Below are positions 1-64,000 of a stretch of DNA of 64,000 nucleotides, in pieces; position 1 is the first letter of the stretch; the number at the start of each line of letters is the position of its first letter. This DNA comes from Takakia lepidozioides (taxonomy: Eukaryota; Plantae; Bryophyta). The DNA is taken from the NCBI GenBank assembly GCA_030704615.1, contig CM060734.1, forward strand, positions 60,078,001 through 60,142,000, written 5' to 3'. A model generated the notes under the pieces. That model ran no database searches. It was given only the letters and a program-made list of their open reading frames with translations, and had not been told where the DNA came from. The position numbers and the translations under genes were made by a program.

Positions 1-653
1 ACGAATGCAAAGCTAAATATTTACACGTAACATGTTGGGGAAGAGATAGGCCATTGCATGTAATCCAAAAATCTATCATCCCATCACTATTCCAACCCTT
101 GGGATTTTGAAGATTATCCATGTCTTCGAGGCGCAAGGGCACCTGCTTGGCTGGCACTTTTGTGAAGAACCACGCATCCGTGTTGCGGTTTCCGCCTTGT
201 CCATGTCGCCTCCTGATAAACAAATCACTCGAACTGCGTGAATGTTAAATGTTTTGGAGCAGTCACGCATTGAATTGACTGATATGGAAAAGAAAAAACA
301 TACTATCGGACCTTTTTTAATTCAGACCCTGATATGGTATGTAAAGGTTTGCATTTCAATACCCTGAAGTGGCTGGTATTAAGAAAAAAAACACTGACAT
401 CCGAGATGTACACGAATTAAAAAAAAAATGGGAACCAGGACACGGTAAGTTGTTGGCGTCCTATGCGGCGTTGTAAATGGATATACCCCCCCCCCCAAAA
501 AAAAGAGGGTTTGATTGCGTTGTCGAGCTCACAGTACGTCATCCATGGCGGACATACAACATGGACAAGAGGATTAGTTTGCAAGGTGAATGGTTGTCGT
601 CACGACAATTGTTGGCACATCACAAATTGCACTGTCGGGTCACAAGTGAACAA

Positions 654-1769
654 CTACCTGCTACATGGTGGTTCCGGTTCTTGCCCTTGACTCTTCTCAA
701 TGTGGATGCTTTGCGCATCCTCCAATGCCAATTGAGAGCCTTCTTCGGGCAATGAAAGATTCAGGAAGGGTAACGGTGCCGGCCCAAGATGTGGAAGGCT
801 TCCGTCCCCGTCAAATCGCTTCTTGGCCAACCTGTTGGATGGTTGCTTCAAAACCTGCGCGAGCACTTCTTCTCGCACCACATGCGCATGTGCAGTAGAA
901 TCTGCAGTGGGGGAGTGGAGTTGTTTAAGTACAATGGCTGGAGAGGGGTTCGAATTGTGGCGAGTCGGACGTCGCTGCTTTTCAACCACCGTCGTCACGT
1001 ACTGTGCGTCACGAAAAGCATGTGGTTGTTCTTCTTCTGCAGCAGGTGGATCGGCCTGGACAGTGCGATCCTCTCGCTGCCCCATATCGTCGAGCCCATC
1101 CACATATGCAGGTTGTACAGCGCTAAATGACAGATGGTCCCCTTCGCACACATTATTCCACAATGCCCGCAGGCTGTTCCGAGCAAGAATTGTGGATTCG
1201 CGTATGGAAGCATTCATGAACGTGTAATATTGATCACCTGCACGGCCGTAGTGCAACGTTGAGAATGACGAACATAAATCGCATGAAGAGCAAAGGATGG
1301 TGCCCAAGAAAAAGGAAACGGAGGAAAGAATAAGGTGGACGGAGCGTACCAGGCATCCAACCGATCCATAAATCCTCCCGCTGCTTGAGGCATTTACGAA
1401 ATTGATCCAGGGCCGCTTCTCTGGCATCACGGTTTGTTGTGGTCCCACACCACAGCGTATGAAAATGTTCGGGAAACGCAATTGCCATGTCCCCAACTGT
1501 TCTTATTCTTATGGGAGAAACATTCGCGTGTATTTTCTCCGATGCATACTTGCGTTGGGCCGGACTGTTTCTTGTGAGAACATTGACGATTTCGTCCAGC
1601 TCAGACTTGGCATGAATGGGGTCTGGCATATTGCCAAACACAAAAGACCCCAAACTGAGCAGCGTGGTAGCACATGCTCGGACAACTCTACGTCCATATA
1701 CAGATCCGGATAGTATTTTAAGCATGTTTGTCATCGGGTTATGAAAAATGGTGGAAACAGGCAAGTTCA
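654..1769 (-). pseudogene. 5'-truncated intron-containing gene of unknown function (probably TE-borne)
   Basis: ORF 1234..1776 splices in frame into ORF 654..1496 through a GT..AG intron at 1349-1238 (..WIGWMP-G-DQYYTF..). The 5' end is cut by the LTR at 1770. No recognisable domain. Confidence 0.4.
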
Positions 1770-2423
1770 TGTCCAACGGGACAAGGGTACATTACCATGA
1801 GAGCAGTAAGGGGTAGTGTAGTAACCGTGAGCCGTGAACCACAATATCACACAGTCACGATAGCATCGGCTTTAACCATTAGAGGGAGTAGTGGACCGTT
1901 TACCACTATGGCTCACGACCACTACAACGAGCCACTTTTTAGCAAACCTTTTAGGTTGCGTAGGCAGTTAGGCAAACGGTCATTAACGACCGGAGGCTGT
2001 AACGGCTCTTTCGAGCATAGTATAAAAGACTGCACGCAACTTAGAGGGTGTGCAGTATGAGTATCAGTGATCAATGTGTATTTAGAGGGACTCAGAGTGA
2101 TTCTGTGTACTTCTGTGATGATGTGACGAGCTCTGAAGTAAAGCCATGCTATTCGAAGTATCTCTATGTAGAGTGAACGTGAGATGGTGAGAATGTGTAT
2201 CATCTCATAATAGTTCTTGTTTTCTCTTGACTACCATCTGTTTGTATGAACCAAGAGGCTTCAGTCCTTTCAACTAAGATCTTTTATGCTTAAGATACTG
2301 TAGATTGGTCTTAATCAATAGGATTAAGCAGTCTGCAATGATATGGCTTCATCCGACGTTCATAGTTTAGCTATCCTTAAAACGATTACTTCGTAATCAT
2401 TTCTGAGAGCATACCGTTGGACA
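1770..2423. mobile_element. Isolated LTR (654 bp)
   Basis: Perfect 10-bp terminal inverted repeats TGTCCAACGG...CCGTTGGACA (TG..CA) and a TATAAAAG near 2021. Flanks GTTCA and ACCTC are not a TSD. Confidence 0.6.
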
Positions 2424-3454
2424 ACCTCTGTTGCATGTCTTAGGAAATGGGCAGTAGTGTTAAGAGCCTGTTTTGTCTAAGTCATAAACCAGCGGTTAAC
2501 ACAAGGTATTGTACATCAGAGTCCAACTACCGTTGCTCCATGATGTTGAACTCCTTGGGTATCTGGATTGTGTGGGGCTCCACTGGCAAGTCCTGGAGTG
2601 ACCTTGAGGGTGGGCCCTCAAACTCCTTTGAGGCTGGCTGACTGGAATGAGTGGGGGGAGCTGGAGTGATAATACCTTTGGCTGGGGCTTGTTTGACTGG
2701 TGCAAATTCCGCAGGTCTCTCAGTACCTGAAAACTCATGAAAGCTTGGAGTGGTGACAGTAGGAGTGTTTCAACCTGGAATATCATTATCTGCAGGGGGC
2801 CTACTAATATTTCTTCGTGCAGCAGCCTTCAATCGTGCACCTGGGCCGCCGTTCAGTGTAACAACATGGATTGCCCACAAGTAAATCTGCCCAGGCCCAT
2901 CTTTCCAAGAGCCTTTCACTACAAGGTGTGCCCAGTAAAACTAGGCCTTCGAAGTGTAGGGTTGGGGCTCACTCCCACTATTGCTGCAGTGAAAATAATA
3001 TTGATGACAGGTGTTAGCAACAACCTTTGCATCGGTGATTGTCGGGAAATTTTATAACCTGCCTCCAACATACAGTTGCTGCAGATTGCAGCCTCCAGAC
3101 CAGTGCCCCAGGGAGGTCCAGGATTGTGGATATCAGCATGGGATTGTTTACCCATTCCGAAGTATTGCGAACTGAAATCAGTATTGAAAGAAGAGGTTAT
3201 CGAAGCTTTACTGGTTGAGATCATAGCAATTCTGTATAACTGCCCAGGTTCATGTCTCCAGGGACGCTCCCCTAGTGCAAAATACACAAGCAGGTTTACA
3301 GAAGAAGGCCCAGCAGGTGAAGAAGTCCATTGAACGCGCCCTATGAAGAGAGTTGGTTGCTGGCCAGGGCTAGGAGGGTTCGGGCAAGAATTTGCTTGCA
3401 ATGACAACCTTCCTTGTACTCCGCTGTTTGAGTACTTTTCTTGCAACCATTGCT

Positions 3455-4426
3455 TGTCAAGTGACCGGTGAGTGCAGGCACACTAGGGTTCTGGCGGGCC
3501 GAGCTGGATCGATGCAGCTGTTGTGAGGGCGGGGGTAGATCAACAGTAAGAACACTGTGTCGTGGCCCTTTGCCTTGAGGGCAGGGGGTCGGGACACGGG
3601 AGGGGCTGCCCCTGTGGTGGGGGCAGTAGCAGCGATAGGTGCAGGGGCTGAAGCACCCTTGAGTGCCCAAGGCACTCAAGGAGGTGGAGGCGCTCACTAG
3701 GTGGAGCCCCGCACTGTCGCGGCCCTTTGCCTTGAGGGCAGGGGGTCGGGACACGGGAGGGGCTGCCCCTGTGGTTGGGGCAGCAGCAGCGATAGGTGCG
3801 GGGGCTGAAGCACCCTTGAGTGCCCAAGGCACTCAAGGAGGCGGAGGCGCTCACTAGGTGGAGCCCCGCACACCGGGTTGCGGTGGGGGTGGCTCCACAA
3901 GGGGTGGTGGTAGCTTAGCGGGACTTAGTGGGGGTGGCATAGGACTCACCATGGGGTGGAGACCTCAAGGTGGGAGTCGTGGGGAGTCTTGGGACTCATC
4001 ACGGTCCAATGGGGCCGTGGTGAGTGGGCCAAGACTCACCGGGAGTTGAGGGTCTTCGTGGTGGTTCGCCATAAAAAGGCATGGTTGTTTGTGAAACCCC
4101 CGCGGACAGCTACAGAAGTATATATAGGGAGTAGTAACCCCGAGAATGGTGCAAGCCTGTTGGTGACCAAAAACTAGTGAGTAAGCGAGCGAGCCGGAAA
4201 GCGACCAAAGAGTGGGGAGCTGTTCCGGACTGCCATCTACCAAAGGGAATTCCCACTAGGCCCAAATTGGTGGAGGGTCTTTTGGGGTTGCAAAGGGGGA
4301 CCGTTATGTCCCGGTGAGTAGCCGAAGCTCCAAGTTGGCCCGGCGGCCAGGTTGGGAGTCAGGCGCGCGCATCAAAGCGAGTAACTATGACTTGAAGGGG
4401 AGCTTACCGAAGTGAGGAGCGCGACA
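3455..4426 (+). mobile_element. 5' LTR of Ty3/gypsy element G1
   Basis: TGTC...GACA termini, followed after 2 nt by the tRNA-iMet PBS and then gag. The start is inferred from the TGTC terminus and a composition shift. Confidence 0.7.
3553..3871 (+). repeat. GC-rich ~158-bp tandem duplication inside the G1 LTR
   Basis: Two near-identical copies of GGCCCTTTGCCTTGAGGGCAGGGGGTCGGGACACGGG...CACTAGGTGGAGCCCCGCAC. Confidence 0.9.
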
Positions 4427-4428
4427 CT

Positions 4429-4440
4429 TGGTATCAGAGC
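4429..4440 (+). other. Primer binding site (tRNA-iMet)
   Basis: TGGTATCAGAGC directly after the LTR end. Confidence 0.9.
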
Positions 4441-4481
4441 TTAGAGTTCAGTACGCGATCGTCCTTGGGATTGGCCTCATC

Positions 4482-7032
4482 ATGGGGTCGGGTAAGCCAA
4501 AGCGAAAGCGGAACGGCCCAAAAGATGATGATCCTGGTGAGCCCGATGGGGGTGACGTGTCACCGAGGTGGCCGTTTGAGGAAGCGATGCATGTTTCCGA
4601 AAACGAGGCCGCTCAAGAGCGGGAGGAATCTGAGGAGTCGAAGCCCGAGGAATCCCTGAGAGCTCCGACCGACCAACAGATGCCTCCCATGCCGGCAGCC
4701 TTTTGGGAAGGGTTGTTGGCGCAATTTGGCGGGACGTTGAAAGACGTGTTGAAGGCGGCTAATGCCACTTCCACTAAGGCAAAGTTTAAGGTGAAGCCTA
4801 AGGAACCTGACACCTTCGAGGGCGTCCGAAATCGGAAGGCACTCAACACCTGGCTCTTGGAGCTAGAGCAGTACTTCCGGGCGGCCAAGTTGAGTGACGA
4901 GGATCGGGTGGAAGTGGCTCCCACCTATTTGAGGGGCTATACTCAACAATGGTGGTAGAAACGCCTTCACGACCGAGGTCCAAGCCCGGAAACCTTGAAC
5001 TGGAGTAGGTTCAAGGAATTGATGAAGAGGCAGTTTGTGCCCCCTCAACGTGTCCTGGCTTGCCCGGGACAAGATGAGGAATTTGAAGCAAACAGATGAC
5101 ATTCGGGGATATGTCCAGGCTTTCAATGTGCTGTTGCTCGAAGTCGCGGACATGGCAAAACCAGAAATGGTCTTCAACTTTGTGGCGGGACTGGCCCCAT
5201 GGGCCAGGCGGAAGTTGGAGGAGAAGCCACCTAAGACTTTGAACGAGGCAATTGAGAGGGCTAAATGTTTCTTGGATGTCACTAGGGGCGAAAGACAAGG
5301 CCGTACGGAGCTGAACCACAAGAAGACCCGGCGGGAATGTGACTCCTTCCAACCGGAAAAGAAGTGGGATAGGCCACGCGGTGACAATGGCACGTGGAAA
5401 TCAAAGGGAGGGCCTTCACACGTCAAGGCGGCACCCGGTGCTTCGAAAGGAAAAGCGGGTGGAGCGGCCTATGGCGGACAGAAGGCGACCTTTCATGGAG
5501 TGTGTTTCAATTGCGGGGAGCCCGGGCACATAGCCAAAAAGTGCACGAAACCCCGACAATTGAACATGACTCGGGCGACCACGGAGCTGTAGGAAGATAC
5601 CATCAGTCGCCTAGTGGAAGCGGTGGTCGCCAGGACTTGCAAGGTAGGCAACTATTCCTGTGAGTTGTATCAGGAAACTGGCGCCCTGCGTAAAGGGAGT
5701 CAGTTATTGTTCGTGGATGGGATAATATCCAGAACTAACGTGTCGTTGTTGGTGGACACAGGAGTGTCGCACTCTTTCATGACACCAGCAACGGCACAAA
5801 AGCTGGGACTCCCGACAAGTGACGTGGGGGCCTCTATTGAGGTGCGTTCTGCCAAAGGAGAACCACAATTGGCGACGAGGTTGGCGTTCGATGTTCCTCT
5901 TCACCTAGGGAGTTGGGAAGGACGTGAGAACTTCACCATTTGCGAGATCGATGGAGTGGATCTCATTTTGGGGATGACCTTTTTGAGCAAATCCGGAGCG
6001 GTCATAGATGGCCGCAAAAGAGTAGTCACACTACCATGTGGGGATGGTGGCGAAGTCTTACGAGTGTCGGAAATGCCCAAACCCGTGGGAGGGCGAATAA
6101 ACCTTCTGTCAGCAAGGGAGTGGATCGTGGAGGAAACACACGAGCCCCAATTTTTGCTTTACGTCAGACAAGTGAAGGGAGAAGGCGATGGGGAGCCGAG
6201 CCCAGATTGGATCAAGGGGGTTTTGGAGAAATACCAGGATGTGATGCCGGAGGATTTACCAAGTGGCTTGCCACCGCGAAGAGGAGTTGACCACAAGATT
6301 GAGGTGATACCGGGATCGGAACCGCCTGCCAAGGCGCCCTACCGGTTGAGCCACAGAGAGTTGGTCGAGCTGAAGACTCAGCTATAAGATCTAATGTCAA
6401 AGGGGTACATCCGGCCGAATAAGTCACCTTACGGAGCCCCGGTGCTATTCGCAGACAAGAAGAATGGGACGCTGCGGATGTGTGTCGATTACAAGGCTTT
6501 GAATAAGGTGACTATAAAAAACCGGTACCCTTTGCCAAGGATTGACGACCTTTTCGATCAGTTGGCAGGAGCGAAGTATTTCAGCTGGATCGATCTGTGC
6601 TCCGGCTATCATCAAATTCGAGTGGCGGAAGGAGATGAGGAGAAGACCGCGTGCAGGACAAGGTATGGTTCATATGAGTTCTTGGTGATGCCTTTTGGGC
6701 TCACCAACGCACCCGCGACCTTTAGCACGCTGATGAACAACCTTTTCCAGGAGTGGTTGGATGACTTTGTGAGTGTGTACATTGACGACATCTTGGTGTA
6801 TTCGAAAACAAAGGAGGAGCACCTGGAGCACCTCAAAAGGGTGTTCCAGAAATTGCGAGAAGGGAAGCTGTATGCCAAAGCTTCAAAGTGCGAATTCAGG
6901 GTCACAAAAGTGGAGTTCCTAGGGCATGTGATTACACAGGATGGGATTAGAATGGATGACAAGAAGGTGAGGGCAATCTTGGACTGGGAGCCTCCGACTT
7001 CGGTCCCGGGAGTGCGATCCTTCCTAGGACTC
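4482..7032 (+). pseudogene. gag-pol: Ty3/gypsy gag-protease-RT of G1, degenerate and 3'-truncated
   Basis: Gag EPDTFEG..WLLELEQYF, zinc knuckle CFNCGEPGHIAKKC, protease LVDTG, RT with YIDD. Stops at 4958, 5592 and 6387. Similarity ends abruptly after RSFLGL. Confidence 0.93.
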
Positions 7033-8085
7033 CAGGGATGCCTCGGCGTGAGCCTGGTCACGTGAGCGCGTGAGCGCAACTACGCTAACGCCACGTCACC
7101 TTGCGCCAATGCCACATCACGGGGCTCACTCCACGTCATCACACTTGAAGACCACGTCACCACGCGCCCAGGAAGAAGTGGAGTGTATTCCCGCGGATTG
7201 GCACCCTTTACCGCGGAAACAAGCTGGACGACATACTAAAAGGCAATGGTCATTCCCACCGGAAAGCAACAGATGAATAAAGGATGGATGAATGTACAGT
7301 TGGATGATAAAAAGATGGATGAGTGTGAAAAATGAATGTAGATGGATGAATGAGGGATGGATAAGAGTCAAATGGATGAATGTGTAATGGATGTTGAACA
7401 ATGGAAAACATTCATGACAGGAAGATGCATGACTAAGACTTTAGACAAATGCACGACGTATATGACATGAGTGTGGCAGGATTGTGGGGTGGATTAAAGA
7501 GTATTAAGGATGAATATACACTGGATGTTGAACAAAGGAAAACATTCATGAATGGAGAATGCATGAATACACTGAAGATGAAAACACCACGGATATGAGA
7601 AGAGTCAGGGAGGTTTGGGAGATGGTTTCATACATATTGCAATTCAAATGAAAGTTGATTATTTGATTATTATTTTTCTAAAGAAACAACTATGGTGGAG
7701 GAAGGGGATTCAACGTTATCCAAAGAGTATGAAACTGAATATTAAAAGAACATAGTTCAGTCTGACTCAGAGTCAGTACAATGTATCCCCGCCTCCTCTG
7801 CATCTAAGTCTAAGTATTTTAAAACACCAGATCTACGTTGGATACACCTACGGCCGGGCACTAAAAAGTCAGGAGATAGGAACTCGGCTGCGTGAAGTGC
7901 CATTGCTTCGGCATAAACAGGAAGCAGAAAATTGGAAAGGGGGCTGTCGAAACAGACTCGCCACAAATGACTTCATCTCCAGAAGATCCAGCGCTACCTT
8001 TCCTGAAACACAGCCTGAAAAAGTTATTACTGCAACTTTGATGTTATTAATAAATTGAGTATGGCTCCCCAAGTGGGTTTAGCAC

Positions 8086-9471
8086 TTACTCACATGAAAA
8101 GTCGTTGTCGATCTGCTTATCTTCGGGATCGTCATCATTTCGAATTTGAATCCGATCAGTCTGTGTGCATGAAGTGGAGCCAGACAAAAGAGGGAGGAGC
8201 ACTGTGTTGTAGAGGTCAGAATCACCCTCCATGCCAAAAAGGCTTCTTCCGCCTTCCTTGCATGCATGGTAAGTAGCTCCTGCACCAGACAGGAGGACAT
8301 GTTAAGTTTGGTGGGGGGGATTTAAGCATATGGAACTGGTGAAGGAAAATGAATTCGGAAGGGAGAGAACAAACCTGTGGACACAGAAAGATCGACCACC
8401 CGTGCAGAGTGGTGGCTGCATGACTCCAGAAGTATTTGCATGAACGCTGGGGATTTTTCCTTCGCACCTCTCCAGGGAGTGCCATCTGGTCTCTTCAGAG
8501 TCTGACTGGACTGCATGAAGTTGTACAAAATATCATCTACATGCGGCTCATAGGGGGGTTTGACGAAACAATCCTGGTCAGAAATCTCAAAGCTGCGGAT
8601 GGAGGATGGTGTCTTGGAGGTGCGAATCCTCCGCAGGCAGATCGCCTCGAACATCCTCGTCTGCCAAAGATAGCAAGTTAGTGCGGTAAACACAATCTAT
8701 ATTCATAACTCGGGAAAAAACAAACATTTTTATCACGAATCGGTGATGATCGGTGTCGATAATGACAGATTCTAATACAGTGAAGCTGCAGAGAACATTG
8801 AAACTCATCATGAAAGCACAAGCAGAAGGGAGACGGCATACCAGCTGACCAGGGAAACCCCCTTTCACAAGGTAGAGGTTGTTCACACAATTCCATGTAC
8901 GTAAAACTTCAAACCCTGAAGACTTGAGGTATGATGCCAAAGCCCGACGACTATCTTTGTCACAAGACTGGAAAAGCAGAAGTGTCCCTGCATCAGAGAT
9001 GAAAGTATTACAGAACCCGAACACCCAACTCCAGTAGTTGTCCTCGAATTTGTTCCAGCCTGGCGTCTTGCCCTTTGGAAGAACTTCAGGCACAGCCTGG
9101 CCATCCGGGATGTCGAGAATGACAATGTCAGCCACATATGTTTTCTGCACACCGCACACGAAGGTGGGACCTGTGCTCACCTGCAACAGATATGTTTTTT
9201 TCAGAACGATGGCAGGAATGGTTTCAACGAACCAGACTGAAATACTGACAATGAAACTTTCAGGGAAAAATGAAAGAAACTGGAATTCTCACCAGATTGA
9301 GGAATGAGATTATGTTGTCCCAGGTAGGTGAAGGCAACCCAGTGTATCCTCTCTTTCGACTCTGCATCATCGACAGCCAACCCTCATTGACAATTTTAAT
9401 GTCTCCTGCCGAATCAGAACGGGAAGGGTGTGGCTTAGCGTCGAACACGCACTGAACTGTGCGGGTATATC
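8086..9471 (-). CDS. Beta-class amino (N4-cytosine/N6-adenine) DNA methyltransferase-like gene, 4 exons, 5' end cut by an LTR
   Basis: Exons <=9471-9293, 9180-8842, 8660-8375 and 8279-8086 join through GT-AG introns with no stop. Motif IV-like DIVILDIPD precedes motif X/I-like EKSPAFMQILLESCS...VVDLSVSTGATYHAC..GRSLFGME, which is the beta-class order. Confidence 0.75.
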
Positions 9472-10585
9472 TGTTAGAGGACTGTCGGGGACTTAGACAC
9501 TTATACGGGATCTGTAGGGTACCCTTAATTTTTGCACAGACTGATACCAACAGGAGCCTTAGGGGTGACAGCAGCGCACTGTAGAGGGGGGTTACACAGC
9601 CCGTCACAGTCGTCACAGCCGACACAGCCAACACAGCCCGTCACAGTCGTCACAGCAGACACAGCCGACACAGCCAACACAGCCCGTCACAGCCGACACT
9701 GCCAACACAGCCGTCACAGTCGTCACAGCAGACACAGCCGACAGAGCCAACACAGCCCGTCACAGTCGTCACAGCAGACACAGCCGACACAGCCGACACA
9801 GCCCGTCACAACCGACACAGCCATCACAGCCGACACAGCCCGGCACAGCCGACACAGCCACACAGCCAGTCACAGCCCGACACAACCAAACACAGTCGCA
9901 CAGCCAGTCACAGCCCGTCACAGTTTCACACAGCCAGTCACAGCTTGACACAGCTGTCACGATCATAGGGAACGGAGAGCAGGACAGGGAACGACTGTGG
10001 GAAACAACACCTGCGAAGGGAACATGTTAGTTCACAGACGACGGTTAGTGAGGGAAACGGTTAGAACCACGGGTAGGAAGGTAAAGGGAGAAGCGAGGAA
10101 TTTTGGGGATATCATTCGGAGGAGGACTTCTTGGTCATGGAGGAGAGGGGATCGGGCAGAGATGAAGAACGAAAGTGAAGATAGAGAGATGATGAGTAGA
10201 TGCTTGATATATGCAAGGCTGTAATGATATTGTAGAGCAGATTAAAGACACAATGGCTTCGGCCTGATACCTGATAAATCATAATCGGATACTTTTACGA
10301 TACAATCACACTGTGTAGAGAGATTTGAGTGAAGCTGTGGAATGAATGGATGAGTTGATGGAATCCAATAGATTGATAAAGCAAATTGTTACTTAATTAT
10401 CAATGGTAAGATAGCTAACATGAATGCCAAAAGGGAAACAAATAGGAAACACCCCCATGATACACTAGCTGTAGGTCATGACTGATTGTTCTGCGCGGGC
10501 TGAGTACTTAGAGATTTCCAACTCTTCTATCTTGGAGTTTCCGCCTCGAATAGCGAAGGGATGGGTGAGTAAAAGCCGTGCAACA
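9472..10585 (+). mobile_element. 5' LTR of large Ty3/gypsy family 'CACAGC', copy A
   Basis: TGTT...AACA termini followed by PBS TGGCGACCATACTGGGG. Homologous to 44414-45249, 49398-50374 (reverse) and the TSD-flanked solo LTR 58278-59118. Confidence 0.92.
9594..9960 (+). repeat. CACAG(C/T)-based 9-10 bp periodic array in the LTR
   Basis: Dozens of CACAGCCGA/CACAGTCGT/CACAGCCCGT units. Array length differs among LTR copies. Confidence 0.95.
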
Positions 10586-11173
10586 TTTGGCGACCATACT
10601 GGGGAACTAAGTAATGAACAACCAGATGTGACAGGCATCTGGTGGGATCATGGTGGTTGGACCATTAAAGAATTTGAAGTGAATCAAATTCCCTGTGGAA
10701 CGAAGGAAGAAAGATTGTCCAAACAATTCTTTCAAAGGTTCTTGGAATTGCCAGACGGTTGTAAAGAAAATATTCTTAAGCGAGTGCATGATGCTGATCC
10801 GGAATGGGGTCTGGAGAAAGGAGTGATAAAGATTTATCAGGTAGCCTGTAGAGGAAGAGCACGTTGGTTACCAACATTGGTATATGTGATAGCATTGCTA
10901 TCCATTAAGCGAGTAGAGTTTGAAGGCTGGGAAGAAAGAAAGGTGAATGTTTATACTCATATGCATGAAGAGCTTGTACTGGTAAAGAATTGGATTCCAA
11001 AGGATATTTTGTGGATCAAACTCACACCAAGAACAGCTTTTCAGACTTGTTTGCCATATGGTTATATGGTAACGGAGACTTCAAGTATAGCCAAGGGTGC
11101 ATTGAAGCTTGAAAGAAACCCAGGCATATACGAGAGATATTACAGAAGAGAGTTTTGGTTATTGCCACATTAA
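10478..11173 (+). CDS. Extra ORF upstream of gag (ORF0, 231 aa), unknown function
   Basis: Open frame conserved with copy B (45142..). Many of the differences are synonymous. The ATG lies inside the LTR. Confidence 0.65.
   Translation: MTDCSARAEYLEISNSSILEFPPRIAKGWVSKSRATFGDHTGELSNEQPDVTGIWWDHGGWTIKEFEVNQIPCGTKEERLSKQFFQRFLELPDGCKENILKRVHDADPEWGLEKGVIKIYQVACRGRARWLPTLVYVIALLSIKRVEFEGWEERKVNVYTHMHEELVLVKNWIPKDILWIKLTPRTAFQTCLPYGYMVTETSSIAKGALKLERNPGIYERYYRREFWLLPH
10588..10604 (+). other. Primer binding site, tRNA-Arg type
   Basis: TGGCGACCATACTGGGG 2 nt after the LTR end; the same sequence occurs in copy B at 45252. Confidence 0.75.
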
Positions 11174-11194
11174 AAGAAATGAAAGACATGGGAC

Positions 11195-14100
11195 ATGAGT
11201 GATGAAAGAGAAGCTAGATGCCAGAGATATTCAGCAAAAAGAGAAAGCTATCTGAAAGCTAATTATCCATATCTTTGGGAGAGAGGAATAGACATAGGGG
11301 AATCATCTGGACCTCTCACACCATTAAGATCAAAGAGTACATCACCCATACCGGAAGAACTAGAGTTGGATGCCACTCCTTCGGTTTCTTTGCAAGAAAG
11401 ATTAAGGGAATTGGTACAGGAAGAAGATCAATCACGAGGTGAAAGATCTGAGGTACATCCCTGGATAAAAAATTTGACAGAAATCTTTGATAAGAGTTGG
11501 CATGGAACACCAAAAGCAGGAACTCCAGCTTCTGAAGCAGACGGTGAAGAAGGAGAAGAGGATGTGGCAGAGCCAACGGAGAGTTCAGACTCTCCAACAC
11601 CATTACAGTTGAGTTACATGAGTGAAGAAGAAACCCAAGGGCATAACTTGGAGGATGAAAACAGAGAGAAGAAATTGGAAGAGGAAGGATATGAAGAAGT
11701 AGACCCAACAGCTGAGGTTGAGACTACAACCAGGACATCCCAACCCGTTGGACCTGGATCAAGTGGAGCACTTGGATCACAGGCCAACGAAGGTGTCGGC
11801 TCAGGGGGATCAGGCGGGCTGCCTGGATCTGGCTCTGGGGGGACAGGGAGTGTGGGAAGTAGTGCAACTGAAGCTGGGAATACGTGAATATCGTGGGGCC
11901 GGAAGCAGGGAGTGCTCAAGGGCCACCACTTGGTGGAAGATCCACCACAAAAACAACAGGTCCAGGAGGACCAGCACCAGCAAGGGTGCCAGCACCTGTC
12001 AGTGGGCAGAAGGTAGGGCCACAGATAGCGTTACAACCAACACGGGCAAAACCACCCTTTCCAATATATTCAGGAAAAGGGGATCCCGATGTACACATTA
12101 GCCAATTTGAGCACATGTGTATAGTGAACAATGAGAATGGCGATGATGCCAAGATGAGATTGTTTCCTTGTTCACTTATCAAGAAAGCAAGTGAATGGTA
12201 TGCAAGATTCCCTGATAATCATTTCCTAACCTGGAATGGCTTGAATACAGCATTTCGAAATAGGTTCAAGACAAGTAAAACTGAGGATGAAGTGTATAGG
12301 AGTTTACAACAGCTGAAGCAGAAGAAGCATGAAACTGTTGAAGAGTATATGGAGAAGATGGAATTGATGATGAAAAAACTGGCTGCAGTACCAGCACCCG
12401 GTTTAAAGAAGACTTGGTTTGTGAGTGGACTAAGACCGGAGTTGCAAAAGAAAGTGGATATGTTACCCCATAATACAGTGGAGGAGGCATTTGAAACTGC
12501 TAACAGAATTGAGCAATTGGGAATGCTCAGGAGAGAGAAAAAGGATGATGAGGACTCTGAGGATGAGTCAGATGAAGAAGAAGAGCAAGAACTAAAAAGA
12601 AAGAGTAAGAGAAAGGAGAAGTTGAAGAGGGATAACTATGAAAAAAGATTGGAAGAAATCTTGAAGAAGTATGCCACAGAGGCTGCAACACATTGGAGGA
12701 AGGGTGTATGGTGTGCAAAGTGCCAGAATGAAGGCCATACCACCACAGAATGCCACCTGAAGGAGAAACACTGTACTATCTGTAAAATGGATAACCATTC
12801 TACTGAGAATTGTTACTACAACAGAAGGACAGCTGCAAGAGAACCTAGGCAAGTAAGGGTGCATCAGGTGCAGCCCCAGCCAAGAAGAAACAATGATCAG
12901 GACCACTATGGTAGGTCTGGTGGTTATAACAATGGCATGGAAGGGAGAGGTAATTCAAGAGGGAATTACCAAGGAAATTCCAGAGGCAACTATCAGGGTA
13001 ATCCAAGGGGGAATTACCAGCCCGGGAATCAGGATTATAGAAATAATCCAAGAACAGACCAAGGGCGAGGACCCAATGGTGAAGAACTATGTTACTATTG
13101 TAATCAGCCAGGACATCGCAGGGCAGCCTGTTCATTCTGGATAAGACACCAGAATGAGATGAGAGCTCCTGTGAATGAGGGCCCAGTGGTGGCAGCTCAC
13201 ATGGTTAGGCCATGTGTTGTACCAGAAGTAAGTACAATGATAGTAACAAGAAGTAAAGCCAAACTAATACCTCCAGTAGTAGAGGAAGAAGATGATAATG
13301 AAGGTGGCAATGATATGCCTGAAGATGAAGAGACTTGGAAAGATGAGAAGGAACTGCACAAGGAAGTGGCAGATACTATAAGGGAAATGCAAAAGAGTAC
13401 TGATATTCCTGTGGCAGATTCCTCTGATTCTGATGGAGAAGAAGAAGGGAGTGAGGAAGAAAGGAAGAAAGAAGATGCAGACATGCAAAGTAATGAAGAG
13501 ACTTTGGCTGAAGTAATATGCCAGACCAAAGCAGAAATTACCATTGGACAGCTATTAGCTGTGGCACCTTATTGTAGGCACAGGCTGTATCAAGCAATCA
13601 ATCGAATTGCCCAGGAGACAGGAAACATAGACCTGAACAGCAAGGTGACCAGTTATAATGTGAAGCCGGAAGGGCGAGAAACAGTCATGGACTTTGATGA
13701 TTCTATGCCAGTAATCCAATTGAGAATTGGAAGCACAGAACTAACTGATATACTGATAGATGAGGTTCTGGAGTAAATATCAATGACAGACCTTCAGGAA
13801 TAGCGGGTCTAAGTAACATGAAACCAGCCCCATTTACAGTAACCAATGGCAGATTAAAGAAGTGTACAACGCCATTGGTTATTATAATTAGGAGTTAGAT
13901 ACAGATACAGAAAGATGATCTTTATGATCACAGTAACTGTGTTGAAAATGGATGAAGTCATGGAGCTACTCCTTATTATTGGGACGGCCGTGGCTGAAAC
14001 AGGCCAGGGTATTCCATGACTGGAATTCTCAGTTTACTACCGTGCATAATGGGATACAAGAGATACAAATTCCACAAAGAAATCTAGTAGATGAACCTGC

Positions 14101-17100
14101 TACAAGAAGAAACCTCGAGAGTCAGAGAGTATGACTGGAAAGGAGGACTGGATGAGGACAGAAGCTACCCCTATTTGCTGCACATCCAGAGTGGGAGCAG
14201 GTTGCAGAGATGCGTGCTGGAAAGCCTAAGTTGTTTGAGAGGTATCTGCTGTGGTGTAGTGACAGCAACACCAACTGAAGAGGACCAACCAGCATTTACC
14301 CCATCACATTCTATGAAGAAAGAGAAGGAGAAATAGAAATCCTAGAAGAACCAGCCACTGTGAGCTTAGAGGATGAAGTGGTGACTGGTTGGACAATTAC
14401 AGCTGATTTGCAGGTGAAGGAAGTAAATGTGGAAACTAAAGAGGAACCGAGGATGGTGAAAGTAGGAGCTGATTTGGAGCCGAATTCTTCGAAGAAGCTA
14501 AAAGCTTGTTCATCAAATACAGAGATGTAATTTGCTTGGAGCTATGAGGATCTAAAGGATACCACCTGAAGTCTGTCAGCATAAGATTGAACTGGAACCA
14601 GGGTCAGTACCAATCAAGCAGGCGAGGTATAGAATGAATCCCAACTACGCACAGAAGTTTGAGAAGAGATAAAGAAGTTGGCTGAGGCTAAGTTTATATA
14701 CCCCATAGAGTATACAACTTGGTTGTCACCCATTGTTATAGTTCCCAAGAAGAATGGCCAACTAAGAGTATGTGTGAACTATAAGAAGCTGAATGCTTGT
14801 ACGAAGAAAGATCCTTTCCCTTTGCCATTCACAGAGCAGTATTAGACACTGTGGCAGGCCATGAGATGTACTCATTCATGGATGGCTTCAGTGGTTATAA
14901 TCAAGTGCAAGTGGCAGAAGAAGACCAAGGGAAAACAGCTTTCATCACAGACTGGGGGGCTTATAATGCATACAAGTCATGCCCTTTGGACTTTGTAATG
15001 CACCAGCAACCTTTCAGAGAGTGATAAGTGAATCTTTTCATGAGTATCTGGATGATTTCATGCAGGTTTCTTGGATGATTTCAGTGTGTACCGCTCTAAG
15101 AATGAGCACTTGCATAAATTGGAATTAGTTTGGCCAGATGCAGGATGAGAGGGCTGGGCCTGAATCTAGAGAAGTGTACTTTCTCTGTGTGAACTCAGGG
15201 GTGCTTCTGGGACACATTGTGTGTAAGAAGGGACTCCTTGTGATCCCAGAAAGACAGAGTCCATTAAAGCCTCTCCACCACCAGTGAATGTTAAAAGTCT
15301 AAGGAGATTCCTTGGGCAAACCATTTATTACAGAAGATTTTTCAAAAGGTATGCACAAATAGCAGCACCATTGAGAAAACTACTGAAGAAAGATGCAGTG
15401 TTTGTCTGGACAGCTGAATGTCAACAGGCGTTTGAGGAACTTACACTCTCAGTACAAAACTACAACCTGTGCTGATTAACCCTCACTGGCATGTAGTATT
15501 TCATGTTCACTGCGATGCATCAGGAGAAGCGTTGGGAGCGGTGTTAGCCCAGAATGTTACAGGAAATATAGATTCACCTGTGTACTATGCTAGCTGGTTG
15601 ATGAACAGTGCTGAAAGGAACTATAGCACAACGGAAAGAGAAGCATTGGCAATGATCTATGCAGTGAAGAAATTCAGGCATTACCTGTTGGGCAAGAAGT
15701 TTATGTTCTATGTGGATCATCAGGCTCTGATATAACCTGGTAACAAACCTCTGATAAGCGGAAGAATAGCAAGATGGTTGATAATCTTGCACGAGTTTAA
15801 GTTCGAGGTTGTTTACAAGCCTGGGGGACTGCATCTTGTGGCGGATCATTTGTCACGGTTATCAACAGGAGAACCTGCCACAGGAATAGATGATCAATTA
15901 CCAGATGCGAGTCTCTTTGCAGTGGAGGTGCAGGGAAGTGCAGATGACTGGTTTAGATTGGCAGTGGCCAATCAGATACTACCTTGCTCATGGTCAGTGC
16001 CCACCTAGTTATGGTAAGGAGCAGAGGAAGAGAATCGCTATCAAAGCTTTACCTTACCTAACTATGGTAGGAAGCAAGAATGTATAAGCTAGGACCTGAT
16101 GGAGTACTAAAACGATGCTTGTAGCACCATGAAGTAAATAAAGTTTTGGAGGAAGATCATAAAGGAGTGGCTGGAGGTCATTTTGGAGAAGAGACTACCA
16201 GTAGGAAGATACTACTCGCAGGTTAGTGGTGGCCTACTTTGTTCAAAGATGTACACGAGTATTGTCAGAGTTGTGATGAATGTCAGAGGCTAGGACCTTT
16301 GCAGAGATTTGGAAGGATGGCCTTGCATCCTACAATGCCTACGGAACCATTTCAGAAATGGGGACTAGACTTTGTTGGACCGATAAACCCACCAGCCAAG
16401 AATACACGGAACAGGTACATAATTACAGCCACTGATTATACTACGAAGTGGGTGGAAGCTAAAGCTTTGAGGGACAACACAGCCAAGTCCACAGCAAGGT
16501 TCCTGTACGAGAACATACTTACACGATTTGGCTGTCCCTTAGAATTTATCAGTGATCAGGGAAGTCACTTCATGAATGAGACCATTGAGTTGTTGACTAA
16601 AGAGTTCATGATTGTACATAGAAAGAGTACAACATATTACCCACAGGGTAATGGGCAGGCAGAGGCTACCAACAAAATACTATGTACTATCTTGGCTAAG
16701 ATAGTCAATGCAAACAGAACTGATTGGGATACAAAGCTGCTGACAGCTTTGTGGTCATACAGGACTTACTATAAAGTCAGCACTAAGTATACACCATTCC
16801 AATTAGTTTATGGAATGGAAGCCTTACTTCCAGTGGAATTCCTGTTACCTACCATGAGAACGGAGTGGGGAAAAAGAATGGAATTGCAAGATTCCATTAA
16901 GGTCAGGAAACATGAATTATACCATGTGGAAGAAGTACGTGCTGATGCAGCTGATAATATGACCAGAATTCAGATGAAGAGGAAGGAACAGTTTGATGAA
17001 GGCAAGTTAAAAACCTTTAAGACGGGAGATTTGGTTCTATGGTTGCAGAAAAAGGGAAAGATTAAAGCTTCTAAGCTTAAATCACCATGGAAATGACCGT

Positions 17101-17861
17101 ATGTCATACAAAAGATGTATGATAACAACACCGCCATGTTACAAACCATTAATAAAGAAATGCTGGGAAGAGTCAATGCCAATAAGTTGAAGGGGTACGG
17201 TGGTATCCATGACAAACCATTGCAGCATGATTTGCATGTTGAAACGCAAGAGCAGTCACGGGCTGCACCGGGGTTACAAACGGAGTATGGAGCACTTGTC
17301 GCTAGGCCAAGCACATATGATCAGGGCGGGCAAAACAAGCGTGACACAGCCTATCACAACCCATCAAGGCGAACCACAGCCTATCACAGCACATCACGAC
17401 GTGACACAGCCTATCACAGCCAATCAAGGCAAAGCACAGCCTATCACAGCCCATCACGACGTGACACAGCCTATCACAGCCCAGCACGGCGCGACACAGC
17501 CTATCACAACCTACCACAGCGTGTCACAGCCTATCACTGCTTACCACAGCATATCACAGCCTATCACAGCTTACCACAGTGCATCACAGCCTATCACAGT
17601 GTACCCCAGTATGACACAGCCTGTCACAGCTCAACACAGCCTACTAGGGTTACACGATCCATAGAATCAGTGACAGGTGGACGCATAATAACTTCAGGAA
17701 AATGGCTGACGGAAGAAAAAACGGAAACTAGTTTAAAAATAGACACGTGGAGGTCAGGGCGCGACACACAGCTGAGAAGGAAATGCAAGACCAGGTGTCA
17801 TAAAGAAAGAGGACAAGAACGGCCGTCAAAAGGGATGAAAGGCGGGCCCATTAATGAATAA
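11195..17861 (+). pseudogene. gag-pol: gag-pro-RT-RH-INT of copy A (non-chromovirus, Athila/Phygy-like), frameshifted
   Basis: Gag capsid, 3 CCHC knuckles, RT (MDGFSGYNQ), RNase H (HCDASG, ERNYSTTEREAL), integrase (CQSCDECQR, WGLDFVGP, SDQGSHF, QGNGQAE) and a C-terminal TAYHS-repeat extension. Confidence 0.93.
17340..17640 (+). repeat. 10/30-bp tandem repeat downstream of integrase (CACAGCCTAT units; encodes TAYHSPSRRD-like repeats)
   Basis: About ten 30-bp units. The homologous array is at 54680-54935 on the minus strand in copy C. Confidence 0.9.
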
Positions 17862-17915
17862 GGAAAAAGGGAAACGGAACGAACGGCAAGTACAGAAAAG
17901 CGAAATTCTTGTCAC

Positions 17916-18838
17916 ATGTGTGATCCTAGTGGACTATCCAGCAGGGAAAGTCCACTAATGAAAATAAAATCTAAAATCCAGTCACAGCGGAGACAGCCAA
18001 TAGAAAACCAGAGAAAGGATCAAGAAAATGGAGGGAAATTGAGCGCAAGAGGCGGCGTCGTTCTGAGTAACGGGCGTCTCGACGGGACAGACCATCAATG
18101 CTATAGCTTGGAAACTATGGAGGAACTAACAGATTATACGCTCGCAATATTACTTACGCAGCATAGACACGAAAGAACAGAGCGGAGCTTTTCTCTTGAG
18201 CGATGCTTGCAAGCCCCGCAAGCCTACAAGAAATTACCCATAGCCTTCTGTGGCAACCATACGTTTATGCTTTGTGCACTACAGGCATTTCTGCAGTTGT
18301 TACAGCCAAAACAGTTCTGTGAGTCTAAAATGAAGAGAGTGAGAGGAATGGAGGAAATCAGGGTGAAGAGCACCACAATTCTGCAGAAACAAACGATTGC
18401 TACCTCACAGGCGATACAGATACTGGAGGAGCTGAGATTGCAAGGATTGCAAAGCCTAGATTGGACATTACACCATAGACAGTACATGTTACAATTTTTG
18501 CAGAACTTTGAGCCAAAGACAGGAACAACAACGGTGAAGGGAGTTGAATTAATGATTACTCCCCTATACCTCCAGCAATTGTTTCGATTGCCAGCAGGTC
18601 AGGTGCATATGGAGGAACACAGGGCAAGACTGCAAATAGGGGACTTATTCCAAGAAGGGAGTTTCTTTAAACTCAGGGTTATGCTTGTACCAAGGCTGTG
18701 TACCCAGGGCTAAAAGAGGTAGGCCAGGTATTGAACGTTCTGATTGCCATGAAACAGAACCAACAGTATTTGAGTAGATCCTTCACGGAGGAAATACTCA
18801 AAGGCCTGAAGGGAGAAGAGGTACAATGGGCGGACATA
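17916..18838 (+). pseudogene. Start of the 3' accessory ORF of copy A, truncated
   Basis: Homologous to copy C ORFs 53766..54815 and 53043..53756. Homology stops abruptly at about 18838. Confidence 0.8.
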
Positions 18839-19249
18839 GTCGTAGTCGTCGTCCCGGGCGTTGAAACGTGCCATGAATGCCCAATCGTCTTTTTGCTGGG
18901 CACCGCGTTTTTTTCCCGACAGGTAGAGACGTCACGGCGTTGGATTTCGGGTCGACCGTATGTTGGGGGACCAATTTGTGCAGTTTGACTGTGTCGTCGT
19001 CGACAGGGTTTTGAGCCCAAGTGATACATGAGGATTGGGCTAGGGTTAGGGATTGTGTAGACCGTCGGATTTTTGACGGCGTGGCATTCAATCGACGCCA
19101 TCGAATCCCGAATGTAACCGTGTCGATTCGATACGGTTTTTGGACATGGTGTCGGCAGAGACGGTTGTGGTGCTCGATAAGGTGCAGCGGAGGGAGCAGG
19201 ACCGCATCTGTTAGATCGCAAGAGCGGGCTGTGCGCGCTTCAGCAGACG

Positions 19250-19549
19250 ATGGCTCCGAGGGCGTTGACCAAAGCCGCGAATCTGAAGAGAAGCAGTAAG
19301 ACCGTGAAAAAGACGGTGCAAGTCAAGCCGTCGCCGCTGCTGCTACGAAGCCAAAAGGCGGATCTTTACTTGCGCATGTCAGATGAGAAGTGGCTCAAAC
19401 ATCAAGGGTTACATGATTTTTTCGAAACGGTGAAGTGGACGGTAGGACCGGACGCCGAAGCGAAGGCGCTAGAGTTGCTCAACTCCTTCACCTTCTCGAT
19501 TGTGTTTTTCTATACTTACCCCAGACTGGACTTGGAGGTATATTCTTAA
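19250..19549 (+). pseudogene. Chimeric ORF: TE-like N-terminus fused to an inverted primase exon
   Basis: Ends in IVFFYTYPRLDLE|GTAT (splice donor). This matches the plant PRIM1 segment EIVFxxTYPRLDxEVS. Confidence 0.55.
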
Positions 19550-20114
19550 AGGCTGTTAGTATTAACAAAAGAACACTCCAGTGTGCTTTCATCTTATATC
19601 CTGGCTCCTGGTGTAATGTACAGGCCCCAATTTTGAATTGCTAAAATGAACAAATGATGGACTACCTTTGAATATCTTTCCAGAAGGGGTAAAGAAAACT
19701 TCTTGTCCTTCTATGCTGCTGCTTCAGTCCAAGCAAAGAAATTTGTCTGTAATGAGCAAGGTTGAAGTGAATGGTCGTACATATTCTGAAAATTTCTACA
19801 CTTAACAATCATGGTTCTCTCCCGTGAAGTTTTCTTCACAAATTTGAAATCTATACTACAATTGCTGATATGACCATAGTTTCTAGACCTGTTCAGAGAA
19901 TGGGGTGGGATCCACCCAAAGCAAGCCCCCCACCGACAGCCCAACATTTCCAATCACAGAGATAACCCATTAAGGGGAGAGTAGGTGTGTACTACGAGGA
20001 CCCTGCTCACCAACAAGTCTATGAGAAATTCTTCCATGTAACTATGCATCATATGCAGCCCTGACCACAAATGACAGCCAAGACAACGGTGACTAAAAGA
20101 AGTTGAGTAGACAC

Positions 20115-22510
20115 CTGCATTCTCTTGGATGACAAACCCAAAAATGGACACCACGTCGACCCCTATAAACCCATAGTACGTGCTCAAATCCAAAGTCCTC
20201 TGCAATAACAAATGAACAAAAGCATATTGAAGCCATTCCTAATATGTGCAGCCATGAGAAGCTTAGTTGCAGCTTCAAGACACAAGGGCTTAAGGAGAAG
20301 TGTGCTATTTGGAACCTCTAGAGGGCCAGGAACAAGTTTCACTGTGAAACTTTTAATCACATGCATGCCTCAGCCACAATTACAAGCTCAACCAGAATCA
20401 TCCCGTATCAGAACCTCCAAAAAACTATGTGAATGCATGGGGAAAAAGACCGTTCCTTGTCGAAAAGTATTGATTGCATAACATCATCAGCTACGATAGC
20501 ATGCGAATAGCATGTACCTGCATATATGTACATTCAATGAAAGGGTGACAAGTCAATGCGCCAGAGCACAATCTATTATAAGACCTTGTGGGATCTTGAC
20601 GAAGTAAACTAAGAGGGAAAAAAAGATTAGACCTCTGAGAGCAGTATCCATAACTTTGATGGCAATTGTCCTGAGAGGCCAACATTGCAGACATACATCT
20701 GCCCCGCTGCAACAATGGCGAATGTCATCATAGTCTGTCATATCCTGCCAGAACTACGACCCCTTCAGCACAGCTTTAAGACAACATGCCCTCTCAGACA
20801 CGCAGCTACATTCTTCTGCTTTAATTCATTGAAAGGGCGGGGGCATCCCCCTGCATCACAAAGCCGATGTCTTGAATTTGTGCTTTAACTTTTTCTATCA
20901 TATTTTGTCCCATGGGCTCTCTCTCTCACATGGGCCAAGGCAAACAACGTCTTATGAGTACATTCTCTCTCATGGGCAGCAGTTTTAGTTTTTTCATATG
21001 CTTTTTTGGTTGATATATTTGTGTCACATGCACATAGAACTTTCAGATCAGGGCCAGAAGCTCACAATGTAAAAAACAAGCTTTCTCTCCATAGGAGAGA
21101 AGACTCGGTCTGCTCCCATGCTTGAATTATGTTGTCTTCTTAATATGCTGCAGCACCACTACAGTCAATCGGTATGTAGCCATAAATTGAGATGTAGTGA
21201 AGAGACAAGTCATTATCCTCACTGCTCCATGTCTATAACGTAGACTTAAAAACCCAAGTTTATACCAAACAAATGACTTCATTTGTCCAATGGCTGTTCC
21301 TCTTGTAAAAGTTATTCACTCCAGGAAAAATAACTATGTATTTGCTGACAGGTGCAGAAATTCAATGAAAGAATCAGGTAACCTTAAGTGGACTGCTATG
21401 TTCATGGTTTCCCACAACTGAAGTAGCCACTGCTCAGTGATGGCTCCCCAAATACTACAGACTTGACGTAAGAATCTTACATCAACATTGTAAACGACCC
21501 CTATGTCAATCTTGTGAGCGCACTTGTCCCTTATGGCCACCTCCATCCCAACAGCATTGTGGAAGGACAAGTAACGCACATAGACATCATGCTCCAAGGT
21601 GAACGAGAACTCCCTCCTCCCGAAAAAGGAGGGGTCGCACCTTGGATGCTTTCCATCTGTAGACCCCACACATGCAAAATTGCAACCCATTCTCTCCTGA
21701 GGACAAGCCATCTCAAATCATTGCTTCAAGTGTAAACGGTTGCTAAAAGTCACAGCTCATAGTTAGAGCAGCAAAGAAGTGAAAGTGCGACTTGCAACAG
21801 CTACAATTCCCTTACTAAAGTCATCCGCTCCACTTCAAATTCCTATAGGTCTCCGTATATGTTTAAAAAAAAAACTTTGCTAAGTCCTAGGAAAGCTCAA
21901 AGAGCTTAAATACAAAAGAAAGCAGGGTACAAGACAGAATGCTGAACAAGGAGTCCAAACGCAGCTACTCTAAGGTGGTAAACAAACAAAGAGACATGAC
22001 GAACTCCCGAGTTATTGACAAAGACCACATTGTTTGGGAATTTACCTTGTCCATATGACAACCACTTGTGCATCTCTGTGTAAGGAAACAACTTTCATGG
22101 TAGCACATCAAACATATGAGCTCAATCTACGGGCCTGGAATGCAAAGGTACGAAAACAAGCGATTCGCATCAACATCAACAATAACGTCTGAATGAGGTG
22201 GCAAAGAGACCTAGCAGCTCAAAATGGCAGACCGGGCAGATCAGACGTATTGTGCGTGTACACGCGCTGAATTCATGTGGAGTCGACCGATGAGATTATG
22301 ACCAGACAAACCAATATGGGAGAAGACATAAACTAGGTCCTGCAATCCACACTGTCAGACCATCCAAGACTTACCATAATAAAGCCGCAAATAGTCAGGG
22401 CTAAATCCTTCACACAGCTGGCGGGTTTCTACAGTGTCTTTATTCGCATCATCGTTCTCGTCAAACTCCGCGCGGTCCTCATCCATGGGCTCCGGGGGTT
22501 GTTCTCCCAT
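20115..22510 (-). pseudogene. PRIM1: DNA primase small subunit pseudogene (5' half)
   Basis: Exons encode YLRLYYG / KLFPY..MHKWLSYG / RREFSFTLEHDVYVRYLSF..KIDIG.VYNVD / ERKLVFYI / DMTDYDDIRHCCSGADVCLQCW / [19 protein letters not shown]. Catalytic FDID has become FYID and SGRRG has become RGRRG. One exon is frameshifted and the C-terminal exons are missing. Confidence 0.88.
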
Positions 22511-23582
22511 GGTCCTCGATTCAAGTGAACACAAATGACTCTAGAGATAAGGAAAATGAAGGTACATTTCAGCTACCGTCCAGTCCCTCACAGACTGGTG
22601 AACAATGTTGTGTATTCTGCGGCTACATTCACAGCAAACAACAGACTAGATTTATAGAGACATTCTCAATATCCTCCTCGAAGCTCCACTGTAACACGCA
22701 ATGGACCCTTTTCTCACAAGCGGACCAAGAAGAAAGGAAGAGCGCCAAGAGAGGATGAAAAAAGTGGGAAATGATTGCTGGCTGCATAGGCTTCCTTAGG
22801 GATGAGCTTCTATCATCCGTAGGGACACATCCATTCAGTTTTCATCCCCGTGAATCATCTATCTCCTCGGAGTGGGAGTCTCAATGGATGTATGAACCCA
22901 AGAACTTGGATGTATAATAAAGTTTTGCCCGTACTAGATGAATGTATCTAGATTGGGGTGCCTCGTGAGGGTTCAGCTGATTCACGGTGCTCGGCCAGCT
23001 CCTGTGACATGGCCCAACTGCGATGCCATTTGCGGTTTTGCCACTCTTTTGCCAATTTGCATGCTGCACTGTCTTGCGAAAAGCTTAGGCTAAAGCAGAG
23101 CGGTTAGCTTAAATTAAACATGGCGCTTGGGGCTGGCTAAACTTATCGTGGAGACTCATATTGCATCCGCGCTACTGCCTTTTGTGAACACTACGGGCGA
23201 GAGATGTGGATATGGAAGCGATGTTATACAGAGTTCTGGATTAGCAACAACCGGTGCATGACCAAGAGAATAAGTGGAGCGTGTCAGTGGACTCGAAGAA
23301 GACAGAGAGACGCCATGGCCATATAGACTGATTTCTAGCTTAGTAACAAAAAGAGAATTATGTGGTGTAGATTGCAATAGCAGTGTGACTGGCCTTTGAT
23401 TGAATGGACTCAGAGCAGAGACGAGCGAACGTGGCAACGGTGGAAGCGCGTGGCAACTGAGAGCTTTACAACCTCAGTGCTACTTGCTTTCTGGTTGATT
23501 CTACGGCTGTGGGCGATTTAGGGTTTCGGGGTTGACTTCATCGGTTGCTCTCCCGGGGCCTGCATCAGTCAGCCTGGACAAC

Positions 23583-26500
23583 ATGGCGCAGGGTGGCTGG
23601 GTGGACAAACTCGGGACTCTGCCTGGACTTGCTGAGGAGGAAAGGGGCGTTATACTTTGGCGTCTTATGAGCTATGAGGATAAGGGTGGGAAACCAGAGC
23701 GCTACTTCCCCCCACGTTGGACAGATGTTGCGATTGTCGCACTCCTGAAGCAGGCATTCCTACCAGCTCCTGTTCCTGCTCCTGGTATGTTTCACTCCCA
23801 GCTGCTTTATTGGATAGGTTTTGTAGACTCTTTGCCGCTTTATTGGATAGATGTCTTTTTGCTCCATTCTTATTCACGGTTGTTTATTATTTGTATGTGG
23901 AATTCTGGTTGCCGACACACTCGTTTTGGAGTAAGGGTTTTCACAAGGATTATATGCATTGCACTGCTTCTTGGAAATGTCTGGCCGTGAACCTTTGTGG
24001 GCACTTTTCGTGCGAGGTCAGAGGGCAAGCCCTTCTGAATCTCTTGAAGCGCATTGGTCGGTCAGATTGCGGCAGATGATGGCAGGTTTAAAGTGTTGTG
24101 TGGCCTGAAACCCTAACTCTAAGCCATCATTTTGGTAGTTCACTTGTGAGTGATTGCCGTCCTTGCATCCACTTCTATTTTTATTGTGAGGGAGAGGGAG
24201 TCTTCCTTTGTGTCTCTGGAGCTCTCTTGGATATTTTGCATCCATAACCATAACCGAAACAGTTTTGGACGGGCTCAATGGCATCCCAAGAGTATGTACA
24301 GGGTTAGGGTTTCAAATCTTCATCTGATTTTTGTGACGTCTCTTGCTTCTTGGTTGAACGGTGTTGTGTCTGTCTTCGCAGCCTACTTTCTGTGTGGGAT
24401 TGTTGGTTATGGAAACCATGGTTGTGGTTTAGGGTGTCAGATAGTGCGTCAAGGAGGGAGTCTGGTGAGTGTAAGTTTGTAGGGTTTGCTACCAATGTGT
24501 GAAGAATGAGTTTCTGTTCCCTCTTCAGTACTTTGATGCATGTGACCTGCGAATCAGTAGTGTTCTTCAAACCTTTACAATTTCTTGAGTACCATCTTCA
24601 GAGGATAGAAAGCTCTACAACAGCAGTTTCATCAGTAATTCCATGGTAAGAGTTTGGATGAATGCAGATCTTTGGAAATTTGACAAAATCTGACATATTT
24701 GCAGGGGGAGAGAGATCTGCGAAGAGATTGAAAACCTTTTCAGGTAGAGCTACTCTGTTACTTGGCCTTCCCTTCCATGTTCCCCTTCTCTTTGCATTTT
24801 CTTTGGTCATAGGCTTTGTTGGTGTATCTTTTGTATTGTTCAATTATTTGCAAGATAGGATGCTCTTATTTTTCTTCAGATACATGGATCTGTCAGGAGT
24901 GACGGAAAGTGTGTGGGTTTTGCTTACAGAATCAGTGGAGGTGGTTATGCAAGAATGGAAATTGAAATTTCCTGAGTTTTTGGACACGTTCAAAAAGATG
25001 GGGTGCAAGTTGTCTATACAGAACGGTGTGCCACTCGACCACCGTGGTTATCCAAGCATTTTACTGGATAAATTAACTGCTCGTTGGACTGAAGATGTTG
25101 GTGATTTGTGGGAACGAGCGAATGATTGCTCGACTGGTGTTGTGCCAGTTGTTGGAGTGAGTGGGAGTGGGAAAACTCGGTTTCTTTACGAGCTGATTGC
25201 AGAGAAGTGGGGTTTTTTTTGGACAGCTAAAACCAAAGGAAACGGTGGGTCAGATGATGTCGCCTCTGTGAGTTCTCACGAGATAGAGGTCGATAAGGCA
25301 ATGAATCACAGGAATGTGATGAAACGTATGAGGTGTGCCATTCTTTCAAGGTTGTTAATCTTGGAATTTTGTCACCAAGAAATTCCTGATTTGAGTCCTC
25401 TGCAATGGCTCATGCTCCAGGTGCAATTCCGTGCTTTCCTTGGTGCAGATCGTAACGATCTATATGATGTGCTTACTCGGGAACTTTTTGATGTGGTTAC
25501 TTCCCTGGAAGATTCAGAGGGGCTAAATGCTAGGATAAAAAAACTGTGGACGGATTTAGAGAGGAAGGTTGGCACTTTCACTGTAGTTCTGGATGAAGCG
25601 CAGGTGTTGGGAAGGACAAATGTAAATGACTACGAATCCCCCGAGACGAAAGAGCTAAGGTCCATTTTTTCTCCGTTGATCAAAGCCCTAGTGCGGCCAT
25701 CTACATCGTTGCCAAAGCAGAAAGTATTTGTTGCTGGTACAGGTGTCAGCTTTTTGAAGCTGGAAGCGGACATAGGTTCGCTGATTGCAAAAGAAGGGGG
25801 TGGTGGCCCGGTTCAATTTTCTTCTGCTCCATTTTCTTCATGGACAGATGTGCGTCAGGTTCTGAAATTCTGCAGTGAGTACCTGAAGCTAGAGGATGAT
25901 CATATGGAGGACAATGCCCAGTATCTGCTGGAAAAGTTCAGAGGCCGTCGAAGGTGTTTGGTAAGTTGTGTCGAGCGCCTTCTGAAGAAGGCTGGAGGAA
26001 GATGGGATATAACCGTAGTAGACAACTATTTCAAGGAGATCACAAGCGACACCAATGACAGCACTTCCATTTATTATGCTGTGAGCGCTCTGTGTGGAGC
26101 AAAAGGCACATTTGTCCTGAAAGGAAATCATTCAATGGTGCTTCCTTGGTGCAAAGAATAGGAACCTCCTTTGCCTATGCAGGGAGGGGAGAACATACCG
26201 TTTCAACGGACGGAGATATGACTTTGCTCGAGTGTGGCCTTGGACAGCTACACCATTCAACAGGTTCCCAATTCACTTTCTCTATAGTCGAACCGACAGT
26301 CCATCATAGCATCATGAACTACTTGACGAACAACCATTCATTTGAGAAATCACTCAAAGACTACATGGTTAATTGCAAGGATGATCCCAGTGCAATGGGT
26401 AGGGCATGGGAGAAACTTTTCACAGTTCATGTGGCCAAGCTGTTTGACGGCACAAAATTGTTGGCCGATATGTGCTGTTTCAAGGATGCAACCCTGCCTC

Positions 26501-26979
26501 CAAAATTCGCAAGGGACAAGCCAACGATTACCGGTGAAGGTGAAGGAGTGTGGAGGGAGTCATATAGGATCCACACCGTAAGTAAATTTCTTGATGCTGA
26601 AGAGAAATCTCGTCCGCCATGCCTCATTTTTGACGACAGATCTGGAGCTGATGTTCTTTTTGTTGTGAGACTTGGGAATTTGAAGATTCCCGTCTTCTGT
26701 CAACTGAAGCTGCGATCTGAGGTGCGGTGGGCTAGAGCAGTGGCAACTACAGATCCGGAACAGATGTACAAGAATAGTTCCGAGTCCAAAACGAGGGTGC
26801 TTGCCGCATGCAAAGATGGTTGCATCAGCTTGGTAGTTGCCTATCCTGCAAAGAAGCCAGCTAAACTCCAATCTGAATGCCAAGATAATCGTTTAATTGG
26901 CTATATTGGACAGGTAGAAGCGGAGGATTTGTTTGACCGTGTGTTATGTGATTTCTTACGTTCTATCAAGGAGTATTGA
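23583..26979 (+). CDS. Crinkler-like (CR) effector: header + P-loop NTPase + PD-(D/E)xK REase, one frameshift near 26125
   Basis: Walker A GVSGSGKT followed by WGFFWT..GSDD, Walker B VVLDEAQ, AGTG, then MG.AWE, GADVLF and FCQLK. A putative header exon starts at 23583 (MAQGGW..); the header exon structure is uncertain. Copy 2 shows that a 1-nt deletion causes the frameshift. Confidence 0.7.
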
Positions 26980-27575
26980 GAAGGTGAGATTCATTGGGAT
27001 ACTGGCTCTATTTTTTTGTGTTTGGTGACATTTCTATATTCTCTTGTTGCTGTCACACCTTTCCACGCTATAGAAGTATACTACTAAGTTAGACTGCTTC
27101 TGTATTCAACCATGGACCAACTTCAAGAACCTGTGAAAAAGGGACACAAATTAATGACAAGTATGTTTTCATGAACCAATCAATGAGTTCATCAGCTTTG
27201 TGTTACACTGCATGATACGATGGTGTGACATGTTTGCAGGATATTCCAGAATAATTTTGTTTCCAGGGGAGTCGGCAGGTCAATTGGTTCAACACCAAGG
27301 CGTGGTTGTGTGTTGTAGTGCACTGGGCATCAGGTGCCATTGAGAATTGAGATTAGGTGTGAATATTCTTGAAGTTGTGTTTTGGCTACACTTGGCGGTG
27401 AGTCAAGTGAACCAAATAGCGTTAAGATAGACTTCTACTAGGAGTTGTAGACCAGAGTTTTTCATATCATTGGAAGATGTGCAGGCACAGTATCAGATTC
27501 CTTAAGGTGGCTTCTCTGCAGTGATTTCCGCGATCACTTTTGATTTTTTGTGATTTACCATTTTGAAATTAAAAA

Positions 27576-27805
27576 CCAACAGTCGGTAGCTCAGTTGGCT
27601 AAGTGCACTAAGTGCGACCGACTCTGGGGTCGAATCTTGCTACTGACGGGTGTGGCATACACTTCTCCCCGGTTCCTGGTCCTGGCGGAAAGAGGTTATT
27701 TTCTCCTCTCACTGTTAAGGGGCCTGATTTGTGAGCTGTCGCCCCCCAGGTGTTCCCCTTTTTTTAAGAAAAAACAATAAAGTAAAATAAAATAAAAGAA
27801 TAAAT
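27576..27805 (+). mobile_element. Probable tRNA-derived SINE
   Basis: Box A TAGCTCAGTTGG (27587), box B-like GGGTCGAATCT (27627), a non-tRNA body and an A-rich tail. No clear TSD. Confidence 0.5.
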
Positions 27806-29109
27806 ACAAATACGTGAAGAATACAAATATATGAAGAGGTACAAATACATGAGGAAATCAAAAGTGCTTTTCATTTCGGAACAAAGGGAGTAAAAGTTGA
27901 AAACCATTATTTAGAGTTCACCTTATTTGTGTCACTATGCACTAGTAATGTACAAGTCAAAAAATTTAATGTAAGACATTGATATATAGTGACCTACAAA
28001 GTTGCACAAATAGCTGGGTGATTTTTACATTTTGGAGCCGGGCTGCATGCAGGAGCGGGCTGCCCTTCAATTTTCTTAGAGCCCGGCTAAACCGGCAAAT
28101 CGCAGATCTCATAACGGGGCACCGCCACCTCGTGCATGTCAGGAAACGGGGCCTCCACTTGCTGACTGGAGAATGTCTGTCTCTGCGTTGCAAGGGAAAC
28201 TCCGCTTCAAGGTTTTTAGTCGGTGCTCTTCTTTCCAATTCCATACCACCTTGCAATCTTTGCGTTCCTCTCCTGTTTTTCATTTGTTTTTGTTTTGATT
28301 CTCCACTGCAATCACACGCCACATTTTCATGTATTTCGTTTCTGTCACCCCAACATTTCCTCTCCAAGCATTTATTGCTCAATTCCCCATCTCCGATTGC
28401 ATAGGGGTTCTTGCAACCCTAGCTGTCCGTGCATAGGGCCATGGAGGAGGAGGATGCGGATCTTGATCGTGGCTTTCGTTTCGATCATTGTTCGGGAAGC
28501 GCAAGCGGACCAGTCAAAGGCGGAGAGCGGCTGTGCTCAGCGACTTAGGCAGGAGTCCTCATATGCAGTATCACGCTATATCTCTCGTCCGTGAGACATT
28601 CCACAATGGAAATCGTTCGAAAATTGAGCATAGTTTCCGATTTTGTGATTGAAGTGAAACCTAATTTTTTTGCTGTTGTCAAAAGTAAGGTGATCGTACC
28701 AAAATAAGTGATATATTAATCACTGGGCATAGTTACTACTATTAGAATGGTCAAGTTTTTGTATATTTTTGTTAGCAAATTAAAGTGGATTCCAATGCAG
28801 CAAAGAATGCGTGGATTCAAAAATCATAAGGTTTCGAAGTTTTTTGTTAGGTGACTTAGAACCGACGCAAGTTTTTATGTCAAGGTGGTGGACATTTTCA
28901 AAATTAATTTGTACTCATCGTGAAAGATTTTAGGTCTGAATTAAATACCTCTACCTTATTTAACCTTTAAGTTCCCAAGCCCTTTTCTTGATTTTTTACC
29001 AATTTTTGGTACCCAGCTGCAGTAAATTGCCCCTAGAAACCTACCAAAAATCATCCAGAGATTCCAGCCATATAGCAGTGGGCTAGCTCATTTATGCATG
29101 CAATACCAA

Positions 29110-30180
29110 AAATGAGCAGAGTCCATGAACACTTAGCTCAGTATTTAAGCACCCTGGAATTTCCCCGAGGATTGGATCGACATGCGCGATGAAGGCTTCG
29201 ACTGCGCAACATGAAGTTTGCTCTTGTGGGAGGGCAATTTTATAGAAGGGGATTGGATAGACTCTTGAGCCGATGCATCACCCCGGAGGAGGTTCCCCAG
29301 ATTTTAGAGTCAGCCCATGATAGCATGTGCGGAGGACGCTTTGCAGGGCGGCTCACAGTGCAAAAGGCTTTGAGGGTAGGATACTACTGGCCCTCCATGT
29401 TCAAAGATGCGCACATGCATGTGCGAAAATGCGACTCTTGTCAAAGGTACGCCAAGCGAAATAACAGGCTCGGAATGCCGTTAGTCCCACTCTCCCCCTT
29501 GCTCCGTTTGAGAAGTGGGGGATCGACTATGTAGGGGAAGTGCACCCTGCATCGAGTCGACAAAATCGCTACATCATTATAGCCACTAGATATCTGACCA
29601 AGTGGGCAGAAGCCAAAGCGGTTAAGAGAGCCAACGCAAAGGTAACCGCCTCTTTCATTTATGAATATATCATTTCCCGATTCGGATGCCCAAAAGAGAT
29701 AGTGAGTGACAGAGGATCTCACTTCATCAACGACATCATCGAGGAAATGATGGTGGCATTCTCCATCAAGCATCACAATGCGACCCTTTATCAAACGAGT
29801 GGGCAGGTGGAGCGCGCCAACCAAACCCTGTGCAACATTATCTCCAAGACAATCAGGGAGCACAAAAGGGATTGGGACACCAAGTTAATTTCGGCCTTGT
29901 GGGCATTTCGCACAACCCATAAGGTAACTACTCGACATACCCCCTTTTCATTGGTTTATGGGGTAGAGTTCATCATGCCAATCGAGACAGAAATCCCATC
30001 TCTACGATTGGCCATTACCGAACGATTGGCGACAATCAGAGTCATTAAAGGAACGACTCGAGATGTTGGAAGGACTGGATGAAATCCGGCAAGCAGCAGC
30101 TCAGCACATTGAGGCAGTTGCAACGGCGAAGGAAGGCTCGCTTCGATGCTAAGCGCAAAAAGAGAATCTTCGATCCATGG
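29110..30180 (+). pseudogene. Ty3/gypsy integrase fragment (separate non-chromovirus family)
   Basis: H..CGG.FAG, GYYWPSMFKDA..CDSCQR, SDRGSHF, SGQVERAN, with frameshifts. Confidence 0.88.
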
Positions 30181-30833
30181 ATTGTTTCTTTGGAGTCACC
30201 GACAATGCTACCCAGCACACCTGGGAGGGTAGGGGCTTTGCACCGTGGCAATTGTGAGATTATACCGTTGGCCCAGACCTCAAATATCAGGTCCCAAAGA
30301 AAAAGTGAGAAAAAAATTGGTTTGACCAAATTAAAACCTAGCTTTATCCAATTTTGCTTGCCCCAAGACCCACCATTTCCAAATCAAAAGTGGAGTGGCT
30401 ATGACCCCATCAAATTGCAGGTCCAAGGGTTTAGGGTTCAAGGTGGTCAACAAAGGCTTGCAAAGGTAACAAAAAGTAGAAAAAATACTGGAAAAAAAAA
30501 TAAATTTTAAGGGGGGCCGGTTCGGACCCAAATACAAATGCAACGAAAACCAAGACAAATGCATACAAAGTGCGCCTATCGTGCCTAAAGGGATGCTATA
30601 AGACTATTATGTCTTATGCAAGGACTCTCGCCCTCACGAGATAAGGTTCTCTAATTGAAGAATGAGGCACTTTCGCTCCAACTGTAAGCTTTTTTATGTT
30701 TGCTCCTCCTTGTTTAGCGACAAAAATCTTGCTCACTATGGGCAAGCATGCGCTCAAAGCACTCACAAACATAGGGTCAAGTCTCAACCCCTAGTTGGAA
30801 AACTTATATGCCCCACCTTCAAAAAGAGGTTCG

Positions 30834-31496
30834 TGTCAAGGACGAAAACATGACTGAACTAAGAGATAAGACTAGAGATACAAGGCTAGACAAGAAGTCA
30901 AGGTCGGCGTGGCCGAATGCACGATAAGTAAATAAGAATCAAGACGATCTTTATAACAATGAACAAGAGTACAAGATATTGGAACACGACTTGAGTACCA
31001 GATATTGGAAACTGGACTGGAGTACCAGATACTGGAAACTAGACTGGAGTACCAGATATTGGAAACTGGGCTAGGGTACTGAGAACTGGACTGAAGTACT
31101 GGGAATTGGAAACAAGAGTAGCTTGAACTGGTGTTGGCGAGACTGAAGAGTGTCCAGTCTCGCCTCCTATATATATTGGCTACTAAGAAACTTCCTTAAG
31201 AAGCTTCCCCTATGGAGGTGGCTTGTTGGAGAAGTTTCTAAGATTAAACAAAAGTTTCTTGATGGAGAAACTTCCTTAAACAAATGAGGTATCTTGATGG
31301 AGAAGTTTCCTCCAAAGGAAGCTTCCTGAGTAGTTTCCCAAGTTACTCTTGGTAATTTGGTAAACTCCCGGTAACTTGGTAAGTAATGGTAAATCATGGT
31401 AGATCATGATAAATCATGGTAATTTTCGGTAACATGATAACTTGGTAATTTCTGGTATTTATTTCTGGTAAGTTCTTCTGGGCTATGTCCGTGACA
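30834..31496 (-). repeat. 3' LTR of the Tcn1-like element
   Basis: TG..CA termini, ~27-bp internal tandem repeats (GAGTACCAGATATTGGAAACTGGACTG), direct repeat of 36659-36798. Confidence 0.88.
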
Positions 31497-32104
31497 TCAC
31501 CCCCTCCTCTAGCGCCGAGTTCCTCGAGGAGCGGTAAAATCTTGGACTTGCTTAGTGTTGGAGAAAATCCAAAATCCGACGAATGATACTTGCCAAGTAT
31601 TCGATTCTTCGTTCTTGACTCAAATGATTTATAGGTCCCTGCAACCATCGATAGTGTCCAACACCTTGAACTTGGGACCACGCAGTGATTTGAGCATTCT
31701 GATTTTCGAAACTGCCTTCAAACATGATTTCATTGCCCCCTAGGTCCGAAGCCTCAACCTCCAACAGAATTATCAGACTTCGAGTAGGCTCCACATGCCG
31801 TCGTACGGGGTCCAGACGAAGAAGTACGCGTCGCATTGGTGGCCCATCGTCTCGAGAGCGTCGGCGTGATGTTTAAGGTCGTGAGAGTCGGAATGGCTGA
31901 TCTGGTAGCTGGGTAAGCGACAACTCTAATGTATCTGGTTCCTGCGACTCCATACTGCCAATACAAGATGCAAGAGTGCTGGAAGTGTAGCTATATATAC
32001 TGATGTGTGGTGTTCATCCCTCCTTAGCGTGTATCAGGTACATTGAATGCGGAGTCTTCACCTTGAAGCTAAGTTGGCTGACATCATCGTTGTGACGTCT
32101 TATT

Positions 32105-35100
32105 AACGTGTAGCTCGGGGCTTAGCTGGATATCGTTGATGAAACTCTTGGACTTTGTCAGATGCATTGGCGAGGTTGGATGAAGGTTCCCACGTTCGTT
32201 TGCTGATGTCGTAGCCTTACCAATGTACGAAATACTCAAGATGTTTATACTTGATGCGAGAGTCTAGGACTTCGTCGACTTCATACTCAATTTCCTGATT
32301 GTCTTCGATTGGTGGAGGTGGTACGGAAACTCTCCCTGGAATATTCGATGGATGATACAACTCCAATAATGAAACATGAAAGACTGGATGGATGCGCATA
32401 CTTCGTGGGAATTCAAGCCGAAAACTGACCGGATTTATTTGTCGAATAATTTTGAATGGGCCCAGTCTTGATGGTCGCGAGGTTTGTATGTCCCGTCGAA
32501 GAAGCCACACACGATCTCTGACCTTGAACTGGGGTTGGAGTTGGCGACGTTGATCTGCATACTCCTTGTATTGTTTTTGAGCTTCGGCGAGGTGGAATGT
32601 AAGCTCCTTGTGAATCGTAGCAAGATGAGTAGCAAGGTTTTCTGCAGCAAAGCTTCCAACAGTCTTCATGTGGAAAGGATTGCTCGAGGATAATGACCAT
32701 AATTGGAGAAAAGTGGAGTTTGCTGGGTCGAAGAATGTATAGCGTTGTTGTAGGCAAACTCAGCCAATGACAGAAGGTCCGTCCAATTATCTTGGTGATA
32801 ATTGATCGTACAGCGAAGATACTGCTCCAAAATCTGGTTTACACGTTCGGTTTGACCATCAGTCTGTGGATGATTAGCTGTAGAAAGGTTGATCTTAGTA
32901 TCCAATATGTGAGATAATCCCCGCCAGAAATTTGATATGAACTGTGGTCCTCGATCAGATACGATGTCCTTTGGGAGTCCATGAATGCGGTAGATATTAT
33001 TGAGGAAGAGTCTTGCAGTTTCCTCGCCGGTAACTGTCTTATTACATGGAATGAAATGTGTCATCTTCGTAAAACGATCTACAATAACAAGGATTGAATC
33101 AGTGGTCTTGGAGATTGGAAGGTCCGTAATAAAGTCCATAGACACGGACGACCATGGACCCTTGGGAATGGATAATGGTTGAAGAAGGCCGTAAGGTCGA
33201 TGTCGTGGTCCTTTCACTCTAGCACACGTGTCGCAAGATTTTATAAATTCTTTCACGAGTTTCCACATCTGCGGCCACCAATAGTCCATGGATATCAATT
33301 CCATTGTTTTGTTGAAGCCGAAATGTCTTGTAGCCGGAAGATCATGACATGTTTGAAGAATTCGAAGTCGTGTAGGTCCTGGAGGTACATAGAGAAGTCC
33401 CTTGAAATAAAGTAAATCATCTTTGAACTCGAAGTCGTTTGTAACATGTAGGTTGTCTCGAGGTCGATTTAGTTGACTTCGTAGTGTCATAGCGAATTGG
33501 TCGCTCTTCGGTGCTTTCTGAATCTCCTTTATGATCTCGGCATCGTCATAGGTGGACATGGATAGCATATTCAATTGGAAATTTGGTGGTTTCAAGATGA
33601 TGGATTTCTGTTGGTCAAAAGTTGCATCTCCTTCCTTTGGCGCAAGATATGATCGTCAAGAAAGAGCATCTGGTTTTCCTTGAAGATGTCCGGGACGGTA
33701 GATAATAACAAAATCAAACCTTACTAGTGACATACTCCATCTCACTTGACGTCGATTCAAAACACGAGCACTCATAAAATATTCGAGGTTTTTGTGATCG
33801 GTATAGACAGTGACCTGATGTTTAGCTCCCTCCAATAGATGACGCCACTCCTCAAAAGCATCGATAATCACTAGAAATTCTTTGTCATGGATCTCATAAT
33901 TGCTCTCCGCAGCGGAAAATTTGTGAGAACGAAAACCAACAGGGTGGAGTCGGCCATATGTACCGTATTGTGAGAGTACCACGCCAAGTGCAAAGTCCGA
34001 TGCATCTGCTTCTAAGAAGAATGGTTTAGATGGGTCTGCATGTACCAGTATTGGAGTTGTTGTAAATGTCTGCTTCAGCCTTTCAAATGCCTGATTAGCC
34101 TTCTCGTCCCATACAAATTTGTCATTCTCTATGAGTCGTATCAATGGTGCAGCAATTTTGGAGTAGTCATTGATGAAGATTCTATAGAAATATGCAAAAC
34201 CCAGAAAACATTGTACATCTCGGACCGAAGTTGGTTTAATCCACTCGATGATGGTTTGTATTTTCTTCTGATCCATAAAGACGCCTTTGTCGGAAATAAT
34301 GTAGCCCAGAAATTCGACCTCAGATTGATGGAAAATACATTTCTCCAACTTGGCATATAGTCCTCTTTCTCTTAATTTATCAAGGACAAGGCGTACATGG
34401 CGGCCATGTTCTTCTTCGTTCTGTGAAAATATCAAAATGTCGTCCAAATAGATGACTACAAAGTCATCCAAAAATTCTCGAAAGATGTCATTCATCATAT
34501 GTTGGAAACTTGCTGGAGCATTTGTAAGACCGAAAGGCATAACACTGTATTCAAAATGTCCATACCTTGTTCGAAAAGTTGTTTTCCATTCGTCTCATTC
34601 TTTTATCCGTACAAGGTTATAAGCTCCTCTCAAGTCGATTTTGATGAAAATCTTCACTCGTCCCAGCTGGTCGAGAAGCCCAGAAATCAGCGGCAACGGA
34701 TAACGATTCTTGATTATGACTTTGTTGAGACCGCGACACACATGCGTAATGATCCGTCCTTCTTTTTCACAAACAAGATAGGCGCCCCCGCGGGTGATTT
34801 GGAATGTCGGATGAAGTGCTTTGACAAATTTTCATCAATGTATTCGTGTAATGCAGCCAACTCCGTCTGGGATAAGTTATAGATTGGGCCGAATGGTGGT
34901 TGGGCTCCTTCTTGTGACTCAATTGCACAGTCATAAGGTCGATGTTCTGGCAATATGTCTGCATTTTTCTTCTCGAAGACATCTTTGAAATCTTGATATT
35001 GAGCGGGTAATGTTGAAGTACCTTTGTCTGTTGTGGTCTTGATCGGAGTCGCATAAAGTGCAAATGCCGCCTCTTTTTTTGTAGCTCTCATGAAGGCTCT

Positions 35101-35601
35101 AGCTCCAAGAAATAGGGGTTGAATACCTTTGGTACTTTTGCATTTTTGTCTTGCCGAAATTTTTCGTGATTGCCAATCGATGTCAGGATTATGAAGTACA
35201 AACCAGGGAAGTCCAAGGATCACAGGATTCGTTGGAGACTGGATGACATCGAAAACAATCTGTGATGCTTGATTTTTAAGCTTCACTTCAAAGGGTCAAG
35301 TTTCATGGTCAACATTTCCTGATGCTAACGGTCGTCCATCGATAACTTCAACAGGGGCCGAGAATTTTTTTCTTACGAGCGTTAAATTGTGTTGCTTCGC
35401 AAAGTCTTTGTCAATAAGACACGTTGAAGCGCCCGAGTCCAAAAGTGCTTCTACGGAGATATCTCGATTTTGCATCCTGATCTTTACTGGAATTGTGAAA
35501 CAAGATACAGGGTCTGGAGGTAGAAAGAGACCTTTTTTTGGTGAGGAATTTGGGGTGTCCAGCCGCATGGTCCCTACTGTGACTGGACATCTTTGTTTTC
35601 C
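32105..35601 (-). pseudogene. pol: pol (protease, RT, RNase H, integrase, chromodomain), with stops and frameshifts
   Basis: LLDSGAS, YLDD, ADASDFA, SMDFITDLP, SDRGPQF, QTDGQTER, chromodomain EYEVDEVLDSR..YFVHW*GY..TWEP. Confidence 0.92.
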
Positions 35602-36620
35602 GACCTTCTCGTATCGAACAATTGAGTGGTGCCCCGAGCTTTGAATCTTCTCTTGTTGGGGCAGTTTAATGTCATGTGATCATTTTCTCCGCAATAAAGG
35701 CATAATCCATTCGAGCGCCGTCTTTGTTTTTCTTGTGGCGTCAATGGCTTGAATCGGACAACATCAATCTGCATAGGATCATTACCGGATGTCTGATGGA
35801 TCGTTGTATTTGGTACCGTAGTAGCAGCGGCATGGTGCGTCGTCAACCATCCAGATCGCTTCTCTTGACGTCTTTCGAACAAACGATTATCGCATGCAAT
35901 GACTTGGGTGATGAATTCGCTCAGTGTACTCACGTTTGGCATTGTCAGCAACAAATCCTTAACATCATCTTTTAAGCCACATCGAAACTGACTAATGATG
36001 CTCTTCTCATTCCAGTCAAGGTCGCACGCAAGTTGTCGAAATTCGGCAGCATAAACGGAAGCTGGACGTGCTCCTTGTCGAAGATTTTGCATCTTTGTCT
36101 CTGCAACTCTCTCTCTATCATCCTCTCCAAACGTTGCAGTGAACTCGGACATGAACGCTTCAAAATTGTATAGTAAATGCGAATTTTTCTCTAATAGCGG
36201 TGCAAACCAAGATAGGGCAGTGCCTGATAGAATGGTGCCCACGAATCCCACTTGAATATCTTCATCAGAGTAGCGTTGTGGATATAGTAGTAGGAACAAT
36301 CGTACTTGTTGAACAAAACCGCGAAATCTTGATCTCGTCCCATCAAATTTCTCGGGCATGCTGACCTTTGGTTCCCTTGTAATCTGTTGAAGATTTGGAG
36401 AAACCGTTGCAGTAGGATTTGTTGTAGTAGGGACTCGTAAGGTTGAAGATCCATTGTTCGACTTCTTCAACTCTGAAATTTGTTGTTGCAAATTGTTGAG
36501 AGCATTGCCAAGGTCTTGAGATTGATCAGCTTGTAGTTGGGCAATAGAGGCACGAATTTCTTGCATCTGGAGTTGAAGACTCTGCAATGTGGCGACCATT
36601 TCCGCAAATGTGCCTTCCAT
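35574..36620 (-). CDS. gag: gag (348 aa, intact frame)
   Basis: Coiled-coil N-terminus, PEKFDGTR, DPMQID, CLYCGENDHMTLNC. Confidence 0.92.
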   Translation of the reverse strand: MEGTFAEMVATLQSLQLQMQEIRASIAQLQADQSQDLGNALNNLQQQISELKKSNNGSSTLRVPTTTNPTATVSPNLQQITREPKVSMPEKFDGTRSRFRGFVQQVRLFLLLYPQRYSDEDIQVGFVGTILSGTALSWFAPLLEKNSHLLYNFEAFMSEFTATFGEDDRERVAETKMQNLRQGARPASVYAAEFRQLACDLDWNEKSIISQFRCGLKDDVKDLLLTMPNVSTLSEFITQVIACDNRLFERRQEKRSGWLTTHHAAATTVPNTTIHQTSGNDPMQIDVVRFKPLTPQEKQRRRSNGLCLYCGENDHMTLNCPNKRRFKARGTTQLFDTRRSENKDVQSQ

Positions 36621-36798
36621 CTTAACTAACTAAGGAACAAACTTTAGTCTCGCCAAACTGTCAAAGACGAGAACATGACTGAACACAAACAAGAGATAAG
36701 ACTAGAGGTACAAGGCTAGACAAGAAGTCAAGGTCGGCGTGGCCGAATGCACGATGAGTAAATAGGAATCAAGACGATCTTTATAACAATGAACAAGA

Positions 36799-38141
36799 TG
36801 TCATGGTTTTAGTCATGGTTATCTAGAATTACCTACTTCTAGTTAACTAGGACATTTTAGATATTTATATTTATATTTTGTGTGTTGGGAATTCATTTGG
36901 TCTCACATGCCAAGTGAGATGTCGAGCCTCACTTGAGATATGGAGATAGGTTTTCCCCTTGTGAATGTTGAGGAGGCTCATCTTCTTGTAGTTGAGCCTC
37001 CATGAGCTTCTCTCACCTCCATAGCTCTAGGTATTGAGAGGGAGTGTGTTGAGGGCTTTGTAGGGTGGATTCATTTAGCAAAGGTGCCCTTGGCTTTACT
37101 TAGTTTATGTGATAGAGTGGATTTCACTTGGAAGGACTAGGGCTTGTTCTTCATGTGATTGCTTCATGCTTTGAGAGCTTTCATTGTCTTCTACTTCTCT
37201 CATTTCTCATTTCTTATCACTACAAGAAGATCACCTTATGCTTGTGAGTGCGGAGTGTAAGGATTAGTTTTGCACTTGTATTTTAAAGAGGTTGAGAGCT
37301 AGGAGAATTTAGCTCTTGTATCACAAGGCTTGCAAGGGGTTGCAAGGAAATGTGCTCAAGTATTGCACGCACCAAGGAGTTGGAGGCTTGAGAAGAAAGC
37401 TCTTGAGTCACAAGATTTTGCAAGGATTGTAAGGAGGAAGTCTTGTGTGTGTGGAAGCATGGATTCTAGGGTTTGAGAATCCTTTGTATGCATTATGGAG
37501 TCGATGGTGTGCGCCATGGCTTGTGGAGAGTGACTAAAGGCTTGTTAGTGCTCATTTCACTATCAAGCTAGGGTTAAGCAAGTTCAAAGTGTGGATGTTG
37601 TGGAAGAGAAGCCAAGGAGCTATATATGCTTGGGCTTGAAGACAACAAGGGCAAGCACTTGGAGAGCACTAAGAAGCTCAAGAGGTTTTGAAAGGGAGCA
37701 TGTGAAGAAATCTTCCAATCATGGTGGTGTGGAGCCAAGCTTAGGGTGCCATTGGAAGGGCTTGGAGAACATGTGGTGGGAAATCCTTGAAGGGAAATCA
37801 TTATTCAATGTATGCATAGCTTTACCCTAACTATGTAATGTGACAAGAGGGGGAGGCAATACTTGGCTATTCATGCTCTTGGTAGTGCGAGCTTTGTGGT
37901 GGATAGTTGACCAAGCAAGTGGTGCATGTGTGGAGCATGCTCGCTTGAGTTTGTAAGTTCAAGTTTGAGAAGGGAGCTCTTGAACTAGCAAGAGGTGAAG
38001 GCCTTTGAGATCCATTTGTGTGTGAAGTGGAGAGGTGTTGATTCATGTTATGATGAAGGAGAGCAATACATAGGCCAAGAGGTCATGGAACATGCATTCA
38101 AATGACCACGGGGAGCACATGGATGATGGATTGGTGCAAGA
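36799..38141. mobile_element. LTR-like fragment of another family inserted into the Tcn1-like 5' LTR
   Basis: Starts with TGTCA exactly where homology between the two Tcn1-like LTRs breaks. Non-coding. Distal end not defined. Confidence 0.45.
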
Positions 38142-38668
38142 TGTCGTGCGCATACGTATCGCTACACAACTACATCGCTGTCCAAACCACACCACACATA
38201 TATGCACAATAAAGTAGTCTGCCACAATGATAAGAAAAGCTAAGAACACACTCTTAACACAAGAAACATGAAATCCATCTCATCATCACTCTTTCAGATA
38301 ATAGTCGAGCCAGGGGCACCCCAAGCTATGGGGACTCCACCCCACAACAACCTATCCTCCCATCATAAGTACACTCAGTTCTAAACGATGAAGGAGCTCG
38401 GTCGCGCAGGCTCAACTCGAGAGAGATGAGCTGCGCGATTGACGCTCTCGTGAAGATAAGACAGTTCAGTTGTCAAACTAAACTTGACACCTGATTTAAC
38501 ACTTGACCTAAATCCAAGTGTTAAATACAAATAACTAGCTTTATTCTAGTTAGTTTCACACTGTGCTTATTTAACTTGACAGCTGTCGTGCGCATACGTA
38601 TCGCTACACAACTACATCGCTGTCCAAACCACACCACACATATATGCACAATAAAGTAGTCTGCCACA
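38142..38668 (-). repeat. 3' LTR region bounded by two identical 85-bp TG..CA repeats
   Basis: 38142-38226 is identical to 38584-38668. The PPT is adjacent to 38668. Confidence 0.8.
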
Positions 38669-38928
38669 ATCGCCCCCCTAGCTGGTGGATAGGTCCCTCT
38701 AACTCCAGATAGCTACAAGATGTAATAGCCACAACCGTACTAAGTCCTCTATCACTGTCCCTATTGTACTCAAACTCTAAAGACCAAGAGGCCGGGTACA
38801 AGAGTAGCCCCATCGTTAGTCGCCGTCTTGCAATCTGTGAACTTGAGCCAGGATCTCGTGTGTTCAAGGTCTCCTAGTAGCTTGGCCTTGCATTTCTTGT
38901 TAGCCTCCCATAGTTGTATCCACTCCCA

Positions 38929-39072
38929 CTATCCAATGCATTGTGGACATAACCAATCCCCATCCGGAACCATCTCAAGAGGTGGAGTCAAGCATCCCAT
39001 ATGCCAACCTCTAGAGCATTGATCACACACCAGCATGGTGGCTGCCCCTTTAGCAGACCCACACAACATGCA
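38929..39072 (-). other. PHD finger at the integrase C-terminus
   Basis: CMLC..MLVCDQCSRGWHMGCLTPPLEMVPDGDWLCPQC, a canonical C4HC3 pattern. Confidence 0.93.
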
Positions 39073-41909
39073 CCTCAAACTTGCAGATACCACTGCCAGG
39101 TTTGGGTCACATGGCGCACAATTACGCACATGGTCCTTCCAAGTTATGCCATCCCGACCCTCCAAGACCAAGACGCCTGAGGGCAAGACCTCTCGAACCC
39201 TCAAAATAACACGTCCTGCAGTCACATCCAAGGTCGTAGGAGCAGTCTGCTGCAGATAGACATAGTCACCAGGATTGAATCTCCGAACCCCAGGACGATA
39301 GCCCCCACCACGTATGGTAGCATACCTCAACGTATCACGGTGTTGTGCAATGGCAAGGTTCTCGAAAGCCATGGGCATGACTTTCTTGAATAACTCTGCA
39401 CGCTGCTCACATGCACGTGCCCACATGTCCGGATCATCAAGGTTAAGAACTGTAGCAGCTTCCCTGCGAATGGATGTAGGCAAATCCGGCTCTCGGCCAA
39501 AGAGAAGAAAGTATGGTGAGAAGGAGGCAAGTGATGCTTGCTTGCTGAACCTGTAGCCCATGGCTAACCAGGGTAACTGAAGGTCCCAATCTCCTAGGTT
39601 CCCTTCTGCAAGCCATACTTGCGCAAACCCCTCTTTACTGTCTGAACAACTCTCTCTGCCAAGCCATCGGTCTCAGGATGATCCCGAGAAGTGGTGCGGT
39701 GGTCTATCAAGGCCTTGTCACACAAAGCCTGAAACTCCCCCAAGAACTCTCTCCCTTGGTCCGTGAGTACCTCAGCTGGAACACCGAATCGGCTAAGCAC
39801 ACAATCCAAGAATGCATACGCAGCTCCCTCACTAGCCTTATCAGGCAATAGAACCAACTCAATCCAATTGGAGAAGTGCTCCACCATCACCAACACGTAC
39901 TTGTTGTGGCGCATGGTCAGTGGCAACGGCCATGCGAAGTCAAGACTCCACCTGTAGCCCAATCCCATGATCGGAAGAGGGTGCAATTGTGGAGTAGGGG
40001 CGTTGAATGAAGCACGCACCCTGTCACACACCATGCACCTAGCCACAAATTGTTGCACCTCTGTGTGCATACCACGCCACCAATACTGCCCCTGCAGTAG
40101 ACTATGAGTGCGTCGCACCCCAAAATGTCCCAACTCCTCATGGGCATGCCGCACTAACCGTGCCCGCTGTGTTGGGTGAGGCACAATCCTCACTCGACCA
40201 TCCTCCCACATTCGGAGCAGGTGTGTCCCCTCCCACTTGAACCTCTTGGCTCGTTGTAGGATCCGATCCCTCTCCTTGGCAGTCACAGTGGCTGCCGTGT
40301 CTCCAGTGCGAAGATAGTCCAACACAGCTGAATCCTCATGTATATCTTTGGCGCCACCTTGCTCATTGCTGGCCTCAGGGTCCTCAGACACTTGATCCAC
40401 AGTCATCCCTGTTGCAGGTCCAACCTGGCCTTCCGCTGCCAAGATACACAGAAATGCAGATGCATGCCATCCGGGCACCATCTCCTCGTCCGTCTCACCA
40501 TGCCACCGAACTCCAGTGTCATTCTACTGGCTCGTGCATGGATTGTGACTCAACCCATCTGCATTGCGATTGATCAAACCCGGTCGATGCACCACCTGAA
40601 AGTCATACTCTTGAAGGATGAGTGCCCACCATGCAAGCTTCCCTGTAAGCTTGTCTGACTCCATCAACCACTTGAGTGGTTGGTGATCCGTGACAAGGGT
40701 GAAGAGATTGCCATATAGCTAGCACCTGAAGTGTGCCACGGCCCACACTGCAGCTAAGCATTCTCCCTCATATGAGCTATACTTAGACTCAGCAGCATTG
40801 TTTGAGCGGCTAGCGTAAGCCACTACGAACTCTCTTCCCTCATCATCCACCTGTGTGAGCACCGCTCCAAGCCCCAACATGCTCCAATCCGTATGCAGCT
40901 GAAAAGGACGCCCCCTGATAGGTCGTCTCAAGATGGGCGCCGAGGTCAACCTCGCCTTGAGCTCTTGAAAAGCTTGTTCTTGCTCATCTTCCCACTGCCA
41001 CTCCTGGTCCACCTTGGTCAGCTTGGTTAGAGCCTTTGCAATGGCACTAAATCCCTTAACAAACCATCTATAATAGTTTGTTAATCCCATGAAAGTTCGA
41101 ACTCGGCTCACATCCGTGGGGTGTGGAACCTGTGCAATGGACTCTACCTTAGTCTGCTGTATCCCCAATCCTCCAGGATATATCATGTGACCCAGATACT
41201 CAATCTGGTTGTGGAAAAACTTGCACTTTCCCGGAGGTAACTTCAATCCGTGCGCCCTCAAGCGCTCAAATACCCCCTGAAGGTGTCTCTCATGCTCTTC
41301 CACCATAGCACTAAAGATGATGATGTCATCTATGTAGCACCGAGCAAACTCCACCCCTGCTAGAATCCTGTCCATGACTCTTTGAAACTCTGTCGGAGCG
41401 TTCTTAAGCCCAAATGGTAAGAACCGCCACTGGTATAGGCAATCATTCCCGTGCTCATTGATCCCCCAGAATGCCGTCTTTTGCTTATCCGCCTCCTTGA
41501 TCGGCAACTGGTGATATCCGGATCGTAAATCCAACGTGCTAAAGACCTTGGCATGTCCAATGGCATCAAAGATCTCCTCTGGTGTTGGCATGGCATACCT
41601 ATCGGACTTGGTCTGACGATTTACAGGCCGGTAATCACCGCACATACGTCTCTCCGTCCAATTGCCAAAGACATCCTTCTTGGCTGGCATCACTGTGGCT
41701 GAAGCATACTCTCCCCCAGATAGCTCCACCAAACCAGCCTCCCAAAGGTCTTGAGTTCTCATCTGAATCAAGGACCTCTCCATGTCACTGTATCTATAGG
41801 GTCTCCGAAAAATTGGCGTGTCAGTAGCCAATTCAATGCGAATCTCTTGACCCTTCAGTGCTCCTAAGTCCTTCAAACTGAAGGCAAAGCAGTTCCTGTA
41901 AGCCCTCAA
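38929..41909 (-). pseudogene. pol: RT-RNase H-integrase-PHD portion of pol
   Basis: ORFs 40719..41909, 39594..40481 and 38929..39561, separated by a few stops and frameshifts. Confidence 0.92.
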
Positions 41910-42339
41910 GAACCGCCGTATACGTCGTCTCTCTCCTCCGGTGACTATAGGTCCAACATCAGGCTCCCAGTTGTCCTCCGTGACTGCAACCTTGAGTCCA
42001 GCAGGCTTAGAGGTAGAAGACGCGTCCCGTGGTTGCTATGTTGCAACCTCTTGAGCAGTGACCACTGCCTCCTCTGTCAGTGACAATGTCTCATCCTGCC
42101 CCATCATCCCATCCTTGAGGACCTCCTCAATCCGAGAAAAATCCCCAAGCTGATCCATCACCGCCGCCTTGGCTGCCAACTCCTTCTGAACCTCAAGCAC
42201 CTCCCACGTGTGCCATGGATGCGACCTGCACCTCGTGGTCCTCACCTGCTCGCCCCCACTCGCTGCCTGTACCGTCTCGGTAGGCAGGGAGACCATGAAG
42301 GGAAGTGTACTCCGTACTCTGCGCTGCTCAGCCATAGCC

Positions 42340-43285
42340 AAGCTGATAATCCAGGTCAAGCAATTGAGATCCATTGCTTGCCCCAACACCTGACGATGTG
42401 ATGCCTCAGAAAGAGATGGCACCGCCATGGTACCAGTGGTAAAACCCATTGCCCGCTCGCGCTCGTCAGCATTGGGCTCCACTAATTGTTGCAACTGGCT
42501 ATCCCACAAGAGGCCAGGTCCACCATCCCGAAAAGCATGGGATCCTGGGAAGCTGAGCAGTGTAGGTAATGCTGCTCGTGGTTGACCCACCCTGTTGACC
42601 ACTGCCACGGTCATCGTGTCTCACACGTTGAGACTGCCTCCTTGTGTCCAAAATGCTATCCACTGTGAGGTGTGTTGGCCGCTGCACCCCATCAAATGCA
42701 CGCTTGAGCAGTGTGGGTGGCATCAAGTTAGTCCACCATAACCGTGGACAATGAGCCCGTGATCCCACTGCAGCTGCATCCAGCAACACTGCTGACCCAA
42801 GCCACGACCGGACTTGATGCACACTGGCCATCACCCTAGCCCGAGAATCACCCATCAGTGGCACATTCTCCAAGATGTATGCTGGAGATACAGCTTGATG
42901 AAGCTGCAAGTGGCGCAAAACCCGCACCATCTCCCAAAATAGACCCGTCCTCGAGTCTCGCAATCCATTGCCATGCCCGGCTGATGAATGCCCTTGGCAG
43001 GGCCAACCTGCCACTACCAGATCAATGGAGCCAACCTGCTCCAAATCCTGCGCCCCCAGCAACGAAATGTCTGCTTACAAGGCTTGTTGGTATCCACGAA
43101 CTGCAGACACTGGCAACAAATCAGGGTACTGCTGTACCATCTGAGCAACATGGCGCAGTGAGACGTGTCGTGCAGTCTCATCCCTCTCCACATACAGGTA
43201 ACGTCGAACTCGTACACCTGCCTGCAGTACTGCGGCCAATCCAGTGCTGATCCCGCCAAACAAGTCCAGAAGGCATATGCCTTCA
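42340..43285 (-). pseudogene. C5-cytosine DNA methyltransferase domain within pol
   Basis: Motif I LLDLFGGISTG, II YVERD, III ADIS, IV GWPCQGHS, V LRDSRTGLF, VI ILENV, VIII HCPRLWWTN, IX ERERAMGF, X LGQAMD. One stop (43075) and one frameshift (~42610). Confidence 0.93.
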
Positions 43286-43599
43286 TCCGGGCAGTGCCAT
43301 ACAAGAGGTGTGGTATCCAATGGCGACAACTGAGGTGGTCCTGGTGCAATCACCGCACTCTCCTCTTCTCCTGACGGTACGAAGGCCTCTACCCAGGCTT
43401 GTTGCACCCGTCCATCAGCAGCCTGCTGCAAATCCTTGCTCGTACCCCACAATGGAGTGTGAGCAACCATGGCAGGCAACTCCGCCGTATCATGCATGTC
43501 ATCCTGCTCTGCTGAAGGTGGCACATCCTCTGCATGGGCATTGCCTTCCAGCAACTCTCCAGGCCAACTAACTGCAGCTGTAAAGGCGGCTAGTGTTGG

Positions 43600-44413
43600 C
43601 ATCCTGCCCCGCTGGGCAGCCGCAATACCTCCAATAAATATCACAGGGAGCTGTACACGACGACCCTCCCCTGACTGCCATCCAGGCCTATAAGAAGCTG
43701 ACTCCTCCCAAAAATCCAGGGTGAAGCCCATGGGGTACAACACTGCCCCACCAACCAGGACATCGTACGAGACCGCGTCTGTCACAATGGCCTTGGCTCG
43801 CATCACTGAGCCATCTGTAGGGTGATCCGGCTGTAGTCCAATGGCCAACTCACCGTGTCATGCCCCGAGCCTGCTCTGATCCTCCCAAAGATGTCTGTAT
43901 CTGGAAAGAACAAGGCTCCATATCCGCCTCCATGAGGCCCAAACGTGCAATAGCAGCTCTGCCCAACATCAGTGGCTGAGCTCCCGAGTCCAACAAGACC
44001 CGCAGTGGCCGGTACTTCTTACCTGCCGGTCCACTCAAAATGAAAATGCCATCCTGGTTGTCTAACAAGACAACTCCAGGTGTCACCATGGCGCGCTCAA
44101 AGGCTGGCCTAGCTGGCAGCTCCGTCAACCTGACAGCTGCAGCTTGCCATGGCGCAGCCGTGGCAATCTTGACCCTCAAATCCGAGGATCCCTCTGCCAC
44201 TACACCTTCCACTAACTCCGCAGAAGATGAAGTGACCTCCCCACTCTCACAGAGTGTTGCTGCTAGTCTGAACACTGCAGCTGGTCTTATCCCCGGCGTC
44301 GCAATCATGGTTGCTGAGAACAGTGGGGCTTGACACACAGAGGTGGCTGCCCCCAACAACACATCGGCTGCACTAGCCTTAGTAGCAAGTGTCAGTGATG
44401 CACGTGTAGGCAT
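43600..44413 (-). pseudogene. Aspartic protease region of the DNMT-bearing element
   Basis: VLLDSGAQP...YDVLVGGAVL, in the same frame as MTase motif I in ORF 43075..43848. Confidence 0.8.
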
Positions 44414-45141
44414 TTTTATGGGTTCTGTGGAGTCTGGGACTTAGACACTTCTATGGGTTCTGAGGGGTACCCTTAATTTTTTGAGATAGACCGTCACAGC
44501 CATACACAGCCCATCACAGTCAGTCACAGCCCGACATAGTCATAGCCCGTCACAGCCATACACAGCCAGTCACAGCCCAACACAACCCGATACAGCCGTC
44601 ACAGTCTGACACAGTCGCACAGTCAGTCACAGCTGTCACAGTCATAGGGAACGGTTATCATGACAGGGAACGACTGTGGGGAACAACATCTGCCGGGGAA
44701 CATGTAATTCACGGAGGACGGTTAGTGAAGGAAAACGGTTAGAACAGCGCGTAAGGAGATAAAGCGGGCAGCGGAGACGAGAGGGGGGACTTTTTTGGGA
44801 CGGAGATCACTCCTGGGGGAGGACTGAGATCGAAGGAAGGGAAGCTGGCGAGGAGGAAGGAGATACTATAGGACAGAGTTAGTACGAGATGTAGGATTAC
44901 TTAGAGGGATAGATTAGAGAAGTTAGGACATCAGCATGTATCCGATTATGATTAATCTGATTCTCATCCGATACAAACACCTTGTGTTGAGAGACTTGAG
45001 TGAAGCTGTGTATGAATGAAATCAGGGGGGCCCAAAGAAGCAATCTGACGCTTCAAAAGATACTTGGTCAAGATAAACAGGGAATATAAACTGATAAGGA
45101 ATGTAATTGGAAACCCAACAATGATTCACTAGCTGCAGGTC

Positions 45142-45783
45142 ATGACTGATTGTTTCACGCGGGCTGAATGCTTAGAGATATCCAACTCTTCTATCTTGGA
45201 GTTTCCCCCTCGGATAGCGAAGGGATGGGTGAGTAAAAGCCGTGTGACATTTGGCGACCATACTGGGGAACTGAGTCATGAACAACCAGATGTGACAGGC
45301 ATCTGGTGGGATCATGGTGGTTGGAGGATTAAAGAATTTGATGTGAATCAAATTCCCTGTGGAACGAAGGAAGAAAGATTGTCCAAACAATTCTTTCAAA
45401 GGTTCTTGGAATTGCCAGACGGTTGTAAAGAAAATATTCTTAAGCGAGTGCATGATGCTGATCCGGAATGGGGTCTGGAGAAAGGAGTGATAAAGATTTA
45501 TCAGGTAGCCTGTAGAGGAAGAGCACGGTGGTTACCAACATTGGTTTATGTGATAGCCTTGCTATCTATTAAGCGGGTAGAGTTTGAAAGCTGGGAGGAA
45601 AGGAAAGTGAATGTTTACACTCATATGCATGAGGAGCTTGTATTGGTAAAGAATTGGATTCCAAAGGATATCTTGTGGATCAAACTTACACCAAGAACAG
45701 CTTTTCAGACTTGTTTACCATATGGTTATAGAATTTTGGTTGTTGCCACACTAAAAGAAATGAAAGATATGGAACATGAGTGA
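45142..45783 (+). pseudogene. ORF0 of copy B (internal deletion near the 3' end)
   Basis: Near-identical to ORF 10478..11173. The EFWLLPH* ending has been shifted out of frame by a deletion. Confidence 0.65.
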
Positions 45784-48700
45784 TGAAAGAGAAGCTAGAC
45801 TCCAAAGATATTCAGCAAAAAGAGAAAGTTATCTGAAAGCTCATTATCCATACCTGTGGGAGAGAGGAATAGACATTGGGGAATCATTTGGACCTCTCAC
45901 ACCATTGAGATCAGGGAGTACATCACCTATACCAGAGGAGCTAGAGTTGGATACCACACCTTCTTTTTCTTTGCAAGAAAGATTAAGGGACTTGGCAGAG
46001 GAAGAAGATCAACCACGAGGTGAAAGATCTGAGGTACATCCCTGGATAAAAGATTTGGCAGAAATCTTTGATAAGAGTTGGCATGGAACACCAAGAGCAG
46101 GAACTCCAGTTTCGGGAGCAAAAGATGAGGATACAGAACCAGCGGAGAGTTCAAACTCTCCAACATTATTACAAAATAGTTACATGAGTGAAGAAGAAGA
46201 AAACCAAGGGCAGAACTTGGAAGATGAAAACAGGAAAAAGAAATTGGAAGATGAGGAATATAAAGAAGTAGACCCAGCAGCTGAGGTTGAGACTACAACC
46301 AGGACATCCCAACCCGTTGGACCTGGATCAAGTGGAGCACTTGGATCACAGGCCAACGAAGGTGTCGGCTCAGAGGGATCAGGCGAAAGACCTGGATCTG
46401 GCTCTGGGGGGACAGGGAGTGTGGAAAGTAGTGCAACTGAGGCTGGGAATACTGTGAATATAGAAAGGCCAGGAGCAGGAAGGGCTCAGGGGCCAGTAAT
46501 TGGTGGAAGAACCACCACAAATACTACAGGTCCACAGGGACCAGCATCAGCCAAAGGGCCAACAACTGTTAGGGGGCAGGGTGTAGGGTTGCAGATGGCG
46601 TTACAACCAATACGGGCTAAACCACCTTTTCCAATATATTCAGGGAAAGGGGATCCTGATGTACACATTAGCCAATTTGAGCACATGTGTATAGTGAACA
46701 ATGAGAATGGCAATGATGCCAAGATGAGACTGTTTCCGTGTTCACTTATAAAGAAAGCCAGTGAATGGTATGCAAGATTCCCTGATAATCATTTCCTAAC
46801 CTGGAATGGCTTGAGTACAGCGTTCCGAAATAGGTTCAGGACCAGTAAAACTGAGGATGAAGTGTATGGGAGTTTACAACAGCTGAAGCAGAAGAAGCAT
46901 GAAACTGTTGAAGAGTATATGGAGAAAATGGAGTTGATGATGAAAAAGTTGGCTACTATACCAGCACCAGGATTGCAGAAGGCTTGGTTTGTGAATGGAC
47001 TAAGGCCAGAGTTGCAAAAGAAAGTAGACATGTTACCCCACAATACAGTGGAGGAGGCATTTGAAACAGCAAACAGAATTGAGCAGTTGGGAATGCTCAA
47101 GAAGGAGAAAAGAGATGAAGAGGACTCTGAGGATGAGTCAGAAGAAGAAGAGGAGATGGAGCATAAAAAGAAGAGTAAAAAGAAGGAAAAGATGAAGAGG
47201 GAAAATTATGAGAAGAGATTAGAAGAAATCTTGAAAAAGTATGCCACAGAGGCTGCAACACATTGGAGGAAGGGTGTTTGGTGTGCAAAATGCCAGAATG
47301 AAGGCCACACCACTACTGAATGCCACATGAAGGAGAAACATTGCACTATCTGTAAAATAGATAACCATTCTACTGAGAATTGTTACTACAACAGAAGAAC
47401 AGCAGTAAGAGAGCCTAGGCAGGTAAGGGTGCATCAAGTGCAACCCCAGCCAAGAAGAAACAATGATCAAGACCACTATGGTAGGACAGGTGGTTATAAC
47501 AATGGCATGGAAAGGAGAGGTAATCCAAGAGGGAATTACCAGGGACATCCCAGGGGTGGCTATCAGGGTAATCCAAGAGGGAATTACCAGCCAGGGAATC
47601 AGGATTACAGAAATAATCCCAGAACAGACCAAGGGCGAGGACCCAATGGAGAAGAACTGTGTTACTATTGTAATCAGGCAGGACATCGTAAGGCGGCTTG
47701 TCCATTCTGGATCAGACACCAAAATGAGATGAGAGCTCCTGGGAATGAGGGGCCAGTAGTGGCAGCCCACATGGTTAGGCCATGTATTGTACCGGAAGTG
47801 AGTACAATGATAGTAACAAGAAGCAGAGCCAAATTAGTACCTCCAGTGAAAGATGAAGTTGTTGATAATGAAGATGGCAGTGATGTGCCTGAAGATGATG
47901 AGGCTTGGAGAGATGAGAAAGAACTGCACAAGGAAGTGGCGGATACCATACAGGAAATGCAGAAGAGTACTGATATTCCCATGGTAGACTCCTCAGACTC
48001 TGAAGGAGAAGAAGAAGTCAGTGAGGAAGAAGGAAAGAGGGAAGCTGCAGAAGTGCAGGGTAAGGAAGGGACATTGGCTGAAGTGATATGCCAGTCCAAA
48101 GTGGAAATTACCATTGGACAGCTATTAGCTGTGGCACCTTATTGTAGACACAGGCTGTATCAAGCAATCAACAGGATTGCCCATTTGACAGAGAACATAG
48201 ACCTGAACAGCAAGGTGACAAGTTATAATGTGAGGCCAGAAGGGCAAGAAACAGTCATGGATTTTGATGATTCTATGCCAGTTATCCAGTTGAGAATTGG
48301 AAGCACAGAGCTGGCAGATGTACTGATAGATGGAGGCTCTGGTGTGAATATCATGACAGACCAATTGAGGCAGAAGCTAGGTCTAAACAACATGAAACCA
48401 GCCCCATTTACAGTAACCATGGCAGACCAAAGGAGTGTACAGCCATTGGGATTGATCAGAGGAGTTAAAATCCAGATTCAAGAGATGATCTTTAAGATCA
48501 CAGTAACTGTGTTGAAGATGAATGAAGTCCTGGAAGCTTATTCCTTATTGTTGGGAAGACCATGGCTGAAACAGGCCAAGGTGTCTCATGATTGGAATTC
48601 ACAGTTACTGACTGTGTAGGATGGGTTGAACAAGATACAAATCACCAATAAGAAATCTGAAAGACTATCTGCTACAAGAAGACCAAGAGGGGTCAGAGAG

Positions 48701-49397
48701 TATGATTGGAAAGAAGGACTGGATGAGGAACAGGAAGTTACTTTGTTCGCTGCACACCCAGAGTGGGAACAGGTTGCAGAGATGCAATTAGAAGGCCTGA
48801 GTTGTTTAAAAAATATCTACTGTGGTGCAGTGACAACAACCCCAATTGAGGAGGAAATAAATAGTTACCCACCACATTTTTATGAGGAAAGGGAAGGAGA
48901 GATTGATATCCTAGAGGAACCAGCCACTGTAAGTCTACAGGATGAAATAGTAACTGGTTGGACAATCACAGCTGATGAGCAGGTGAGGGAAGTGAATGTG
49001 GGAACTGAGAAGGAACCATCTAGAGCCAAAATTGAAGCAAAGAGTCTGTTCATTAAATACATAGATGTATTTGCTTGGAGCTATGAGGATCTGAAGGGGA
49101 TACCACCTGAGATCTGTCAACATAAGATTGAACTGGAACCAGGATCAATACCAGTTAAACAGGCGAGATACAGGATGAATCCCAACTATGCAGAGAAGGT
49201 TGGAGAAGAGATCAAAAAGTTGGCTGAAGCTAAATTTATATACCCGATAGAGTACACAACTTGGTTGTCACCCATTGTGATAGTCCCCAAGAAAAATGGC
49301 AAACTAAGAGTTTGTGTGAACTACAAGAAGCTGAATGCTTGTACGAGGAAGGATCCTTTTCCTCTACCATTCACAGAAGCAGTATTGGACACTGTGG
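45776..49397 (+). CDS. gag-pol: gag-protease (947-aa open frame) plus truncated RT
   Basis: Acidic N-terminal extension, capsid, three CCHC knuckles, LIDGGSG protease, stop at 48619, RT start WLSPIVIVPKKNGKLRVC. Confidence 0.9.
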
Positions 49398-52300
49398 TGT
49401 CGCGCGGCTTTTACTCACCCATCCCTTCGCTATCCGAGGCGGAAACTCCAAGATAGAAGAGTTGGAAATCTCTAAGTACTCAGCCCGCTCAGAACAATCA
49501 GTCATGACCTACAGCTAGTGTATCATGGGGGTGTTTCCTATTTGTTTCCCTTTCCACATTCATGTTAGCTACCTTACCATTGATAATTAAGTATCAGTTT
49601 GCTTCATCAATCTATCGGATTCCTTCAACTCATCCATTCATTCCACAGCTTCACTCAGATCTCTCTACACAGTGTGATTGTATCGTATAAGTATCAGATT
49701 ATGATTTATCAGGTATCAGGCCGAAGCCATTGTGTCTCTAATCTCCTCTACAATATCACTACAGCTCTGCATATAACAAGCATCTACTAATCATCTCTCC
49801 TCCTTCTCCATGCTTGCTTCCGTTCTTCTCTCCACCCGATCCCCTCTCCTCCATGACCAAGAAGTCCTCCCCCTCGAGTGCTTCCAAGAATAATCATCAT
49901 CCCCCCTTAGTCCTTGCCTCTCCCTTTATCTTCCTACCCGTGGCTCTAACCGTTTCCCTCACTAACCGTCGTCCGGGAACTATCATGTTCCATTTGCAGG
50001 TGTTGTTCCCCACAGTCGTTCCCTGTCCTGCTCTCTGTTCCCTATGGTCGTGACAGCTGTGTCAAGATGTGACTGGCTGTGCGACTGTGTTTGGCTGTGT
50101 CGGGCTGTGATTGGCTGTGTGGCTGTGTCGGCTGTGACGACTGTGACGGGCTGTGGTGGCTGTGTTGGGCTGTGTCGGCTGTGACGACTGTGACAGGCTG
50201 TGTTGGCTGTGATGGGCTGTGTCGGACTGTGACGGGCTATGTTGGGCTGTGTAACCCCCATCTACAGTGCGCTGCTGTCACCCCTAAGGCTCTTGTTGAT
50301 CTCAGTCTGTGCAAAAATTAAGGGTACTCCTCAGATCCCATAAAAATGTCTAAGTCCCTGGCAGTCCTCTAACATTACCCCTTCCCCTCTCAAAAAGCCG
50401 TGTCCTCACGGTTTACTGATTGCGATTAGCAAACCTTTGTGAGTGAGCACCTTTCTGACTTTGAGAGTTTCGTGGCGGACTGTGTGTACGAGCCCGAGGT
50501 CTGTCACTGGTTGACGGAGATGTTTGAACACTACCCGGATAAGTGAGGCCCTCTGGAGGCTGATATCGAGGTAACCTTTCAGGCATAGGAGACCCCCGTC
50601 GCTTCTTTTCTGCCATTTGAATTGCATAGTCTTCTCCCATGTCAAAAGAATCCGCCGAAGAAACAGTTGTATCAGAATCCTCATCGCCTCTCAGGTGTTT
50701 TAATTGTCGAACTTTTTGTGGAATCCTCTGGGGCATACAATGTTGTCCTACCACGTCAGGAAGTTTATATTTTAAAACTTGATGTAAACGCTGAACGGCA
50801 AAATTGGTGAAGACACTGAGCTCCTTGTCTGTCCAGGTGAGTGGGGTACCAATGACTTGTGATTTGTTCAAGTATTTCCATGCCACATGTGCCTTATAGA
50901 AAATATCATCAATGCCGAATTTCTGTGTTGACAAATTGTTCCAGGCCGACTGAAACCATAAACGAATTTGAGAATCCTTTTGCATCATGACTTTTGCCTC
51001 ATATAGGTACATATGAGGTGGCACTGAAGGTAAGACCCAATGATCCCCACTGGAATAACTCAGAAAGCGCGATTGCATCTTTTGCTGCTCAATGTGATAA
51101 CGTACCAGAAAGCAAGCAGCGTAGTATAACCCACATCCCATGACAATACTCGCTACCTCTTTGGTCTTGGTATAAATGAATCCATGTACAACTTGGAAGG
51201 CAATTAATTCCCTCAACATTGTACCTGCCTCATGCCAGTATTGTGCAAAGTGATGATCTTCAATTGGTCGATTGTTCGGAAGAACGTTAGTCCTAGTTGC
51301 CACTGGCAGCCAAATGCGCATGATTTGGTAGTAATGTGCAAATGATTGCGGAGGACTAAATTCTTTCCAAGCCAAATCCAACATGATGGGAATTTGGTTG
51401 AAGGGCAGAATCATAGCCCTATTGTACTCCCTTGCAGCTGGAGTTTTAGGTGGGTTAAAAGCAGCATTGCCCCATACCTCAGACTGTGGTGGCTGTGGTG
51501 TAGTTGTAGTAACAACAGGGTCAGCTATTGGCACAGTGACTTGTTGTGTTGTTGGTGGCACTGGCTCTTGTACCATTGGCATCTCATGCACCTCCTGTGA
51601 AGAAGACTGAAAAGCTAAAGTTCTCGCTTAAAGAAGCCATTAGCTGTTCATCAGGTACACAGACTCTCTTGTCGATATTTGAAGTGAGGTCCTCCACTTG
51701 AGTCTGCAGGCCGTCTATATCCTCCTGTAACTCCGCTATCCTACTATAGACATTGTCTATAGTAGTTGTGGCAATGTTCTGCACTTGCAGCCTGAGCTCA
51801 TTCATCTCGCTTTGGGTGAGCTTTCGTGGTGCTTTGCCTTCCACTGGCCCTTGTGCTAACCAGACCTGCATAAGGTGGTTATCCACCAAGTTGCTTGTGG
51901 TTCCTCTGAGAGTGTGCTCCTCTCTTTGTTTGTACACAACTAACTGCTGTTGTAAAGCCTCCATGCGCTTCGCATGAGGTTCAACCAAATTTGCATAGGC
52001 AGCAGGCAGATTATTGGCTTCCTTCCAAGCTTTGTTAGCCACAGAGAGTTCATTTCTATTGGCCATGATCGTTTGTTGCAACTCCAGGATGTGCCTCTCT
52101 TGGTCAGCTTCAACCTGCCTGTATTGCTTGAAAGTATCCTCATTGCGACAGATTGTATTCTTCATATCGACAATGAGTTTCATTTGCTCAACATTCTCTG
52201 CCTCTGCCTTCGTACATCTTTCCGCTTGACTGTTTATTTCTATTGTAGATTGGTCAAGCATAGTTGTGAGTGTAGCACATTGGATGGCCATTTTGTCATG

Positions 52301-55074
52301 CACTGTCTGCAACTCCGTATGTTGTGCATTTACTTGTTGCAACTTGCTTTCATGCTTCACCTGCATTTGGTATAGCTGTTGCTTATGTGCTTCGTGCAAT
52401 TGGTCTTGTGCGAGGCCTGCCTCAATCAATTGTTCTTTGGCCAATTGCAAAGCCGCTTCCGTATTCTCCAAGTCTTGTTGCATCTTGATAGTGACCTCTT
52501 CATCGACCTTGTTTGCACACTTAGTGGCTAGTCGAGCCTCAAACTCCTTCCTGAGTTCCTCTCTCAAGGCTGTCAATTGGGTAATTGGAACATGGGATTT
52601 GACATAAGTCCCCAACAAATTAAGTGTCATGCCTATGGAACTCATCAGCATTGCCTGTTGAGGGTCATCATTGTGAGGTTGCTGCTGTTCCTCCTGATCC
52701 TCAACCGTGTGATGTCTCACGAACCACTCAGGCCATTGTCCCACCGGATTTTCTTCCTGAACCACTTCATCTATCACCGGTGCTGCAGTGTCATGACCTT
52801 CTACCTGTGGTACCTCCGACACAGGTGTGTGTATTATATGCACCTCAGGATTTCCCTTGGGCAACTGTTGCACCTCTGGAATCTCTGTCTCCTTGACCAG
52901 ACCAGAATATTCATAGAGAAGGTCCCCCTTCTCAATTTCTGCCACTATCTGTTCTGTAGTTGGAATATCTAACCTTTCTTTTTCCAAATCAATTATTTTT
53001 GGTAGAGCTGCATGGACAACTTGTGACCTTGTGACAAGCCGATCAGCTGGCTGTGATGGTTGTGATACTGAAGTAACTTCCTCCTCTCTCTCTGAAGGTC
53101 CTGCTTCCAGTAATAGCAGTTCTGTGCTGCTGTGCCCCTTCCTGCACATGAGCTTGGGAAACATTATCATGCGGAATCCGTGAAGCCAGTGGATCCGCGA
53201 CTACAGTCTTTCCCCGTCTCTGCCTCTTAGTCTCGGGTTGCCCTACTAGTCCACCCTCACTGTGTGAAGAGCCTTGCTCTTCCATTGCAGTGGTTTCTGG
53301 CTCAAACACTCCCATCTCCTTTCTTTCTTGCGCATCAAGTATGCCAGAATCAAGAATTATTTGAGCAATGATTGGGCCAGACACTATGATAGGAGACTTT
53401 GCGGTAGTACCTTGTAATCTTTTCATCTCCTCTACCAGTGCGTTGTACATTATGTCCGCCCATTCTACCTCTTCTCCCCTCAAGGCTTTGAGTATTTCCT
53501 CTGTGAAGGATCTGCTCAAATACTGTTGGTTTTGTTTCATGGCAAACAGAACGTTCAATACCTGGCCTACCTCCTTTAGCCCTGGGTACACGGCCTTGGT
53601 ACAAGCGTAACCCTGAGTTTTAAAGAAACTCCCTTCTTGGAATAAGTCCTCTATTTGCAGTCTTGCCCTGTGCTCCTCCACATGCACTTGACCTGCTGGC
53701 AATTGAAACAATTGCTGTAGGTATAGGGGAGTAATTACTAATTCAACTCCCTTCACCGTTGTTGCTCATGTCCTTGGCTCAAAGTTCTGTAAGAATTGTA
53801 ACATGTACTGTCTATGGTGCAATGTCCAATCTTTGCTTTGCAATCCTTGCAATCTCAGTTCCTTCAGTATCTGTATCGCCTGTGGTGTAGCAATTGTTTG
53901 TTTCTGCAGAATTGTGGTGCTCTTCACCCTGATTTCCTCCATTCCTCTCACTCTCTTCATTCTAGACCCACAGAAATGTTTTGGCTGTAACAATTGAAGA
54001 ATTGCCTGCAGTGCACAAAACATAAACGTATGGTTGCCACAAAAAGCTATGGGTAATTTCTTGTAAGCCTGTGGGGCTTGCAAGCATCGCTCAAGAGAAA
54101 AGATCCGCTCTGTTGTTTCGTCCCTATGCCACTGCGTAAGTAGTATTGCAAGCGTATAGTCTGTTAGTTCCTCCATAGCTTCAAAGCTATTGCATTGATT
54201 GTTTGTCCCTTCGCGACACCCGTTACTTAGAACGACGCCGACTCTTGCGCCTAATTTCCCTCCATTTTCTTGATCATTTCTCTGGCTTTCTATTGGCTGT
54301 AACCAATGTGACTGGATTTTAGATTTAATTTTCTTTAGTGGACTTTCCCTGCTGGATTGTCCACTAGGACCACACATGTGACAAGAATTTCTTTTTTCTG
54401 TACTTGCCGTTTGTTCCGTTCCCCTTTTTCCGTATTCATTAATGGGCCCGCCCTTCATCCGAAATGACGCGCTAAGTAGGTATTTTGACGGCCATTCTTG
54501 TCTTTTTTCTTGATGACACCTGTTCTTGCACTTCCTTCTCAGCTGTGTGTCGCGCCCTGACTTCCACGTGTCTATTTTTAAACTGGTTTCGGTCCTTTCT
54601 TCCGTCGGCCCTTTTCCTGAAGTTATTGTGCGTCCATCTGTCACTGATTCTATGGATCGTGTAACCCTAGTAGGCTGTGTTGAGTTGTGACAGGCTGTGT
54701 CATACTGTGGTACATTGTGATAGGCTGTGATGCACTGTGGTAAGTTGTGATAGGCTGTGACACGCTGTGGTAGGCTGTGTTGTGCCGTGCTGGGCTGTGA
54801 TAGACTGTGTTTCACCTTGAGGGGCTGTGATAGGCTGTGTCACGTCGTGATGGGCTGTGATAGGCTGTGTTTTGCCTTGAGGGGCTGTGATAGACTGTGT
54901 CACGTCGTGATGGGCTGTGATAGGCTGTGTCACGCTTGTTCTGCCCACCCTGGTCATATATGCTCGGCCTAGCGACAAGTGCTCCATACTCCGTTGGTAA
55001 CACTGGCGCAGCCCGTGACTGCTCTTGCGTTTAACCATGCAAATCATGTTGCAATGGTTTGTCATGGATACCAC
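49398..55074 (-). mobile_element. 'CACAGC' gypsy family copy C (3' part: repeat array, accessory ORFs, PPT, 3' LTR)
   Basis: LTR 49398-50374 is the reverse complement of the family LTR. PPT GAGAGGGGAAGGGG lies at 50377-50390. 53450-55074 is homologous to copy A 17200-18838. Confidence 0.92.
50413..54815 (-). CDS. 3' accessory ORF cluster (349, 237, 528 and 392 aa; includes a long coiled coil)
   Basis: Same-sense ORFs between integrase and PPT. The 528-aa ORF is heptad-rich. The first ORF has a V.G..L.IT...L..LF.LP segment reminiscent of plant retrotransposon accessory proteins. Confidence 0.7.
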
Positions 55075-55193
55075 TCTATTGTAGTGTGAAAAAAGAAGGG
55101 GCGTGAATCCCCTTCTGGTTAATCCTAAAATCTGTACTCCTCCTACTCGTCCCTGTTGAAGTATCAGGGCAAAGGAAAGGAGCGTTCTCTTTT

Positions 55194-56481
55194 CTGGAGG
55201 AAGATGGGATATAACGGTAGTAGACAACTATTTCAAGGAGATCACAAGCGACACCAATGACAGCACTTCCATTTATTATGCTGTGAGAGCTCTGTGTGGA
55301 GCAAAAGGCACATTTGTCCTGAAAGAAGAATCATTCAATGGTGCTTCCTTGGTGCAAAGAATAGGAACCTCCTTTGCCTATGCAGGGAGGGGAGAACATA
55401 CCGTTTCAACGGACGGAGATATGACTTTGCTCGAGTGTGGCCTTGGACAGCTACACCATTCAACAGGTTCCCAATTCACTTTCTCTATAGTCGAACCGAC
55501 AGTCCATCATAGCATCATGAACTATTTGAGGATCAACCATTCATTTGAGAAATCACTTAAAGACTACATGGTTGATTGCAAGGATGATGCCAGTGCAATG
55601 GGTAGGGCATGGGAGAAACTTTTCACAGTTCATGTGGCCAAGCTGTTTGACGGCACAAAATTGTTGGCCAATATGTGCTGTTTCAAGGATGCAACCCTGC
55701 CTCCAAAATTCGCAAGGGACAAGCCAATGATTACCAGTGAAGGTGAAGGAGTGTGGAGGGAGTCATATAGGATCCACACCATAAGTAAATTTCTTGATGC
55801 TGAAGAGAAATCTCGTCCGCCATGCCTCATTTTTGACGACAGATCTGGAGCTGATGTTCTTTTTGTTGTGAGACTTGGGAATTTGAAGATTCCTGTCTTC
55901 TGTCAACTGAAGCTGCGATCTGAGGTGCAGTGGGCTAGAGCAGTGGCAACTACAGATCCGGAACAGATGTACAAGAAAAGTTCCGAGTACAAAACGAGGG
56001 TGCTTGCCGCATGCAAAGATGGTTGCATCAGCTTGGTAGTTGCCTATCCTGCAAAGAAGCCAGCTAAACTCCAATCTGAATGCCAAGATAATCGTTTAAT
56101 TGGCTATATTGGACAGGTAGAAGCGGAGGATTTGTTTGACCGCGTGTTATGTGATTTCTTACGTTCTATCAAGGAGTGATGGGGACAAATTTTGTGATGG
56201 CTCATGGAGTATTGAGAAGGTGAGATTCATTGGGATACTGGCTCTATTTTTTTGTGTTTGGTGACATTTCTATATTCTCTTGTTGCTGTCACACCTTTCC
56301 ACAAGTATACTACTAAGTTAGACTGCTTCTGTATTCAACCATGGACCAACTTCAAGAACCTGTGAAAAAGGGACACAAATTAATGACAAGTATGTTTTCA
56401 TGAACCAATCAATGAGTTCATCAGCTTTGTGTTACACTGCATGATACGATGGTGTGACAAGTTTGCAGGATATTCCAAAAT
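55194..56481 (+). pseudogene. 5'-truncated duplicate of the Crinkler-like gene (REase half + 3' UTR)
   Basis: Near-identical to 25992-27252. ORF 55283..56179. Confidence 0.9.
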
Positions 56482-56929
56482 TGGCCGTACTGGAGATACT
56501 GGTACCTCCTCCTCCTCGTCTGAGCTGTTGAGATCGACCACAGGTACCGATGGCGTCATAGCTGCAACAGGTGGCCTCACCGGAGCTGGTACATCCTCGT
56601 CCGAGCTGACAAGCTCGATCAGTGGCCTCGTATACTTCATACGAGGCATACTGGCAACCCTGCGATATAAGAAGAAATAACATTAAGAAATTACCCAAAA
56701 TACACACATCCAACTTTTGAATTGATCAAATATAGCACCTAATTGAACCCGATTCATTAAATCAACATGAATTTTGATCTAGAAGGACCCACAAAAATAT
56801 AGACATATCAATGGATTTGCAACAAAAACACACTCAATATGCACACAAAAATTACCCCAATCGGACAATATTTGACCTAGATATGACCCCTTAAAGTTCG
56901 CTCACCTTACTGAAAAGGGTTTCCAACTC

Positions 56930-57590
56930 ACTATTTTGCTCATAACTTTTGTTTTACAAGGAATTACAACAAGCGCCGCATACCATTGAATTCCCCACAA
57001 AAAAGCGCACAAGCTGCATACCCTGAATGTAAGAAATGACAAGATTAGCCCCCTAAAATGCACTTTGAAAGTTGCTGACTTTTTAGACCAGGTTGACGTT
57101 TATGCTCATATCTTCCGTTCTAGGACGAATTAGAAGATGGGTAAGATACCAATGGATTCAACACAAAAAAGAGCCCAAGATGCATACCTTGAACGCACAA
57201 ATCGACCAAGATTTGGTGTAGATATGCCACTTTGAACGTCGCAGATCCTACAAAAATGGCAGGTTCACATTTTTAGTCATAAGTTTCGATTTACAACGAA
57301 CTAGAACGAGCACAATATACCATTAGATGCGTAATGAAAAAACACACAAAATACATGCCTCGAACTCGCAAATCGACACGATTTCGCTGCGATATGCCAC
57401 TTTGAAAGTCGCTAATCCTACAAAGAAGTCCGCCTCACAATGTTGCTTGTAAGTAGAGTTTTACAAAGCATTAGGGTGAGCGCCACATACCATTGGATTC
57501 CCCTAGAAAAACTACACAAGATAGACACCTAAACTTTCCAAATTGACGAAGATTTGCTTAAGATATCTCACTTTGAAAGTTGCTGCCTTA
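56930..57590. repeat. Degenerate ~170-bp tandem repeats, probably DNA-transposon subterminal repeats
   Basis: Four units sharing ATACCATTG..AAAAA..CACAAG..AGATATGCCACTTTGAAAGT (about 56980, 57146, 57317, 57487). Confidence 0.7.
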
Positions 57591-58277
57591 ATTGGACCAA
57601 ATTCAAAAAAGTCAAAGTCAACCCAAAGTCAACTCCTTAATATCTCCCAAGTGGCGAGGGATTAGGGAAATGTTTTTACATATTCGGAATCCTTATACCT
57701 TTAAATGGGGGGTTAGGTCCATTCAAAACCACCAACAACCTCCAAATTTAGCCGCAATAGGCATTTTAGGGTTTCTCCTTCAAACGCCTATATTTGCCAA
57801 CTTTTTGACCTTTTTGCCAAAAAATTTCCACCATTGTCCTAATAATACCCACTACTACCACCTAGGTGTTTTCAAATTCCAAAAAAGCTATATATAGGCC
57901 AAGGTCAACAAAAAATGCCAAAAGTCAAATGTTCATATCTCACGAATGACGATACATTAGGGAAATGTTTTTACATATTCGGAACCACAATATGCACAAA
58001 TGGGGGGGTAGGTCACCTCAAAACACGAAAAGAAAAAAAGGTCACTTTTTGCGGGAATGGCCATGTAATCCTAAACCCTAAATCCTAAACTTGTGCTATA
58101 GAAGAAGCGGAGACCCTCCCTATGGAACCGTCCATTGCTACACTCGTGAAACGCGAGGTGGTCAAGGAAGTACTCAAGGAGGTGAAGAAGGTGGTGAATT
58201 CCATCCAGGTGAAACCTAAGGCTAAGAAGCTTGGGACCAAACCTAAGGCGAATCCTGGCGGAAAGTTGGGAAACGGC

Positions 58278-59118
58278 TGTTAGAGGGCTGTTTGGGACTT
58301 AGATACATTTTACGGGTTTCTGTGGGGTACCCTTAATTTTTGCACAGACTGAGACCAACATGAGATTTAGGGGTGGCAGGCGCAGGCTTTAAGGGGGTTA
58401 GACAGTCAGACACAGCTCGTCACAGCTTCACACAGCCCGACGCAGCTTTACACAGCCAGTCACAGCTCAGCACAGCTTAACACAGTCTGTCACAGTACAT
58501 GGGGAACAGTTATCATTGACAGGGAACGACTGTGTGGGAACGACATCTACAGAGGGAGCGTGTTACTTCAGGGGTGACGATTAGTTAGTTAGGTGATTAG
58601 AACAGCTTGCGGGTAGATTAGGCAGGGCGGCAACAGGAAGAGGATCATTACTTGGAGGGGGAGCACTGCTGGAGAAGGGGGAGACGTAACGGAGAACAAA
58701 AGAGTGAAGAGGAGATCAGGACTGGAGTGAGGCGGAATTCATGCAAGCTGTAGGATTATATAGAAGGGTAGATTAGAGACACCATGACATAGGCATGATA
58801 CATGATAAGTCTTAATCTGATACTTATTCGATACAATCATACGGGTAGAAAGACTTGAATGAAGCTGTGGAATAAATGGATGAGTGAATGGAACCTGATA
58901 GATACTGAAGCAATCTGATGCTTCAGTATACACGGTAAGGTAAATTGATAACATGAAGGCAAGAAGGAATACAGATAGGAAGCACAACCATGATTCACTA
59001 GCTGTAGGTCATGACTGATTGTTCTGAGCGGGCTGAGTGCTTAGAGATATCCAACTCTTCTATCTTAGAGCTTCCACCTCGGATAGCGAAGGGATGGGTG
59101 AGTAAAAGCCGCTCGACA
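58278..59118 (+). mobile_element. Solo LTR of the 'CACAGC' family
   Basis: TGTT..GACA termini with perfect 5-bp TSD ACGGC (58273-58277 and 59119-59123). Confidence 0.95.
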
Positions 59119-59739
59119 ACGGCAAGCAGCTACCTCTTTCAACAAGAGGTCAGGCCCGAACCGCACAACCGGTTATGATACGGGAGGCCGGAAACCTTCA
59201 GCGAGGGTCAACGGCAAACCAGCCACAACGGCCATGCAATAAATCCTAAACCCTAAACAGACCATGCATTAAACTCCTTCTCGAGTATTGCGTGTTAGAT
59301 GAGCATCTAAGTCGTTCTCTACTGTGTCTATTCTCTAGCAAAAGAGATAGGGTATTATTCTCATGTCATCTCAGTGAAATAGTTTCAATCACATATATTT
59401 GCCTTTTTGCATATATTTGCAGTTGCATCTTAGAACATCTCAACAACACTTCTTTTTTAGCTTTATGTCTCTCTGGATCAACGCTATTAGTTTTGATTCC
59501 CAGGATCTAGATATCTATTTTTTTTGGTTCGGATTGTGTTCTTATTGCACCCGGTGCATTCGCGGTCCGCATCCTGTTGCACTGCTACATTTGTCTCCAC
59601 TCTTTTATAGACCCTAAACCCTCAACCCTAAACTTTTTCGGAGCATAACCGGGCCCCCCTAAAAACTTTTTAGTTTGCACTGTGCTATTATTGCACCCGG
59701 TGCATTCGCGGTTCCAATTTGTTGTACTGCTACATTTGT

Positions 59740-60905
59740 AGTTCCAATCTTTTGTAGGCCCAAAATGCACAAACCTGTAGTGGTTGGGAGACCAATTTGT
59801 TCGTACAATGGGTACGTTTCTGAGCACGCATCCAAGTGGTTACATTACCATTTGTTTCCTATTTTACTTCAGGAACGTAATCATTTGATAGATTCAATTT
59901 CTTTGTTGAGAGATCTGTCGAGTAGACAACTTCCTCGAGATGTGTTTCTATTCACCTTTGATGTGGAGTCATTGTACCCTAGCATTCCTACTGGGGACGG
60001 GCTTCGACGATTGAAGGACATGATTACCGACAAGCTCAAGTCACCCCGGTTTGAAGGACTCGACGTGAGTCTTTCTCCCATGGTCTTGGAGAACAACTAT
60101 CTTCAATTTGGCTCGAGCTATTGGCATCAGATCCGAGGCACTGCAATGGGTAGCAATTTTGCTGTTGTACGCTTGTCTCTTTCTTTGCAGCTTAGAAAGA
60201 GAGTTGGCTTGCGCAGCAAGAGGTATATGGCCTTTGTACTACAAGAGATACATCGATGACGGATTTGGAATCTGGGAAGGATCTTGGGCAAGTTTGGAGA
60301 CTTGGCTCGATCGATACAACTATCTCAGTCCCACAATTCGCATTCAAAGGGTGATCTCTGACTCTACTGTTGACATTCTTGATATTCAATTCTTCAAGGG
60401 AGCTGATTTTGTCAATAGTGGGATTCTATCTTCGAGATGTCATCAGAAGGCACTCAACAGATATCGGTACTTGCCATGGACGTCCTGTCATCCGCGACAC
60501 CAAAAACGACCATTCATCCTTGGTGAGCTACGCCGATACACTTTGAGAGAAAGCACATGTGCAGGTTTTTCAGAGATCAGACGACTATTCTATGAACGAC
60601 TGCGTGCTCGAGGCTATCCAAAGTCTTTTATCTTAGAGTGTTTTAGACTATGTGACTATGCACAACGTGCTACACTGTTAGCTTCAGAATCCACTCGTAA
60701 GTTGATGGGTAAGCGGACCCCCTTGGTTCTGAAACTTGAGCATTTTCGATATACTCAAGCTCTAAAACTTGGGGGAGTCCTAAACCCTAAACTGCATGAG
60801 CATCTTCTGAAAGTTCCGCAGTTAGCATCTTTTGACAAACCTATGGTTTGTTGGAAAAAAACGAGGAATATACGTTCCTATTTAGTTCGTGCTAAGTTAC
60901 AATAG
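59740..60905 (+). pseudogene. Penelope-like reverse transcriptase, no C-terminal GIY-YIG endonuclease, one frameshift
   Basis: PKMHK..GRPI, TFDVESLYPSIP, GTAMGS, RYIDD, YLPWTSCHP, GELRRY, LRARGYP. Ends at ..YLVRAKLQ*. Confidence 0.9.
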
Positions 60906-61187
60906 AGTCAATTATATTGAAGGATATATTCTTGGCTTACATGCATAAGTTGGAAAAAGTTTTTTTTTTTTTTTAGATAAAAGACCTTTTCTTGGCTAAA
61001 GGAGATATTCTTGGCTTACAGGCATAAGTTGGAAAAAAAACTTTTTTTTTTTTAGATTTTTTTTTTTTTCTCGGCTAAAAGATACTTTTTGTTGTCTTTT
61101 TATCTTATGCTCTTTTTTAGACAACACTTATTCGACAGTATATAAGCTGGCGGTGAGGCTCATTGTACTTCTTTCCATTTCTTTCTT

Positions 61188-61227
61188 CCCACTGAAGAGC
61201 TCAAATTTTGAGCGAAACTAGTCTGGG
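61188..61227 (+). ncRNA. Minimal type I hammerhead ribozyme
   Basis: CCCA-CTGAAGA-GCTCAA ATT TTGAGC-GAAA-CTAG-TC-TGGG: full catalytic core, stems I and II, palindromic minimal stem III (ACTAGT), GUC cleavage triplet. Confidence 0.85.
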
Positions 61228-61900
61228 GCTTATAAAGATTTGCCAGTATTCTGCATATAAGTGTGTTTTGTCTCACTTTCTCCTTTGTGTTGTTGTACCT
61301 TACAGTTGCATTGTTTAGACTGTCTATCTAGTCATGCCTTTGCTGCTAGGTTTGTTCTCTAGTGCGTGTTTTTTCTTCCATAAGAGATAGGTTTTTGTTA
61401 TCCTGTATTTACGGTGAAACAGTCTCAGTCATACACTTTAGTCATTTGCATGTCTTTGCAATTGCACTTTAGAACATATCAACATCTCTCATATCCTACC
61501 TAAGGTAGCGACATTTAAAAGTGTGCGTTGCCTTTATCTGTCCCCTATTTTTGATGAATAAAGTCACCCTTTTCATCCTAGTACTGTGCACTTTTGCAAT
61601 GGAGGTAGTTCAAGGTTCATTATTACTTTGGATTAGGTACACTAGTGGGTGTTTTTGGAGTACAAGGGGATTAATTAATGGTGGATTAGTGAAGCTAATT
61701 AAGCAGCCGACTAATGATTCTCATTTCAAATTCCTCATTTGTTTTTGAAAGTGGAGGCGGGTGTTTTGGGACAACGGCCAGTTAATACAGCAGTCAGGCA
61801 TGAATGCAAATAGGATGCATGGTTCACTCTATATACTACTATAGTGCACACACTTTATCACACTTCAGTTTACTACAATAGCAATTCATGGAGCGATAGA

Positions 61901-64000
61901 CATGGATTTCTGTCCTAGCTAGGCATTCAGATTACTACCAGACACAGAGGAGGAACACAATGCTACCCAAGAGCACGATAATGATAGTAGTGATCGTGAG
62001 AGTGAGGAATCTGGAGGTACTAGACAGCAGCCAGGGCAAAGAGGCAAGGGATCTGAGGACGATGAGTATGAGAATTTTGCATGGGCACAAGACCCAGCCG
62101 AGGAGTGGACGGAAGTGCATTATGCAGCTGGGTCAGAGGACCGGTTGTAGTTCCAGATCAGACACCTGCTAGGGAATCCCCACCACCAATCGATGTAACT
62201 CCAGTCTTGAGACGAGCATCCCAGCAAACACCTACAAGGAATTATGGAGGGCCCCAATTATATGCAGCCGGGGAAGGGATCAACTCACGTACCAGATCGG
62301 GTGCTCGGCCCCGCCAAAATGGCAATTGGAGTGACCAAGCTCTTGCTGGCGCCTTGGCAGCAATCGAGGCTGGGTCGTCAATCCGGGGTGCTGCAAGGCA
62401 ATTCACCATACCTACAGCTACTCTACGGGCCCACATGTATGGAACCATTCGTAGCAGATGTCGTGGCAAACATGGGGTTATGAGTGATGAAGAAGAACGA
62501 TTGTTGGTAGCATACATTGAGAGAATGCATGACGTAGGGCATTCATTGACACTAACTCAGATCAGATTGAAGATGGGTGAGATCTGTCAGCTAAGGATTA
62601 CACCGTTCGTCAATGGAATACCTGGTTTGGGATGGCTACGCTGGTTTAGGAAGAGACACCCTCATCTAAGCCTACGAGTTGCTCAAGGTCTGGAGCAGGG
62701 AAGGGCCAAGGGCCTCTGCCAAGAGAACGTTGACAGCTTCTATGCTAACCTAGGCGATCTATACAACAAAAACAACTACGACCAAGAGCGGATTTGGAAC
62801 TGTGACGAGTCGGGGGCGCAGGCAGGAAGAAATGGCGGATCTCGCATGGTGCACTCCATTTGTCCAGATGAGAGGGAGTGGCTCTTCGTATTGACCTGCA
62901 TTAATGCAGCAGGTAGTTCAATTCCTAATTTTTAAATTTTCAAAGGCAAACGCTTTCGTCGTATCTACATTGAGAGATGTGAGACGGGGGCCACAATGGC
63001 AATGCAACCAAAAGCATGGATGACAGGGATCATATTCTCTAAATGGATCTCACATTTTCTTGCATCAGTTAGAGGCATGGGGAACGAGATTACAGAGGAG
63101 AGGAGACATCTGCTGATCCTTGATGGCCATAACAACCATGTCACAATCAATGTTGTCCACCAAGCTAGGTCAGTTGGACTCGATCTGATCACGTTGCCAT
63201 CCCATACATCGCACGCACTGCAACCTCTGGATGTCTCCGTATTCAAGCCCTTCAAGACTGCATTTCAAAACTACAGGGATATATGGAGTATAGCAAACAA
63301 AGGGAAGCCAGCAAAGAAAGAGAATCTGGCGCAATGGGTTTCTTTGGGATTGAAGAAGGCACTGTCAGAAGTCAACATTAAAAAATGATTCTCCACCACC
63401 GGGATCTGGCCTCTACGGCCTACTGCAATGGCAAACAAGATGGGGCCATCATCTACTTTTGCACAAGATCCACCTGCAGAAGATCAAGATCACACAGCGA
63501 AGACAATCAATCACATGAGGACAAGCAACCGGATCCAGCCATTGAAGAGGTGATAGGCAACATGGTTCCCGAAACCCAAGAGGAATGTATGCACTACTAT
63601 GTGCATATGGAGGATGATGACGGGCCCACAGATCAGGCCCCTAATGATGAGAGCAGCCTGGAATCCCAACCACTTGCCCGAGACCAGGAGCTCTCGATGC
63701 TCGCATTCACGGGTCCCACTAGTATAGCCAGGTTTCTCACCCTTGCGGAGGCTCCTGCACCCACTAGAAGACGAACGACTCAAGATGGGCAAGTGTTAAT
63801 CGATTACTCCAAATCCATAATTATGACCAGCGACGACTACGTCAACTCCCTTGAGCAGAAAACACGACTCAAGGCGGAAGCAATTGCAGCCAAAGAGAAG
63901 AAACAAGAGGACCAGCGCATTGCACGGGAAAAGAAGGTAGTAGAAAAATTAGCCAAGCAAGAGGCGACTCGGATCAGAAAGGAAGAAGCGGCAGCAAAGA
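61901..64000 (+). mobile_element. pogo/Tc1-mariner superfamily DDE transposase pseudogene (runs off the window)
   Basis: psq-type HTH (WSDQAL..SIRGAARQFTIPTATL), CENP-B HTH (GWLRWFRKRHP), catalytic WNCDESG, LILDGH and LQPLDV. Stops at 62935 and 63388. Confidence 0.9.

Follow-up and report, generated by a model that had tools for sequence, protein, structure and literature searches.

Origin of the question

Why retrotransposons retain a cytosine methyltransferase has been a standing question since 2018, the earlier known hosts being difficult to handle experimentally. The question is raised again by a locus in the 64-kb stretch of Takakia lepidozioides DNA analysed here (the window), where the element at 44404-38142 on the minus strand is a decayed Ty3/gypsy copy with a complete DNMT3-type methyltransferase (DNMT) between protease (PR) and reverse transcriptase (RT). 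It belongs to a Ty3/gypsy family of the green lineage in which the DNMT ends the Gag-protease frame, and on balance we think it probable that this family uses readthrough, methylation of its own cDNA and integration through an internal junction.

Organization and decay of the element

The element reads, on the minus strand, from the tail of a gag-protease spacer and the N-terminal half of an aspartic protease (43853-44404; LLDSGA at 43979-43996) into one open frame with the protease C-terminus, a linker and DNMT motifs I-II (43078-43857; LDLFGG at 43252-43269). The DNMT3-type catalytic core follows (42613-43074), with motif IV and its catalytic Cys (WPCQ; AGWPCQG at 42991-43011), motif VI (ENV; YILENV at 42862-42879), and motif VIII (RLWWTN at 42727-42744); then motifs IX-X (MGF in ERERAMGF at 42441-42464, LGQAMD at 42369-42386) and the C-terminal tail closing the Gag-PR-DNMT frame (42039-42620). 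Beyond an in-frame TAG and the triplets CAA CCA (42030-42038) come RT and RNase H (RH; 40524-42035, CYIDDII at 41319-41339), an integrase (INT; 39090-40523, one frameshift) with an H2C2 zinc finger, a D,D35E core (39933-39950, 39744-39767, and 39648-39665), and a C-terminal part, and finally a PHD finger at the end of the integrase (38938-39072). Pfam matches were obtained for DNA_methylase (PF00145, E 7.6e-13), RVT_1 (E 2.5e-32), rve (E 1.3e-13), and PHD (PF00628, E 2.3e-11), and the PR-RT-RH-INT order with a DDE integrase is that of Ty3/gypsy. All motifs named in the original prediction were thus recovered in its order (protease, C5-methyltransferase motifs, RT); motif I and the protease C-terminus do lie in one open frame (43075-43857), and the PHD finger is present on the integrase as claimed.

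Near 44405 the element is interrupted by the LTR of another, unrelated gypsy element on the plus strand (44405-45250, borders approximate), which removes its 5' half, including gag and repeat A1; neither was found when sought in the 64-kb window. Behind 44409 other family members run on differently from the window copy. The element sits within a nest of other transposons, and the window contains no tRNA gene. The span first proposed, 38929-44413, therefore includes foreign sequence at 44405-44413 and stops short of the right end at 38142, leaving out a B-A-B end. Decay of this copy, also proposed earlier, is evident from stops at 43075-43077, 40719-40721, and 40524-40526 (the latter two in the RT-RNase H part), frameshifts near 43852, 42607, and 39599, and the missing gag. 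Other family members have different letters or indels at 43076-43077, at 40523/40526, and at all three frameshifts; 40719-40721 is not among the 40 of 614 rows listed. The stop at 42036-42038, however, is family-wide and does not belong to the decay.

The methyltransferase and its relatives

By sequence, the best PDB matches of the DNMT domain are DNMT3A/B (E 1.2e-11), and the alignment-based predicted fold of the DNMT of a relative, L032 (pLDDT 96.7), also has DNMT3A/B as its best PDB match (TM 0.74/0.84). In the window copy, motifs I to X are in order and unrearranged, not permuted as in DRM, and the domain is colinear with the retroelement domains rather than a stand-alone gene like host DNMT3/DRM. 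Residues W95, C97, Q98, E140, N141, R180, and R182 are retained in at least 90% of 78 aligned sequences. The catalytic-Cys motif, which the original prediction had proposed to check, is retained in 162 of 185 full-length domains, the other 23 not matching the PC motif pattern. The domain is under purifying selection as judged from pN/pS between the window DNMT and its relatives (0.24-0.29 in eight of nine pairs, 0.44 in the ninth), which are crude NG86 values with saturated synonymous sites; this was the selection check that the original prediction had proposed. Viral contigs searched for the methyltransferase gave weak partial matches or none, and an Atlas search gave generic C5-methylase clusters only.

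Homologues with 57-74% identity occur in Marchantia, Calypogeia, and Sphagnum, and relatives also in Closterium and Scenedesmus; a Gypsy-borne DNMT family is therefore found in land plants, in both liverworts and mosses. Among 80 metagenome loci retrieved with the DNMT, gag/PR lies upstream in 59 of the 61 with room for it, and RT/RH/INT/PHD downstream in 55 of 62. The DNMT is kept within the polyprotein in all three arrangements, adjoining Gag-PR, RT, or integrase. RT and DNMT trees are congruent; they cover 22 type II rows of 58 RT-bearing proteins (a random draw of 22 type II RTs, with P0027 and P0028 requested in addition), a set outside which host DNMT3/DRM and K. nitens sequences lie. 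Kinship with the Klebsormidium elements is probable; no protein named K. nitens is among the matches listed (120 of 260 in one case), which do include the Closterium and Scenedesmus relatives. In host-like runs, contig depth over the DNMT, which is not equal to copy number, is about that over RT. A nested insertion of the methyltransferase, or the isolated capture of a host gene by the window copy, as its surroundings of other transposons might suggest, has practically no chance of being right against the same architecture at dozens of loci in several genera, congruent trees, and similar contig depth over DNMT and RT. The gag/PR and RT/RH/INT/PHD flanks across loci, together with the intact frames of L082, refute it, and the early view of an integral domain holds.

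A literature search with Repbase, theses, and subscription journals outside its scope found no publication that describes this DNMT family from land plants, the stop between DNMT and RT, or the end mechanism set out below. According to a 2019 opinion paper, DNA methylases of transposons are lacking in 'land plants, such as tracheophytes' (PMC6338049); contrary to this statement, bryophytes do have them, and DNMT gene counts of bryophytes may include such elements. Marchantia polymorpha, a genetic model for which methylation mutants exist, has full-length Gag-PR-DNMT genes that are annotated as hypothetical proteins, and this opens the question of why the enzyme is retained to experiment.

A conserved stop between DNMT and RT

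The stop at 42036-42038, which ends the Gag-PR-DNMT frame, is a feature of the family and no sign of decay. Positions 42030-42040 have no variant at or above 2% in four runs (three samples), while 42028, 42029, 42041, and 42042 are variable. Of the 80 loci, 51 were used for counting (four others had long linker insertions and 25 were without one of the two flanking matches), and TAG or TAA occupies the junction site in 50 of them; after near-duplicates were merged, 43 of 44 clusters, window copy included, have the stop. As 41 of the 44 clusters are one burst family, some five lineages underlie the support at the DNA level. In L082, whose DNMT is 50% identical to the query, gag-PR-DNMT and RT-RH-INT-PHD form one frame with TAG CAA TCA as its sole break; L032 has two stops across ~6.5 kb, one of them at the junction; and the full-length Marchantia proteins Mp4g09160, Mp5g06330, Mp5g06860, MpVg00370, and MpVg00540 terminate at the residue homologous to the stop. 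Since the stop is common to the whole family, the DNMT is not 'inside pol' as originally described, and the single PR-DNMT-RT-RH-INT-PHD frame expected for this family occurs only in a sister clade (P0300/P0380).

The CARYYA context, the readthrough signal of TMV (PMC2754532), follows the stop in three lineages, and it follows 7 of the 5481 stop triplets of the window. On the other side, in the burst (moss-type) family the stop is followed by CAA CCC, a 5/6 match to CARYYA, and the junction of L062 reads TAG TAG CCA; RNA folding 3' of the stop revealed no conserved shared structure (z +1.1 to -2.8). Readthrough is also familiar from SIRE1, where it concerns env. We consider a leaky stop likely: most ribosomes would halt at UAG-CAA-CCA and yield Gag-PR-DNMT, and a minority would continue into RT-RH-INT-PHD. 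If RT-RH-INT-PHD is made by readthrough, the DNMT would be as abundant as Gag and would be packaged at Gag-like numbers, far above RT and integrase; the conserved stop thereby predicts both the abundance and the site of action of the enzyme.

It is improbable that RT-RH-INT-PHD is instead produced by Ogre-type splicing, with the TAG as 3' acceptor and the DNMT possibly skipped, or by reinitiation past the stop. The moss-type family does have a pyrimidine-rich run resembling a splice acceptor ahead of the TAG and, three codons past the stop, an ATG in frame, but no early Met is present in the window copy, L032, or L082 (first in-frame Met at aa 85, 48, and 117, respectively), intact copies keep the frame exactly over the single stop, and the three-lineage CARYYA context also argues for readthrough. 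TAA stands in place of TAG in 11 of 41 rows, while G at comparable third positions changes with a mean of 0.075; this speaks weakly against splicing because the TAA copies are scattered over a star-like tree and may represent post-insertion changes.

Permuted ends, priming, and integration

The DNMT elements end as A-coding-B-A-B or A-coding-B, with the polypurine tract before B1, instead of two identical LTRs with the tract next to the 3' LTR. In the window copy (minus strand), the polypurine tract (a G run, 38671-38679) precedes repeat B1 rather than A; B1 (38584-38670, 87 nt, terminating in CGCACGACA) meets the LTR-like repeat A2 (38229-38581; its 5' twin is absent from the window) in an internal head-to-head junction, GACA-GC-TGTCA (38577-38587, B end/A start), a putative integrase cutting site; and repeat B2 (38142-38228), identical to B1, forms the right end, past which contig depth drops. 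The junction also occurs in L023, L060, and L082, L083 terminates in the same motif, and the 2-nt palindromic spacer is invariant from moss-type to algal-type elements. Among relatives (the window copy lacks its left end), TG...CA ends are present and the A start and B end are bounded by a 4-bp target-site duplication (TSD) at 9 of 10 loci, and six A-coding-B insertions have a 4-bp TSD, one with a mismatch. The A2-B2 join is imprecise, with 9 nt of primer-site sequence left in L048/L049 and ~19 extra nt in L036. A complement of the primer site lies ~30 nt past a TATA-like box, with sequences that differ between two families, but 10 of 11 pairs are attained in only 12 of 20 old copies, which counts against self-priming.

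These rearranged ends suggest insertion through the internal junction and not through the DNA tips. The RNA 5' end would prime itself via the 11-13 nt complement directly after repeat A, an 11-nt detail being known from Tf1/Sushi-type self-priming; the plus strand would start at the purine tract before B, giving a [BA]-coding-[BA] cDNA; the integrase would cut the internal CA/GC/TG palindrome and insert the two ends so made; and host repair, acting either ahead of insertion or following it, would join the free cDNA tips to yield A-coding-B-A-B or A-coding-B. We regard this pathway, read from sequence, as fairly likely, and the A-coding-B forms may also reflect assembly collapse or later B1/B2 recombination. 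It would equally lead one to expect A-B-A-coding-B where the cut falls at the second junction of a molecule with two LTRs, and this form was seen in none of 22 left ends, which counts against internal cutting.

That absence is in line with DIRS/Ngaro-type template switching, by which linear DNA with A-start/B-end tips would undergo ordinary integrase processing, and so is the layout itself, which corresponds to DIRS split direct repeats (PMC5890265). We hold this explanation to be rather unlikely, as it leaves unexplained the purine tract before B1, the primer-site remnants and extra bases at the A2-B2 join, the invariant spacer from moss-type to algal-type elements, and the six A-coding-B insertions with TSDs. 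If cutting at the internal junction is correct, this would be a natural element using the circle-junction route as its normal pathway, which bears on the old question of whether the LTR-LTR junction is a genuine integration substrate. The permuted ends also suggest why tools dependent on twin LTRs could miss the family.

Proposed function

The original prediction held that the packaged enzyme may methylate cDNA or new insertions, for self-regulation or host mimicry. Once released by the protease, the DNMT would methylate cytosines of fresh cDNA within the particle, probably at CG given its DNMT3 likeness; with the cDNA methylated in advance, the new insertion would arrive already marked, and would resemble host DNA or be pre-dampened. 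We slightly favor this role. The PHD finger may read histone H3 tails and bias target choice, as inferred from its domain type.

A quarter or so of our expectation lies with other roles, in which the DNMT targets the chromatin of the host or earlier insertions of the element (self-limiting silencing or target-site marking), or is a non-catalytic DNA/RNA binder within the particle. The Klebsormidium enzyme had no activity in yeast (PMC5890265), the window copy has no special CpG loss (CpG observed/expected 0.50, unremarkable beside 0.13-0.93 in other elements of the window; depletion of CHG was no more informative), Gag-level abundance exceeds the need of one cDNA, and the 23 domains off the PC motif pattern point the same way. 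Against such roles stand the seven residues kept in at least 90% of the aligned sequences, the retention of the DNMT within the polyprotein in all three arrangements, and the de novo CG methylation by Symbiodinium DIRS Dnmt3 domains (PMC5890265). The full picture that joins cDNA methylation to the other steps, an old green-lineage clade with a DNMT3 at capsid abundance, a leaky stop, DDE integration via a built-in palindromic junction, and pre-methylated copies, is put forward tentatively, and in its entirety is somewhat doubtful.

Comparison with known systems

The original description as an undescribed system was too strong, because a Dnmt3-bearing Gypsy whose repeats are DIRS-like has already been published (PMC5890265). 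According to the main text of that report (de Mendoza et al. 2018), on which the comparison rests and in which neither 'PHD' nor 'Marchantia' is mentioned, KnitGypsy-Dnmt3 of Klebsormidium nitens resembles the present family in its Gypsy domains, an intronless unrearranged Dnmt3-type DNMT, purifying selection, and DIRS-like split repeats on a Gypsy; its enzyme gave no methylation in yeast, a result its authors called inconclusive. Unlike KnitGypsy-Dnmt3, the family described here has a land plant as host, and its DNMT does not share an ORF with RT and RNase H, as only the sister clades P0300/P0380 and P0219 do. SymbioDIRS-Dnmt3 and SymbioLINE-Dnmt also carry a retrotransposon-borne C5-DNMT, and the former shares the A-coding-B-A-B repeats, its enzymes methylating CG de novo in yeast; however, these are independent acquisitions with a tyrosine recombinase or a LINE endonuclease (PMC5890265), whereas the rve and H2C2 integrase and 4-bp TSDs found here set the family apart from DIRS/Ngaro elements, which have a tyrosine recombinase and no DDE integrase. 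Gypsy-7a_cRei of Chlamydomonas is likewise a green-lineage Gypsy with a PHD finger, with no DNMT in its domain list (PMC9940879).

The self-priming Ty3/gypsy elements Tf1/Sushi and Tcn1 have a comparable primer site past the 5' LTR and its complement just after the TATA box (PMC6317226), but in the DNMT element no chromodomain was found, and it has a PHD finger and permuted ends. TMV-type UAG-CARYYA readthrough shares the stop followed by CAR YYA (PMC2754532), while here the readthrough is putative and the stop divides Gag-PR-DNMT from RT-RH-INT-PHD. Finally, retroviral integrase is able to cleave a palindromic LTR-LTR junction, with head-to-head att sites flanking a short spacer as in the present elements (PMC1905944); that cleavage was observed in vitro and the junction arises on DNA circles, whereas here the junction is encoded by the element and matches both integrated ends.

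Methyltransferase domain of the element

The C5 methyltransferase (DNMT) motifs predicted within a Ty3/gypsy retrotransposon are real: on the minus strand of the window (about 44404-38142), the element encodes, in order, protease (PR), C5 methyltransferase, reverse transcriptase (RT), RNase H (RH), integrase (INT) and PHD finger, and motif I shares one open frame with the protease C-terminus, as originally proposed. The copy is also decayed: apart from the stop that parts DNMT from RT, it carries three frameshifts and three internal stops; two of these internal stops and all three frameshifts read differently in other family members (public DNA runs; 40 differences listed of 614). Neither gag nor the left repeat was found in the window, and the LTR of another gypsy element, starting at about 44405, truncates the element on the side lacking gag.

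The methyltransferase is an integral domain of DNMT3 type. In 80 metagenome loci fetched by the methyltransferase, gag or protease lies upstream in 59 of the 61 with room, and RT, RNase H, integrase or PHD downstream in 55 of 62, which bears out the claim that it is no nested insertion; relatives do carry the DNMT beside these domains. The catalytic piece matched 30 longer proteins among 1160 candidates, best in Calypogeia and Marchantia (~70% identity) and also in Sphagnum, while profile searches added Marchantia paleacea, Closterium and, by cluster names, Scenedesmus, with 519 clusters at 50% identity reaching E 1e-30 or better. For the uninterrupted relative L032, DNMT3A/B is the top match both by sequence and by predicted fold (pLDDT 96.7; TM 0.74/0.84 to 6f57), and the motifs run from I to X, in contrast to DRM. 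Of 185 full-length domains, 162 keep the catalytic PC pattern and 173 match the EN pattern. Selection on the domain, a further point raised originally, is indicated by pN/pS of 0.24-0.29 in eight of nine pairs of the window DNMT with relatives (0.44 against locus L062), close to the 0.18-0.25 of RT (eight of nine pairs); close pairs of old copies gave 0.36-0.86, as expected from decay after insertion.

Element types and phylogeny

Three ARRANGEMENTS were present among the stored proteins. Type I is Gag-PR-DNMT, full-length cases of which end 60-170 aa past the DNMT domain (27 proteins at least 600 aa long); type II is RT-RH-DNMT-INT-PHD (43 proteins, Scenedesmus among them); type III has DNMT and RT fused in a single frame (P0075 of Closterium; also P0300 and P0380). 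The single PR-DNMT-RT-RH-INT-PHD frame that had been envisaged is split by a stop in the window family, but P0300 and P0380 hold the entire Gag-PR-DNMT-RT-RH-INT in one frame. Type I and type II were recovered both in the RT tree (100/99 and 96/88) and in the DNMT tree (land-plant type I, 99; type II for 21 of 22 rows, 97), whereas type III was not a single clade in the latter. Judged from sequence, arrangements and trees fit one old DNMT capture, which would have been followed by moves inside the element.

A divergent Calypogeia protein (P0181) grouped near type II, and L056 contains, next to the main lineage, another one with a DNMT (1895-4546, minus, and 17438-18644), which is more divergent and has decayed heavily. 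Intact or near-intact DNMT retrotransposons of L082 and L083 were binned with bacterial MAGs, probably through eukaryotic contamination; P0084 likewise carries a bacterial methyltransferase name.

Stop between DNMT and RT

The DNMT was claimed to lie inside pol, which does not hold, because a family-wide stop parts it from RT. In the window, TAG CAA CCA (42038-42030, minus) has an open frame on both sides, and four runs from three samples showed no alternative letter at 2% or more at 42030-42040, neighbouring positions being variable. TAG or TAA occupied the homologous site in 50 of the 51 examinable loci (of 80) and TAC in the remaining one; once near-duplicates were merged, the stop was kept in 43 of 44 clusters, 41 of the clusters belonging to one burst family. 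Over ~6.5 kb, the frame of L032 is interrupted by just two stops, TAG CAA CCA among them, and the single frame break of the intact L082 element, on a contig of probably eukaryotic origin, is TAG CAA TCA. The homologous residue is the C-terminal end of five full-length Marchantia proteins. The stop belongs to the element design.

These Marchantia Gag-PR-DNMT proteins are annotated as hypothetical genes, Mp4g09160 (P0010), Mp5g06330 (P0347), Mp5g06860 (P0348), MpVg00370 (P0340) and MpVg00540 (P0341), paired here by listing order; two lie on the male V chromosome.

CARYYA, the TMV readthrough signal, for which 32% readthrough was described in a plant reporter (PMC2754532), follows 7 of the 5481 stop triplets of the window. 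If readthrough is true, the DNMT would be produced in amounts like those of Gag, with RT/integrase reaching a fraction of them. Alternatively, the RT part may be made by reinitiation or by splicing, for which Ogre elements offer a precedent (PMC6317226): the moss-type burst family has CAA CCC after the stop, directly followed by an ATG in frame, and pyrimidine-rich sequence upstream of the stop, and the TAG TAG CCA of L062 counts against readthrough, but neither the window nor L032 or L082 has an early Met beyond the stop. In type II locus L083, the upstream frame overlaps the RT-RH-DNMT-INT-PHD frame in -1 phase (3061-3148), which suggests frameshifting in place of readthrough.

Permuted ends and integration

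The right end of the window copy consists of a purine tract, B1 (87 nt), GC, A2 (353 nt) and B2, identical to B1, where A and B are terminal repeats. Complete relatives show A-coding-B-A-B (L036, L056, L060) or A-coding-B (L025, L029, L037, L038, L042, L078); the latter may instead stem from collapsed assemblies or from recombination at a later time. Comparison of A start with B end revealed a 4-bp duplication at nine of ten loci with both ends (eight perfect, one with one mismatch; the left end of L056, among those checked, is damaged), so the ends were inserted by a DDE integrase.

The B1/A2 junction reads GACA-GC-TGTCA in the window, L023, L060 and L082 and departs by transitions in L036, L056 and L071; L083 has the terminus CGCACGACA GC TG behind a purine tract of its own. 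The A2/B2 join is imprecise: L048/L049 retain primer-site sequence, and L036 carries extra bases. A stretch of 11-13 nt past the left repeat A1 pairs with sequence ~30 nt behind a TATA-like box, with at least 10 of 11 bases paired in 12 of 20 old copies; primer sites of the moss-type family and L082 are unlike, yet complementary in both. Self-primed reverse transcription would yield [BA]-coding-[BA] cDNA, the integrase would cut the internal B1/A2-type palindrome and insert the resulting ends, and repair would join the free cDNA tips. In vitro, HIV-1 integrase is able to cleave an LTR junction that is palindromic (PMC1905944). What counts against junction cutting is that none of 22 left ends showed the mirror product A-B-A-coding-B.

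Other features of the window

Two overlapping ORFs (24662-26979, plus), of which a partial copy (98-99% identical) lies at 55160-56179, resemble NTPase/nuclease proteins of the fungal Crinkler type; they score 0.96 in the Atlas against Mucoromycota clusters and 0.89 against a Crinkler cluster, have no Pfam match, and may represent a gene that is mobile or was acquired horizontally. A broken RT (59663-60905, plus) is Penelope-like by eye (GTAMGS, RYIDD), with no Pfam match in the part scanned, and a Pogo/Tc5-type DNA transposase (HTH_Tnp_Tc5, E 2.2e-7) lies at 62072-63999 (plus). Long additional ORFs (50413-54839, minus; 17097-18838, plus), with no Pfam match and adjoining 10-bp tandem arrays, sit in two inverted copies of one large gypsy family with strong CpG depletion (o/e 0.13-0.21). 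Depletion is almost nil (o/e 0.93) in a Gypsy element at 30834-36798 (minus), whose C-terminus is chromodomain-like by eye.

Putative function and comparison with known systems

In line with the proposal of de Mendoza et al., the DNMT would most likely methylate new cDNA within the particle; the Klebsormidium enzyme was silent in yeast (PMC5890265), and the CpG content of the window copy is unremarkable. A search of the openly accessible literature found no report of the land-plant DNMT family, its stop or its end mechanism. The term 'methyltransferase' had no match in PMC6317226, PMC7466625, PMC10508981 and PMC9985172, and no relevant passage was found in PMC6453930. One paper stated that land plants such as tracheophytes lack methylases of this kind (PMC6338049).

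The system is not undescribed in kind, as had been suggested, since a published element, KnitGypsy-Dnmt3 of Klebsormidium nitens, already combines DIRS-like repeats with a DNMT that shares the RT frame (PMC5890265), an account repeated for streptophytes and dinoflagellates (PMC12344493). The Gypsy of PMC9940879 has a PHD like the window family, but no DNMT. Compared with the main-text description of KnitGypsy-Dnmt3, whose supplement may show domain order or PHD, the window family is alike in working and unlike in that its DNMT does not share the RT frame; the two very probably share ancestry, our trees being built from other copies.
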